Positions 1 through 64,000 of a stretch of DNA of 64,000 nt are shown piece after piece. Both the position numbers and the translations under genes were made by a program. The number at the start of each line of letters is the position of its first letter. The first letter of the stretch is position 1. The stretch comes from Iphione sp. A-MEVVRFRX5 (taxonomy: Eukaryota). The notes under the pieces are model-generated. The model saw nothing but the letters and a program-made list of their open reading frames with translations. It did not search any database and was not told the DNA's origin. The stretch spans positions 75,640,001 to 75,704,000 of the forward strand of contig OZ320316.1 in NCBI GenBank assembly GCA_976226885.1, read 5' to 3'.

Positions 1-480
1 ATCAACCGGCGGCAGGACAGAGGGGTATCGATCTCCATACCCTGCAGAGGTTGACTATTGCCAGGCGGGCAACAGAGACCACAGGAAACATCATACACGG
101 AAGCCATGCCTTTTCCCCTGTTTAGCGTCTGTTTGTGGAGTACATATGGCCGCCTTCTCCGGTTCGTTACTGCATGGGTGCCGTCTACACGACAGGCAGT
201 GTCGTTTGAGGACGCAATATCGAGCCGGAATAGATACAGCATTCTAGCTCAAAAGCTCACCCCACGTTGCTGTTTGTCTTATCGTGTTTCAGTTTACGCA
301 TTACGTCTCCCAGTTAAATCTCTGTGGAAGCAGGTTGTACCCCCAATTCAGCTTCCTGCAAGTGCCGCAAGAACGTTTCACTTGCAAGTGTATACATGTA
401 CATGTATTTGGTAAAGTATGATCCATATGAGGGAGCATCAAACCAACAAAGGTATGGACATGTAGCCTAAAGTGTATTAA

Positions 481-587
481 AGTAGCACTAACAGCCTGAC
501 AGAGAATTCTGTGTAGATCTAGTAGCTGTATATTAGTGGCACTAGTAGCCTGACAGCGTATCCTGCGTAGATCGTAGTAGTCGGACG
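481..587. repeat. Degenerate two-copy tandem repeat, about 54-bp unit
   Basis: agtagcactaacagcctgacagagaattctgtgtagatctagtag versus agtggcactagtagcctgacagcgtatcctgcgtagatcgtagtag. Also visible as DL.RI.CQA.SAT twice in ORF 301-600. Confidence 0.7.
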
Positions 588-3500
588 ACGTGCTCTCCAC
601 GAAAGACAGTTGGCGATCAGCTCACACCTACGTATAGAAGCAGGGCTGGCTGATTAAGGACCGCCGGCTGCAGCCCTGTCGGTCTACCGCGGAGACGCCG
701 TCCCTTCCCTCACGGAAACAACGTGGGGACCGTTGCCCATCCGCATTTCTTGTCGTCCATTACATTAATAAAGGCCATGCAATAACGAAATTGTGAAAAG
801 TCGGAGGGGAAGGCAAAAACACTCATGTGGAAGGAAATTACTTTTACATAAAATCCGATGGAAATCCACAAAAATCGAAATATGGTAAACTTTACCATCA
901 CGCTCTGAAATAAATAGCCTCGCTTTCAGCAGTGCGAGTCCCCATTTGTTACATAAATCAATGTTGAATCATTCGGTTGAGTGGAAAATATATTCAAATA
1001 GTGGCTGACATCTTACCGGTCCTCTTAAATCAAACAGCGGAGGTCGTTGGATATGCATCCACTGGCAACACTACGATGTTTTCTTTAAAGAGAAATGTGA
1101 ACTTTCGGTGTCACAAGAATGTCTTGGGCGAGAAAATTGTCTCGGCTGAAGCACATCATTTCTTCTCCAAAAAGTATCACCATTACATTGGCGCTCTCGA
1201 AATCCATAATTGGCAGAGAGAAGGACACTGAGAAGGTAATTGCAATACCAGAAAGACGAACTGGTGGAGTCGCCGGAGGACGCAGTTCTTAAAATCCGTC
1301 TAGGCGAGAAACAATCGGTCTTCGTGCCAGAGAATCGGATCGCTCCTAAATAAGGTCTCCATGGCTCCATCTGAGTAATTCTTTTATTTCCGTGAAGGTT
1401 ATTCAGATTTAATGACAGTTCATGACATTACTGTAGTGTGTTCGTCGCATGGTCACAGAGGCATGCAGCTTAAAGCACCCCTGTATCAATCCCATTCAAA
1501 CCGTGGCATCTGTAACATCTCCCCAATTTTCCCTTGTGAGACCGTTTAACAACCTTTACACGATAGAAGTTTAGCGTCCATCAAACAGACTGCATTCCCC
1601 ATAGAACCACGAGATGGTTCTGTCTCCTCGGAGGTCCCATTTACTGAACGCAGTCCACGAAGGAGCATGGATAAAGATGTTTCAGGACTTCCCTCGATGG
1701 CAAAGCCCGACAAAAACATTGGTGCCGCCTTGGATCTAGACCAGCGCCCAGTCACCGGCGTCCAGGAGGGACTTGGATGAATTCTGCTTGAGGTGGGCGA
1801 ATGACGGATGGTTGGCCATGGGCAGCAGGACGCCAGATTGACAGGCTAATTACTCCTCAGACATCCACCGAGCGAGTGGGAGCAGCTCACTGGACAGTAA
1901 CACTGTCTGTCCACCCAGGGAGCAGGCGGAAGAGAAGGAAAGGCTGTATGAACAGGAGCGAAGAAGCTCAGTGAAAAAATATCTTCCGGCCCTATTGGCA
2001 TGCTGTAGGTCTGATCGAGGTCAGAACTCTAGGTGGAAGATTTTAGGAAACGGGTTGAATTATTGCAGTTCATGGCACAGAATATCTCAGCTCTCGTGCA
2101 TCTTCCGCTTAGTACGGTCCAGGAAAATACTTGACGTACACGTATTACACGTAAAGAGTGTAGTTTATATGCGTGTACAACGTACGTATAAAACACACAG
2201 TTCATGTAGCATTTGAAATCGCGGTTTCCGCCAAGCAATACTCTTAATTCTTCAGATGAATATTTTTTACGGCAATTTACTATGTCAAATCGAAAATTTG
2301 CTTCAAGTAGAAAAACTAAAACAAGGACCCGAGGGATTTCATCTAAACTTATCGGAGAGTGTCATCTCTGATTCTGTCCTAGTCGCAGACGTTCTCGCAG
2401 TATCGCCACGTAATTGCTGACATTTATCGATAGGTCAAGAACATGGGAAGCTTCCGCACTAGTCTGTCGATATTCCAACCCTACTTTAGTTCTTCCATCG
2501 GCAAAGATGATCGACTAGACCATCGTCTTGTCCGACGCTGCTAAAACTACGTAGGGAATTACTAGTCCACGTATACATGAATAATTTGCCGTTCACTGTC
2601 ATCTTTTGTCAGGATACAGTACATGCCTGTTACTTCTTGAGTAATTTAAATCAGCGGAACATTTTTTTCTTTCTAACATGATACTTCTAACAGTACATAA
2701 ATTGGGCGACCATAGAGTTTTCTTATATCATTTACTTCTTCGTGTTTAATTCTTAACTGACTTTCCCACCTCATATTTAACAAATGAAATGTCTTTATCT
2801 CATTTGAGATGCGTAGCATACTACGTTATCACCATGGGCATATTAAGGGAACGACAGAGAAACTACTTAGGAAGACTAATTATTGCTAGTGGCTCTAATC
2901 AATTTGTCTAGAAGTCTGGTAGACTTTTCATTACCTTCAGCCTCAAGACTATGTAATAGGTCGTCATAAATGTAATGAAGTGCAGGACGCTTCGAGATGT
3001 ACACATTCAGTTATATAGAAACTGCGCAGATTTTCCTGGGAATTGTATCCTCACATATCCCCGAATTCCTGTTTACTAGAACGTACACCTGATATGATAT
3101 TCACTGTCATTGGAGATTACTCTTTCCAATGGACATTATCTCTGGGGGAATTTTCATTAGGATGTAATGTATATGGTTAAACAACAGTCATCACAGCTTT
3201 TTTTAGAATTGGTTAAAAAGCATCCTGTATTGCGATGAATCGGACTCAATAACAATAAGAAACCAAACATTTATCTGACAAAGTTTGAGTTTAAACAGTT
3301 TTCTCTAAATTTACCTAATCATATTTTCGCATTACAAGTGGTGGATTATGCCTGGTTTTATCCCGCCGTCCTTTCTACGGAGCAGAGTCATCATTTATGA
3401 TTGATAATTACCAGGGAAAGATAGGGAAGCGTTTTACCGGGGGGAAACTGTGCATCTTCACCCATGGGGAAATTCGATCGTTTATGTCTGGGACTTGTAG

Positions 3501-6500
3501 TAACGTGTTTTCCAGAAACTCCCGACCTGACAGACACACGTTCGAAGCAAACACGTCTAATACAAATCCTAGATGAGCTGCCTTTGTCCCAGACTGCATG
3601 CTCGCCTTCGAACCTAATGGCCGGAGCACCTCACTGATGACCTCGCCCTGCTGGCAGAGCTGCTCGGTAATCAGTACTTTCAAGGCACAGGCAATGCGAT
3701 GTGGCCCCTGTGGCCCTGCCCCTCTTGCTCGAGACTGCCGACGTTGATTAGACAGACCCCGAAAGTGAACGTCCAGTCACCATAAGGTTACTTACATCAA
3801 AGGATCAAAACACGCAGGGTACGTGATCCCCACACAGAGGTCAATTTATGGAAGACAAATATACGCCATCAAGGCTATCCTAGACAACTACACGCATTGC
3901 CTTTATTTCAGGAAGGTGTCATTTGTAGTTACACTATTTTTATTTGGAGATAATGGCGTTTCTACTACCATCAAATTATCGGTTCCTGAAGCATTTACTG
4001 TTTCCTTCTGCTTGCTTCAGACTTCCTTCGCAGCGGTTGTATTCGAAGAAAATGGAACTATTATTTTCTTGCGGAGCCATATATCACCTACCACGTTCTG
4101 TTAGTATGGCTGTCTCTTGCAGCACTCTGCGTGTTACTCTTATCAATGCCCTTTGTCGCAGGAATGACCTTTGATGGTTTGGTGGCAGCGTGTCATACGC
4201 TGTCGGTTATCTTGACTCCCTCACTGTCATCGACTCTCCCCACCCCTTCTCCTAACTGCCTTCTGTGTCAACCCTGGCCTTTCTCTCTGATGGGGCACTA
4301 TGGCTTTAGAACAGGGCCGCATGAGGTGAAATATATACATGTATTGCTGAGGGTCACATATGGTGAGGCTATGTCTGATGCAATGACTTTGGCACACTGG
4401 TGTGAAAGATGTTTAGTAGCTTTGCCAAATTCGCATGCGTTCGGATGGAGAACAAGGTAGAGGAGACTCTCGCCTTGACTCTAACCCCCAGGCCGATCCT
4501 TATACTTGGTCGCAAATAGCTTTAGCCAGCTCTTCGGGGATTTCCACTGCAGCTCCTGCGCCTTCCTCACGCGACGACGTGTCAAAGTAGAAGAGTCTAC
4601 AGCAACATGACGCCATAATGTCGTCAGCGGCTGGTTCATGTACCGGTTTGTGGAAATGCCGGTATTCAGCTTGCAGCGTGCTCGAATTAGAAAACGATCG
4701 GTTTAACTCACGTCATATGCCAGTAACACATTAGGAGGACGATGATTGTGAGTTTTTTGGTATGAATATTGTTATCATGCGAAATTCAGTTGTTGCAAGT
4801 TTCAGGCCGTTGGCCACCTTTTCAATCGGGAGTGTCTGCCCGAGGTTGCGCAATCTATCCGGTTCCTTTATACGAGCGAAAACGCTGTTTTCTCGCAGAC
4901 GCTCGCACGCAATGGTGTGTGGCCAGGAAATCAACGCAACGCACGTGGTTGGCCTGAGCCTAGCGAATAAATGGAGCCGCTGGCTGTGGCCCAGGCGCGT
5001 GTTGTCTTAGCTGGAGACGAGTAGAACTTGGAGCCTGCAACTGCTGTTTGCTTGGGTTTGAGTGCCTCATGCAAACTGTCCGAGCAGCAGGGCCTCTGGG
5101 GCAGGGGCCTGAAAAGTGCGTCCACTCCTCTTGATATCGACCGTTGAAAGCACGGAGCCATCGAGAGTGTAACTGCTGAGTGCCCCACGCCATCAGCCCG
5201 GGCCTGACCAATCTTTGATGCTCTATTTACTGTTGTCCCTTACGTACAAAATGGTCACTGGCTCACATTGATGCACAGTGGTTTTGTGTTGACCGTATAC
5301 GTTGCCGCTCTTTAAATTGCGACCATCTTGCATACAGCCATCTTGACGTGTTGTCTGAAGGATCTCATTGCTCATTCATACATAGCCAGCGTTATGCAAG
5401 TGATCGAACCTCTGGGGGTTCCCTGTCATAAATCACTGATGTGCTGTCCAAACTTGAATTCATGTTATGCAACTTAGGGTGAGCTGTGTTCGTCTCACTG
5501 CGTATAAAGCGGAAAAATTCCCATTTAGCCATATACAATCTGTCCCGTCTGTTTATGTAAGCGAACGTAATGTAAGTGTCATGGATATCGCCAGTATCAA
5601 CACATTCCTGCGGAGAAAATATCGGCCTTGGGAGCCTAAGTGTCAGTGTCCTGCCAACGGCCCCAAACACTTAAAGTGTTGCACTTCGCCACGACATCCA
5701 TAATATGCCAGGCTAAATTGTTGTTGATACAAAAGGTCAGCCAGTGTAGTGAGGAGAGGACAAACACAGTTGCCATCCTACCCCTTTCGTTGATGGTTGC
5801 ACATTTATAAGAAAAACAGACTTTACATGGACATGCCACCGACTGTCGGTGGCAAAAGCTTTCATGCTGACTGCAGTATGGGATGTTTTTCAGGCACTCA
5901 TATCCCACATATGCAATATATTTCTTGCCTCCAATTGTCAAAATGTCCAATGCTTTACTATAATAGGTTTATCCGATTTCAATATGGTCTTCCGCTTGCG
6001 CAGTTTTGAATTTTCCCCGTGTACTGTTGAGTGGTTATTTTTTCGTATCTCTCAATTTACCGACACTTTGGCCATACAATGCCGGTCTTGAGATGAGGGA
6101 AGTTGGGCATAATAAAACATTATTTAGCCTGCATGGCCGCGGAGGATGTCGTTGACCTGTCTGTGAATAGCAAAAGCCCCGAGCCGCCCGCGCTCCGTCG
6201 TTAGCACGTGCGACATCCGCCGTCGCCTTTGGCACACGGATCCGTCTTGAGTGGCCTCCCACAGATCGTCGACGGCCGCCGTTATTTATGTGGCGCGCCG
6301 TCGGCAGCGTGCCTCGCGACGACGCCATGCATTATTCAGGCAGCTACCGTCGCCAGGATGGCCAGCATGGAGAGGGGCGGGCGTGAACGGGCCTCCCGAG
6401 GACGGACCGATGCCGTCCCGCGGGGCCTTGAAGCATCGACGGCCTCACACCTTGTGTCTGGCTGTGCAATAGCACATATATCCTACCCCTGCTCCCTCCT

Positions 6501-9500
6501 CGCGACCTTTGTACCAACTGGAACATCTCACCCCGTTCCTCCCTGACGCTCTGTAGTTTGTCAGCGGGGCGAAATATAGCCCTTCATATCATAGCTGGAA
6601 ACATACCTAGATACCACCTAGAGTTACAAAATGCAATCCGTAACGTTACGGTGTGTGTGACTTACTATTTTCCTCACGGACAGCAATATAGAAATAAAAT
6701 AGAAAATACTAAGGGCATGTGGATTTGGTGATAAGATTCAATTTAGTTGTCTGATAAATACCCAGTCAAAGATACAATATTTATTTCAGCGACTGTGTAT
6801 ATGGTTGGTGGGTCTGTTTGAATGTAACGTCATGACTTTTTACATTATAGATGCACATGTTATGAAATATCAATTTACCGAAAGCTGCCAACTCAGAAAT
6901 ATTTCATGACGTTACATTCGTGCACTCATTAGCATGCTTTGTTCCGTAGCGGAGACCATATCATGGCGGTATTGGCATCAAATGTTTGCATGATCAATGA
7001 TTCGCACACCACTTCATCAACCTGCCGTCAAATAAATTGTAGCCAATATCAATAATTGACATGCGAAGATGTAAAATGATATGGACTGATTCATCTGCAT
7101 AATACCACGGCACAACTGAGATTGTTTTCCTGTGTTTGTTTGGCCATCAGTCTTGACAACTCACTATTCGCGTCATTCATAAGGGGTAAAGGTAAAATTC
7201 AAGGCTGCCAGTACCCATAATAATGAGAATACGACAACTTGAGATTGTATTTATCAAAGGTGAAATCGAGAAATATTCTTTGCAAGACATATCACTTTTA
7301 GACAAGTTGTCATTTACGACAGTTTTGCTTAGTCCTGTCGAAAGATCCCTTGACAAAAAGTAAGGCCTTAAATTGGTTTTAGTAAGGAAGGCAAACAGAC
7401 ACGGCGAACATTATGGTGCCGAGTATGAAAAATGTATCCACTAACAACCAGCCAGCTTTCAATTGAACTTTCATTATCATCGCTTGCTGCCAGAAAGAGG
7501 CGAGGTATTAGTATAACAAACAAGAACCAAAACACTTTACCTCATAGCAAAGTAATTAGGATTGTTATCGATATGAACAAAGATGCCTTATTTAATTGTG
7601 TTTACTCATAGCTATTGAACTGTAGATCCTCGGGCGCAGAATTGGATGAAGTATGGCTCTGGAATAGCATATGGTCGCCCGTTAGGAACCTACCGAAGTA
7701 AAGCTATAAGATGGCTACTGTAAAATGCCCTACAGGCAGGTTATTATCTGCTACCCCTCGAGAAGTTGAATGGAAAACTCCTTGCCCTGATCTAATTTCG
7801 AAGCTAATCCTCCTGCACCGCCTTTGAGGTGGTCGGACGTGGCTTCCTTTGCATCCAGGGACGTCTTCACTTTGATCCTTGCTCCTTCTACCAGCCCCAA
7901 AGAAATTGCCTTCAGGGTATGGGACTATGTCTTTTCTGCTCCTCATGGTTCCTGACAGAACCACACTGTGACAAATTGTCTCTCCACAAGGCGCTTCTAG
8001 TTGTTCTAACCTGTCGCATCCATGCCACTCCCCTGCATCAAAAATTGGTAGTGTCGGTGGCTATTACGTTCAGTCTGTGCATTAGAGTCGGAATGTACGT
8101 AATAATGTCTAGAATTATTGTAATAATTATCTATATGTGCACATTAAATCTCAAATTTATGAAGTTTGTAACTCTTTTTCTGATCCCCCCCTTTATTTGG
8201 CAAATTAGGGTTCCGTGTCTCCTTCTCTAGATAAAAGCATTGTCCATATGTAAACCACGTGTGGACGTTGTCGTTGCCACTACGTTTGACATTCTTACGT
8301 TGCTTAACACTACAAATGTACAGTTTCCGTGTCCTTTCTAGTTGCTGGTCAACGTTTCTTAACGGGTCTATACTGTTTCGAGTGTGACCTCGTTGATGAG
8401 CAAACTGGCTTCAGTACGGTGTCAGGGCCACTTTGCTGTCTCTGATGCTCATACTGTCCATCAATGCTTTCTCAGAGGCTGATGACTGTAGCGGCTGCCT
8501 ATCACTATAGGTCGATGACTCGCCTCCTTTATTGTATACATTTACATGTACCAGTCACATATGTATTTCACCACCATTATAAACCTGCTGCAAACCTTGG
8601 GCTGCCATCACCATGGGAATGCCGTTCACGTGAGTCGAATTGCCCACGGGATGTGGAGGCAGGGACTAGTTGGTGTCATGGCCCATTTTGGGGAGGAATA
8701 CTGGTAATGGCAGGAACTCTGGGTGGTCAGCCGTCCCATTATATCAGTGTGTCTGCCGCGTGTGTCGCACTCAACGCTGCACTGACCCCAGCCGGCAAAG
8801 CTGCGGTCGCATTTTCACTTGCTAAAGTTCCAGTTCCTATTCCCGTCGTCATTAGTAAGCGAACACGTCCGTCTGATAAGAACGTAGATGAGTATCATAG
8901 TACTTCGTGATGTACCGGTACTGTTATCATTTTCTTGTAGGTGATTATAAATAACTCATTTCGAGGGGGATCGAAGCGTTCAGTATTTGGAAGGGCCAAC
9001 ATATCCTCTTGTATATTGTTTTCATTTCCACATTTTGGATATATACATGCATTAAACAATATGACTAGCAAGGAAGCGGATGCGTCTTTCTAACGTTCCA
9101 CGATTAGATAGTATACAATGTAAACTTCATTATGTCAAAAATATTCGTCTGGTGATGACAAAAAGAAAGGCGGTTTTTCCCGAGGTTTTTAAGACAATTT
9201 TTTATTTGGAAAGTGTTCCAGATTCACGACTTGTTTAATACAGGCTAGCAGCACGACAAATGATGACTTGTAACAGACGTTGTCGCTGTGGTGTTTTGGG
9301 CTGAATCTTTGATCTGGAACCTTTCGAGCAAGGTGACTCGGTGATATAGCACGCTTGCCGAGACGTTGCTGAGGAGGCACCCACGTAGTCGCCAACAATC
9401 AATGGCACTGCCAATCGTCAAATGTCGGCTGCAGCATCTTCTTCCCCTTTTGACGATTTGCTATAGATGTCTTTTGATCCTTGAAGGAAATCAACCGCGT

Positions 9501-12500
9501 ATGGATGTACCAGTGCTGGAGAAAACAAATTGCTGGATGAAGTTTTCAGTATTCGGTCGAAAAAAATGAGTGTTCAAGAGAAATTAGAGCTTTGATATCA
9601 GTGTCATTTTGCTCAGGGGTATTGAGTTTCAATTCGTTTTCTTGCATTTAATTACATGCTCCCAAAAAGATGGCACGGAAATTTCATACGAGACTCCAGA
9701 CTTGAGCACTGATCGGCCATTCAGGCGTGTGATTTTTAGCTGACATGACTGTTTATCCCTTATCATTAAATGTAATACTCGAGCGGCGGCGCCATCTTCC
9801 AGCCCGGCTATGACCGGTTAGCAGATATATCCCTGGATGGGTCCCAGTAAAACACCAAACTGGCATGCTCTTTTAACCCTTCAGGAGGCTGGCATCCGAA
9901 TTCACAGCGACGTCTTCATAAATCAAGGTGATCTTATTTGTAGTAACTGCAAGAGCGTGCCCTTACCTCCAATTTGTATTACGACATGCACACGTTGGAC
10001 CGCCCCGTATTTCAGAGGGTAAAACTGGGAACGTTTGGTCTTCGCAGACACCCATAGTCTCATTTTTTATGGAAGCGTCGCCAGTTTTTGTTTTGTGCTG
10101 ACCGAATGATGGGATCACTGATGTCCGCGAGTCGGTCGCACGTGTGGTCGTAGACGCGGTCCAAGGAGGCCCCTGGTGGCACTGAAGGAAAACTAATGCG
10201 CCTAAGTGGCGCCTGCGCGAGCAGCCCTCCGGAACTGCAGGGGAATGGCCAAGTTGTCAGCCTCTAATCACACTTGCCGACCGCCAGGCGCGTTATCAGC
10301 AGATAACTGTTATCTGTGTCGATGGGAACGAGCTCGATGCACGGGACAAACGGAGGAAGTCTTGTGACTGATTCCGTTTTTATCCCTGTCGACCATTACG
10401 GACTTGCTTCCGGGAGAATCTCTTGCTTCGGATGTGTGCCTGATTAGAGAACGCTTTTCTTCCTTCGGGCTTGTAATTGAATGCTGATGCTCAAGGCTCT
10501 GTGAGGAGTGTGACACATTCGTATTAATTTCTTATTTAACTACAGAAGTTGCAGATTTATCGATCGCCCGTCCGAAAAGGAACGCTATCTCCCGCCAACC
10601 CATCAACCGAACATCCAGTGCAAAATTCCTTTGCAGCACGAGCCGGGCAAATACAGTGTATGGAACAACAAAACCTTAACACCAGCGTTGTATCTATAAC
10701 GATCGGCAACATTCGAGACTTATTAAACGCTGAAAAGCCGGATGTGACTTGCATGTTAAGCGAATGGCAAAGCAGTGGTTTGTGCGGCCTTTATATTCAC
10801 AGAGGGTATACCAAATAAGAAAAGGTACCCCGACTAGGGATGCCCATCAGAGGCATACATAGACCTAGCGGTCGGCGGAGTCCGCTCAGATAAGAAGGCA
10901 GTGCCCATGTGATAAATGGGCCAGCTGTCGGTGATGTAAGATCCGTATATACCCAGAGATTCGGATAGAATCTCCTTGGCCTCGGAGTCTATCATGTTGC
11001 AATCGATCGGTGCCGGTCGCACAAACCCGCCGGGCTACGTGTGTAGTGAGGGCGTCGTGGGGTTGGCTCCCCTCTGTGGCAGGAAGGTGATGCATGATGC
11101 CCCAACGCCCCTGCCCCTGCTTCGGGCGCTGCGCCGGGCCCCTGGCGCCCTTCATTGCCGCCACTGACCAGCGTTTGATCCGCTGGAGTGATACCTAGGA
11201 TGAGATGGCACCCGGAGGAATGGCCTCCTCCTCTCTAACCCTGCCTACACACTTCGTCCTATTCAGCCCAGCTTGGTACCCATTTCACGCAACAATACAG
11301 CACCAGCCGTCGCCCTCTCGAACATTTATGCAAGTATGCCCTGCCCGCGACTGATTTCTCCATGGAATCGCTCTTTGGCAGACCTTTACTCCAGTGGTGT
11401 GCCCTTGACCTATTTCCTCAACCGTAGGGTACGCGGTAGACGATGGCTAAAATGGTCACAATACTCTCCTTCCTTCTTTTGTTTTCATGACATTGTATGA
11501 AATATTGATTTTTGTGGCAACTACTACCGCTTCTGTTCTGCCGGTACGTTGATTGAATTTACCTAGATGACGTTGAATATGTACCGAATCGTCTGGCAAA
11601 TAATATCTTTGAATCTAATTAGCTGTATATGTACATGTAGGTTGAAAAACTAAGTTCAGAATATACTGTAGCAGCATTGCTCTGGTCACGTTCAATTCGG
11701 GCGCCGACTCCTTGCCCTGAAGTGTGATCCATGTAGTAAATATAAGTAATTGTTTTCTTTTAGAGAACAATGGGTCCTGATACACTCTTGTGAAACATCA
11801 TTCTATGTTAAAATTCAGTACATCACATGACGTTTGAGTTCAACATAAAAACCGACTGTGATGTGAAATGGAACGTCAGTTCTACTTGAACCTTGTTCTG
11901 GTATACAACTTCCGTTCTTCAAATTCGCTCAACTTTAGTAAGTTTGGATCCAATGCCCAAGTTTAGTGATGGCCAGTGGTACGTCATAATTGTTCACGCG
12001 AACGGGTCAGATGTCGACTATCCAACATAACCACTCAGTCTCTAAGGCTTGTTGCCCTAACGCATTTTCTTTTCTCGAATATGTTCACTTTTCTATGTTC
12101 TTACACGTCTCCAAGAGTGGAAACGTCAGTGCACTGAGAAGGTGCTGTATTTCGAGGTAGAGATGCTTTGATTAGAAAGAATCGGAGGAATTTCCTTTAA
12201 CACTACGACACTGCAGACATAAATGTATTGTAGTAATCTCAAGCCGTGATAAACCATTGAAAGATCTCTCTATTCATAATGATTCGCTCCCCCTGTTTTG
12301 CTTGCAGCTTGCGACCTTTTGTACCTTCGCCATAGTTGTAGGTTCTTAAACAGCAGACCTTTCACCTTTAAATTCCCCGCGACTGTTCCATTAAGACGAA
12401 AGCGAAGTGGTGTCAATCAGGTTCGACAGCAATCGATACGGAGGACCTACGGTATTTTATCCATTGAATTTACTTCAGGGCTGACATATAAGACTACTTC

Positions 12501-15500
12501 CCGTAGTGGCGGTTTTTTGTTCGGCTATTTGTAGCCATGGATGAATGTGATTGATCCCAAGGTGTGCACACAGATGTGCACTGAAGGTTAGTTGAGTACA
12601 CAAGAAATGAACTAGCCTTATCCATCTATAAATGGGACACCAAGACATGTCCTAAGCCCGCGTGATGAGATTTTAGGAAACTTGCCGGCGCCAAATTGCC
12701 TTCAATAGATTCAAATTAAAGCGCTTGTGCGTGACAATTAAACAGTCTCCCTTCACGGTGATGAAAAACCGTTATGGTCAACGCTAGGTCACCTGTGGAA
12801 CGAACATATTGCGTGCTTTGTCTTTGTAAGAAGGAGGACGCACATAGAACGCCTAGCAATTGTAGTCTCTCTGTAGGCGGCACCCTAGTGTTGGCAGCGA
12901 TAAACGTTAAAGTGGCCCCTTTAAAATGGTTCGTTCAAGGGCTGTAGTATTTAAGTGTGCAGCCGTTCTTTGTTCTTGTTCATATGATGTGCACAAAGTC
13001 CGAGTATTACTGTTCAGTTTTCGTGCTGTCATTCGAATGGACCATTAACATTCTTCGCAGTGTAGAAACATTCTACACTTTAGTACTGTCCAGATAACCA
13101 AAACACTGACTAGAATGCCTTATTTGATTCAGTATTTAGACAAATATGCATATTCTTTCGGAAAATAACACTAGTTAGCCATTCTTTACATGTATTTGCA
13201 TGGAACATCAATGGCTTGTACAGTATATCCTCTCTTAATGCCTATCTAAAGTGAAACGCCATACTCCGAATAGACTTGGGGACTTAGCTTTAACTGTCCA
13301 CAAGTGATTCTGTCCACATTGTGATCTGCTGCTATATTAAGTAAAATGTCTTCGTTTTAAATTGGTCATGTCCGCATTATGATCTGTCCTCAGAGTGGCA
13401 TTTCACTGTATATAAATTTATACCGAGAGCTTATTTTGTCTTCTCGAAATTTTGCCTCAGAAGAGTAGATTAATATAGGTTTGTCATATGCATGTTAGGT
13501 GTCACCAGGATTTTAGAGACAATATATAGCACGTACAATTCGCCTATGTTTCTGTGATGTTGTAAATTAGTTTGACGGTAGCATTGTGGCTGTTTTACTG
13601 AATGAAATCCGTATTACATTGGTAACTGACGGGCAGTTGTCAGATTTTCCATAGGTTCAGTCCAGCATTAACATAAAGTGTTCTAATTTTTTTATTCCCA
13701 AATAACATCCAACGGTGCAAGTATGAATAGAGAAAACAAACCTAAAGGGTCCCACCAATATCATCCTAAGGAAATATATTGAGTATTACCAATACAGTAT
13801 GTTACCTGTTTAAATATACGCCATCTTCTACTTGTATATATACGTCTGTTTCACATCTGTTCATTCCTTAACAGCGATTAGGTACCTTGAGCTCAAGAAA
13901 ACATCTTCAGGAGCTGTGTTATATCCATGTAAATATACAGCCTGTATAGACTATTGTACTTCATACCAAATCAATACGTGGTTGGTAGGTTATACTGATT
14001 CACCCACACGGCCTCTGCTGTACAGAATGTTTTTGTTCTAACCGTATTCTATATGTCAGGCCTTGATACTCGGTACCAAATCAGCGCTGTAGTTGATTAC
14101 GTACACTGACGCGCCAGCCCCTCTATGACTGAAATTCATTCTTGGCACATTTCCCAAGAGGCACCGCACGTTCAAAAACAGCTTAGTTCACTATGCAGCT
14201 ACCTTGTGCCGCAGGTGACTCCAGGCTTGGCAGCAGTTCAGTCGACCTCTCCCGAGCGCCCGTGACGACACCTTCCATGAAAAGAGACCCTGTCCTTGTA
14301 CCTGTATTGTGCCTGTTAAAGCCTCTCTTGTTGTCATCGTCACTGTTAGTAGAAACACATCGGCTAGATTATTTGTCACAATACACCAAGTTACAGCTCG
14401 TTCTGAATCGAATAGGCCTTTTACCACATGTACTCACTTACATGAGGTGCTGCGCATAAATTTCGCCAAGCAACCTCGCAACGTAAAATTGGTACAGAAA
14501 ACGCGTTGGTTACTTCTTTATAGAATTCGATACAATAGAGACATTGTAGAAAATTAAAGTGAATATGAGGACATGTAGTTCTCTTTTCTAATGGAATGTT
14601 TCATCAGAATAATTGCGTTCTCCGTTCATTAGTTCAGGTAACAAACAATTAGTGACTACAAAATGGAACTTCAGTATGATGTGGTAGTAGGTTTTAAATT
14701 ATTACTGTTGACCCATATCTGGAAGGCTTGGACACAACTTCATTTTTTCTTTGATTGCTGGAGCCGTTAAAACATTTTTTTCTACAGATTTTTGCTGAAA
14801 ATGTAAAGTAGTCTCTATGCAGGAAACATATAAGAAAAGTAAGGATGGACAGCAGGATTATTAGCAGGGACCTGCGTTGATTTCAATAAGCACGACTAAA
14901 ACACATTTTCGGACATAGAAATATTGTTTTACGGGATTCAATAAACAATGCACCTCTGGTGTTTATATGAAGTGTACAAATTTCATTCGTCATCATATTC
15001 GCTTGTCTCAGATGATTCAAGTAATAAAGTCTGCCTGTTATGTATTATTTCCAGTAGGATACTGAAGTCAGTAATTCGAAAAAGACGACGTTCAGTTTTA
15101 AGCCATCTCAGTTTAAATGGAAAAAACTGAACCAGCAGCTGTGTGGTCTAGGTGCAGCTCCCACTTATTCTAGTCGTGTAACCTAAGTAGGTAGAGTAAC
15201 AAGTGTTTCAGCTAATATCTGCTGTGACTATTATTGCCAGTAATGATATGTTAATTATGTAAGCAATGCAACACACTTTTTGACAAAAGTTTGCTGTGAA
15301 TTCTAGGAGCAGGCCCCAACCACGTAGATTAGCAACTCACGCCGGGGCAACTCAAATAGGTAGACAGCCCAGAATATAAAAAGGGCACGTTTTACAGGTC
15401 CTAATGCTATAGAATATCTATGAATAACTGAAAAGAAAAGCGGACAACCCTGTGAGAAGGGAGTCTGGTCCCTCCGATGGTCGGATAAGAAGGTTCTTGC

Positions 15501-15594
15501 TGTATGTGTTATCTGTCTGGCTAAAGTCTGCTTAGAGTAGTATTATGTCTTGGAAGTCCTTGAATTCAGCCCTTGTTGTAGGTCCCATTATAAG

Positions 15595-16000
15595 TGTTAT
15601 TTTGAAAACCTACGTACTGTGAAGGTGGGTTCCATTTGATAAACTTGACTGGACTTCACTAGGGAAAGAGCTCTTCCGTTGTGCGAAATGAGCAGTTGCA
15701 GAAGGTAGGAGGTAAGGATTCTATATTTAGACGAAGACCTACCTTACACCGTACCGAAAAAAAACACATGACAGCTGTGTTACACCTGCTGGCCATTCCC
15801 ATGTTGTTAGTTTCCCCCTGGCTCATTAGTCGTCTTGCATATTTCATACTTCATCTGTAAAATTGCATTTGCGGTCTATGTGTGTCTCCTCAGCGTCTTT
15901 TACTGAGACACTTGAGGCATATAGTTCCCAGGTGGTCTTCATTTTAAGCTTTGATAAATATTCAACAGAGTGTTCTTAATAGCTCTGGAACCTTGGCGTT
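15595..16000 (-). mobile_element. Highly decayed CR1/L2-like LINE ORF2 C-terminal fragment
   Basis: Minus strand gives, in the expected order and spacing but across frameshifts and stops, AKVPELLRT / LLNIYQSL*RP..NY..QV / MKYARRL / KWNPP...F. These resemble the motifs KAN..LG.LRR / LYKSL.RP.LEY...VW / SY..RL / LWNSLP...F. Weak. Confidence 0.3.
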
Positions 16001-16304
16001 TAAGGAAGAATTAATTAACTGAGTCGCCATTGACATTTAGATAATAACGCGGATTAGTCGTCTAAATAGGAGGTTGATTGCGTCAGTTGCACTGTAAAGC
16101 GGTAATTTTATTACTAATGGAAAACTTAGGACGCCGGACATGCTCTCTGATAACAGAAACCTAAAATATTTAGCCGTAGATTGATTTTAATGTCTGTCTC
16201 GTTTGATCGACGGAAATGTACGTTCGTAATCTGGATAGCACATAAAAGGGTAAATTTGGGTACATGTTTATGCACACATTTGCTCTAAGTGCCTCTACAT
16301 CTAG

Positions 16305-16326
16305 ACACACACACACATACACACAC
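16305..16326. repeat. (AC)n microsatellite with one interruption
   Basis: acacacacacacatacacacac read directly. Confidence 0.85.
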
Positions 16327-19300
16327 TTTCTTGCTCTACTGTTTTTGTCACACCGACCACCGAATTTTCAACATAGTAAATAGACTTTTGACATGTGCAG
16401 ACGGGACGATGGCGAGGGACTTCAAGCCTTGTACTCGCTTCGAAAATCCTTTGTGACAAGAGGGAGCTGCTTTGAGGAAAGAAACACTACCACTTCTGCT
16501 GCTGGCAGTAGTAGTCATAAATATTACATTGATTTCAGTTAACTGTCATTTAAATGCTACCACCTCATAAACTAATGATACTTAGCTCAGAGTTGTTGTT
16601 CGGTGGACCCTCATGGAACTATGGATTTCATGTGGCTTCTGCGACGGGGCGTTCCTAAGAAAGTGACGAGAAACGTCAGTCGAATCGTTGCATCTTTTAT
16701 ACTTGCAGCATGTGTTACGGCAGCAACAGGAAACTACCGTTGAACATGGGCGTAATGCAAGCCTGTGGAACGAAAATAAAAAAAGACAGCTGAGTAGACA
16801 AACAAATGTTCATTTTGGCTGTTATGGTTTCCTTCGACGCGAGGAAAGTAAGAAATGGTCCGGCCAATTTGGCTAGAATTTCACAAGGAGCAATAAACCT
16901 AAACTTAAGGAGAATATTGATGTTTAGCTTCCTGGACCTGTTTATACGTCTATACTATATATTCTGCTTCGTAAGGTTTTAATCTCATGGGTTCTCGGTC
17001 TGTCTGTTTGGCGGCTGATGTTCTCCATGTACAGTATACGAGTGCACACGGAGAAGTCGTGCGCCAAACTGACGTCTGGCTGCCGGTTGTTGGGGGCGCC
17101 TTCGTAATGTGGGTCGGTTATCGGTGTCCAATGGTCGACACGGCCGCAGTTCATCAGTCACTATAGCCACCGTGCTCCCATCAGTACAGCCAGCCTACTC
17201 TGGGTGGACTGTAAAACGGTACAGCATGTGTCAAGCAGGCTATGTTATCTGCAGGGTACAACAGCAGCCGCCAGCTCTTATCGCTGCAAGACCAGTCCCA
17301 CAGTCCACAGACCATCATTGGCCAGGATCTCAGCATTCTCTGTCTCGTATGATTCCCACAGCTCAGCAACTGCTTTTATAAATTTGTTTTTGTATTTGAT
17401 TGGATAAAACATCAAACGAGAAAAGGAAAGCTGCTCTGGTATCTGCCTGCAAATAATTCTGAATATTTCACAAGAAAATTACTACATTGCCCAAAAGGAT
17501 TCAAAGGATTTCACGTTGACTTTCGTAAGAGGGATAATACTAAGACCAAGGTGAATTCTCCTTCTTTCATACAGGACCTTTTTTGAATCCATTGAGCGCT
17601 TTATAGTCTATCTCTGGCTCAAAAATTTCTCCTCTGGGGCTCAGGATTTTCTCCCAGGGTCGAATATATTTGCCCATGTTCGTTCACTTGGGTCAGTCTC
17701 GAGGGGACGGTTCCGCCTCTCGATAGCCACAGGGAGCCTTCATTGAGGATTAAGAGGTAAGCTGCAGATTACCGAACGGTCGGGAGGGGGCGCCCTGGTA
17801 GCGATCGGCGAATGATCACATTACCTCTCGAAACGTTCAGCCTTTGATGGAACCTGCAAAAAAACCCCTTGTCCTCCACCGATTCCACTGTGCCAATTTG
17901 ATTAGCTTGGCTCCCTGCCATACAACACTTCCGTTATGGTTGCACGTAATTGCGGCTTTCTGTTCTTTTCCAGCGAGGTTTAAGCTAAAGATTTTTTTAT
18001 CAGTGATTGGAGTAGAACCGATGCAGTTGTACAAACCAGAATATGTGCATTTCGGTCGATAATGATTGTAGAGGAAAGCATTGAAAATGTACGCCTGATT
18101 CTTTATGAATTATACATAGATTTCCCTTGTATTCTTCTCTGTACTACAATGTACTTGCAAACTAAAAATAAAGATTGTCTCCTCCCATTAAGTAGTGTCA
18201 TGCAGTCAGATATATAGATGAAGAAACATGAATGGGAATTTACATCCCATGTAGCAATAGTACACACGTACATAAAATATTTTAAAGCCGGTGTTCCATT
18301 ATTGAAGAAAGAAAATAGAACCGATGGATTACCAGCTATTTTCCGTGATCTGTTGACTTTTTCCGCACGCCCATACAGTGAAGCAGGCAGACGATTATGA
18401 TACATGAGGACAGCATTATTTCCTTTATCACATACAAAATGATATGTTGCCCTCTGTTTGATTAAATCCTTCATGTTTTGTTTATTGTGTTCGGTTAGGC
18501 TAAAAAATTACCTCAAAACATTTGCCTTTAGAAATATCGGTGCAGCTCAAATTTAGCATTACCTATCTGTTGGTGTCAGCTGTGTTCCCTAAACCAGACT
18601 GTTTAATCATCCCAAGTATCTCGTTTTTACACTACATATATAAAACATTGCCTGAAAGTAATATGACCATGGGGAGGAGGTCTCATAGATGTGAAACTTT
18701 TCATAAAGCTGATAATTTCTTTTTTCTCATATGTCATGTTTGGCTTTATGTGAATAATTGAAACTGTTGCATAGAAAGTTGAAAAAATTGTCCTACTTTT
18801 TTCCGTTAAGTGTAAGAATATGTAGATCTGTGACCAGTAGAGCAGAACCGAGGATTTTAAAATGATATCCCTTGCTGTACTTTCAACTCAGCCCAACCCC
18901 CAGAGAGAGAGAGACTCTCCCTTTACTGTAGACTACCAGTGCATGGGTCGGAGGCGCTTGTCGTCTCTAAATATATGAGAATATATGTAGTACTGTGCAT
19001 TTTCTTGACCTAACATAGCCCCTCGGCATTCCTAGTGCTGCCCAAGAATCCTTGTTAACAGTATATCCGGCCTTACGCCGTGTCAACAAAGAGTAGGATT
19101 CGGAAATGATCAAGTAGATCTCTCACGCGCCCCCGTCTTTGTAGAGGCGCGGGTCGACGTCGATTCGAGTTGCCTCTGCTTTGCCGGTGATGGATAGGCT
19201 TGTATTAGAATGTACTACACATATATGTTAATGGATGAGCGTCATGGGCAATGTTTTCACTGGTTGCAGCACATCGTCTGGAGAGGACTGATTCATCCAC

Positions 19301-22300
19301 CTCTTCCATCCATTAGTTTCTTGCACGGGCTTCTTTTGTGTGGCCGTCATGAGTAGTGCAGGGAAAGAGGGCAATGCTGAAGGCCACATGGGCGTGAGGA
19401 GATTGTAAGTAGTAGATAAGAAGTACCGGTACTTGCTTAGCGGGAAGTACCTAGAATTATCGGTTGACATGAGCACAACAATTTCCTTATTATAAGAAGT
19501 GCAATTCAGGTGGGATTATACGGCGGTTACAGTGCATATTTCTTAGTGTCATGTCATGTGCTGTGTTCGCACTTAGCCTTAGCACTTTCAGACACTTAAA
19601 ATTGGTCGTGCCGTGAAAAAAGTCATGTGGCTGTGAAGGGTTTTTATTAAAAAGAAACAACAAATCAACCATGAACTTTAAGAGTGCTACACTTAAGGAC
19701 AAATCTCTTTATGATAGGATTTTCTCTCATGCAGTTATAAAAAACGCCTCTACCATCCCAGGAAGACGAGCGACTTTCACGCCAGTCTGAGCTCACGCGT
19801 CAAAAATACTTACTTGGCGGCATGCGCTAGACAACGGCAGCCCATTGATTCTAGCATTATGACAATTAGAAGCAATATCGGCAGCTAATGGCATTATCAA
19901 AGAGGTTCAAGCCAAAGCTGACGTGAATCAATTTCCTGTAGTGGACACTCCCACTCCGCTGCAATCTCCACTTGTTGTAAAGTCCATAACATTCCCGAGG
20001 TGTCTGGAAAGGCTACTGGTTCAATCGATCCTCGCTGTGGCGCAGGGGCGAGCGTCGATGTGATTATAGGACATAGCTCATTATTAGGGGCGCTGCGCTC
20101 GGCTACCGCACTTTGGCGTCACCGTAGGGCGCCATAGAAAGGCGCCATGTTCGTTAGCTGTGAAAGTTTTGCATCGGCCAACAAATAAATATGACCCTGA
20201 ATTAATAACAGTCAATTCGTCTATATCTGTAATCGGTATTCCTGACACGCGCAATATTCATCATCACCTCGTGAATTTTTTTTTCAATTCTGTGGCATTT
20301 CCATTTTTCGTGGTTCCTTATATCCCGCACATGTTCGGAATGTTTATCACCTAATTCGGACACGAATGGCTCTTTAAATTCGTGCTGGTGAAAAAGTATC
20401 CTTCATTGCAAGGCCTGGCGGAGGGTAGCGGGTGTGGCAGATACCATCGATTTGTTTTACTGTTACTGAGAACCTCTGAGTGCATAGTATATTGTAACAG
20501 AGTGCAAGCCACATCCTGTCGAACTGTCACGCTGACTACAGTCGGCTGTCCACTTGCTGCTGCGTGCGCGCACTCGGCAACAATTCACAATCTACTCACA
20601 TGCTGGTGAAAGCAGCGATGACGTCACTGTTTTTTGTGTACTTTGATGAAGTGCGCTGAGCAATGAAACCGGCCAGTGCGAGCTAGTCTATCCCTCCCAC
20701 CGACACCCTCTCATCTGCCCCTCTATCAAGCACCATCCTACTCTATGTCTCGTGTGGAGCAGCCAACTCAAACATAGCGCAGTATTTGACTGCGACTCCA
20801 ACTTCACAAGTTGACACACGGAGACAGAGCGACCGGCTTGTGGTGCCAGCCACCGTCCCACGGCCTGTCGAACTTGGATACGATGAGTATGGCTCCATCG
20901 GCGGATATTCCAAGGCCAGCCCACCCGTGCACCACATCTATTCCTCTCCTCAAGTTCCTATAGTTACATAAATACGAAAGAGACCTCATACCACTAATGC
21001 AAGCGCGATCGAATGGTGGCGAAGTAAGACCCATTTCCAGCCGCCTGCAAGCTGGTGCAGACGGTAATGCCGAAAGTCCCATCGAGACTAGCCGAGAAAA
21101 AAACACGCAGAGCTATTACATTCCATTGTGGAAGTTTGGATATGGACAAGGGGCGATTTTTTATTGTTATTTCCTGCTGCATGATGGTGCCGGTGGACGC
21201 TCGCTTGGCTACACCGACTACTGCACATAGAGCTATGGATCCATCAAGAGGCCGATTGCCCCTCTACACCGCAGTCATATTTATGCTTCCAGACAGTGTT
21301 ATAGCAAAGCCGTTCCAATGCCAACAGTTCCAACAGTTTGTTCGCCGAACCAGACACTTGGAAGTGGATGACGTTCTGATTTTCATCTGTAGAACACAAT
21401 CAATATACTGTGGCTCACCTTAAAATGATGCAGGCTGAACTTATAAAAAGCAATCCTGAAGAGCAGTAGGACTGTCCGTTGTGCATTGATATGCCCAGAA
21501 CGAAACGGGGTAAACAGGACAGACGCAGTTTGAGCGGCATGATTACAGTCAAGGGAAACATTTCAAGGGTATTTACATAAAAGACTATATTTTGTTACTA
21601 TAAATTAAAACGTTATGTTAACCCTCGGTAATAGTCTTAATGGATCTCAGTGTAAGTTACTTGTAGTCCTCGCGAGGCGAAGCTGCGATCCACTAGAGTG
21701 GAATTTGACGCCTGTAGAACGGATTCGCTGCCATTTTAAGGTTCTAAATATAGTCGTTTTCTGGGTGCCCTTTCAGCTTTCAGAATATGCGGCGCCCAAA
21801 CATTTGGTTGGTGCTACACTTATTTTTGATCCCGTAGTTAGATTTTCACGAGTCGCACTCTTACTTACACAGGCCCCTCTCCCCAAAGAAAAAAAATGTG
21901 TCACAGGAGGCTTTGTCATGAATTAAGCAGCTATTGAGCGAAAGAACGGCTGTGTAGCTCAGCATTATTTTCTAAACTATACATGTAGTTACAGTTCATT
22001 TGCTCCTATAACCTAATATAGGCAAGTTCGTTTGCCGAAAACAACGAGCAATCTGCATGTGTGGAGGTACCACCCACCACCTTCTTTTAAGGCATCGATC
22101 TGTCCACCGAGGTTGGGTTGGTCGCCGCCGGGTGCACTGTCAGGAGACCAGGGAAAGAGCTCCTTCAGGGTGGACACACGTCCCGGGTCAACGCCCACAA
22201 TGACCACTAGGGCACAACCAAAGGGCCACTTACAGCTCAGCCTCATCAGTGTTGATCACACGCCGAAGAACATTTCTTTTTTGTGTACCGACTGTGTGAG

Positions 22301-25300
22301 ACAATCTTTCGATTCAATTTGGCCATACAAGAACACAGCTTTATTGGGAGAGTCCATCGTTTAAGCTAGTGTAGGAGGCCCTGTTTAGTATTCTAAAGGC
22401 ACTTATCCGCCGCCTGCAAAATAGACCCGCATGAAATACCACATCAAACCGCGTTTTGTTGTTCGTATTGATGGTATAGACTGCCGTGCTTTGGAATACA
22501 TTAATGGCTAATAGAGAAGCATCCTATCCATGCCTGTTTGTTCAGGCAGCCCCGATATTCGTTATCCCTCATCCGACCATCCCCTGACCTTCTTTCCTCG
22601 TCCCAGACCACTTGGAAATCCTACTAAAGCTTCTTCTTGATGTGAATAGCGCATCTCGACGCTCGGACAAGTGCGCCTGTCTGCGTGCATTATGCCTCTC
22701 AGCCGCAGCGTCCGCCAGCTGCCTTTTATTGCTGAAGACATCCAGTTGGCCACCGCCATTTTCTAGGTTGTGTATGATAGGAACCGAAGCTGAGCCGAGT
22801 GCGGTAAAGCTGCCTAAACGCTCGAGTTTGATGGTTGGTGGCTTTCTAGAGGATCCAAAGTACACTGAGATCAATTCAGCATGGCGACTATCAATACAGC
22901 CCCGTCAGTACACACAGAATAATCGCTGTACCTCAACAAAGCGCCAAGCCGGCGCCAACTCTTTATTAACCCTTTCGGCGAAGTCAGCAAGACAATAAAA
23001 ACGTCTTGAGGTGCCACAACTTTAAAGTTTCGTATTAGACTTTTACATGGTATGCTTGCTGGTTATTAAGAGGCATAATTATCTCCATTTTGGGGCTTAC
23101 GATCCGCATGGCTGTATCGGATTTTAGTCAGTCCACTAAAGGGAATGTGCTGGAACTAACCGCTCACGTTTGACAAGTGGCACCACTGAGGCCGCCAGAG
23201 TACCCCCTTCAGGGCCTCCTGATGAAGTACAGTCTGTCTGTTTTGGAGGCTACTTGGGACCGCATTAGTAAATGGTGGCGTTCAGCTTTCCTGCCTCGGT
23301 GGACAGTGGTAGGCGGAGGGCGCTCGCGGCCACGAGGTCAGCCGACGATGATTTGTAGGAGCCTGCGCGGCGCGGCTTCCTGCGTCGGCAAGCGGTCATT
23401 GTTGGCCGCCTTGGCATGCGACAGACTAATGTTTGCGACGGTCCCAGCTAATGGCGCTTCTTGGAAGCTGCGATTGTCGTTTCAGGTGGAAGAGAGGAAG
23501 GCGTTCGTGTCACTACCTTCACTATAATGCTTGAAGATGCCAGGAATATTGTGAAAAATAACTAAACTGAGCAGTACCGACAGGTCTTCGCCGGGTCTTT
23601 TTTATAGATTGTATCAGTTGCAGTCTTTGTCTAATTGCCTGCTGACTGCTTTTGGTTTACATGTATCCGTTTGTTATAAAACGGCTGTTTTCAGCAAAAC
23701 TCATGTGCAAGTGTTTTGCACTAAGCTACTGAAAGTCGGCGAACACCATTAAAAAGACGAGATCTTCATTCCCTATAAAACCAGCTTGCCTGGCAGTCCG
23801 TAATCCTCCGTTATGGAAGTTAGACGTTTCTTGCCTTAAAAGCTGGCGACCTTCAACTGCCAGACTGTAGACTGAACCTGAAGCAAACGGTAAGAATTTT
23901 TTGTGTGTATGAGGGGTACGCTTACAGACATAAGTGAACGGCGAGGTAAAAGACAAAGCCGGCTTATACAGAATATGAAGTCATGCAAGTATTGACTTAG
24001 TTTTTTTAGACTAGATTATTGATCATCCAGATAAAGACGGCGTTGGATGTTATATACAGTATTCTCCAGGAAATGAATTCGTAGCACATTAACACTGTAT
24101 CGATCGGCTCCTCAATTTAGCGCCACCGGTATCACCATTGCTCTATTGCATCGACTTCTTTGTCGCCATGAATATAATCATGAATCTTATATTAACTTCC
24201 TATCTATACGTGAGAAACACCGTGTGGAAGAGACGGGTGTTTCGGAGCTGATCGTCCCCAGCGTCCTCGGTCTAATCACGGGTCCTTATCCGTCACCGTC
24301 CAATATCCTTAGTGTCGTTTGACGCGGTGGCCCCGCATATATAGCGACGGGTATTCTTGAAGGTAATCACGGTATTTGAGAGATAACATCTCGTCGGGTA
24401 AGTGCTGCCCGAAGTGCCAGGTTCTCAAAGCAAATAAAAATGGGCGCCAGCAGCTGATTGATAATTACAGCAGACGCCGTATCCACTGATAAATCTACAG
24501 CACTTGGCTCCTCTTCGCGTCCCCTTCCCCAGCCCACTGCCACACACTTCTTCCGTGTCTTTTATATAGTATGCTGCCGTCTTGCGTGCACGTGCTAATA
24601 AATCCGACCTGGGCTGCCTCTCAAAACAAAGACGTTTTCCTCCATGAATTAAAACCAGTAATGGCGAACTGGAGGGGTCCGTCGCTATAGAGAGAGAGGT
24701 AGACTCCAGACTGTAAGTACTAGCATAGAGTCTGGTTATTATTCATCCTCCAACTACTGTATCTTCAAATAAAAGAAGAAGCCCGTGTTACGTTAATGAA
24801 GAGTCTATTCTAAACCAATGATAGCTCTGATATCTGATGAGTCCTTTGGGAAGCATCCACATATCTGTTCACAGTTTATTCATTATTAACGCCCGTGGCA
24901 ATTAGGCTGCCTCACAACGAACCAATGCTTTCGTTTACCGCTTAAGTAAGGTTTTCATCAGCTCTAGTCCATTTAAGTTCTGAATGCGGGATGTCGTTTG
25001 TGTTGGTATGAGTTGAAAAATATGTATGAGTATATTTGATCAAGGATTACATTTTGTCGTTACGTTGAGATGTTATAAATATATTTTAAATCAATTCTAT
25101 ATCTCCCAACATATGGATAGCAGTTGTATCTCACATATCATTACACTTTCATACCTTGCTAATTAATCGGTAACCTTTCATGTATACATTTTACCATTAG
25201 AGATAGTTTTCCTTGACGTAATCTCTGTTTGAACCCCTTTTGAAGGGTTTAATAAAGAAATGCAAGCAATCTTTTTCGTCAACTACTGGGAAAAGCTGTT

Positions 25301-27520
25301 AGAGGAAATGTCCTCATGGGTGGATGGAAGGGCAGCCGTGGAACATGGTTAGCAGTAGGCGCACCTGGTGGCGAAGGCTGGCAATCTAAGTGATCAGTGC
25401 CATCCATCAGGTACGCCTTTAATACAGTAAGCACAGACAAGGCCCTGGCCATGTGCCCAGGCCACGAGCGCCCCCCCCCGACTCGGAACTGCCCGGCGCC
25501 TGTCGACCGCTTTCCGCTCGCTACCCGCCTGCCTCGGCTACCAGCCTGTGCAAGGATGTACACCAAATCAAATTCCGCACCGGTTAGTTTGCGCTTAATG
25601 GATACAGTGGATGTCATAGCGAGGGGAAATGTACTTAGGCACCACGTGTGTGTGTCTGCCGAGACTTGTGCAGGTAAAGACGGCTGTAATAGACTTTCTT
25701 GGGTGAAGAAGTTCGGCGAAGGTGCAGGGAGATCCTATAGAGAGGAGCGTCGAAGAGCAGCTTACAGCACTACTGACAACAGGGCACTAGGTGAGCGCTA
25801 TGCTCTGATTGAATTGGTCGTGTTGCTCTCTGCTGAATGAGAGTAGAAAAGGGAATTCATACAGGTCTAGCGGCGGGTCCATTAAGAGAAACATACGGTT
25901 GCAGACTCTGATGCATTAGGTATATATAAAAACAAACTCCGTTGTGTGATAGATTGTGAAATTAACATGTGAGATACCGTTGCTACAAGGTGTTTCTTTT
26001 AACAATATGTGAGTTAATACCATTAGAAACATCATAAAAGATATATTGGAAACACTAATCATTGTTTTCTGACACAGCAGACACCACTTTGATCACTACT
26101 ATCGGACAGAAATGCCCCCCCAAGCAGTCATGAGGGGCGGGGGGGACCTCGTATTCAATAAATGAAAAACAAAAAGACAATTGCGTTGTGGGCAATATTA
26201 GATTTTCCAGGGGGTCAATAGTAAGGTTATCAAGGTTCTTTCCGGTAGAGTCAAGTCGAAAGGCAATCACAATGCCCTTACAAGGTCACGAGGCATTGGC
26301 AGTAGTCAGGGGCGAGGCTCAGTCATGGCAATCAGTGTCCGCCCCCGATCATTTGCCTGAGTTACGTGTGGCAACCCGGCAAACAACCAATTTACTTACA
26401 TCGCTGCAATAAGGTGGAGCGGTGACCGCGGAGACTCTGTGGAAAGATGGTGCCACCATTCTCCCCCTCCCGAAAGAGAGGGCCAACTCTCTAAAGAGAC
26501 CGCCGACCGCTCTCACTTGTGATGTTGATTTGTGGAGCGCGGAGGAATAAACAGTCGCGGCGCCACTTAGCGACAATTACGTCGCTCTGCCGACCTACGT
26601 CATCGTCTAATTGCTAAGCTTAATGCAGAAGCTCGCCTCTGCTCGATTTTCTACGATTTCTGTGCTTTGTGACATTAGATGGATGGCGGCAACCGACAGT
26701 GCAAATAACGAAGTCAAATGTCTTGGGAAATAACTATGGCCAAATTATGATAATCTTGAATATTCATTGGCTGTCCTATCTTGCCCATGCTCATGGAATG
26801 ATGAATTACTAGCAAAGATTGTAATTATAGCAGTATACTTCATTAAGTTGTTGGCAGAAGACTTCAGACCAGACGTTTAATGCAAATCGGTAAATACCAC
26901 TGCTGTGAGTACGTTTGGCTAAAAAGACTCGTAGTTCATTCAACACGAGCCATCATTTGCATACAGCCTTGCTTCCTCATCACGAACAAGCCATTCATGG
27001 TACTACAAAAGAGAATCCAACTCCGAAGTCCCCGAGCGGTACTTCCCGCACTTGCATAATACCTTCGCTATCTGTGTAGGATGTCTCCATTTAAATTCTC
27101 AGAAAGACGGTAATCTTTCCCCTCTATGAAACTGTAGAGTGAAAAAACAGGTTGAAATTCCTTTTTTTGTCATTGATATTTTCATGGAAAATAAGGGGTT
27201 GTGTTTGTAACACAAAGTCACCGCACACACCTCAGGGCTGTCACACCGAACGCACACAGTTGGGCATGAAACAGTGGAATAGTTTTTATGGCAATAAAAT
27301 ACATTTCTTTACCACTGAACCGGTTGTCAGAGATACATAAAGCCGTAAGATATATGGTCCCGTAGAGATGCTGAAGCAAGCCTCGCTACCAGAGTGTTAT
27401 CTTCCTGGACCTGCCCCTCCATGTGTCGGGAGCTATACTCCAGAGAGGCTGTCCTGGTAGCCACTCGCGTCTGGTGACTTGGGACGGCCTGAAAGTGTTA
27501 TTTTTCAGCTGGAGCTGTCC

Positions 27521-27599
27521 CAGCAGCAGCAGCAGCAGCCAGTGGAGGATGAGCACGCCACTAGTTCCGCCCAACCCACCTTTGTGGGGGGGGGGGGGG
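27521..27599. repeat. (CAG)6 followed by a G14 homopolymer
   Basis: CAG x6 at 27521-27538 and a G run at 27586-27599. Confidence 0.9.
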
Positions 27600-28024
27600 C
27601 GTTCCTGAGAGTATATGCGACGGCGCCTCTGCATGTGTCTCTCATGTGAATTATGTTGTTATTGAGTTGGTATTTGCATTTAAAATTCCCCACCGGTTTT
27701 ATCCTAAAATAGTTTCTCCAGCAGACCCAGAATAAAAAGGATTCGCCGGAGGTCATTTGAATTTGGTACGCAAAGACGTTATGTACATATTTTAAGTAAA
27801 GCAGAGTAAAGAAACGTAAGGGGACGCGCGCATCAGCGTTGAAGATACCGATGAAGGAAAGGAACGGGTTGAATAAAAGGGAGAGGAACTTAACACATAG
27901 AAACGGGGCGGTGAACGACCGAATCATCTTCCAGGCGTTATGTGATAGCAATTTAAGGTTGTAGTCAGGCATCTAATCCCATCGGGGGACTAGTGGACAG
28001 TCGTGCTGGGAGAAGCCAGGAGCT

Positions 28025-28034
28025 GTCACGTGAC
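28025..28034. promoter_or_regulatory. Palindromic extended E-box GTCACGTGAC (USF/MiT-TFE CLEAR-type)
   Basis: Exact 10-mer about 2.5 kb upstream of the first visible exon. A single motif with no supporting data. Confidence 0.2.
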
Positions 28035-29264
28035 TAGACGACCCTCGCGCACCAACTCCTTCTTTGGCCAGGGGACTGGGTGTGTTCCCTCCCATTCCAG
28101 TGGAACCTTCCGTATAGTTTACTGGGATTGCCTGCCTACGTCATCGTAGTTCTCTATTTTGCCATGTTCAAGAAAAAATGATATAGTTAGCATTTTAACA
28201 CATCCAGTTAAGATTATTATCATTGCATGTATGGCGCCATTTTCTAGCTTAAGATGGATTAGTGAGAAACCTGTGTTTGTCGGGGGATTAATTTGGTCGC
28301 CACTGGAAAGTAGCTCGTGTTTTAATGAGATTTCAACTGGAAGCGTCGCTTCATTTTGTTTCTCTTACAACTCACACAGTAAATTGTACCGTGGATTAAA
28401 AAGTGCACATATTTATTCAAAATGATGGTGCATAGGATGGCAGCCATATCCGCTCACCCAGGCACAGGCTAAAGACACGACACACAAGCGAGCGTCTGTC
28501 TCCATTATTGATCGGTGCAGGTCGTAATGGCGGCTTGCTTCTGTCTAGTGTCTTCCCGTGTTTCTATCAATTTTCTGCCGAACTTCTTTCCTCTGTCTAC
28601 ATAATACGAGAACGCCTGACCAATCCATGACCCCCTGACCCCGGTGTCTCCGCGCAGCAGCCCCTCGCCTGACCAAAGTCGGCGACCGATGGTGTTTCTT
28701 GGGAGTTCTTGAAGACGAAGTCGACGGTGCTCGATCGAGCTATAATGGCGCACGCAGGAATCTATATTGGGGACGCAAAGGAAGGACTGGTGTTGATTAA
28801 AATATGAATGTCTTCTTATTCCAGGAAACGGAAAGTAAAGTAATGTTATACGCGTGCTCTTTGTTGCTTCCCACGTTGTCGGGGACGTAATATAAAGTCA
28901 GCTTACATTAACTCTTCCGTGTTTCCTTTACATTTTCCAATATTTAATGGAGCACAAACTACCCGTTTTACAATGTGCAGATGGGCGGGGCTTATGAAAT
29001 TCTGATTTAACTCAGCAGATAGATACATAGTATGTGTGGCTGTAGTTACAAATCATGAAAAATCCAGCATCAGGAGATACAACCAGTGTAAGGCCCGGGT
29101 TCCATACCTGCATTGAGGTGTGTTCACTTGTGTTTGTTGTCCGTGTGCATTGACATGCGTTTTATATGTGTTTTTCCTTAACGTTACCTGACAGATAGGG
29201 GTGCATACTGAGGTTCCATTGAGGTTGTGTTGAGGTTGTGTTATCACTGCATGGATAAAAAAGG

Positions 29265-29450
29265 AATTTCACTAGTTAAAGGACAAATTTGACAGGAATA
29301 GTGGCAAAAAACTAGTAGATTTCAATAGTTAAAGGATAAAAAGGACAAATTTGATGGGAATAGTGGCAAAAACCAGCGAATTTCACTTGTTAAAGTACAA
29401 ATTTGACGGAAATAACAGCACAAACCAGTGAATTTCACTGATTAAAGGAT
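29265..29450. repeat. Minisatellite, about 52-bp unit, about 3.4 copies, inside the MITE
   Basis: Unit aatttcactagttaaaggacaaatttgacaggaatagtggcaaaaa(a)ctagt(a)g with substitutions; one copy has an internal duplication. Confidence 0.85.
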
Positions 29451-29486
29451 GGAGTTGTGTGGTAATATGTGACATCTGTTTTTGAT

Positions 29487-29516
29487 CTCCAGACACCTCC
29501 AGACACCTCCAGACAC
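29487..29516. repeat. (CTCCAGACAC)3
   Basis: Three exact 10-bp copies. Confidence 0.9.
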
Positions 29517-30505
29517 GGAGACATGGACACACAGAAACAATCATGTTGAACATCATAGGTTCATTTTTTCCGGATCCATGTAGGCCTATCCGTTGTGCAG
29601 AAAACAATCCGTGAACCGGGCCTAATTTACATAGGGTTACACATAGGCCTATGTATTTGCTCGCATAGAGATAAATAGGAATAATATCTACTGAGGATGA
29701 AAAAAGGATCTACCGAAAAAGGCAAGAAAAGGCACGACACATTGAAGTGACAAGACAGTTAGGGCCTACACATTGCAAATGGGAGCACATTACCGAGAAT
29801 AGCAATCAGTCTACAAGCTCGTGTCAGTTGGAGCAACGTTTTCATTTCTGTTTTCACCTATCCAAACGAAACTTTCGGCCTACATACTAATACAGTTACG
29901 AGATTTTTTTCTTAACGATAAGGCTTCACGTCTAATCGTGCCATTTTCGCAGTAAGCACGGGTACCTAGCGTCATTCTGAAAGATCCTTTCTAAGTGATG
30001 ATGAGAATAAGCCTACACACCCTTCATACTACGGCGCCATTTTGTTTGTCATTGGGAGATTCTTTAGTCTGTGGAGCTGTGATCAACTGCACGGCCGTCG
30101 TTTTCCCTCACATTAAGCGTACTATTGTTCCATTAACGCTCTCTAATCTATTAATAAAGTGTGACGCCTGATATTTTCAGGCACTGGTTGATAACCAAAG
30201 AGTGTCATATATATTCTAGTCCCTTTAATAGTAATCACATTACTGATATACTTTTATTCCAACGAAACATCTTGATTATTGTACGATCAGACCAGGTACA
30301 TGTAAAATATTCATGAACTTATCCTATCTCGTATAATGCTTTGGTGAAGCCCGGTTACTCACGCTAACAATTTTTTTCTTGGGTTGGTACATTTCTCGTA
30401 AATAAGATTAGCATTACGTTAAATGATGACTTTGAAATATGTTTTATGAAGGTGCAGATGATTCGACAACCTAATCTTGGCACGCCGTCTTCATATATTT
30501 TGCAG

Positions 30506-31249
30506 AGGTCCAAAATGTGCTGCCGGGAAACGCGGTAGAGGGCGGCGCCAGTTCGTCGTCGCCCGTCACAAACAATGAATACGCTAAGACGTCAGATGAC
30601 GTCACAGAAGACGACCGCCCGAACGATGCGCCCGAGATGGCGACGTTGGAGCCAATCGAGTCGCTCTACAAGGACGAGGAGCTCTCCTGGGACGCCATCT
30701 TCAGGGCCCGCTCGGCCAAACTCCCCCGCCATAAACCACAGTCAGATAACGACGGCTGGGACGACAACGTCATGCTCGGGGACGATCCACGCGCGCACAC
30801 CGTCGACAAGACGCCTGAAAGCGACAGTAATAATATGTACTCGCCCGACGACGGCACCGACGATATGGACGACACCGCCACGACGACGGAGAAGCGCGAC
30901 CGTGACGGTAGGGGGCGCGGCGGGAAGCACAAGGGGCGGGGCGGCCGCAGGAAAAACGGTAAAAAAGGACGCAAGAGCGGACGCAAAAACAAGAACCCAT
31001 CGAAGGGCGTATTGCCTAGTGAGCTGGCCGATTCAGCCACCGTGACGCAGCCCGAAAGGCCCGGTGGTGTCGAGGGAAACGAGGAGACAAGCAACTATAT
31101 CTACGAGGAGACGAAAGCACCGCCCATTAAGTTCACGAGTTGCTCGGAGTTGAGGTGCTATGCGGGAGGGCGCTGTGTACCAGACGAGATGCGCGGAGGT
31201 GTGCGCTGTCAGTGCATGCTCGGCAACACGGGCGAGTTTTGCGAAAAAG
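30506..31249 (+). CDS. EGFLAM: Visible exon 1: low-complexity acidic then basic region plus EGF1 (phase 1/1)
   Basis: Acceptor atattttgcag at 30505, donor G|gtacgg at 31250. Covered by ORF 30517-31347, with high-GC3 codons. Ends [36 protein letters not shown] (six EGF cysteines). Confidence 0.92.
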
Positions 31250-34200
31250 GTACGGTATGCATTATTACTTGTATTACTCGGAGGTTGTACTTGGCCTGTC
31301 CATTTGTTGTGTTATTATGTATCCGTGATGTAATCCCGTCGTGGTGAATAATAGCATGAGCAAGGTTGTTACTTTATACATTTACACCGGTTATTCGTAT
31401 TTTTTGTTAAAGAGGGCGTATTGCGCATATGCTTAACAAAATCTATCAGTACATGTACACAGCGACATATACTGATGGAAAAGTTCAAATGCAGATTTTC
31501 TTAATTTGATGACATAAGCTGTTCTCTGCAAATGTCAGCCTCCTGCTGACAATTTGTCTTCAGTATTAGCCTGAAAATATGCCCCGCCTGTATGGTATGT
31601 CATGCCGCGCGTCAGATTGCTTCGGAGTACAATTGAATAGGTCATCAACAGGACGTGTTTATGCAAGTTGTCAGCACTTCATAGCCAACGGCAATAGTTT
31701 ACACTCACAGGAAACGCATGCCGCCGATTTCTGGAAGTCACTTAGATGTCTACTTTATAAGCAGTACGTTGAACTCGACTTCTATGTATATCATTCAGCT
31801 TCCGAATAACTGTGACATTAAGGTCGCCGCTTTTTTCGCTCCATGCACGCCGTTCATTTCCCCAGAGGACCTACTGAATTGTATGGCAAGTGGATTCCAT
31901 CAGACTGGGAAATGAAGTCATTTTGTCATTGTGTACTTTGCATCAGGCAGTCTCGGCAGTAGAAAGAGCAGAGCTGTGGACTACTTCGGTTAATAGTATA
32001 CTGCCACTGAGTACTGTGGGTAATAGACATCTGAGTCGTTCTGACATTTTGAGCTTCATACGTCACGTCGTCAGAATGTCAGACGAAAACACCAAGATAA
32101 AAGTGAATGTAATTAAGTTGCAGAAGGGTACCAGAACACGTAGGATTGCTATGTACAGTGTAAACTAAACTGTTCCCCCCTCAGTCATGCTGTCCTGTTA
32201 CGGAGAATGAAAGAAACGCAAATATACGGGCAAATAACATCCTTGAAGGTTTTCAAACGAGACACTGACGAACTTGGGGTTCGTCCAGGCATGGACTACA
32301 TATTTCTTGGAAGGACATTTTGTTCTAGACAAACTTGGAGCCTGATAGTTTAAGCTTGGCCGACAGTTGCAATTATTACTAGTACGTTTAAACCCCCGGA
32401 AAATAACCACTATAAAAACGAGGAGACACAGGGGCTTTCAAATTGATTGAGTTTTAATCCACCCTCCCATTAGACCGTGGCGGCGATGCTGGCGGATCAA
32501 ACGCTCCATGCTGCACCAGTGGAAATGATGGATAATAAGTAACTCGGACCTGGCAGTAGTTTCTCTTGGAAGGGAACATTCTCCTTTGCTTGAGCCACCC
32601 CATTTTCTATCACTACTTTTGGCGTTCACGCCAACCTTTGTCTTTCACGCTGCAGTAGTCCTGAAAAAGAATCCATAGAGTCCATCGGATGTGCCTGACA
32701 ATATGACTGGAATGAATCTTCTCTGGCTTCGACCGAACATATCTGTTTCTCCATCACTCTCACCCAGAATTGTTCACTAACGAAAATTGAAAAGACTATT
32801 GGGATCAGGATTCAGGTCTCCATATTCTGAAATTTGCTGTATCAGCGGCAACTTCATCACTCGCACTGTTATTAATCTACTCTTGAAGTCAACTAATTGA
32901 TTACTTTAAAATCCGTATTTGTCCTGACCACACGGGGGGAAATCGTATCCACAAAAGTAAATGTACGAGTATGAACACGCAGAAGTATCCTGCTGTGCAT
33001 TTGTTTTATCGCGATATTGTCCATGTTTATACATGTATAAAATACTCAATCATGTTTATTAGTGCAAAAAGCGGTGTTCATGTACTTTTCTAATGATGAG
33101 AGGTTCACCAAATTAATTATTCTTGTTTAATCCTTTCAAAAATGAGCCTTCATTAAGAATGATGTGAAATTCACAGGTGCTCATTACTGTGATTTGCATC
33201 TATGAATAATGAATAAGTCCCTTTCCATGCGGATCTGTATTTGCTCATATAAACTCCACCAACATAGCATTAAATCTTGAGAAAAGGAAGAGTGGTGTTT
33301 AAAGAAAAACATAGCAAAACATTCGGGGAGGCAACGGACCACGTGGTTTGCATTGTTGGTACCACCCTTCAGGCCCGACTGGTAAGGCATAATTCGTCTC
33401 TTTCAATATTCTTTCGATGCCATAACTGTCCGCTAAGCGTGTTAGCATAGAGCATCGGTACGCGCAGCACTCAGTGGCTCTCGCTGCGTTTCCGAGCTTG
33501 TCAATGGAGTTCCCTACCGGCGGTGGGGAAGTAAGTGCAACTTAAGAATATAATTGAATGAGGACTGCGCCCTAATGGAATCCCATCGCTGTGGGTTTGT
33601 TGGGGGACGCGCCCTCGATAACATTTCATTAGAGGGCCAGTCTTTGGATACATGGCGGTGCACTTTTGTCGAGGTGCTCGAGGGCCGATTTGTAACGCTA
33701 GCCGGTCGCCTGCTTACATCAGGAAAATACGTTGCGGCTCGGCCGCCCTAGAAAAGGCGCCTTGAGATGGTCGAGGTTCCTCTCTTCTTATTGTGTCCCT
33801 GGAAGAAGTCGCTAAGTAGTGCTTATGGCCAAGCAACATGCGGTTGAAATCTCTTGCTGACAGATGCCCTCAAAGAATGTCGTAACCAAGGTGTTTGAAA
33901 ACTAAACTCGGCCTTAAATGTGCCCCCAGGGGAACGACGATGATACTCTAAGAGGTATTAATGATTTTATGGAGTGTGACTTGTATGAGATGTGTTCGAG
34001 CTGTTCACAGCAAGAACACTGACTACATTCAGATGATACAATATGTATAACATACATATATAAACATGTATATAATGTATATACAGGTCGCATTAACTCA
34101 TGGATGAAGCGTTTCGTTGAGCATTTCCTCTTTACCTGCCTAATCGAGTTTGAGCGATATTTAGATTTACAATGGAAAATACTTATGGTATACATATAGC

Positions 34201-37200
34201 AGCGAAGGATATTATAAACATAGAGTAGGATCCTACGCGCCAAAGAACACTGCTTCTACCTTCTGAAAAACGTTGTTTCACTGATTAGTACAAATCTATG
34301 TGTAACTATTACACCTGTTCCAATAACAGCAATACACAGCAACTAATGACCAAGCACTGAGAGTTCCTGATGACCCAGTTCTGAACATCCAATCTTGAAG
34401 GAAATAACACAGGGTCATTGCATGATAACACTGATACCCTACTTATGGTCAGGTTGACCTATTCTGAATTACCTATGACCTGTAACCTAGTTACATATAT
34501 TAAAGTGTCCATACTTTGCTACTTGATAAGCTGCTTTCACCCACATTAACTACCAGTGGTGAAGGGTATCAGATTGTCCTGAAACATTGTGTCTCTGTAA
34601 ACTGATCAACAATAAAGCATCCATCATGGAGGTAGACAAGGACATTGGGTTTGATTGGAATCTTCAAACTTTTCAGATAAACATAGTTACTTGAAACTAT
34701 TTAAAGTGGCCTGCGTCGCCTTCCGTCGCCATCTTTGTTCGATGCGGTATATAATCATCCTACCGACGACATATCTGTGTGAATTGCCTACTCCTTATGA
34801 CAGAAGGGAGAACATATAAAATTGCTGGGAGCAGCACATCTCTACAACACAGTTCAGGCTTGGCGCTTCTCTATGATTAATTTCCTTGGCAGACTCTCGG
34901 CTGATATCCTCTAATTGTTATTTGTTTTTACGGATGAAGAGTGAACTGGTTGGGGTCGTAATATAAACAACCTGCCATACAAAATTCACCATTGATGTAT
35001 ATATGAATTCCTGCGCAGCAGTTAGAGCTCGGCAGGCTTTGATCACGTCTCCAGCTGATGTGCCGTCGTAATAACATCTGTCTGATTGCACTTCCGTGTC
35101 TAATGGAGCAGCCTGTTTTAGTTTGTAATTCGACGAGAAACGCTTATATAGGCCGATGCATCATGTACATGTATAACTTTGTCGACGAGTTGCATCCTTG
35201 TCAGGCGTTCTTTCTTCTAGACTCTTTTTATTCAGACACTCATGTGAAGAATAGGTGTACATGTACATGTCTATGTTCTAGGTTTCTTAGACCTTCGTCG
35301 TGCATCGTACATTGCACTTCAACAGGAAAACGGTAGGGCTACATAGTGCTGAGGATACTGTACAATGTAGATCATTTTTCCCGTGAGTGACGGTTGTAGA
35401 TACAGTCAAACAAACAGATCTTTCATACCTCCATCGAGGTTCTACTACGCTGTTGTCAGGCGACGTCGTCTCCTCTGCCTGACGCTCACGCTTAAGCATC
35501 GGACCACTTTAAGATGGCGTCCTCGCCACTTATCCCCCATGGAGAATTGGAGGTGGGGCAAGCTTATTGTGGCCTGGGTTCAATCCTCATTACCTTATGA
35601 TGGCTTTATGGCCTCGTCGTTCATTACGCGCCACGCCCAGTCGACAAGCGCTCGGATGCCATCTAGTGGTAGCGTCGATCTTACCTTACACCCAGCCAAG
35701 CGCTGTCGGTGCCTCCAGCAGGTGACCCCGCCGCTCCTGGTGGTCTCCTCCACCGCGGACGACACAGGTAAAACTCCTGGCCAAGACCACGGGCGAGCTG
35801 TTGGCCGTCGTACGAAAAGGTTGGCAAACATTCGTGACATGAACCAATTTTCCACTTATGCGTGTCAGCCGGGTGCTGATTACTTCTGATCGGGACTGGC
35901 ACGAGGAGCGTGAATGCAGCGGGCCCGGTTACCACCCCTAGCGACTGCGTCCCCTAGGCGGCGCTACATTGACATTTGCTAGTCTCTTTTGTCTTTTTGT
36001 CTACAACAAGGCGTCCCCATTGATAACGCACCAAAACGTCTACTCGTCTCCCATGGGGCCCCTCATAGTGTCGCTTATGGAGAATTTATTGTCTGTGACA
36101 AATCGTCCTCCCCGGCTTTCGCCTGGTCTATTTCTCCCCATCGATTGCGCGGGATAAGAGCAAAAACACGGCCGCGGCGGTTTTTAACCGACCGTCCTTC
36201 TCTCGCAAGTGACAGTTCAATTTGAGACGTCCCCATCGGCGGCGGCACGGGGTCCTTCATGTAGAGAACTACGTGTGAGGACGTGGCCACCCCGTCTGCC
36301 CCAGCCAAGCTTTGCCTTACTCCCTCGCTACCACCCTATATCCTCTTCTCGCTGTCCAGACCACTTGGTGATTCTTGGCGTTCCTTGACCTTGGACAAGG
36401 ACGTCCTTCAGGCTGAAGAGACTGATCTCGTCAACCGGCATTCCATGGCTGCCAAGCCTTCACCAAACTGAACAACCAAGGGACGGCTCAAGCCGCTTAC
36501 CAAAATAATGCAGGAGACGACTTTGCCGACCTCTCGAGGAAAGAAAAACTGTCTAGACGCTTTGGGAGATGGCTACTTTAACCACGGCCCGTCACACCCT
36601 CTTGTAATACTATTGTGTCGTCTGCTTGTCAAATGGTGCCGCTCCGACTGATGAATTAATATAATAATGACGCCTTACTGTGTGATACGCCGCAATCCGC
36701 GATCGTTGTCTCCACAGTCTCAGTGCATCAAGTGGAATGGTGTGGAATGGACATTGCTAGAGGAGTCTGCCACTGACAGTGAAGGGCCCGCAAGCCGACC
36801 CGAATGTGGCGAGATAAATTAGCCCCTAGCGCCACCTGTCGCTCCTCGACGAACTCAGATGCGGATGAAGGCAGGAGATCCGGAGAGGGAGGACGTGTTG
36901 GGACCGAATGGATTAGTTAAATGAAATCAAAAGCACCAGCATCGGTCGTCTTTCCAAGCCAACCGAAGTCTAAATGCAAGACACCACAAGACTTGGAGAT
37001 GCTTTAGATTTTGTTTGGAATCTTTCAGATGGATCTTAATAATACTCCTTGGGAGGATTGGAAACTAGAACTAAACAGAATTTCCTTCGTTTTTGCATAC
37101 TTCGGAGAAGTGTAAACCAACGGTCTTGTTTGTCACTAAACTGCTGTATTCTCTTTCCCCTACTAGCAAATACATATGTACATGTATGCATCTAATTAAA

Positions 37201-40200
37201 TGCATATCCATATGTACATGTATGCATCTAGTTAAATGCATATCCACAAGGAATGCAATTAACAGCAGCATGTTTTCCCCTCGAATAAAAAATAACAAAA
37301 AAGGTTTTCATTGTTACCCATTGCTGTGACTATTCTTATTACTACTAACAGTAGTTTTTATACAATGTGATTACTGATCAAGACAACTGAAATTATATAC
37401 ATGTAGTAAGGCATAAAGGTTCTGGAGGTAGGAGGTGCGTTTCGTACAAGGTATTTTTCGGCATGCACATTAGTCCTACTTTGTCTTTAATCCGAAAATA
37501 CTTGCACACTGTAAGTTAACCGCCTCAATGAGTCAACAGTGACAACTACTGTAAACTATAGCATACAGTTCTTGTGTTCTCCATGTGTCTATCCCATCAA
37601 GTTCAGAGTGTTTAATTGAGTCATGTTAAATCCTTACTTGTGCTCTTGGTCAGGAGACCCTATTGTCTATTTCCCAGTCCCTACTGGCCTGACTTTCATC
37701 CACTTTGTAGATGAAATGGCAAACGAAGCTTGTCTATATCCATTGTGCAGATGGAATGGTTATCTATTCAGGTCTTCGTTCATCATCTTTCAGGCTGATA
37801 GTCGGGAGTGCACTGGGATGGGGAAAGTTATTTTCAGAGCAGCCTGGGGTTATGTTGCAAGTTTGGTAGGAATATCATTTTAACTAATACAATCAGCAGG
37901 TCTCATTTTGCGCTACTCACCTGACTAGCCGCGGACATCTGATGGAAGAGCACCATAGCTACTTATTTGGAAGTTCTATCAGATGTCTCACTCGATGCTT
38001 CACTCATGCCTTGAAAGCTTTGTGGTCCAGAATCATGCACAGACATGACTTGAGGTTGCTCCACAACTGGGGTCCATTATTGACAGTGCATTGCTTCAAT
38101 TTAGTGCTACTTGGTAAGGTGTTTCTACGGTTTCTCCTGTCGTTCCGAGGTGTCTATTATCCAGGTGCCACTTATCCACCATAGCTCTATGCATGTGTAC
38201 TACATTTGTAAATATATAATGATACTGCCGAAAAAGATGATTTTGAGTATTGAGTATGTTACAATGAAACCGGTAATGCAGCTGAAATCCTCTTATCCAG
38301 AAGTTACCCTTTAAGTTAAGGAATGACGAGCACGTGCCAAAATTTCATGCAATAATATGTCTTACTAAGACCTAAACAGACGCCTACCTAACGTATCCAA
38401 GATACAGATCTCAAAAGTAGCGTGAACTATAATCTGCTGCATAATAGATCACCTTAATTGTTCTCGCCAATCATATCGACTGCAAGTACATGTACAATAC
38501 ATGTACTGTTCAAACTGTACGTGTATATGTTTGACTTGTATGTGTTTGCAGAGTGTTTGCACCACCCTTCCTAATTTCCAATCCGTCTTTAGGTGTACTG
38601 CTGCAGCGACAGTTAGTAGTCTCTGATTTATCTCGAGGGTAAATGGTTACTCCCGTGAAATATTTCTTTGCAACTGTCGCTCAGTAATAGATCTTGATGT
38701 ACACTTGACACTTATACTGTTAAAACCGGACATCACAAGAATGTGTCTCAGATATTTGCTTTTATATCTTTTGATAAGAAAGAACGCACAAATTAACTCA
38801 ATAATGAAACACCTCCGTACACTGGTACAATGCAGTTTTGCCAGATGTTTACCTTTAAGAACTTACTTGATTCACTTGTGTAACATCTAATAATACGTTT
38901 ATCATAATCGTCTTGCATATTTATGTATTACATATATATATATATATATTCAGTCCCTTCAAATACAGTAGTACACATTCATGTATGTTCAAGATCATGT
39001 AGATTTGTACACATATATGTACGGTTGAATTCCATTTGCAAGCGCGTAGAAGATCCATATCACTTTCTTCGTTTCATATCGTTTCCTTTCTGTAGATATT
39101 GTCGTGCGCTATCCAAAGTTCATGGGAACAGGTTACATTGCCTTCCCCGTGTTAAGAGGTGCCTACAAAGAGTTCACCATTACCATCGAGTTCAGGCCTG
39201 AAACTTCAAACGGTCTCCTTATGTTCAGTGCCGAACACCACAATGCCAGATCGGACTTTTTCTCCATCAGCCTCATAGACGGACACGCCGAGTTTAGGTA
39301 AGCCTCATTCACCTAAGTACTCTGCATGAGATTCCTGCTTATATGTCATCAAATGGCAGGCTGTATTTTGGCTCTTTTGTTTACATGGAACGGTCGGTTT
39401 GTGGGATACCTGATATAAATACGTAGACCTTATCTAGAACAATGTTTTGTTTATCTACACATAATTTAGGATTTCTTTTAGCGATACCTGCAACTTTTAA
39501 TAATGTGTTTTAAAACAGTTTTAAGGCAAAACGTCCTTAAGAGCCGACTAAAACTGATTAAACATCGTAAAAATTGCCTTCAGTTCCCCACTTGAAATTC
39601 TAGTTAAAATACATTTGGGATTTGGAGTCCCTCGTACGGAACCAGCTTGATCCTGTCGAGAACAATACGAACGATTTCTCCGAGTCTAAAGTACTGCCAC
39701 GGGCTATTGGTCTCGATGCCTCCTTGTTGCAATAAAACGACCAGCTACTCCAACACGATGGCTGTGAAGGCAGGCATTTTAAGACCGCACTTCGTGGAGC
39801 AAATCAGCAGAAACACCCCAAGGTGTCAGACCATTGGCGAAACAAAACCTAACGGTCGGTCGGCTGGCCGCTTGAATTGCACCGAACATGGCCACTTCTT
39901 GACCACGCCTCGGCCCCAAATGGTGACCTCCATTATTGGCTAGCTATCGTCTCGAGCCTGTGGACCCTTCTGCAAGGTTAAGGAGACTGTGGACTCTGTG
40001 GCTCCCTGGCAGGTCAGCTTTCTATGCATTCACAGACGGTAGTATTGAAGAGTAGTTCCATTTTGAAGAAAATCCATTGTGAAGAGGGGGATTTATATAA
40101 TATGTATATATCAGATTAATCCCGTCGGTAATGACGTTTTAATTACGTCATCCACAAGGACCATCCTTTCAGCGTTCTCATACTAAATACTGTCCTCTTG

Positions 40201-43200
40201 TACCTTCTTTTTTTTCCAATTTAAGAATAAAATAGTCATTGCATGTCAATTAGGAATGTCGAAGCAAGTCGCGCCAGCCTCGTTATTGCGCATTAAAGAA
40301 AATTAAATCACAAGATGGCATGGGAACTGATCTAGTGCCTGTCTGTATTTTGGGGATGTAGACATGAAATTCATTTGGAAAGGATCAATAATGGTTCCAG
40401 CTCTAATGAATTGGCGTCGACCATGTGACAGATGTCTTGTAGAGCTATGGCTCCGCTCCCAAGGTGTGTCCCACACATAAATTGTCAAAATTATGACGGC
40501 TAAACGAAAATCAATCACCCTGCCCCGACAGGGTCAAGCTGCTTCCGCCACCTGCTGCAGGCGGCCGAGACTAAAAAGACATTGCCCTCATTGGCTTCGT
40601 CCATCGAAGTATGCATGAATGAGTAGCTCGCACTGGGATTATGCCAAGCTAGCAAACAACAGAGGAGGATTCCGAGCAGCTCAGGCCCGCTACGTGTGGA
40701 ATATCGGTCATCCGTGCACTTCGTTGGGCAGGCTAATACCATGGTTTTTTATATTTGATACGGGGTATATGGTAAACGTTAAATATTCATACTAGCTCTA
40801 GCTTCCAGCCCACGTGAGCTTGTAATTTACTTATCCACTGACAACGTAAAAGAGTCGGTGATGGACGTCCGTTGGAAGAGACTAGATATACAGTAGCCCC
40901 ATCGGTCATACGCTGCAGCACCCAGTAATATATTATACCGTACTCGAAGGAAGCCGTGCCTAGAAACGATACAAGATTCTCGTACTAACAAAGTGTACAC
41001 GTATGTAAACCTTGTCAATGCTTTTGGATCTTGCAACTGGTTACATTATCTGATGTGCAATATTTACAACTGCATTTCGGATTTACTGGAATTCAATTTT
41101 GATGTCATCAGAAGCGTTGAGCAAACCCCCCCCCTCCCAGATCCTGGACCTCGTACGCTTCTGTGTGCGTCCATAGCTTGACAATACGCCTACCTGCATG
41201 GACCGTCTCGGGCCTACATGATCCAAGAACATTGCTTCTAGAGACCGATATAGAACTCCGAAACCGTACTGAGGTATAGACTGTAGTATTAACAGATGGT
41301 TTTGTTTAAGCTGAAAATTCACTGGTTGTAATGCAATGTGTTCCCCTCCTCCAAAAAAATTGTTAACATATGGTGTGAATAATTCGTGAATACGTCAGGA
41401 ATTCTAGTCACCATGGCCACACACACAATTATACAGGACAGCCTAATAAGGGTTAAGGCTCAGTTTCCAGTGACGTGTTCCCGCTCCATGTCTCCATTTT
41501 TCTTCAATTTATTGACACAGATATCTTAGGTAACTGGAAAAGCTCGCCAAAAGAGTAGCAAGGGTATTTGAATATATATGACAGTACCCACCACATAAAG
41601 CATGACTCCATCTGGCTTCACGAGTTGAGGTTCCTCATCTGAGTAATTGTTTCTGTGTGTAGGTGACTGTAAGTTATGAGGAAACAAGCGAGGAGTTATG
41701 GCCTGCAAGGTTGTCAGTTGCGTCGGGACCGAGGGTCACCTCCCGCCGGTCGTCGTCTGATCTGAGGCTTAGTCTGAACTCGTGATGCGAATTTTTACCC
41801 CTCTCCAGGGATAAGGAAGATCGTTGCCTCCAGTGCGTCATGCGCACTTCACGTAATTATCATTCCGACCCCCACCTATATTAGGAGCCAGTCATACGCA
41901 TATATTTACATGTATTGGTTACGCAATTAATGTGATATTTTGTTTGCATTTAAACCTTGATAAGGGGCGTTTACTTTAATAATGTGTCACAGTTATTTGA
42001 TGGTAGTAGGTTGGGATGCTTTCGAAGAGAGACTGACTATCACAGCTACAACTTAATGTTCGTTTAGAGCGCTGCAATTTTCACAAATGACAGAGACGCT
42101 CTCGGTGGGCACATATAACCACTTCTGGGATATTTCTAACATATTTAAGAGGTGTTTGGGATCCATCAGCTTTCAAATATTCTCCGTAGGCCTATCATTC
42201 TTGCACGTTGTTTGTTGCCCTTCTCCACTAACTGGTAGAGTGTAGGTGAGTAGGGTGGGAGCGGGTATGGTAGAGATATGGAGCTGTGAGTCCGGCCGAT
42301 AAGTCTAGGCTCGGCAATCAAATAGTTGGCTGTGGTTTACTGGTGGACTACCGTTATCCTTCGCAACTACAACCCACCCCTTTCGTCGACGCCCCTTCAG
42401 CCCCTTCTGCCTGCGCCACAGGATTTAATGTTCTCCGAGCGATGAAAAATAGCTTGGATTTGTCGGCCGGGCTCTGAGCGCCGAGTCGCTAAAAATTCAG
42501 AGATGCATGGCAGCATTGGCTCTCCTTGGGCGCCGTCGGCTGCACAATCCCATTAATGTAGTAACAGTAGCTGTGTTGCTTAACGTGGGATGAGGGTTTT
42601 CGTCAACTGCCTTGAGAGAGACGCGCGCCGGGCCTGACCCCGTCCCCGGATCCCCTAACCGCACAACATAGATCCTACTTAGCCAGTAGAGACTAGAGCT
42701 TACAAATCTGGTTAGATCACGTAGGCGGGACCTCCGTCTCTGCCTTTACACAGCGGAGCATGGGAGCCGGAGAAGGGAGAGTGCACCGCGCTGCACGCTG
42801 TTCTCTCAACTAATTTGTCCTCCTTGTCATATCAGTGCTTGCCAAATCTTGTGAACGCGGCCGCAATCGGACTTGCCAGCAGTGACCTGAAGAGGTCGCT
42901 GCCGCTGCTCGCTTGCCTCTTCGATAATAAAATCCACGAGACACTCGAGAAACCGGCAGAGTTGTTGGCATGATAGGCCCTAGACTATAAAACTTAGTTT
43001 ATAGTTCATTGTTGATATAGTGAGACCTGAGAAGATGGTATTTTATGATGCCTAGGTCCGAAAGCCAAGGTAATCTATAGGTTTTAGTTCCAAGGCCCAA
43101 TAGATATAGGATGCACTCTCTTTTCGTATATCATACGATCTATCACATTGTATATCTCAAATTGCTCCGCCGCATACGTTGCAAATTGTGTACGTGTTTA

Positions 43201-46200
43201 CAGCATTCTACTGTACATATCTCTCTGAGAAGAATAATTTTGACAGTTTTGGCAGTCGTGTGAATACAGCAGGCCAACGTTCAATTTCCCGGCGATGCAC
43301 GACCTCTGCGGTCAAAACCATCACATTCGTCCTTTTTAAGGAATTAAGTAAACTCCATCGCCTTAAAAAATGGCTGTAATTTTGTGAGAGTTTAGTACTG
43401 TACGAGTGGTACCACTAGCCAGGAAGGGGTCAATAATTCAGAAATGAGTTTTCCATATATAGACGGCAGCGACGAGCTGCCTCACCCCCTGCTCAGTCGT
43501 CCCCCCCCCCCACCCAACTACCACTACCACCGCAAGCACCACCAGCAAGGCTGGTCAAACACTACTGTTGGACACTCAGCCTCGAGCAGGATGAGATGAG
43601 AGATTCCGGATGTCAGCGCGACGATGGTCGCCTATCTCTGACACTCAGCCCGGCGGCTGGTCACTGCCTGTATTGCTATCGCTAGTGGTCTTCCTTGCAA
43701 CTCTGTCGTTTGTCACGCCTACTTGAACTGCCCATCTCACCCGGCCCAACGCCACCAGGCCGACCCTTCTTGTTGCCAACCGCATCCATGTTGCCTACCA
43801 CAGATGCCTTCTGGCGGAAAATCTCCATCAGGGCGCTGCTTCAGATCGCGCCGTGTCTTTCATGCAATGTTTTGTGAGTGTTGATCCGTCGGTGGCTCCG
43901 CCTGGCCACGACAGCACAACCCTTAATCTGCACCTCTCGAAAAACCCAGCCCTGTCCACCTTTACTCCAGTCAAAAACACAGATAAAAGAGGTCTGCACA
44001 GGAGAGGCCGAAAACGGCCTCCTCGCTCTCCACCTTGTGATTGTGGACAAAGGTCACTCTGTCAATAGGGTCCCCTGTGACCGGGGACCATATTGGTCTA
44101 ACAAACCGGAGATATCTTCTGCCAGAGGTCGCTCGAACAGCGGCAAACAAGCAGGGTCCCCTGTGGATGGTCTGGCCTCTTCCTTCTGCTTGAACGTCCG
44201 CTGGGTTCTCCATTGTGTCTCAGTAATTGCTTCCCTCTACGTCTTTCTCCTTATGCGCCCTGCTTTGCATTCCTCCTTTTATGACATAGCTTTCAAAGAC
44301 AGTTTGATTATTGATGTTAGTTAGAGAAGATCCATTACAACTCATTTTCTAATAAGAAAGAGTTCTCTTGGCTTTTTTTTAAGATGACCTTTTGGCTTTA
44401 CTCGAAGTAGTTGTGAAGGACGATTTAGGCAAATCGAAGAAACAAGAGGCTATAAACAGTTCTCCAACAAACGGCCCAAGTGGAACTATCGCGGTCCAAT
44501 GACTCTCCAAGACCCTCCACAGACTGGCCATGTGAGATATAATAGATACATGAGATTTGTCCGGGACACGCAAAGTCCATTTCCAGTAGACTGCTTATCC
44601 GTCTTGGAAACTCAATTTAGCCGCGTGAGGAGTGGCCGCCTGCTGGTGTCACTAACGACGTTATGGTGCTCCCAATAACGGCCTGACCGGCACGGTGCTG
44701 CCCAATTGGCTCCTCGATATTATGAGCTTCTGCTACTTCGAGCCAAACCAGCGTCCTCCTTTTCGCACTTTCAGACAGCTTCTGCGTCTAAACTTGGGCA
44801 TGACAAGCAGGTATTTATATATACTTTAGGATTCTACTCAAGTTGACGTTTAAGCATGTTTAATGGTAGGTTAGTATTGAACGGCCGCAACTGAGTCTCT
44901 GCAGTTCTGTTTCGGCTCATATTTGCACAGGTCTTGTTTTTTGTTGTGACAATCCGGTGGTCGCGGTCCTGAGATGGGAAAGTTATTAGCCCAGAGCAGT
45001 CTTTCGTTGAGCAGGGCACCTTTAGGGTATACGTGTAGTGTTAAAGCTAGACCATGTCGTAGTAAGCATAAGCTATCATGAGTATGGTCCAAAGATACAC
45101 ACCAGCTCTGTATCTTATTAAATCAACACTTACAACGAAAAGCATTTCGTCATAGGGATCTGCTCTATCGGTAGTAACAAAAAGAGCATTACGTGCTTAG
45201 TGAACAGAGTATCGTTTGGATGATATGTGGCATGGGACCTCTGAAGAAGCCATCATGATTAAAGCAGTAGATCAGGCGTGAGATATGGCCAGATGCGATT
45301 CAGTTCGGCCCAGTGCTCAAACCCCGAGGAGCACATTGGCATTAAGGGCCCGACCTCTAAAAGTTCTTCTAGACGAGGCTGTGTGGAGCATCTACTTACA
45401 ATACACTTACCGTACAACGGCCATAGCCATAGATCATTACAAAAACCAAATATATATAGGTATAATTCATTGGTGGCCGACACGCTGCCTCTCCTCCGGG
45501 TGATGTATATGTATGGTATGGCTAACTGTTGTGGACCCCCGGCCAACGACCACCCGCTCTGCGCACCACACCCACCCGCTGGGTGATTAAATCCCGCTCG
45601 CTGTATATAAATAAGGTGGCCTGGGTGTCACCAACTTAGATGGCAGTTTCCACCACGTTAAAGTTTCTGGTAGATAATAAAGTCGAGTGGAAACGATGGA
45701 GCAGTCGTGGTTTCGTATTTTCAAATTTCAATTTAACATCATTGAATACCATAGATATCTGCTTATCAAGTAAATGTCGTGACATAAATCTGTACTGACA
45801 TAAATCTGCAGCATGTACTTTTCAATCCCGAAAGTGCTGGTCATAGCAGAGGCTCTTTCTACATATTTTACCTAGTTCATACAAATATAATCTGGTTTTA
45901 GAAAGCATTAACCTTTGACAGGCAATGTTCTGGGCCATTTAATTATGCTGTACCATCCTCAATATATCTGTATGTAGTCTTCATGTAGCGAAGTCCCAAA
46001 TGGCGAATAGGACTGAGCGTAGCCTTGCGAATAATATGTCCCTGAAGGATCCACATTGATGCAATTTCTTTCTGTACTGGGACCATTGGAGGCAATTGTA
46101 CATGCATATTCGGCACATTAGCTATAAAAGTTTCTTTCTTAAATGTGTTCAAGCTTATCGGATTGCGTCTTGTCATATCATCAGACAGACTGATCGGAGG

Positions 46201-49200
46201 AGGATACATACCTGACGTTAGGCCATACGAAGCACATCTTTATTACTATTAAGGCCTTTAATGGAAGGATTTATATGGTAGGCAGTAATCCATATAAACC
46301 CCACAACGCACCTAATCACTTCCTTTCGGGTCCGTGGACTGTCGTCTTCCCACGACATTGGAGGGAAGGGGCAAGCTTTCTTGGCTAGCGTTCTAGCGAA
46401 CTAATGCCTATCGTCAGTGGTACGAGCGGCTCTGCGAGGTGCTATTGAGGTCCGGTCGGTTGGAATCCCACGACGGGCGAGGTTGGTGCCAGTTTCCCGC
46501 CTCCCAATTCCCTGGACTTCGCCAGGAGATGCGGACGTCGGAGCGACTTCCAGGGCAGGAACTGGAGCTGTACATCCCAAGAGGGACGGGGCGCGTCTGC
46601 CACCATATATGACGAGCTAAGGGGCGGGGGGAGCATAGATGAAATGATAATGAGAAAGTTATTCCTATGCGGGTTCGGTATTGAGATTACGCAGTGCGTC
46701 GCGCCTTTCTCTTTATCACCACATACGCCTGTGTGGTTTTGATTGATGCGATACGATGTCGCCATGTCGCCTTGAGGATGACTGGCCGCCGGGTAGGCCT
46801 TGGCTACAATCACACATCTGCCAATCAGCGTCATATGTAAGGTGCCTGCTTATCTGCCCATTCTTCTTCATAACGCCCGGGCGGGTACGGCAGTATCTGT
46901 GATTGCTTCTGATTAACCGATATTACAGGCAATATAAAGGAGCAGGATGCTCAGATATTTTAGCCAGTTCTTGGCCCTCGTGTACACTTGCTATCGAACT
47001 GCTCTTGTCTGCATACTCTATATCCACCGTTTTTGTTTCAAATCCAGATTCGACTGCGGAACGGGGCCATCGCAGATCACGTCGGAAAACAAAGTCGAGC
47101 TTGGCCAGTGGAATACGATCACTGTACACAGGAACGACTGGAATGGCTGGATCCAGCTCAATGACGGACCGCAAGCGAAGGGCAGGTCGAAGGTCAGCTT
47201 CCCCAGATGCTGTCTTCAAGATGATCACGTTTCATAGTCTTATGAGCAATTATCAGGCTTCACGTGAACACTGGTGTCACAATAACTTACAATCTTCCGT
47301 TCATAATCACATAATTGCAGCTAGCAACGAAATGGCAAATGAACTAATTGAACATGAAATTCCTAGATTGGCAAAGTCGAACAAGCTTTCTTATGTACGT
47401 GTATTTTGTGTCGGAGTTTCACACACGATAAACATCTCACTATGAGACTGAGTAGGTGCGACGAGCAGGCCTTCACGATATGTATGACATCAACCAGTAT
47501 AAAAATATATTTCATATCTATGTTATACCAACCGCTGGTACATCTGGCAGAAACGTAGGCTACTTGTAGATTTATCAGCTTTAACTAGTGATGCAGATTC
47601 TGTCTCCAAATCCTTCACCTTTTTTCCTGGTGGAGTTGGCCTCATTGTTATCTTTTATTCTCTTGCAGGGCCTGTATTCGCGCATCACGTTCCGGGAGGA
47701 CCTTTACCTTGGCGGATACACCAACACCACGCTCATTGGCGATCGCACGGGCATGCGTTGGGGCTTTGTCGGCTGCGTGCGTAAGCTCGAGATCAACAAC
47801 CGGAAGTATGACATGCGGAAGGGAGCGTTCGTTGGTGACGCTATCCATGGGGTCGACGTAGGTACGTTGGTCGCTTGCCGTCCCAAGGACGTGTTTGAAT
47901 CCGTGGTACTAGTGCTCGTTTTCCTCCCTTCTACAGCCTCTCAAAGATGACTATGGTGCCAGTCCAGCAGTATGGGCCTGTGTTGACTAACATCAAGGCT
48001 AGGTGGCGCGAACACCTATGAAGCAAACCCCTATCATGCGCTCAGTTCTTATACATGTACATGTATTAATGTTTCCAGTATCTATTCTTGTGTGAGCATG
48101 ATGAGAGCATGTTGTTCTCCCTCCTCTGTCCTCTGGAAATGGACCGCACCTTCCTGGGCCTAGGATATTAATCGTTTGCCATTTGCGTCAGGGAAAGTAA
48201 ATCTCATTCGTATATTACAAGGAGGATATAAATTATGATGATACGCGTATGTATAAGAGGAGTGAAAACTAAACTCGTATATCTAAATATTTAAGAATGG
48301 AAATTGGTAATTTTGGGGGGTTCCACTCGGCTTATTCTGCTTATTCATTCGCCATCCGAATTTTTGAATTGCCCATACAAAAGAAAAAATATGTTTACCT
48401 TGCCTATTTCATGTTTTATTTTCGATTTGCAATGAATACTCACATAAGTGGTTGGAGTAACTACCTCAAAACCAGTAAAATGATAAAACGGTGACATCAG
48501 ATATGATTAACTCTATCGAATAAATACATGTACAACAGCAGCAACCACCTGCACTGTTTTTGCACATGGACCCAGCATATTCTAGCAAATGAGACAGTAA
48601 AATCGTAAATTTGGCCAATACTGAATTCGTGATTGTTTTCAGCCCTTTCTTTTATCCCCAACTTTTAATAATCATTACATTAAACTGTTGTTTTAGGTAA
48701 CGGGTCTATGGATGTGACAATGCATATGAATGCATGTGTTATACCTTATAATATTAAGATCCTATATAAAGATAATTTTGATGTGTAAATCATGTACTAT
48801 TAGGTCTCTCCTTGATAGCCTGTCCTGTCCTATTGGCTAGAATATGCTGTTCTCTTCACCCCGTCTGTGCTCACCATTCGCTATACCCCTTTGCACCAGC
48901 TAACGATCGCCATATTGTTTTGTGCTTTTTGTCATCACAGAAGGTACGTAAAAGCTGGTGACGTCAGGAATGTAAGGAGTTTGCCATATGCCATATTGTA
49001 AACTTAGTCCTCCTAACGTCCTCGCATGCCCCAATCCCGACCCTAAAATTTCGCACCGACGTTTTAACATCGATGTATTGGTGTCCGTCAACTCTGTACG
49101 AGCTAAGCATGACCAAATCCAAGGCATATCATTAAGAGCGTGCAATGTGTATCAACATCTTCATCCATCATAACCTACTAGCATTAATCGATCATTGCTA

Positions 49201-52200
49201 AGGAACACGTGTTACTAATCATCTTGAATGTATGTGTGGTGCATGGTTGGACAAGGTAATAGGATTCATACACTAACCTCACTTTTTAGGTCTAGTCTTC
49301 TTCAAGTAAAGGCTTTTCATTCTGAAGGCGTTTTCTCCTCTATCGGCCTGATCAACTGTAGTTCTATGGATCGAAGTTGGTGTCTAGGAATGCTTGCGTG
49401 AAAGATTGTAGGAAGAACTGGAAGAGGATATGCTCACCATGACCTACCTACAATTGACTTCACTTTATATGCAGCTCTCTGTAATGTTCTCTTTACGGGA
49501 GGTATCCATCTGTCAAAGTGTTGGCTAATGATGTATTATCTGTGTGTAGGCGATGATTTTAATTATACGTTCATAGATTTTATTAACTCGTTGTTTTTGT
49601 TTTACTATAATATGAACTCGGAAAATAATCGATGTTTTCCCCTTCATTGTGGACATCTTAAAACAACTTCTTAGGAACTAGCCTGACAGAGATTTCTTCT
49701 ATCTTATGAAAATGTACCTAGAAATATGGTGTTGTAGCGATGAACTATTGTCTGATATGCATTCATTACATATTCATGTGGTTATCCCTCTTTTATTTAG
49801 GACTGTGGGTTGATTGTTTAAAAGTACCCATGCTTTCAAAGCCATCTTCCTATAATTTGCTTGAGATAAAACCATTGTCAGACGACTTCCAGCACACGCC
49901 TTGTTTGGCATTTCCCCCTCAGAGAGTCGCCCACAGGCCTTAAAAACTTGCGTTGAATTAATTTCCGTTTCGTCCTTGACAAAAGGGCTATGGGGCATTG
50001 GTATGTGTACCGCGTCTGGCGCGAAGTTTAAAATGCGACTGCTTAACAGGTGAATGCAGCAGCCACGTGTGTGTGGATGTGAAATGTCAGAACGGCGGCT
50101 CATGTGTGGCCGACTCTGCAGACAGTCATGTCTGTCTGTGCCCACTAGGCACGGCTGGAGACAGATGCGAGAACAGTAAGTATACCATGGTCCTTGACGT
50201 CCCAGAGCATGTTTTCTTGCATATAGAACAGTTGTACACATATCACACAGAGTAAGGCCGGCGTTCCATGTACACGGAATACGTGTCCGGAGCACGGAGG
50301 CTATCCGGAAATTTAGCCGGTTTTTCCGTACCTCCGTACAGGTGCTTTCCATGTGTGCGTGCATGCGTGCATGTGTGTATGTTTGTGTGAGAGAAAGAAA
50401 GACAGAGAGAGAAAGAGAGAGACAGAGAGATATTTTTCATGGAGTTTGAAGCATATTGGTGGAAATTGTGTGGTTTTTCATGGAGTTTGAAGCAGATCGG
50501 TGGAAATTGTGCGGTTTTTCATGGAGTTTGAAGCAGATTGGTGGAAATTGTGCAGTTTTTAGGCAAATGATATGCAAATTATAAAATAGTTCACATCATC
50601 TAACATGAGATACACAGTGAGTATCCAGCTGAAAACATGCATCTTTGTATCCTACTGGTCCGTGGGGGTATCCGTGCTCCGGAATCCGGGGAAATTTACG
50701 GCCCAGGTTCGTTTTCCACCTCCGGACACGGACCACGGACCATGGACCACGTACACATGGGTGGTCATCTGTTAAAATCAGTGAGTTCGTTTTTTTCCGC
50801 ATTTCCACACACGTGCTCCGGATGCATTTTCCGTATACATGGGGAGCCAGCCTAAGTCTATGACCATGGTGAGCCGTCTCCCTTCCATATATTTTGTTTA
50901 CCACAGAATAAAGTATAAAAACGTTGTAATCTGTCATTCATTCCATAAACAAGATACATATGAATGTAATGAGAGCTTCCTTTGTCCATTTCCTCCGACT
51001 GTGCATGAGGATTCTTGTAAATGATAGAATAGTTGTTTATTTTCTCGGAGCTTTCTAGGAGTTAATGATATTACACCACTCTTGCAGGGATTGATATTCA
51101 AGTAACTTCGTTTAGTGGCAACTCCTACCTGCAGTTCATTGGCCTGCGGAGAACTGTTTTATCCTTCACCGAAGTCGAGGTGGTGTTCAAGGTAATTACA
51201 TTCTAGATGTTCTTTGAATCCAGTTTTGGTGTTCATGAGATTATTTGCTAAAATCACAGCACAGCTGCTTATTATTCGTGGGCTCTCGCTTTATCTAATT
51301 TTGTCAATCGATTGGCTTAAAATATGGGGTATTTTGTTGAGAAAGTGACTTTTTGTGTTGTCAGCGTGGTAAATGTATTTGCCATTTATTCATTAAATTC
51401 TTCTCCTTTTCGATGCCAGGCTGAGTACCATACCGGGCTAATATTCTACAACGGTTACACAACAGACGGAAGCGGAGACTTCATAAGCATAGCCCTAGTC
51501 GACGGTTATTTGGAATATAGGTTTGACCTGGGAACTGGACCCGCTATAATCAGGTGGGGTCTTCAGTAGGAATTGCTCAAAGCATTGAGTGTTTATACAC
51601 GTAGTCCTTTACAAATGTCTTCTTTAAAATGTCGGGAGAAAAGATGTCATATTTAGGGTTATATTAGTTTTTTTTTAATTTGGCTACGTTTTTAGTACAT
51701 AGTCCATTGATCCCTTGTGGAATACCCAAGTTGGCTACTGATAGCATGAATGTTGATGTACGAGGTCAAAAACCCATCCCTATGATCTTGGCCTTGGTCG
51801 TCTGACTTGTGCTATTCATTTGATCCGAACCCTCACCTCATGACCTCGTCACCCCTGTCTTTATTCCTATAGGAGCCGTCAGCCGGTCACGCTGCACGAG
51901 TGGCACGTGGTACGCGTGTCGCGGACCGGACGGGACGGCTATCTACAGATCGACAACCAGGCTGCCATCGAGGGCATGTCCAAGGGTGCCTACACGCAGC
52001 TCACGCTGACGCTCGACCTCTTCGTAGGCGGCCACCGCAACTTTGACGAGGTCGCAAAGAATGCCATGATCAAAGAATCCTTCGTCGGTTGCATACAAAA
52101 GGTGTGTGATTGCTAGTATTGGTATGTTGGGGGCATTGGGTGGGGTGGGAGGAGAGCAGAGTAAGAGACAACCAGTGTTCAAGGTGAAAGATGGGTCGCG

Positions 52201-55200
52201 TCAACTTAAAGCTCGCTGATTTCGTTTTGGCATTGGCCGCGTTGAATGCACCCGGGGATTAATGCCTTCAGGAACAAAAAAAGGAGCCACCCATAAACGT
52301 GATTATATTTTGGACAGAATTTCAGGAATTTAATTTTTTTCAGTAAAACGAATGCTGACTCGGAAGTGTGTCAAAGTAGAAAAGGGTGAATTACGGGGGA
52401 GGAGCATTATTATCTTTTGTGGTTGGAAAAGGTTATTATCTGGAGTTGTTTGCAGCGGAAAATACGCCCTGACCAAGTATAATGCACATTTCGACCTCTT
52501 TTAATATCCAGTGGTAATCTGTCAAGAGTTATCACATTTGTTCATGTAGTACGAATGGACATGTATTGGTCCAATACCAATTAGAGCAGTCAATAGGAAG
52601 CGATGGAGCTAGGATTCTGTGTCGTGGGACCTGGTTACATAGTAACACTGGCTGTGGGTGGCTGGTGCACGTCATTTATTTATAGCTGACACCTCTACCG
52701 ACGTACGCAATGCTGGATGCTCCCGAAGGAATCCTACTTTCACAGGCATTCATCCAGCCACGCGCAGCGCCCACTTCGTGTTAGGTGCGGTATTCATAAT
52801 GAGCCCAACTGGCGCAGGAAATCGGAATCGAATCACACCTGTTATTTATATATTCGCGAAGTCACTTGGTGTACCTTTCATGACGTTCCGTTGTACTTCT
52901 GTACTATTTGAACAGGCCAGAAGCGTCTTGTACAACAACACTTTCGTGATTTGTGTTATACAGCAAAACAGTGGACTTTCGTAGACTGAACTATTTGCAG
53001 AAGAGCTGCTCGTTCGTTTTACCTTCCTCCCCATTACCTCCCACTAGGTTTATCACGTAGTATATAACCTATACGTGCCGTCTGTATTTTCCCATCTTGG
53101 AGACGGCTGTAAATCAAATGGCGCCAGGTGCAGTTGGACACAGGCGTCGCCCCCTGATGCGAGACCACCTTCCAAATCGCCGAGCGGTCACCCCTGTTTA
53201 AGCTGCCTTGCCGTGTCACCATCGTTGACCCGTTACTGACTCATCATTTGCTCCTCCCTAATCAGACCTGAGGAATGAGGCATGTGCAAGGGCCGCGACA
53301 ATATGGTGGCGGGAGGCCGCAGATTTATAGCGTGCATAACCTGCTTAGGACGGACTGCGCACTATCCAGCCAAGCCCCCTAAGATCTTGTTAGATCACTG
53401 ATTGCTCCGGATGAGATTGGTTCCGATGAGAGTCGCCGACCGGTGCCGCTGCGACGCCTGATATGGGACGGGACCGGAAGCAGCTGTGCGCCTGTGACGC
53501 AGCGACCACTGGCCGTATCAGGACCCATCAGTCAGGCCACCGCTCCTGGCGCGACCTCGTCTGGCAACGGGACAGTGTCAAAACCACCGTTATCTTTGTT
53601 TTGTCCCAAATGACAGGCGACAGGGACCATCTTTTTCGATCCCCGGAAAATTAAATTAGCAAAAAGCTTCTTTCAAAGTTTTCATCATTTCCCGAAAAAT
53701 CCGCCGGTACTTTCTTTCGTGCCCTGTGGGTCTTTAGGAAGCACTTTCATCCCATTTATAGTTCTATGACAGGGTCTTTAAAGTAAACGGCCATTTACTT
53801 AATTTTTCATTGTGCAAATGAATGTATTAAGTGTGCCTTTTACGGTGCTGTAGTGTGACTTATTGAGTTTTAGATAACTTCTGTATGCTTCTGGACCGAT
53901 ACAAACTAAAGAAGTCACTATAGGCATAATTACAACCTCTTGACTTGTGACATCGATACACTACATCACCTCTCCGCGGGGCGGTATCCCAGTGATGAAA
54001 CGTTTTGGCTGCATCTTGTGTCAGTGGGGCAGGTGTAATTTATACAACCAAAGTAACCTTACAAGAAAGCAAGAGCCTTCCTGCCCAGACAGTGTCCACC
54101 GGTATCTTCGGTAATAAGTATGACTACACGCACCTACCATGTCCTAAGGCTCCACGGTTCTCCCCTTCTTCTTGTCGAGTACGCCGACTGCAAACTACCA
54201 ACGGCGCCCCCTGGCGAGGCAGCGGCAGTCGATGGCCGTTCAGGGGACTGATAGCAGTCGTTTGATTGGCCTGCGAGAGTCGAAAGGTGGCGGTCGTCTC
54301 CCGACTGTCGTCTACTTGATAAAAAGAATTTTTAGATAAGCTCTACCGGCAGTAGTAGAATGGTGGAGCCCGACACAAAATGGGATGGCTATTTGGCTCT
54401 CTCGACATCACTGCAGTCGATAAAAGCATCTCAGTGGTATTGCCCTTCTAGGGGCCGCATCTTAATGCAAGAATGCAAGAATAACAGCACAGATTCTGCT
54501 AACCTAAAGCTTGCTACTAATAATGCATGGCACATTTGAAGTGCACATATACTAAATTGCCCTTTAAGTCTAATAGTGCATGAATGAATACATGTATATT
54601 GCAAAGCGGTGCAAATAATATCGAAAAACAAATATGTGTACCTAGTCACTCTGTAGCCTGAGAGTGGATATTCTATCATAGGTTGTCATCAATGAGCGAC
54701 CACTCAAGCTGTTGGAAGAAGCTATTGATGGCGTAAACATCGACAATTGCAATCATCCATGCACGGGTCAGCCATGTCTGAACGGTGGTCGCTGCGTTCC
54801 CATCCGGGACTTCTACAAATGTAGCTGCCCTCTTGGCTTCGAGAATACCAACTGCGAAGACAGTGAGTACAACCAATCCTGATTTCTCTATGTGTGATTA
54901 GCTACTCTGAAGTTCATATTTACTGCGTCTATGAATATCTTTACAAACTGATACTAATCATTATAGAATCAATAGTGATAGACACCGATGACCTGCGGGA
55001 CAAGTTCCTTGTATTCGTTATACATGTGTATTACATATAATATTGTGCATATGTAACCTTCGTGGAAAGGAAATCAATCCGTCGCTCGAAAGAGCACGAG
55101 AAGCATCTCAATTTTTAAGATAGAAATCATACTTATTAATACTAGCAGTGACCTTTCCCGCATCTACAGATACTTAGGTTATCTAACATTTGTGTAACTA

Positions 55201-58200
55201 ATTTTAGTCATTAGATTACTATGTCTCTGTCCACAAAATAATCGTCGTATCTGTGTGTAAATAGTAAACAGTATTCTATGAAGTATCTCTGTTTAGCTTT
55301 TACCAGACACCAAACATGTTATTTGAGGTAATTTGATAGTTAAAATGATTAAAATTAAGCTATATGATGTTAGATGTAGAACTGGATGGCGTTACAGATA
55401 TTTTCAAGATAATTTGATAGTTTAAGGCCTGTATATGCATGTTGTAATAAGTTTAAAGCCTGATTTTCTGTGATCTGTATTAATATCTATGATAGCATAA
55501 GGCATCCAGTTGTAACAATTTGTTTGAAATTATATCATATTCTAGTGCAGTGTTTGGCTGTATGAGGCCTTATAATTGAATGACTCTGTACACTCTGACC
55601 AATTTAATCACTGTATACTCTGTATTACTTCTTCTGCATTACGTCTGCATATAAGTACCTACCAGGTTCCCGGCAGCCTGCAGTCGATGACATCTCAGTT
55701 ATTGTAGACAGCATGCCTAGAGGCGGGTGTTTCTGAGGGCCCCAGAAACACCCTTACCCTCATGCTGGCGCCAGATTTTCAGAGATGTCACCGGCTGTAA
55801 GCATGCCGCTGCCTGGCCTTCTCTAGCGTTGAGGTATTGACTCTGACTCAACTCGAGTTGGATGTAGATTATACTAACACCATCCCTGCATGGTATAACC
55901 TCCCAAGTTTTCCTCTATAGAATAACCCTTCTCCCTCCCACCATGAAACTACAGAGACATCCGCCGTAAACCTGTCAATTTTGGCGAATCTATGGGACGG
56001 ATATCAGTGTTCCTATGTCCGCTGCAGCGTTTCTGCGGTACGACACCTGTACTTTTCGGGTGCCATTGTCACCTCCTCTCCTAAACAAACTAAACGAGAC
56101 ATTATCTTCATGTCGCTGAAATTGTCAGGTCGGTTTACGCCGGTGCCGACGGGATACCTTCTCTAAGGACAAGAACACTGAACACAGATTTGCTCACAAA
56201 CACACTCCAGATACCTTCTCACCCTTTTCCCAATAGTGGCGTCTCCCTCGTGGCTTTAGGGATTGATTCCATTGTGGGATTTTGGGGGTGAGTCGGCATG
56301 TACAACTTGTTTGATCCTGGTCTTTATCTGAGCAAGTCTGTACGTGTTGTAGCCTTTCATAGACTCACTCTCTGCTCCGATCTCACTCGAAACGCATGAG
56401 TGATACTGCAGACCGATGTCACTTTTGTGCTCCGTTTTCTTATTCTCATTTCCTTTGTGAGCTTGGATGGTGATAGCTGTCCTTGCCCGCGGTTGTTTTT
56501 TTCCTTCATTTTCATTTCCTATAACACATTTGATTGCTGTTGGGTTTTGTTAATTGTAATTCTCTTATCGTAGTTGTGAAGCAATTTTCAGAAATTTTGA
56601 AGGCGAAGATGTCCTTACAGCAGCCGACATTTTTGTACTATTTTTTGCAACCGTAAGTGTCGACACTGTCCACTGTTTATACAATGCCTTTTTCGTTTGA
56701 ATAACATTTAAGGCCCATTAAACTTATTTCTGTTCATATTCACTGCCACTGCAGAGGTTTTGGACCGATCTCGGTTTCATTTTGCGCGATCTAGGAGAGG
56801 TCAAAACGTCACTGAGTCTCCAGGTGAAAAAGATGGCAAGACCACGCTTACAAACTAGTTTTCACACTGCACCATCCCCCACCCTTACACGAGTGTGCTT
56901 ACATTATCTTTATTTCAATTACTACGTCCCTCCAGGGAGGGAGGTTTTTATAACTTTGGGTTCAGTATTCTTCTCAGTTCCTTTGACCGTGTTGGCGGCA
57001 TGTGGAGCACGTATATCTGCTGGCCAGTGGACTATTACGCTGTAATGTGCTGCCTCCATGTCGAGAGCAAATTTATGCTTCACTGATGGGCGCCATTATT
57101 GGATCGGATTGAAAAGAGCTCCCGGAAATTGTCCATTTTGATGTTTAATCAAAGACTCAGTTATATTATTTGATCATCTAAATTAATCTTGATGTTTTGT
57201 GGACATCATATTTTACGGGGAGAATGTTTTCGCCATAACGAAACAGTTTCATTTTGACTGCCCTTTTCCCAGAGTTGAAAACACGCAAATTAGGTCATCG
57301 ATTATCAGAATTCCTGCTCTTTCTTAAGAAATACAAATAGTGCTTTTCACCAGAACGTTTGGAAGGGCTTAGGAAATTTGCATTCCACGACAACTATCAT
57401 TAGGAGCACAAAGGGATATCAACACCATCAAGTCTTTACTAACATAACTTGCCCTGTCACTGCATGCCATGTGTGCATGCAAATGTCGTCATAGCAGTGT
57501 TGCGCTTGCCTGGCCTCCTGTCTTTAATATAAGTATGCATTGATTTCCTTCACAATACCACACAGTATAAAACAGGGTATGTGTGATATTAACTACTACA
57601 CTATGGAGATTATATGGTCATTTTACTCTATATTTGTGACCGTGCGCGTATAAAAAATACTCTCCGATGGACGTTTTGGCAAGTGAACCTATTTCTAACC
57701 TCAGTTGGAGGGACCTCATGCTTTATATAGAACTCCGCCAGGGGTCGTAATTGTTTGGTTTAGAGTGGTCCCCCGTCATGCTCATCTCCTGTAAAATTTC
57801 ACATTGCCTTACATTTCTGAATAGGCAAAGAAGTCTTTTTAAGTGAGCCTGGTCCCTCCACTGAGCTCTTGTCACTGTGTTTGTGATTGTCCATGCGAGT
57901 AGACCTGGTGAGCGTGTGAAGTGCTGCTGCTCCCGCTGCCTCCCTCCGCCAAGCGCCGCCAGGCGTCGCCAGTGTTGCTCACCGCCTGCCTCCGTGCGGG
58001 GCGACCGTGGTGTCTGACGGTGTTGCCACCTGGTTGTTGTCCCCCGCACCACACTAATGCTTGTCACTTGGTTTTGTTTTCACTCCTCACTTGCCTTGCA
58101 TGCCATCGTATGGTGGAAAATGAACAGGGAAAGCCCGCAGAGGTATGTGCTCAGTTCATCGACTGCAGCCCGCCCAGTTTCTTTGTCCAAGTATACTTAT

Positions 58201-61038
58201 ATTGCGGCCTCGCTCTGGCCATCGCACACTTCTACCGACTCCTCTCTGTGCCCAGACCCGGAACACATGCAGACACAAACACAACACCCAGACCTCATCC
58301 CTACTTTAGGATGACCATACACTGGACCCCCCTCGTCCTTCCTGCCCCCGTAGGGTCGGTAAGGGTGCACATAGGGTGAAGCCGACAGGCATAAACCGGA
58401 GGCATGCTCGCCAAATTCGCACCAGGTGTAGCCTCACATGGCACGCCCTCTTAGATATTTAATAGGGAGTCCTTTGCACTGAGTGGTTCGTTAACACACT
58501 AGTTCATTTAAGAATCTTAGTACTTCTCCCTGTCTTCATACAAGGATGCATCAGTGTTGTAAAGCAGTAAATATCATCATATAGCAGTATGTATCTTTAC
58601 CCTCTTTCCAAAATACCTGCGTCTGTAATCGGACACGATATCTAACATGAAAGAACATGTACATTGCATGGATTTCCATAATGAATTAATCTATTGCTTA
58701 TAGAGTAATAACATGTATAAACGCCCTGCTAATCCTGATTTCTAACCATTTAGGTTTAAGTGTAGGATTGATAACACCCCATTTTCGGGTGTGCCTATAG
58801 CATGCTACTCTATCCTCAGTAGTCCATTCTATAGGTTGGGTGTGTGCTTGGACGCGCCTCCTCTGGTCCCTCCTGGGCGAGACCCACTCTGTGTCCTCCC
58901 TTACCGACCACCACAGACAGTAGTTCTGGGCCTATTGTGCGTTTATTCGTTATAACACGGCTGGGATGTGCTAATATATAATAAGTGTTTGATGGGGAAA
59001 AAGCACCTCCAGCACTTCAGTTCAACAATCCTTTTTAATAGTTTGCTTGTAATATCTAGCCCTATTAAAGAAATATGGGATTATTTTGATATTGAGTGAG
59101 TTTTATATTGGGTTCGTATTTATTTCTACTTAACTGCGTTCTTTTCATTCTAAGTCACTTTCGCTGCAGTTCTCTTCCAAATCCAAGCAAATGTAAGGGT
59201 TGATGGGCAACTGCTCAGCACTTTGAAAGCTCATGATAATTGGCGGCGACCTATCGGTGGAGGACACCAAACGTTACACATCCCAGCCGGCCTGTTTCCC
59301 TTGCAGCCCGCCTGCCCATGAGTGTAATCAATCAGCACGTTTGACGCTAACACTGTGTGCCTGTCCCGTTATACAGAGCTCCAGGAGCCCATCCGCATCC
59401 CGATGTTCTCCGGAGAGAGTTATCTGGCCTACGTCGACCCCTTCATAATGCAAAGGTAAGTGGGGCGCTGCAGCCTAAAATAACCAAACGCCCGTATTGA
59501 TGATGCGCACTTTAAAGGAACTTACATAAGTGTATATCAACATGTACTTGTAGCCCCCATGTATCCACTATTTTGGTAGCTTAATTCTGATTGAAACGTT
59601 AGTTTGTCTCAGTTCTCTGTGATGTTAAAATGCTCATTTACGCTTACTTTAACCCTAACCCCCTCCCCCCGGGTTGCAGACCATTGTCGGTACCCTAATC
59701 TAATGATACGTTTAGTTTTAGTAGCAGTAGTTTTATTGAATGTCAATAGCGCCAGATAAAATTGTCGAAATATATATCAACAGCCTCCAGTAAGAATTTT
59801 AACACAAACATCCAGTCCGGTATTTGAGGCAGTTAACAATGGAAGCGATTTGAATTTAACCCATAACTCCTAGGGTGCGTGGAAAGAAGATCGATATCCA
59901 AATGAAGATCCGAGCCATGGGACCGGAAGGCCTTCTCTTCTGGACCGGCGAGGAGAAGATGACGTCATCCAGCGACTTCCTGTCCCTCGGGATCAGGGAA
60001 GGTCATGTGCAGTTTAGCTACAACCTTGGCAGTGGGGAGGCTGTTATAATCTATAACGAGAGCCGGATAGATGATGGCAATTGGCACAAGATTAGGGCTC
60101 AAAGGTTGGTGCAGTTAATTGCTTGATGGTATNNNNNNNNNNNNNNNNNNNNNNNNNNNNNNNNNNNNNNNNNNNNNNNNNNNNNNNNNNNNNNNNNNNN
60201 NNNNNNNNNNNNNNNNNNNNNNNNNNNNNNNNNNNNNNNNNNNNNNNNNNNNNNNNNNNNNNNNTGCGTCTATTGTCTAGAAAACGTGTACATGTATATT
60301 CATACCAGTGTCCATACTAGCTCCGAGAGTGACTAAAAAAGATAAGCTTACAATTTAGGCAAGTCTTTTAGCATTCTGTAGTCCATGCATATTCTTAGTC
60401 ATCTACTTATTTTCGATTTGCCTAGATACGAGCGCATCGGCTACTTGGAGATTGACGGCACCGAGGTCATTGAGGGTGCCTCGCCTGGTCCTCTGAAACA
60501 ACTTAACACTCAGAGCAAGCTCTATGTTGGTAAGTTACAGGTCATACGTTGGAGTGTACCTTTTACGTCTTGTATTACAGTCCGTCGCCACAGCAATGGA
60601 AGTTTCCGTTCAGCCACGCCTAGCATCTTCATCTTTGAAAGAGTGTCAACGGATGCTTCTTTTAACGTACATTGTACAAGATACAGGAAATGTTATACAC
60701 ATAACAATACAGTATGGTATAAATGTCATTTACATCAAAAGACGTTTTGTACATTCTCAGCAGATACAAGTATAAAATGCCGGTTTAGCGACCTTAAAAA
60801 CTTGTTAGGGATATGTTGTGCTCTTAATTTGCGGCCATGTCCAGTATTCTCTAAATGTTTAATTCTGATGTGGCAATTTGATATTTTAGGAGGCATGGAG
60901 GACATTGTTTTATCAACCAAGAAGAAATTCAAGAGTGGTTTCGTGGGTTGCGTGTCCAATATCACGCTGGCGACAGACTATCACATTGATCTCATCGGCG
61001 AAGCCGCCGAAGGCCAAAACATCCAACAGTGCTCATAG
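30506..61038 (+). CDS. EGFLAM: Pikachurin/EGFLAM orthologue, spliced and 5'-incomplete: join(30506-31249,39096-39297,47048-47192,47669-47861,50050-50175,51088-51191,51420-51553,51873-52101,54682-54862,59377-59455,59874-60104,60426-60529,60890-61038)
   Basis: All 12 introns are GT-AG with matching phases. The joined exons total 2621 nt (2 nt of a split codon plus 873 codons including TAG). Domain order EGF-LG-EGF-LG-EGF-LG and motifs ([78 protein letters not shown]) match my recollection of vertebrate pikachurin better than agrin or perlecan. No database search was run. Confidence 0.93.
35657..35669 (-). promoter_or_regulatory. CTCF-like motif, exact match to CCRSYAGRKGGCR
   Basis: Reverse complement reads CCACTAGATGGCA. 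Motif match only. Confidence 0.45.
37173..37244. repeat. 36-bp tandem duplication (2 copies, 1 mismatch)
   Basis: catatgtacatgtatgcatcta(a/g)ttaaatgcatatc twice. Each copy contains TACATGTA and a tgcat...atgca inverted pair. Confidence 0.9.
37959..38153 (-). mobile_element. Decayed L2/CR1-group LINE, 3' end of ORF2
   Basis: Minus strand reads [46 protein letters not shown], resembling the TR..LP..T....GP.LWN.LP......FK..LK C-terminal pattern of these LINEs. In-frame stop. Pattern recognition only. Confidence 0.5.
38932..38949. repeat. (AT)9 microsatellite
   Basis: Read directly. Confidence 0.9.
39096..39297 (+). CDS. EGFLAM: Exon 2: N-terminal part of LamG1 (phase 1/2)
   Basis: Acceptor ttcctttctgtag, donor AG|gtaagc. 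Encodes [68 protein letters not shown]. Confidence 0.95.
47048..47192 (+). CDS. EGFLAM: Exon 3: middle of LamG1 (phase 2/0)
   Basis: Acceptor ttttgtttcaaatccag, donor AAG|gtcagc. Encodes [48 protein letters not shown]. Confidence 0.95.
47669..47861 (+). CDS. EGFLAM: Exon 4: C-terminal part of LamG1 (phase 0/1)
   Basis: Acceptor ttttattctcttgcag, donor G|gtacgt. Encodes [17 protein letters not shown]...[13 protein letters not shown]...GDAIHGVDV. Confidence 0.95.
48941..48943 (+). CDS. EGFLAM: Candidate 3-nt alternative microexon (phase 1/1) between LamG1 and EGF2
   Basis: ctaac...ttgttttgtgctttttgtcatcacag|AAG|gtacgt. Would add one Glu. The donor hexamer is identical to that of exon 4. No transcript evidence. 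Confidence 0.5.
50050..50175 (+). CDS. EGFLAM: Exon 5: EGF2 (phase 1/1)
   Basis: Acceptor gcttaacag, donor A|gtaagt. Encodes [42 protein letters not shown]. Confidence 0.95.
50351..50430. repeat. Alternating purine/pyrimidine tract followed by a GA-rich microsatellite (inside the MITE)
   Basis: atgtgtgcgtgcatgcgtgcatgtgtgtatg, then (GA/GAAA/GACA)n at 50389-50430. Confidence 0.85.
50433..50555. repeat. Minisatellite, 41-bp unit x3 (inside the MITE)
   Basis: tttttcatggagtttgaagca(t/g)at(t/c)ggtggaaattgtg(t/c)(g/a)g starting at 50433, 50474 and 50515. Confidence 0.95.
51088..51191 (+). CDS. EGFLAM: Exon 6: start of LamG2 (phase 1/0); not in the ORF track
   Basis: Acceptor cactcttgcag, donor AAG|gtaatt. 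Encodes [35 protein letters not shown]; its 104 nt exactly bridge the phases of exons 5 and 7. Confidence 0.9.
51420..51553 (+). CDS. EGFLAM: Exon 7: LamG2 (phase 0/2)
   Basis: Acceptor ctccttttcgatgccag, donor AG|gtgggg. Encodes [45 protein letters not shown]. Confidence 0.95.
51873..52101 (+). CDS. EGFLAM: Exon 8: LamG2 (phase 2/0)
   Basis: Acceptor ctttattcctatag, donor AAG|gtgtgt. Encodes [29 protein letters not shown]...[12 protein letters not shown]...FVGCIQK. Confidence 0.95.
54204..54217 (-). promoter_or_regulatory. CTCF-like motif (1 mismatch)
   Basis: Reverse complement reads TCGCCAGGGGGCGC. Motif match only. Confidence 0.45.
54682..54862 (+). CDS. EGFLAM: Exon 9: end of LamG2 plus EGF3 (phase 0/1); not in the ORF track on this strand
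   Basis: Acceptor attctatcatag, donor A|gtgagt. Encodes [60 protein letters not shown]. Confidence 0.95.
58128..58142 (+). CDS. EGFLAM: Candidate 15-nt alternative microexon (phase 1/1) between EGF3 and LamG3
   Basis: aacag|GGAAAGCCCGCAGAG|gtatgt. Upstream there is no AG for 153 nt, an ACTAAT branch-point motif at 58053, a pyrimidine tract and clustered TGC. Frame-preserving with no stop. No transcript evidence. Confidence 0.5.
59377..59455 (+). CDS. EGFLAM: Exon 10: start of LamG3 (phase 1/2)
   Basis: Acceptor cctgtcccgttatacag, donor AG|gtaagt. Encodes [27 protein letters not shown]. Confidence 0.92.
59874..60104 (+). CDS. EGFLAM: Exon 11: LamG3 (phase 2/2)
   Basis: Acceptor cataactcctag, donor AG|gttggt. 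Encodes [54 protein letters not shown]...[11 protein letters not shown]. Confidence 0.95.
60133..60264. other. Assembly gap (132 N) in intron 11
   Basis: Run of N. The flanking exons still join in frame. Confidence 1.
60426..60529 (+). CDS. EGFLAM: Exon 12: LamG3 (phase 2/1)
   Basis: Acceptor tttcgatttgcctag, donor G|gtaagt. Encodes [34 protein letters not shown]. Confidence 0.95.
60890..61038 (+). CDS. EGFLAM: Exon 13: coding part of the terminal exon, LamG3 C-terminus and TAG stop
   Basis: Acceptor tttgatattttag. Encodes [49 protein letters not shown] followed by TAG at 61036-61038. Confidence 0.95.
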
Positions 61039-63850
61039 GCTGAAACTGTAGAAGGTACTGACTCAGACAGAGACAGCCAACCAGAACGAGGACCTCAGTG
61101 CGCTGCCCACGAATAGTAAATACGCCCCAAGACCAGAAAGATACTGACTGGATGCCAGTGGAAAAGGGCTGGGGGTTATATTGGTAACCTTGTCGTGCAT
61201 ACATGATGATGGCAACCGAATCTCGCATGATGCAATGTATATTATGTTCGCAGGACTAGTAGTTACCTTTTCAGCAGCTAAAGTCCGTCTGCACTGAGCT
61301 CAACAAGGGAATCAGACAATCTAACCAAAATGGCGGACCTTACTTTGTTTGTACTATAGTCACAGGATGCATATGATTATACTCATCAGTAACCACCAGA
61401 ATGTTCCAGTGTATGCTCTTCAGTTTTTATAGAGAATATAAATTTCCTACGAAAAGCTGGTCATCTCCTGAACGCGATGTATTACCTCTTGTAGCAATAT
61501 CAGTCATTGTAGACAATTTGATTTTTCAGTACCGTGCCTTTATATAGAACAAAGACCGGCGTGACTAATCATTGTTTGCTGTCTGTTGGTCATTTACATA
61601 GGTGAACCGCATACAATATTATGACTCCCGTGAAAAAAACTAGCAACCAATATATAGGTTCTTCTCTCATGCCCGACAAAAACGAAGACCGCTTTTCAGT
61701 CTCTTGCTTGTGTGTGTCCATTCATCATGAAAAGGTAGCAAAGACAATGTTTATCCTAATTGGTCAGTACAGAGGACTAAGATGTCTGGGTTCCACAGTG
61801 CTGTGCGAACAAGCGAAATTTTTGTATATATCCCATTTTGTTGACTACCTCAACATAACCCATGCCACTACGGTTCCCTGTTAATGAGTTTTAACTCTAA
61901 AATTCATATAGATGAGACTGAGATTATTTTTGTATAAGTCCACATAAAACTGCTCTATGTTGTCAACTGTGCTTTACAACTGTTGTTTGACCTTTGCTGC
62001 GTGTATGATAAAAGGTGCCGAAGAACAATTCAGGACAGAATTCTCGCCGTTTCAAAGAAAAGGCATTACAGAGGCCAACCTTTACTGAGAGAGAAGGGCA
62101 TTACATGCTCTCGAAGGGGAGAAGCAAGTGCGTGGAGCCTGGACATCTTTACACTAGAATGGTACAATAATTGTTAATATAGAGCCTAGTTGGTCGCAAA
62201 AATAGACTGGGATCTGTGTATATATCAAACTGCATTGTTAAGACACGAGGAGTGCAATAAGCACAGGACACACGTACTTTTAAATACTTTTCAGGGGTAC
62301 ACGGAAGTTTATGGAATAATTGTTTTCCTTTTATGTTTCCATCAGCACTACCCCTGTTCATTCAAGGTCAACATCATTTGTGAGGACAAAAACCATGCTT
62401 GTTTTATTTTTGTTTCCATTTTCATTTCTGTTTCAAATACTCCGATCACTGTACTTGTTTTACAAGAAAAAAGTGCTTCGAAGGTAAGTGATTTGAACTG
62501 TGGTTACGAGTTAATGGGAAACGATGCAATATTGATTTGAACAGGCCAACTGCACATCACTAGCATATTTGGATAAAAAATATAAGTAGATTGCATCAGA
62601 ACGCCTGTAAAGTATGTGTTGAAATCGAATGATCTTTTATGTCTCCATGTCCATCGTATGTTTCTCCGTCTTCTGCTTTCTTCTAGTTTTATGGTGATGT
62701 AATAAGTAGCTGTATAGGAGTGGATAACAGAGCCCTACTCATTGAGTATTATAAATATGATATAACTATATACACCCTTCAATTTCTCTAGACATTCTTA
62801 GATGAATTCGAGAAAAAAGTACATGGCCAAGGACAGAGGTCTTTATTCCGAAAAAAATTCGTTCTTTCATACAACTACTGTCCAGTGCTAGTGATACCTA
62901 ATTACCAGCTTTGTTGTGGTAATTTCATCAATTGTAAGGTGGTAATAATGTATATATGTGTACGTATATATACATATGTATACACATCTATGAAGGAAGC
63001 TTAAAAATTCCAGTGTATTCAAGGAATTTCTAATGTGGCGTAGACGCCAGCTAATATTAGATGAATCTGATTGAAGTTTGTCATTTACAAGGAAGACTGC
63101 CACTGTAGGCGATAGGTTATCTCTAGACTGACGTTGCATGAAGTTAGCTGTTGTCGTGGCCAGTAGCATGAACATTTCCACGATACTATGAGCTACATTA
63201 TACAATTCTCTAGCTGTAGCTAGCAATGCAACCACTTCGGTCCATCAACTTTGTTTAGAATTGTGATAATTATTTATTTTATGGTATTGGTTCCATTTTG
63301 GCAATACCATGACAGTCGTCTTGTGTGACTCTACACAGTACTATTTTTTTTACTTTCGTACATATCTGATATATTATGGATTAAATTTGTTTCTAGCACA
63401 TCATATAGCAAGAAATGAGTTCCAGATATTTTAGCTCGCTCATTCCACGTTTTAACCAGGAGATTAACCCAGCTGGTGGTCTTTCTTCTTACCTACAGTA
63501 TGTTTTCATTTGAGAATTACCATGCGTCTGGCACGGTGTGAAAGGCAACCATGTACATCATCTGATACCGACTTTGATCTAGCATTAAGCATGTCTCTCT
63601 AGTAATAAGTGTCCTACATTGACTATTTAGGTGTATTTATTGTTTGCATTTGTATGTAGAACTTTGTATTGTCATAACTGTAGGGAAAAGATTTAACACG
63701 AAACGTTTCTGTCCCATTCTTGTGATTTCTTTTAAAATCCAAAGATAACGACCTGAATATTTGGCCCCATACACTGAAGGTCACTCATTTGTACATGTAT
63801 CTGTAACGTGGACCTGCCAGTCATAAATAAACACATATATAGACACTGTT
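61039..63850 (+). other. EGFLAM: Putative long 3'UTR (about 2.8 kb)
   Basis: AT-rich non-coding sequence after the stop; the first AATAAA I could find is at 63826. The 3' end is inferred only from that signal. Confidence 0.5.
63826..63831 (+). terminator. Candidate polyadenylation signal AATAAA
   Basis: First canonical hexamer after the stop codon, with a short GT/T-rich tract (ctgttgctt) about 15-20 nt downstream. ATTAAA variants also occur at 63380 and 63881. Confidence 0.5.
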
Positions 63851-64000
63851 GCTTCGACTCCAGTATGTACGTAGTAATATATTAAATGTACAATATACAT
63901 TTGTAGAAGTCAGGAAAACACTAGCACGGCCATAACTTACCAGAGCCTGTTTTCAAGTACTTGTAACTTAATTTTATCTTTAATATGGATTTATTCTTTT

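Follow-up and report, generated by a model that had tools for sequence, protein, structure and literature searches.

Background

The closest described counterparts of the element reported here are the neural Srrm234/SRRM4 (eMIC) microexons, which are tiny and frame-preserving and include a retina-enriched exon of 3 nt in CLTC (PMC9303857; PMC8797185; bioRxiv 10.1101/2024.09.17.613571). Exons of this minimal size therefore have precedent (PMC9303857). The published eMIC-exon code combines an extended AG-free zone and a UGC close to the 3' splice site (PMC8797185; bioRxiv 10.1101/2024.09.17.613571) with the branch-point motif CUAAY, which is enriched at exons dependent on eMIC (PMC8797185), and microexon programmes are largely rewired between lineages (PMC8797185). 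Another related system is represented by the ratchet points of Drosophila and vertebrates (PMC8605326; PMC6224609); in Drosophila, these are ultraconserved SA/SD motifs with a stronger ratchet-point donor and cryptic RS-exons (PMC8605326).

We analyzed a putative 3-nt exon, AAG, in the genome of Iphione sp. A-MEVVRFRX5; "the window" below is the whole stretch studied, 64,000 nt of contig OZ320316.1. Like the eMIC microexons, the candidate is located at a domain boundary of a synaptic or extracellular-matrix gene, in a highly conserved intronic neighbourhood with CUAAY, a long AG-free zone, UGC between the branch point and the AG, and a strong donor. It differs in that its acceptor is strong, whereas those of eMIC exons are typically weak, in that the whole module lies inside a predicted hairpin with a second donor downstream, and in that its flanks are more conserved than those of a 15-nt microexon of the same gene. 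With ratchet points it shares the near-juxtaposed, ultraconserved acceptor and donor, a weaker conserved donor tens of nucleotides downstream and an out-of-frame "exon" with a stop codon, for which donor competition is a plausible route of removal. Unlike them, it would keep the AAG, there being 3 nt between the preferred AG and GT, and its intron is 2.2 kb rather than tens of kilobases long.

Hairpins that sequester splice sites are a further known means of regulating alternative exons, as in the 5' splice-site stem-loop of tau exon 10 and TSL2 of SMN2. The candidate resembles these in having a stem over the 5' splice site, and here the predicted stem also covers the 3' splice site and the pyrimidine tract, so that its opening or closing could set the inclusion level. 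In contrast to tau and SMN2, this hairpin is a prediction, and covariation is absent since both sequences compared are identical.

The candidate exon and its host gene

The host gene is pikachurin-like (annelid-type pikachurin, a synapse matrix protein). Its Pfam domains follow the order EGF (pikachurin type), LamG1 (in three exons), EGF, LamG2, EGF and LamG3, with the EGF_Pikachurin match of the per-exon search below the cutoff (19.1 bits vs 27). Full-length relatives from Tegillarca, Pecten, Haliotis, Gigantopelta and Coccinella are named pikachurin or pikachurin-like at source. The EGF-LG1-EGF-LG2-EGF-LG3 order and the identity of the nearest named relatives together place the gene in the pikachurin/EGFLAM-like group. 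The features around the candidate are as follows.

47669 to 47861, + strand: exon 4 (numbering of the first-pass annotation), the last LamG1 exon, matching the C-terminal part of Pfam Laminin_G; acceptor ...ctcttgcag, phase 1 end (...GVDV + G)
47862 to 47867, + strand: exon-4 donor GTACGT, donor score 3.57
48850 to 48899, + strand: pyrimidine- and UGC-rich upstream region, moderately conserved
48900 to 48904, + strand: branch-point-like CTAAC (ATAAC in the sister species L001)
48905 to 48940, + strand: AG-free pyrimidine tract with UGC at 48922-48924, ending in the acceptor cAG; identical in L001
48941 to 48943, + strand: candidate 3-nt exon AAG, the top-ranked AG-N3-GT site; identical in L001 at 3442-3444
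48944 to 48949, + strand: candidate donor GTACGT, score 5.14; identical in L001
50050 to 50175, + strand: exon 5, EGF domain, phase 1 at both ends, weak acceptor (score -4.87)

The host intron is 2188 nt long, of phase 1, and extends from the end of the LamG1 exon at 47861 to the start of the EGF exon at 50050. Exon 4 ends with ...GTC GAC GTA G and exon 5 begins with GT GAA TGC; with the candidate included, G/AAG/GT reads GAA GGT, so that a Glu is inserted and V-G-E-C becomes V-E-G-E-C. The predicted direct junction of exons 4 and 5 is GTCGACGTAG-GTGAATGC, and the junction with the candidate is GTCGACGTAG-AAG-GTGAATGC. The mRNA signatures to be expected are GTCGACGTAGAAGGTGAATGC for inclusion, GTCGACGTAGGTGAATGC for skipping, and exon 4 followed by AAGGTACGTAAAAGC for a 31-nt unit described below.

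The sequence-level description given by the first-pass annotation proved accurate in every point. CTAAC occupies 48900-48904 and is followed by AG-free sequence up to the acceptor, the tract ...ttgttttgtgctttttgtcatcacag ending with AG at 48939-48940 and 48905-48938 holding no AG at all. A further pyrimidine/TGC-rich stretch is present at 48845-48897, the AAG is followed at 48944-48949 by the same GTACGT hexamer that serves exon 4 at 47862-47867, and the exon ends at 47861 and 50050 agree with a phase-1 intron in which inclusion adds one Glu between LamG1 and EGF. CAGAAG at the candidate also forms a tandem acceptor of the NAGNAG type. As far as signals in the sequence go, an acceptor and a donor enclose a frame-preserving segment of <=27 nt, the size range of microexons, and the elements of the eMIC cis code are present, namely CTAAC at 48900 (ATAAC in L001), a zone free of AG at 48900-48938 and a UGC at 48922-48924. 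Because CUAAY, the AG-free zone and UGC match the published code, the regulatory signals support the exon reading.

The host gene already contains a 15-nt microexon encoding RKARR (58128-58142), situated at the EGF3/LamG3 domain junction. It resembles the candidate in lying in the same gene at a domain junction, in a conserved island of an unalignable intron with UGC motifs upstream. In another relative, L011, in which exon divergence from the window is similar to that of L001, its AG, GT, length and peptide are all retained, with synonymous-type changes, and its flanks are ~75% identical. The candidate differs in its near-perfect flanks, seen in two species, and the 15-nt microexon in its coding-type (synonymous) changes. 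Further downstream, the window contains a run of N at 60133-60264.

Splice-site scores and chance expectation

Splice-site scores were obtained with weight matrices typed from general knowledge, and all of them are approximate. With these matrices, the candidate ranks first among 440 AG-N3-GT sites on both strands, with a sum of 9.72 vs 6.91 for the next best; the view of the first-pass annotation that its splice signals are the cleanest in any intron is thus borne out on this scale. First-order Markov simulations predict 0.06 sites per 128 kb that reach or exceed this sum, and none of the simulated sites had both acceptor and donor scores equal or better. The candidate donor (5.14) is the strongest donor scored in the gene, the real donors ranging from 2.85 to 4.68. 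Its acceptor (4.58) ranks below that of exon 4 (9.33) but above the acceptors of exon 6 (2.48), exon 5 (-4.87) and the 15-nt microexon (-9.86). Within the tandem acceptor, the proximal cAG is 5.3 bits better than the distal AAG (4.58 vs -0.72).

Conservation among related genomes

Comparison with the sister species L001 revealed a conserved island around the candidate.

48830 to 48985, + strand: conserved intronic island, 83% identical to L001 over 159 nt (blastn)

The inner 85 nt of the island are 96.5% identical and include 66 identical bases around cAG/AAG/GTACGT. The coding exons are less conserved than this core (82-83%; exons 4 and 5 each show 83% nucleotide identity, and exon 4 shows 95% amino acid identity), and 28/50 of the 4-fold coding sites (56%) differ between the window and L001. 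Only two non-exonic blastn matches to L001 were obtained, 48830-48985 and 48550-48590; both are in the candidate's intron, the rest of which is unalignable. The recognition module, composed of the branch point, the UGC tract, cAG, AAG, GTACGT and ~40 nt downstream, is conserved base by base in a sister species whose neutral sites approach saturation, and the cross-species check of 48845-48960 suggested in the first-pass annotation gave a strongly positive result in this one species. In contrast to the candidate's donor, the exon-4 donor hexamer is not conserved, L001 having GTTAGT at that position. Since an island with 66 identical bases stands in an otherwise unalignable intron while 56% of the 4-fold sites differ, we argue that this is a selected splicing element. 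The diverged exons and the unalignable intron exclude that L001 is the same species or a contaminant. Two other segments that appeared as intronic islands proved to be coding: 51102-51195 is exon 6, and 59385-59461 is likewise a coding exon.

The element was seen in the window species and in one sister species (L001/L002). Neither the island nor any good AG-N3-GT site was found in eight further related genomes, including the next sister pair L006/L012, and in relatives without the element the same intron is 253-4139 nt long. A lookalike in L003 (AG/AAG/GTGCTA at 13497-13499) combines an AG-rich tract with a poor donor and was set aside as a chance match. Two exact-pattern scans of metagenome contigs for more species with the island yielded zero hits. 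No second copy of the island exists in the window within 3 mismatches or in 13 loci, which argues against a repeat or transposon. Being absent from eight other relatives, the element is, on the genomes compared, a feature restricted to one clade rather than an old bilaterian microexon, and we propose that it was gained in the ancestor shared by the window species and L001. Such restriction fits a microexon because microexon programmes are largely rewired between lineages.

Searches for an isoform with one additional residue (the exon-4 ORF search, HMMER with the exon-4 peptide, and a search with region 300-460 of the Tegillarca pikachurin) did not recover one. Exactly one residue separates DV from EC in every full-length pikachurin retrieved (molluscs, an insect and two Logan transcripts), and the same holds for the spliced fragment P0015; all of these compared proteins come from outside the clade that carries the element.

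RNA structure and further conserved features

Beyond the splice signals noted in the first-pass annotation, the intron contains the following features.

48573 to 48597, + strand: 5' arm of a long-range stem (inverted repeat), duplex -33 kcal/mol in the window and -42 in L001
48825 to 48849, + strand: 3' arm of the same stem; the enclosed sequence measures 227 nt here and 103 nt in L001, where it is unalignable
48900 to 48967, + strand: local hairpin, 12-bp stem of UGUGCUUUUUGU with ACAGAAGGUACG, outer stem CGAUCGCCA/UGGUGACG
48908 to 48916: YY1-like CGCCATATT in the conserved stretch
48959 to 48966, + strand: perfect CRE-type palindrome TGACGTCA inside the conserved stretch, identical in L001
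48972 to 48977, + strand: second donor-like site AAT/GTAAGG, score 3.74, about that of the exon-4 donor; ATGTAAGGAGTTTGCC identical in L001

The long-range stem keeps all of its 23 pairs in L001, although 2 of them carry compensatory and 2 one-sided changes; it appears in the minimum-energy folds of both sequences. Its orthology in L001 and its covariation led us to reject a MITE-like origin of the inverted repeat.

The local hairpin has a predicted energy of -24.2 kcal/mol (z -3.75 for 70 nt) and is kept in longer folds of the window and L001; in longer contexts, z falls to about -1.7 or -1.8. Its extent matches the perfect-identity stretch, and in the predicted fold the pyrimidine tract pairs with AG-AAG-GUACG. 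The opposite strand folds poorly (z -1.38). Considered as a miRNA precursor, the hairpin comprises 68 nt with arms of ~33 nt and ends in a 4-nt loop; its 12-bp stem includes four G-U pairs, and an internal loop spans 8 positions. No Rfam family was found in the island, even at E up to 10, and a snoRNA was dismissed by inspection, the sole C-box-like UGAUGA being antisense and a D box being absent.

The second donor lies 28 nt downstream of the candidate donor and, together with the cAG acceptor, delimits a 31-nt exon (48941-48971) that reads E-G-T-stop. The window contains 4 CRE-type palindromes vs 1.0 expected. The hairpin, the second donor, the long-range stem and the palindrome leave room for functions other than a 3-nt exon.

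Discussion

An important question is whether the conserved element acts as an exon at all. That every window has some best AG-N3-GT site, that the first-pass annotation picked the best one it saw, and that eight relatives lack the element would agree with a chance juxtaposition of splice-like signals. Such a coincidence is highly improbable: 128 kb should contain only 0.06 sites this good, 66 consecutive identical bases at neutral divergence have a probability of ~0.44^66, and in the 4.5 kb compared there is no other non-exonic alignment save the partner arm of the adjacent stem. On these sequence comparisons, the conservation in L001 effectively refutes it. Conservation as such cannot distinguish an exon from another functional element, because 3 nt cannot show coding-type substitutions, and the complete identity, covering even the hairpin loop and tract positions that are free to vary, goes beyond both the need of splice signals alone and the ~75% found around the 15-nt microexon in L011. 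The island might be an intronic RNA with a structure of its own, for instance a young miRNA-like hairpin, or a DNA cis-regulatory element (CRE/ATF plus YY1-like sites, an enhancer or an internal promoter), in which case the splice-like signals would simply result from the pairing between a U-rich and a purine-rich arm. This is consistent with the perfect-identity stretch being a 68-nt hairpin, with conservation in the loop and at tract positions dispensable for splicing, with the classic factor sites TGACGTCA and CGCCATATT, and with restriction to one clade, as is often seen for young miRNAs and enhancers. We consider it rather unlikely, since an AG-N3-GT this good is expected by chance in an 85-nt element at only ~4e-5, and the branch-point motif, AG-free zone and UGC stand in the register expected of a 3' splice site. 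The precursor hairpin is also a poor one for a miRNA, with its short loop, G-U pairs and internal loop and with z dropping in longer contexts; Rfam gave no match, the opposite strand has a z of -1.38, and the compensatory changes in the neighbouring stem point to function at the RNA level on the sense strand rather than to a DNA element.

If the island is a splicing element, it could still add no Glu, either as a ratchet-point-like site of two-step removal (0 nt left, or 3 nt removed again) or as a regulated 31-nt poison exon, 48941-48971, whose E-G-T-stop would lower pikachurin output via nonsense-mediated decay. The layout does recall a ratchet point: a tandem acceptor/donor is followed by a weaker conserved second donor (3.74 vs 5.14) that is identical in L001, as is characteristic of RS-exons, and the unit between is out of frame with a stop; CAGAAG is a tandem acceptor of the NAGNAG type, the first step would regenerate the original exon-4 donor context plus GTACGT, and the weak exon 5 acceptor (-4.87) in the window means that a stepping stone could help. 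However, ratchet points are found mostly in very long introns (PMC8605326) and this one is only 2.2 kb; the first AG after the branch point is the cAG 3 nt before the donor, where a true 0-nt site would have AG directly joined to GT; and relatives splice the same intron without such an element. A poison exon, for its part, leaves unexplained why the internal GTACGT, the strongest donor scored, is retained. A splicing element that adds no Glu, in either form, therefore appears unlikely.

We argue that a 3-nt exon adding Glu is the simplest reading of the conserved splicing element. That AAG at 48941-48943 is a real exon of this kind, in the hinge between LamG1 and EGF, is in our estimate the most likely explanation, with a probability of roughly 0.57. 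The single-residue insert that the first-pass annotation placed in the LG1-EGF2 linker is thus favoured by the splice signals and the conservation in L001, and the absence of the element from eight relatives counts against it. Inclusion would lengthen the one-residue hinge between the last LamG1 strand and the first cysteine of the next EGF, changing V-G-EC to V-E-G-EC. We infer alternative use of the exon, under control at the RNA level. By default, the hairpin may mask both splice sites by pairing the pyrimidine tract with AG-AAG-GUACG, and inclusion would then be allowed, probably in neurons, by an opener such as an Srrm234/eMIC-type factor that reads UGC. Aided by the conserved second donor 28 nt downstream, the spliceosome may first define the 31-nt unit; the proximal GTACGT, being stronger, would then prevail and reduce the exon to 3 nt, much as in recursive splicing. 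The same RNA-level module could also comprise the covarying long-range stem, which lies ~50 nt before the branch point.

A more elaborate model, which we put forward only tentatively, regards the clade-specific exon as an RNA device in which the hairpin masks the sites, the 23-bp stem provides the upstream context and a decoy donor serves to define 31 nt before trimming. If true, it would combine microexon inclusion with recursive splicing and would reveal how the spliceosome can recognize an exon much shorter than exon definition sterically permits.

Exons of three bases hardly ever appear in annotations, and how they are recognized is puzzling, as exon definition normally needs more distance between the two splice sites. 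The candidate offers a compact, testable architecture for this problem, in which a predicted hairpin covers both splice sites, a second donor follows and a covarying stem lies next to it. More generally, comparative islands in otherwise unalignable introns can recover microexons that annotation misses. If RNA confirms the exon, the locus would provide a simple invertebrate model for the definition and switching of ultra-short exons, and a hinge whose length is invariant in all other sequences seen would prove to be tuned by one residue in one annelid lineage.

Splice signals of the candidate exon

The candidate trinucleotide AAG lies in the 2188-nt intron between exons 4 and 5 of a pikachurin-like gene on the + strand. 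The Pfam domain order, exon by exon, is EGF, LamG1 (three exons), EGF, LamG2, EGF and LamG3, with the first EGF matching the pikachurin-type EGF model below the cutoff; full-length relatives carry the source-given name pikachurin. A run of 132 N (60133-60264) is present inside the LamG3 region. Exon 4 ends in phase 1, and with AAG included the reading becomes GAA GGT, giving GVDV-E-GECSS.

Features of the candidate and its surroundings
47669-47861, +, exon 4, ending in phase 1
47862-47867, +, exon 4 donor GTACGT, the same hexamer as the candidate's donor
48550-48590, intronic island 1, blastn match to L001
48573-48597 and 48825-48849, arms of a long-range stem, 23 bp (L001 3197-3221 and 3325-3349)
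48830-48985, intronic island 2, blastn match to L001, holding the candidate
48900-48904, +, branch motif CTAAC
48938-48940, +, acceptor cAG at the end of the tract, first AG after CTAAC
48941-48943, +, candidate exon AAG
48944-48949, +, candidate donor GTACGT
50050-50175, +, exon 5
20619, 30597, 48959 and 59960, CRE palindrome TGACGTCA, the copy at 48959 lying within the conserved island

The first-pass annotation had described CTAAC, the AG-free tract, AAG and GTACGT, as well as the reuse of the exon 4 hexamer, all correctly on re-reading. It had also considered these the cleanest splice signals it found in any intron. When the 440 AG-N3-GT sites of the two strands were scored, the candidate came out on top (score 9.72 vs 6.91 for the runner-up), the absolute scores being rough because the approximate metazoan weight matrices were typed from general knowledge. 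In Markov simulations, sites of this quality arose at 0.06 per 128 kb. With the same approximate matrices, the candidate donor scored highest among the scored donors of the gene, its acceptor outscored the acceptors of exons 5 and 6 and of the gene's 15-nt microexon, and the distal acceptor ending in AAG fell 5.3 bits below the one ending in cAG. The second-best site of the window is located on the minus strand near 20602, with a copy of the CRE palindrome beside it. The acceptor tract of exon 5 (50025-50049) is very weak in the window (-4.87) and pyrimidine-rich in L001, a difference that may be relevant to how a strong acceptor further upstream can be tolerated or be of use.

Conservation in the sister species

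ORFs running through exon 4 were present in many related genomes, and the comparison covered twelve loci with DNA (L001-L012) and a 577-nt contig (L013). The closest to the window were L001 and L002, two runs of one sample series counted as one species, in which exon 4 is 95% identical in protein but only 83% in DNA. Of the 50 4-fold sites in exons 4-5, 28 carry a different base in L001; thus, neutral sites are near saturation. All blastn matches between the two corresponded to coding exons (3, 4, 5 and 6) except for the two intronic islands. Conservation around 48845-48960, a check proposed earlier, proved strong in L001, the sole informative sister species: the inner 85 nt of the candidate's island are 96.5% identical and thereby more conserved than the coding exons. 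A run of 66 identical bases begins with the TAACG of the branch motif, takes in the tract, cAG, AAG and GTACGT, and reaches GGTGACGTCA; three mismatches and a further 16 identical bases including GTAAGG follow. On this comparison, we regard chance conservation of the island as excluded.

The 15-nt microexon (RKARR, 58128-58142) is retained in L011 (about 4360-4375), a species with roughly the same exon divergence from the window as L001, with the same AG, GT, length and peptide and with synonymous-type changes (AAA to AAG, AGA to CGA). Its flanks are ~75% identical, a level exceeded by the inner part of the candidate's island.

Predicted RNA structures

The 66-base stretch is predicted to form a hairpin (-24.2 kcal/mol, z -3.75, 70 nt), in which a 12-bp stem pairs UGUGCUUUUUGU of the tract with ACAGAAGGUACG, spanning acceptor, exon and donor, and the outer stem CGAUCGCCA/UGGUGACG closes it. 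On the antisense strand, the predicted fold is poor. The hairpin is identical in both species and hence uninformative for covariation. The long-range stem, which ends ~50 nt before the branch motif, shows 19 unchanged pairs, two compensatory changes (both A-U to G-C), two one-sided changes and no broken pairs, while its loop (227 nt in the window vs 103 nt in L001) is unalignable. This covariation argues for a function of the sense-strand RNA. Folding of the whole region places both structures in the minimum-energy fold of each species. At first sight, the arms resembled MITE terminal repeats.

Distribution among relatives

Neither the island nor any convincing AG-N3-GT site was found in the orthologous intron (253-4139 nt) of eight relatives: L006 and L012, the next sister pair by exon 4 identity, and L003, L010, L004, L007, L005 and L008. 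Therefore, the element is specific to the lineage of the window species and L001. The form with one additional residue was absent from all full-length pikachurins recovered, two Logan transcripts and P0015, a 957-nt ENA contig from a more distant relative; in each of these, which lie outside the lineage, a single residue separates DV from EC. The P0015 ORF takes in intron-3-like sequence and exon 4, with exon 5 following immediately (GVDV-GECS), which reflects either loss of the intron in that species or a contig derived from a partly spliced transcript. In L003, AG/AAG/GTGCTA (13497-13499, in a 4.1-kb intron) contains the same three bases and is probably a chance occurrence, since its tract and donor are poor and its flanks are dissimilar.

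Interpretation

The best-supported reading of the sequence is that AAG is a real 3-nt exon. Downstream of the branch point, the AG encountered first is a good cAG, and it is paired with an excellent donor. The layout fits the published code of eMIC-dependent microexons (PMC8797185), with which it shares CUAAY, an extended stretch lacking AG, and UGC close to the 3' splice site. Microexons of 3 nt are known, e.g., in CLTC (PMC9303857). A ratchet-point-like or poison-exon element that adds no Glu would accommodate the same signals less readily, given an intron of just 2.2 kb and the 3-nt offset.

Alternatively, the island could be conserved for a role other than splicing, as a miRNA-like hairpin or as DNA of the CRE/YY1 type. 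Its identity exceeds the needs of splicing, and it contains a perfect TGACGTCA, of which the window holds four copies vs 1.0 expected (1 of 100 shuffles reaches four). However, there is no Rfam match, the precursor geometry is poor, and it is very unlikely that the top-scoring splice-site pair of 128 kb would happen to fall within such an element. A GCCATAT tandem repeat (48984-48998) immediately downstream of the island echoes the YY1-like CGCCATATT at 48908-48916; the downstream GCCATAT copies are not conserved in L001.

For the 3-nt exon, the hairpin suggests that the candidate would be masked by default and that opening would be regulated. The conserved second donor (score 3.74) suggests that a 31-nt unit may be defined first, after which the stronger proximal donor would win, much as at ratchet points that have cryptic RS-exons (PMC8605326). 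Most simply, the element would have been gained in the ancestor of the window species and L001.

What the first reader, a model, noticed from the sequence alone, without database searches (positions are those of the whole stretch)
58128..58142. Candidate 15-nt microexon inserting a basic RKARR motif at the EGF3/LamG3 junction
Seen: cag|GGAAAGCCCGCAGAG|gtatgt in the phase-1 intron 54863-59376. Upstream are a 153-nt AG-free zone (57973-58125), ACTAAT at 58053-58058, a T/C tract and three TGC motifs in ttgccttgcatgcc. Inclusion changes ...NCED-K-LQEP to ...NCED-RKARRE-LQEP (+5 aa, no stop). Established: Srrm3/4 (eMIC)-dependent neural microexons carry UGC motifs near the 3' splice site. Agrin's neuron-specific z/B inserts lie at the corresponding last-EGF/LG3 region, and its basic KSRK y insert confers heparin binding. 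From memory (verify), mammalian EGFLAM has isoforms differing by 8 residues at this junction. Inference: an ancient splicing switch that adds an XBBXBX heparin-binding-like or RXXR convertase-like site next to LG3. Weakness: the 24 nt just before the AG are purine-rich.
Basis: partly seen in the sequence, partly recalled or inferred. Interest (0 to 1): 0.8.

Follow-up and report, generated by a model that had tools for sequence, protein, structure and literature searches.

The report
Conserved 15-base microexon in worm pikachurin
A 15-base mini-exon hidden in an intron of an annelid worm's pikachurin (synapse matrix protein) gene is real by comparative evidence: five related genomes keep its length, splice sites and RKARR peptide. 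It has the flanks typical of neuron-regulated microexons, but no RNA data could be obtained.

Summary
On its own it is weak, because the 4.5-kb intron holds 86 frame-preserving AG..GT candidates. Comparison settles it. Four other genomic contigs of related, annelid-like species carry a 15-nt exon at the same phase-1 junction. AG, GT and length are kept, and the peptide RKARR(+E) is invariant. All six variable nucleotide sites are synonymous, although third codon positions of the neighbouring exon are near saturation. The annelid Dimorphilus has an annotated 15-nt exon at this position (IRTRR). No counterpart was found in Owenia, Helobdella, Lingula or a mussel-like genome.

The upstream intron has a CUAAY branch point 41-72 nt away, an AG-free zone of 76-153 nt and UGC motifs. 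This matches the published code of eMIC (Srrm)-dependent microexons. UGCAUG, which I recall as the Rbfox motif, is invariant in the five.

Vertebrates (8 aa, ECGNYCLN) and amphioxus (26-27 aa) have unrelated alternative inserts at the same junction.

Not shown: transcription, tissue specificity and the effect on the protein. The likeliest function is a splice-delivered basic, convertase-type site in the EGF3-LG3 linker. A second candidate cassette exon (56755-56823) carries RSRR. The scan holds no earlier report of this exon.

The parts
54682..54862 (+). Exon 9: end of LamG2 linker plus EGF3, ends in phase 1 (...NCED + A)
   Evidence: Pfam EGF, E 2e-08. Donor ACA|gtgagt. Aligned exon in relatives is 83-97% identical at protein level.
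57973..58125 (+). AG exclusion zone (153 nt) upstream of the microexon acceptor
   Evidence: No AG in the region. Matching zones in relatives are 76-107 nt, against 13-44 nt at constitutive acceptors.
58054..58058 (+). Candidate distal branch point CTAAT (CUAAY), about 70 nt upstream of the exon
   Evidence: CUAAY lies 63-72 nt upstream in the five worm loci and 41 nt upstream in Dimorphilus. CUAAY is the branch-point consensus used in PMC8797185.
58090..58104 (+). UGC cluster CTTGCCTTGCATGCC, containing UGCAUG
   Evidence: TGCCTTG...TGCATG is present in all five loci. A 29-nt stretch around it is 100% identical between the window and L001. It is single-copy in the window.
58126..58127 (+). 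3' splice site AG of the microexon (weak, purine-rich approach)
   Evidence: AG is kept in all five loci and in Dimorphilus.
58128..58142 (+). 15-nt microexon GGAAAGCCCGCAGAG; with the split codons it encodes R-K-A-R-R-(E)
   Evidence: Same length, phase and peptide in L001, L006, L007 and L002. Six variable sites, all synonymous. Dimorphilus has an annotated 15-nt exon here, IRTRR.
58143..58148 (+). 5' splice site GTATGT
   Evidence: PWM score 8.6, second best of the 86 candidates and above the flanking constitutive donor at 6.9. GT is kept in all loci.
59377..59457 (+). Exon 10: rest of the EGF3-LG3 linker and first strand of LamG3 ([16 protein letters not shown]...)
   Evidence: Acceptor tatacag|AG. 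Orthologous exon found in L001, L002, L006, L007 and L008.
59874..60104 (+). Exon 11: N-terminal half of LamG3
   Evidence: Pfam Laminin_G_1, E 1.5e-16. Boundaries read.
56755..56823 (+). Second candidate cassette exon in the same intron (69 nt; [23 protein letters not shown])
   Evidence: Conserved with L001 5134-5208 (75 nt). Acceptor, CAG|gtga donor and frame are kept, with an in-frame 6-nt indel and 5 synonymous versus 3 conservative changes in the first 45 nt. Not found in L006, L007 or L002.

Best explanation
Window 58128-58142 is a genuine 15-nt coding microexon of an annelid-type pikachurin (EGFLAM-like) gene. It lies in the ancient phase-1 intron between the EGF3 exon and the first LamG3 exon. 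Inclusion replaces one Lys by R-K-A-R-R-E, adding a five-residue basic block to the 12-residue EGF3-LG3 linker. Skipping keeps the frame and gives the linker length seen across Bilateria.

Shown here: the exon's length, splice sites and peptide are under purifying selection in five deeply diverged genomes, and a 15-nt counterpart is annotated as an exon in Dimorphilus.

Inferred, about 60%: it is alternative and neuron-enriched. It would be recognised through a distal CUAAY branch point, a long AG-free zone and UGC motifs bound by an Srrm234/eMIC-type activator, possibly modulated by Rbfox at the invariant UGCAUG.

Inferred, about 45%: the selected feature is a (K/R)-x-R-R dibasic site for a furin-type proprotein convertase in an exposed linker, so that splicing decides whether LG3 can be cut off from EGF3/LG2. 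The alternative, about 35%, is a cationic patch that changes binding to sulfated or acidic glycans or to the dystroglycan/receptor partners of LG2-LG3.
For: - The best-conserved block of the whole intron between the window and L001 is 58052-58152 (84% over 101 nt, E 2e-22).
- L001, L006, L007 and L002 all have AG|15 nt|GT at the same junction, and all encode RKARR + E.
- The six variable exon sites are all synonymous. The chance of that for 6 neutral changes is about 2e-4.
- Third codon positions of exon 9 are only 45-53% identical, so synonymous sites are near saturation.
- Dimorphilus gyrociliatus has ccccag|TCCGAACGAGAAGAG|gtaagg at the same phase-1 junction. All three annotated models at that locus include it. 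That annotation gave transcript assemblies weight 10 (PMC7854359).
- Cis code: AG-free zones of 76-153 nt against 13-44 nt at constitutive acceptors, CUAAY 41-72 nt upstream, and 2-3 UGC in the last 50 nt (1 in Dimorphilus). This matches the eMIC-exon architecture described in PMC8797185.
- The nearest full-length relative, a spliced JGI transcript (L009/P0179), is the skipped form, and 12-residue linkers are the rule in other phyla.
- R-x-R-R recurs: RTRR in Dimorphilus, and RSRR/RARR in the second candidate exon of the window and L001.
- In the AlphaFold model the insert lies in the least confident stretch between EGF3 and LG3, pLDDT 79 against about 92 on either side.
Against: - No RNA evidence for this species or its close relatives. 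No sequencing run was listed, and no spliced inclusion junction was found in metagenome contigs; the two hits there were chance matches in bacterial pyruvate-kinase-like ORFs.
- Alternative versus constitutive use is not shown. All three Dimorphilus models include the exon.
- The polypyrimidine tract is weak and UCUC motifs are absent in the window, L001 and L006.
- RKARR is only a minimal or near-consensus furin motif (RKAR or KARR).
- The invariant UGCAUG upstream of an exon would, by the usual Rbfox position rule (from memory), repress rather than activate.
- No counterpart was found in Owenia, Helobdella, Lingula or a mytilid-like bivalve.
Confidence: 0.85

Rival explanations
1. Chance pseudo-exon: an AG..GT pair that happens to be in frame and is never spliced in.
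For: 86 such frame-preserving candidates exist in this one intron. The acceptor has a poor polypyrimidine tract. No RNA support was obtained.
Against: Length, AG, GT and the peptide are kept in five genomes whose introns are otherwise unalignable, and every nucleotide difference is synonymous. An annotated counterpart exists in Dimorphilus.
Confidence: 0.03
2. A conserved non-coding intronic element (splicing silencer or enhancer, or another regulatory RNA or DNA site) that only looks like an exon.
For: The most strongly conserved stretch is the intronic UGC/UGCAUG block, not the exon itself: 29 nt are 100% identical between the window and L001.
Against: Within the 15 nt, changes fall at the third positions of the first four codons and at Arg first positions (C/A), which is a coding signature. 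Splice dinucleotides and exact length are kept. No Rfam family matches.
Confidence: 0.05
3. A real exon, but constitutive in these worms: simply part of the annelid linker, not a regulated switch.
For: All three Dimorphilus models include it. No transcript of a species known to carry the exon shows skipping.
Against: A distal branch point, a long AG-free zone, a weak acceptor and strongly conserved flanking intron are hallmarks of regulated microexons. The closest spliced transcript available (L009) is the skipped form. The skipped form reproduces the ancestral 12-residue linker.
Confidence: 0.25
4. Regulated mainly by Rbfox (UGCAUG), not by Srrm/eMIC; the three 'UGC' are by-products of a Fox site. 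This rival concerns the regulator only and is compatible with the best explanation.
For: UGCAUG is invariant in all five worm loci, 13-24 nt upstream of the exon.
Against: Dimorphilus keeps the exon without UGCAUG, with only one UGC. A second UGC (CUGCCUUG) is equally invariant. The AG-free zone and CUAAY fit the eMIC code.
Confidence: 0.3

Closest known systems
Vertebrate EGFLAM/pikachurin 24-nt alternative exon (ECGNYCLN)
   Same: Same gene family, same EGF3/LG3 junction and same intron phase (phase 1). The split codon changes from A to E...T on inclusion, as K changes to R...E here. Isoforms with and without it occur in fish and reptiles. A solved pikachurin chain, PDB 8D1B, carries it.
   Different: 24 nt instead of 15. 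The insert is acidic or neutral with two cysteines, not basic, and shows no sequence similarity. I could not fetch vertebrate introns to compare the flanks. Homology of the two exons is therefore not established and independent origin is more likely.
eMIC (Srrm3/4, invertebrate Srrm234)-dependent neural microexons
   Same: Length of 27 nt or less, frame-preserving, weak 3' splice site, long AG exclusion zone, UGC motifs close to the acceptor, CUAAY branch point, and strong conservation of flanking intron.
   Different: Neural inclusion and Srrm dependence are untested. UCUC-rich tracts are seen only in L007, L002 and Dimorphilus.
Agrin A/y insert KSRK (in LG2) and B/z inserts (in LG3)
   Same: Short, neuron-regulated inserts in an EGF-LG array that change glycan and receptor binding. 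KSRK is a four-residue basic block that creates a heparin site and lowers alpha-dystroglycan binding (PMC6450144).
   Different: KSRK is described as sitting in a loop inside LG2 (PMC6450144) and the z inserts as lying in LG3 (PMC10067498). The RKARR block is in the inter-domain linker, eight residues before the first LG3 strand. Agrin is a different gene.
Neurotrypsin cleavage of agrin releasing the 22-kDa C-terminal fragment
   Same: A basic-residue cleavage site that frees a C-terminal fragment as a separate product (PMC10067498). That this fragment is LG3, cut between the last EGF and LG3, is from my memory. It is the model for what a splice-delivered R-x-R-R site could do here.
   Different: In agrin the site is constitutive and cut by a dedicated synaptic protease. 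Here cleavage is only a hypothesis, and the site would be supplied by splicing.
Dimorphilus gyrociliatus pikachurin-like models CAD5125297-9
   Same: A 15-nt exon at the identical junction and phase, with the x-R-x-R-R peptide and a CTAAT branch point plus UGC upstream.
   Different: The peptide is IRTRR+D, there is no UGCAUG, and the introns are tiny (about 85 nt). It is annotated, but I found no description of it in the papers I read.

Membership tests
eMIC/Srrm-dependent neural microexon | Very short (3-27 nt), frame-preserving cassette exon | tested here: met
   15 nt, phase 1 to phase 1, no stop. Same in five other loci.
eMIC/Srrm-dependent neural microexon | Long AG exclusion zone with a distal, strong CUAAY branch point | tested here: met
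   AG-free zones of 76-153 nt against 13-44 nt at flanking constitutive acceptors. CUAAY lies 41-72 nt upstream in all six loci. Criterion taken from PMC8797185.
eMIC/Srrm-dependent neural microexon | [quoted passage not shown] | tested here: met
   2-3 UGC in the last 50 nt in the five worm loci and 1 in Dimorphilus. CUGCCUUG..UGCAUG is invariant.
eMIC/Srrm-dependent neural microexon | Long CU-rich (UCUC) polypyrimidine tract | tested here: inconclusive
   UCUC/CUCU count is 3 in L007, L002 and Dimorphilus but 0 in the window, L001 and L006. Pyrimidine fraction is 0.58-0.80.
eMIC/Srrm-dependent neural microexon | Neural-specific inclusion that depends on Srrm234/eMIC | not testable with these tools
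   No sequencing run was listed for the exon or the locus, so read laying could not be used.
Pikachurin (EGFLAM) orthologue | C-terminal EGF-LG-EGF-LG-EGF-LG array, with nearest named relatives being pikachurin | tested here: met
   Pfam EGF and Laminin_G on the exons. Exon chain 31105-61035 aligned to pikachurin-like proteins. The best named hits are mostly pikachurin or pikachurin-like from molluscs to vertebrates.
Pikachurin (EGFLAM) orthologue | Two N-terminal FN3 domains | tested here: inconclusive
   No FN3 was found upstream in the window by tblastn. Two mollusc relatives (P0012, P0010) and the unnamed P0077 show no fn3 in Pfam, whereas pikachurin P0023 does. The 5' end of the gene may lie outside the window.
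Same exon as the vertebrate EGFLAM ECGNYCLN microexon | Same intron position and phase | tested here: met
   Isoform pairs HCQK-A... against HCQK-ECGNYCLN-T... imply a phase-1, 24-nt cassette at the EGF3/LG3 junction.
Same exon as the vertebrate EGFLAM ECGNYCLN microexon | Recognisable similarity of length or sequence | tested here: not met
   15 against 24 nt, and RKARR against ECGNYCLN. No counterpart was found in Owenia, Lingula or a mytilid-like bivalve. Amphioxus has an unrelated 26-27 aa insert.
Furin-type proprotein convertase site | R-x-[K/R]-R in an exposed segment of a secreted protein | tested here: inconclusive
   Canonical in Dimorphilus (RTRR) and in the second candidate exon (RSRR, RARR). 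Only RKAR/KARR in the 15-nt exon. Linker pLDDT is 79 against about 92 around it. Cleavage itself is not testable here.
Cardin-Weintraub heparin-binding motif XBBXBX | Pattern of basic residues | tested here: inconclusive
   D-R-K-A-R-R-E reads X-B-B-X-B-B-X, which is close to but not exactly XBBXBX. Binding was not tested.

The most novel reading that the evidence does not exclude
The EGF3-LG3 linker of pikachurin is a recurrent tuning point. Vertebrates, amphioxus and annelids each evolved their own alternative cassette in the same ancient phase-1 intron. In annelids the cassettes (the 15-nt RKARR/IRTRR exon, and a 69-75-nt exon with RSRR/RARR) would deliver a convertase site. Neuron-specific splicing would then decide whether LG3 is shed as a free fragment, as with agrin's 22-kDa fragment, instead of staying tethered to the dystroglycan-binding LG2.
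Probability: 0.25. Interest if true: 0.7.

Novelty: new member of a known kind. Interest (0 to 1): 0.5.

Why it matters
Pikachurin positions the dystroglycan complex and a postsynaptic receptor at photoreceptor synapses. In that system LG2+LG3 bind alpha-dystroglycan and LG3 binds GPR179 (PMC12679428).

A deeply conserved, probably neuron-regulated microexon that places a dibasic block exactly between EGF3 and LG3 gives a concrete, testable handle on how the LG2-LG3 unit is regulated outside vertebrates.

Three phyla place unrelated alternative cassettes in the same intron. That is a clean case for studying convergent evolution of splice-controlled linkers. It also adds an annelid example with the full cis-regulatory signature to the eMIC microexon programme. 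The fly-mammal comparison I read (PMC8797185) does not mention annelids.

Tried and rejected
1. RNA evidence. The look-up of sequencing runs with exon 9 alone (kind rna) and with 54600-59500 (kind any) listed no run, so read laying was never possible.

2. Spliced inclusion junction as a degenerate DNA pattern in metagenome contigs. The first pattern gave 0 hits. The broader one gave 2 hits, both chance matches inside bacterial pyruvate-kinase-like ORFs.

3. Proteins with the insert. The word searches with exon 11, with an alignment carrying the junction peptide, and with P0179 residues 600-878, plus the representative search, returned no protein with RKARR at the junction. Only Dimorphilus has IRTRR. 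The annelid transcripts closest to the window are simply not in the collection, apart from the skipped-form JGI transcript.

4. Rejected the internal AG (a 9-nt exon starting at 58134). It is in frame only in the window and would give 10 nt in L001 and L006.

5. Rejected an ncRNA reading: no Rfam match and the element is single-copy.

6. Looked for the exon in Owenia (422-nt intron), Helobdella (about 115-nt intron), Lingula and mytilid-like contigs. Nothing convincing was found.

7. The N run at 60133-60264 was left untouched. No contig looked human.
Full report
**Observation**

The sequence is exactly as described. The motif cag|GGAAAGCCCGCAGAG|gtatgt lies at 58125-58148. The intron 54863-59376 is phase 1: exon 9 ends GAAGACA and exon 10 starts AGCTCCAG. 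Inclusion turns NCED-K-LQEP into NCED-RKARRE-LQEP. The stretch 57973-58125 has no AG, ACTAAT lies at 58053-58058, and three TGC lie in 58091-58104.

By itself this is not significant. The intron holds 86 frame-preserving, stop-free AG..GT candidates of 3-51 nt. This one has the second-best donor score (8.6, against 6.9 for the constitutive exon-9 donor).

**The gene**

Pfam finds EGF and Laminin_G on the flanking exons. Alignment of pikachurin-like proteins to the window gives the chain EGF1 (about 31105-31248), LG1, EGF2, LG2, EGF3 (54682-54862), and LG3 (59377-59457, 59874-60104, then an N run that I left alone, then two further LG3 segments ending at about 61035).

The best named relatives are mostly pikachurin or pikachurin-like, from molluscs to vertebrates. 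FN3 domains were not found in the window. Two mollusc relatives also show none in Pfam, unlike pikachurin P0023, which has fn3 and the pikachurin EGF domain.

A gene tree groups the window with four unnamed contigs, a JGI transcript and the leech Helobdella (support 91/70, drawn open). It places L003/L004 with Mytilus. This agrees with earlier notes of this scan that the genome is annelid.

**RNA evidence**

A degenerate pattern for the spliced inclusion junction found nothing relevant in metagenome contigs.

**Comparative evidence**

A word search with exon 11 returned exon-sized fragments from ENA and Logan assemblies, and their contigs were fetched.

- Between the window and L001 (exon 9 is 97% identical at protein level), the best-conserved block of the whole intron is 58052-58152 (84%, E 2e-22).
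- L001 reads aag|GGAAGGCGCGGCGAG|gtacgt.
- L006 reads aag|GAAAGGCCCGCCGAG|gtatgt.
- L007 and L002 read cag|GAAAGGCCAGGCGAG|gtacag.
- In all five loci exon 9 ends in phase 1 with A and the exon is 15 nt. The product is RKARR plus a Glu formed with exon 10.
- Six of the 15 positions vary and every change is synonymous (AGG/AGA, AAA/AAG, GCC/GCG, CGC/CGG/AGG, AGA/CGA). Six random changes would all be silent about 2 times in 10,000.
- These genomes are far apart. Third codon positions of exon 9 are only 45-53% identical, and L002/L007 share nothing else alignable in the intron.

This is the signature of a translated exon.

**An annotated counterpart**

Among 120 listed orthologues the EGF3-LG3 linker is almost always 10-12 residues. 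Dimorphilus gyrociliatus has 17, CED-IRTRR-D-IGG. Its genomic locus shows ccccag|TCCGAACGAGAAGAG|gtaagg, a separate 15-nt exon after an intron of about 85 nt, with exon 9 again ending in phase 1 with A. All three annotated models at that locus include it. That annotation weighted transcript assemblies ten-fold (PMC7854359), so the exon is probably RNA-supported. That last step is an inference.

**Where no counterpart was found**

- Owenia: the intron is 422 nt with no candidate.
- Helobdella: the intron is about 115 nt.
- Lingula: no convincing candidate.
- Mytilid-like L003/L004: none.

The nearest full-length relative is a spliced JGI transcript (L009). It is the skipped form, NCED-P-IREP.

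**Splicing signals**

Measured against the flanking constitutive acceptors, the microexon acceptors have:

- AG-free zones of 76-153 nt, against 13-44 nt;
- a single CUAAY 63-72 nt upstream (41 nt in Dimorphilus);
- 2-3 UGC in the last 50 nt (1 in Dimorphilus).

The block CACTCCTCACTTGCCTTGCATGCCATCGT is 100% identical between the window and L001, although four of the 15 exon bases differ between them.

This matches the published description of eMIC-dependent exons: long AG exclusion zones, UGC near the 3' splice site, strong CUAAY branch points and very weak acceptors (PMC8797185).

Two caveats apply. UCUC tracts are seen in only half of the loci. The invariant hexamer is UGCAUG, which I recall as the Rbfox motif, so Rbfox may co-regulate or be the main regulator.

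**Same junction in other phyla**

- Vertebrate pikachurins occur as HCQK-AVMEAIE and as HCQK-ECGNYCLN-TVMEAIE.
- A solved pikachurin chain, PDB 8D1B, carries the insert.
- Amphioxus X1 and X2 isoforms differ by 26-27 residues at the same point.

The inserts are unrelated in sequence and length. I read this as reuse of one ancient phase-1 intron, not as one ancient exon.

**Function (inference)**

The insert lies eight residues before the first LG3 strand. In an AlphaFold model of the Dimorphilus EGF3-LG3 segment it falls in the least confident part of the linker (block pLDDT 79 against about 92; mean 88).

LG2+LG3 bind alpha-dystroglycan and LG3 binds GPR179 in vertebrates (PMC12679428; PMC6450144).

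The conserved feature is x-[K/R]-x-R-R followed by an acidic and then an aliphatic residue. Dimorphilus has the canonical R-T-R-R.

A second candidate cassette exon in the same intron, seen in passing, carries R-S-R-R in the window (56755-56823, 69 nt) and R-A-R-R in L001 (5134-5208, 75 nt). Acceptor, donor and frame are kept, and there is an in-frame indel.

I therefore favour a splice-delivered convertase site that could free LG3, by analogy with the neurotrypsin-released 22-kDa agrin fragment (PMC10067498). A basic glycan-binding patch like agrin's KSRK is the second option. Neither was tested.

**Verdict**

This is a real, conserved, previously undescribed but ordinary-in-kind microexon: a new member of the neural-type microexon class in an annelid pikachurin gene.

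- Confidence that it is a genuine coding exon: about 0.85-0.9.
- That it is alternative and neural: about 0.6.
- That it is a convertase site: about 0.45.

Noticed in passing
window 56755-56823; L001 5134-5208: Second candidate cassette exon in the same intron: 69 nt in the window ([23 protein letters not shown]) and 75 nt in L001 (KVLDRSRLYFARARRGPNANATEPP). The acceptor cactgccactgcag, the donor CAG|gtga and the frame are kept, with an in-frame 6-nt indel. Both carry a canonical R-x-R-R and an N-x-T sequon. It was not found in L006, L007 or L002.
   Followed up: partly
proteins P0246, P0248, P0254 against P0239, P0244, P0256; PDB 8D1B chain D: Vertebrate pikachurin isoforms differ by ECGNYCLN (8 aa, two cysteines) at the same EGF3/LG3 junction. 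The solved pikachurin EGF3-LG3 chain contains the insert.
   Followed up: partly
proteins P0327, P0331, P0332 against P0212, P0326, P0334 (Branchiostoma): Amphioxus pikachurin-like isoforms X1 and X2 differ by a 26-27-residue insert (AKVPVVVTQ...APAP) at the same junction. This is a third, unrelated alternative cassette in this intron position.
   Followed up: no
window 59340-59376; L001 upstream of 9144: The acceptor of the exon downstream of the microexon has a CUAAY branch point 26-27 nt upstream in the window and L001. PMC8797185 reports an unusually strong downstream branch point for fly eMIC exons.
   Followed up: no
window 55726-55763 and 56182-56282: Further short intronic blocks conserved with L001 (89% over 38 nt and 73% over 104 nt). 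Their nature is unknown.
   Followed up: no
window 60133-60264: A 132-base N run lies 29 nt after the exon-11 donor, in the intron inside LamG3. It was left as it is.
   Followed up: no
L001-L008 (ENA ERZ... and Logan assemblies): Contigs filed under metagenome assemblies carry animal (annelid-like and mytilid-like) pikachurin genes with introns. They are presumably host or environmental animal DNA in those samples, and they were useful as unannotated relatives.
   Followed up: partly
cluster of P0185: The 90% cluster of Mytilus pikachurin-like proteins also holds ferric-chelate reductase 1-like / cytochrome b561 proteins. They are probably linked through a 1405-aa model (P0379), which may be a fusion of neighbouring genes.
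   Followed up: no
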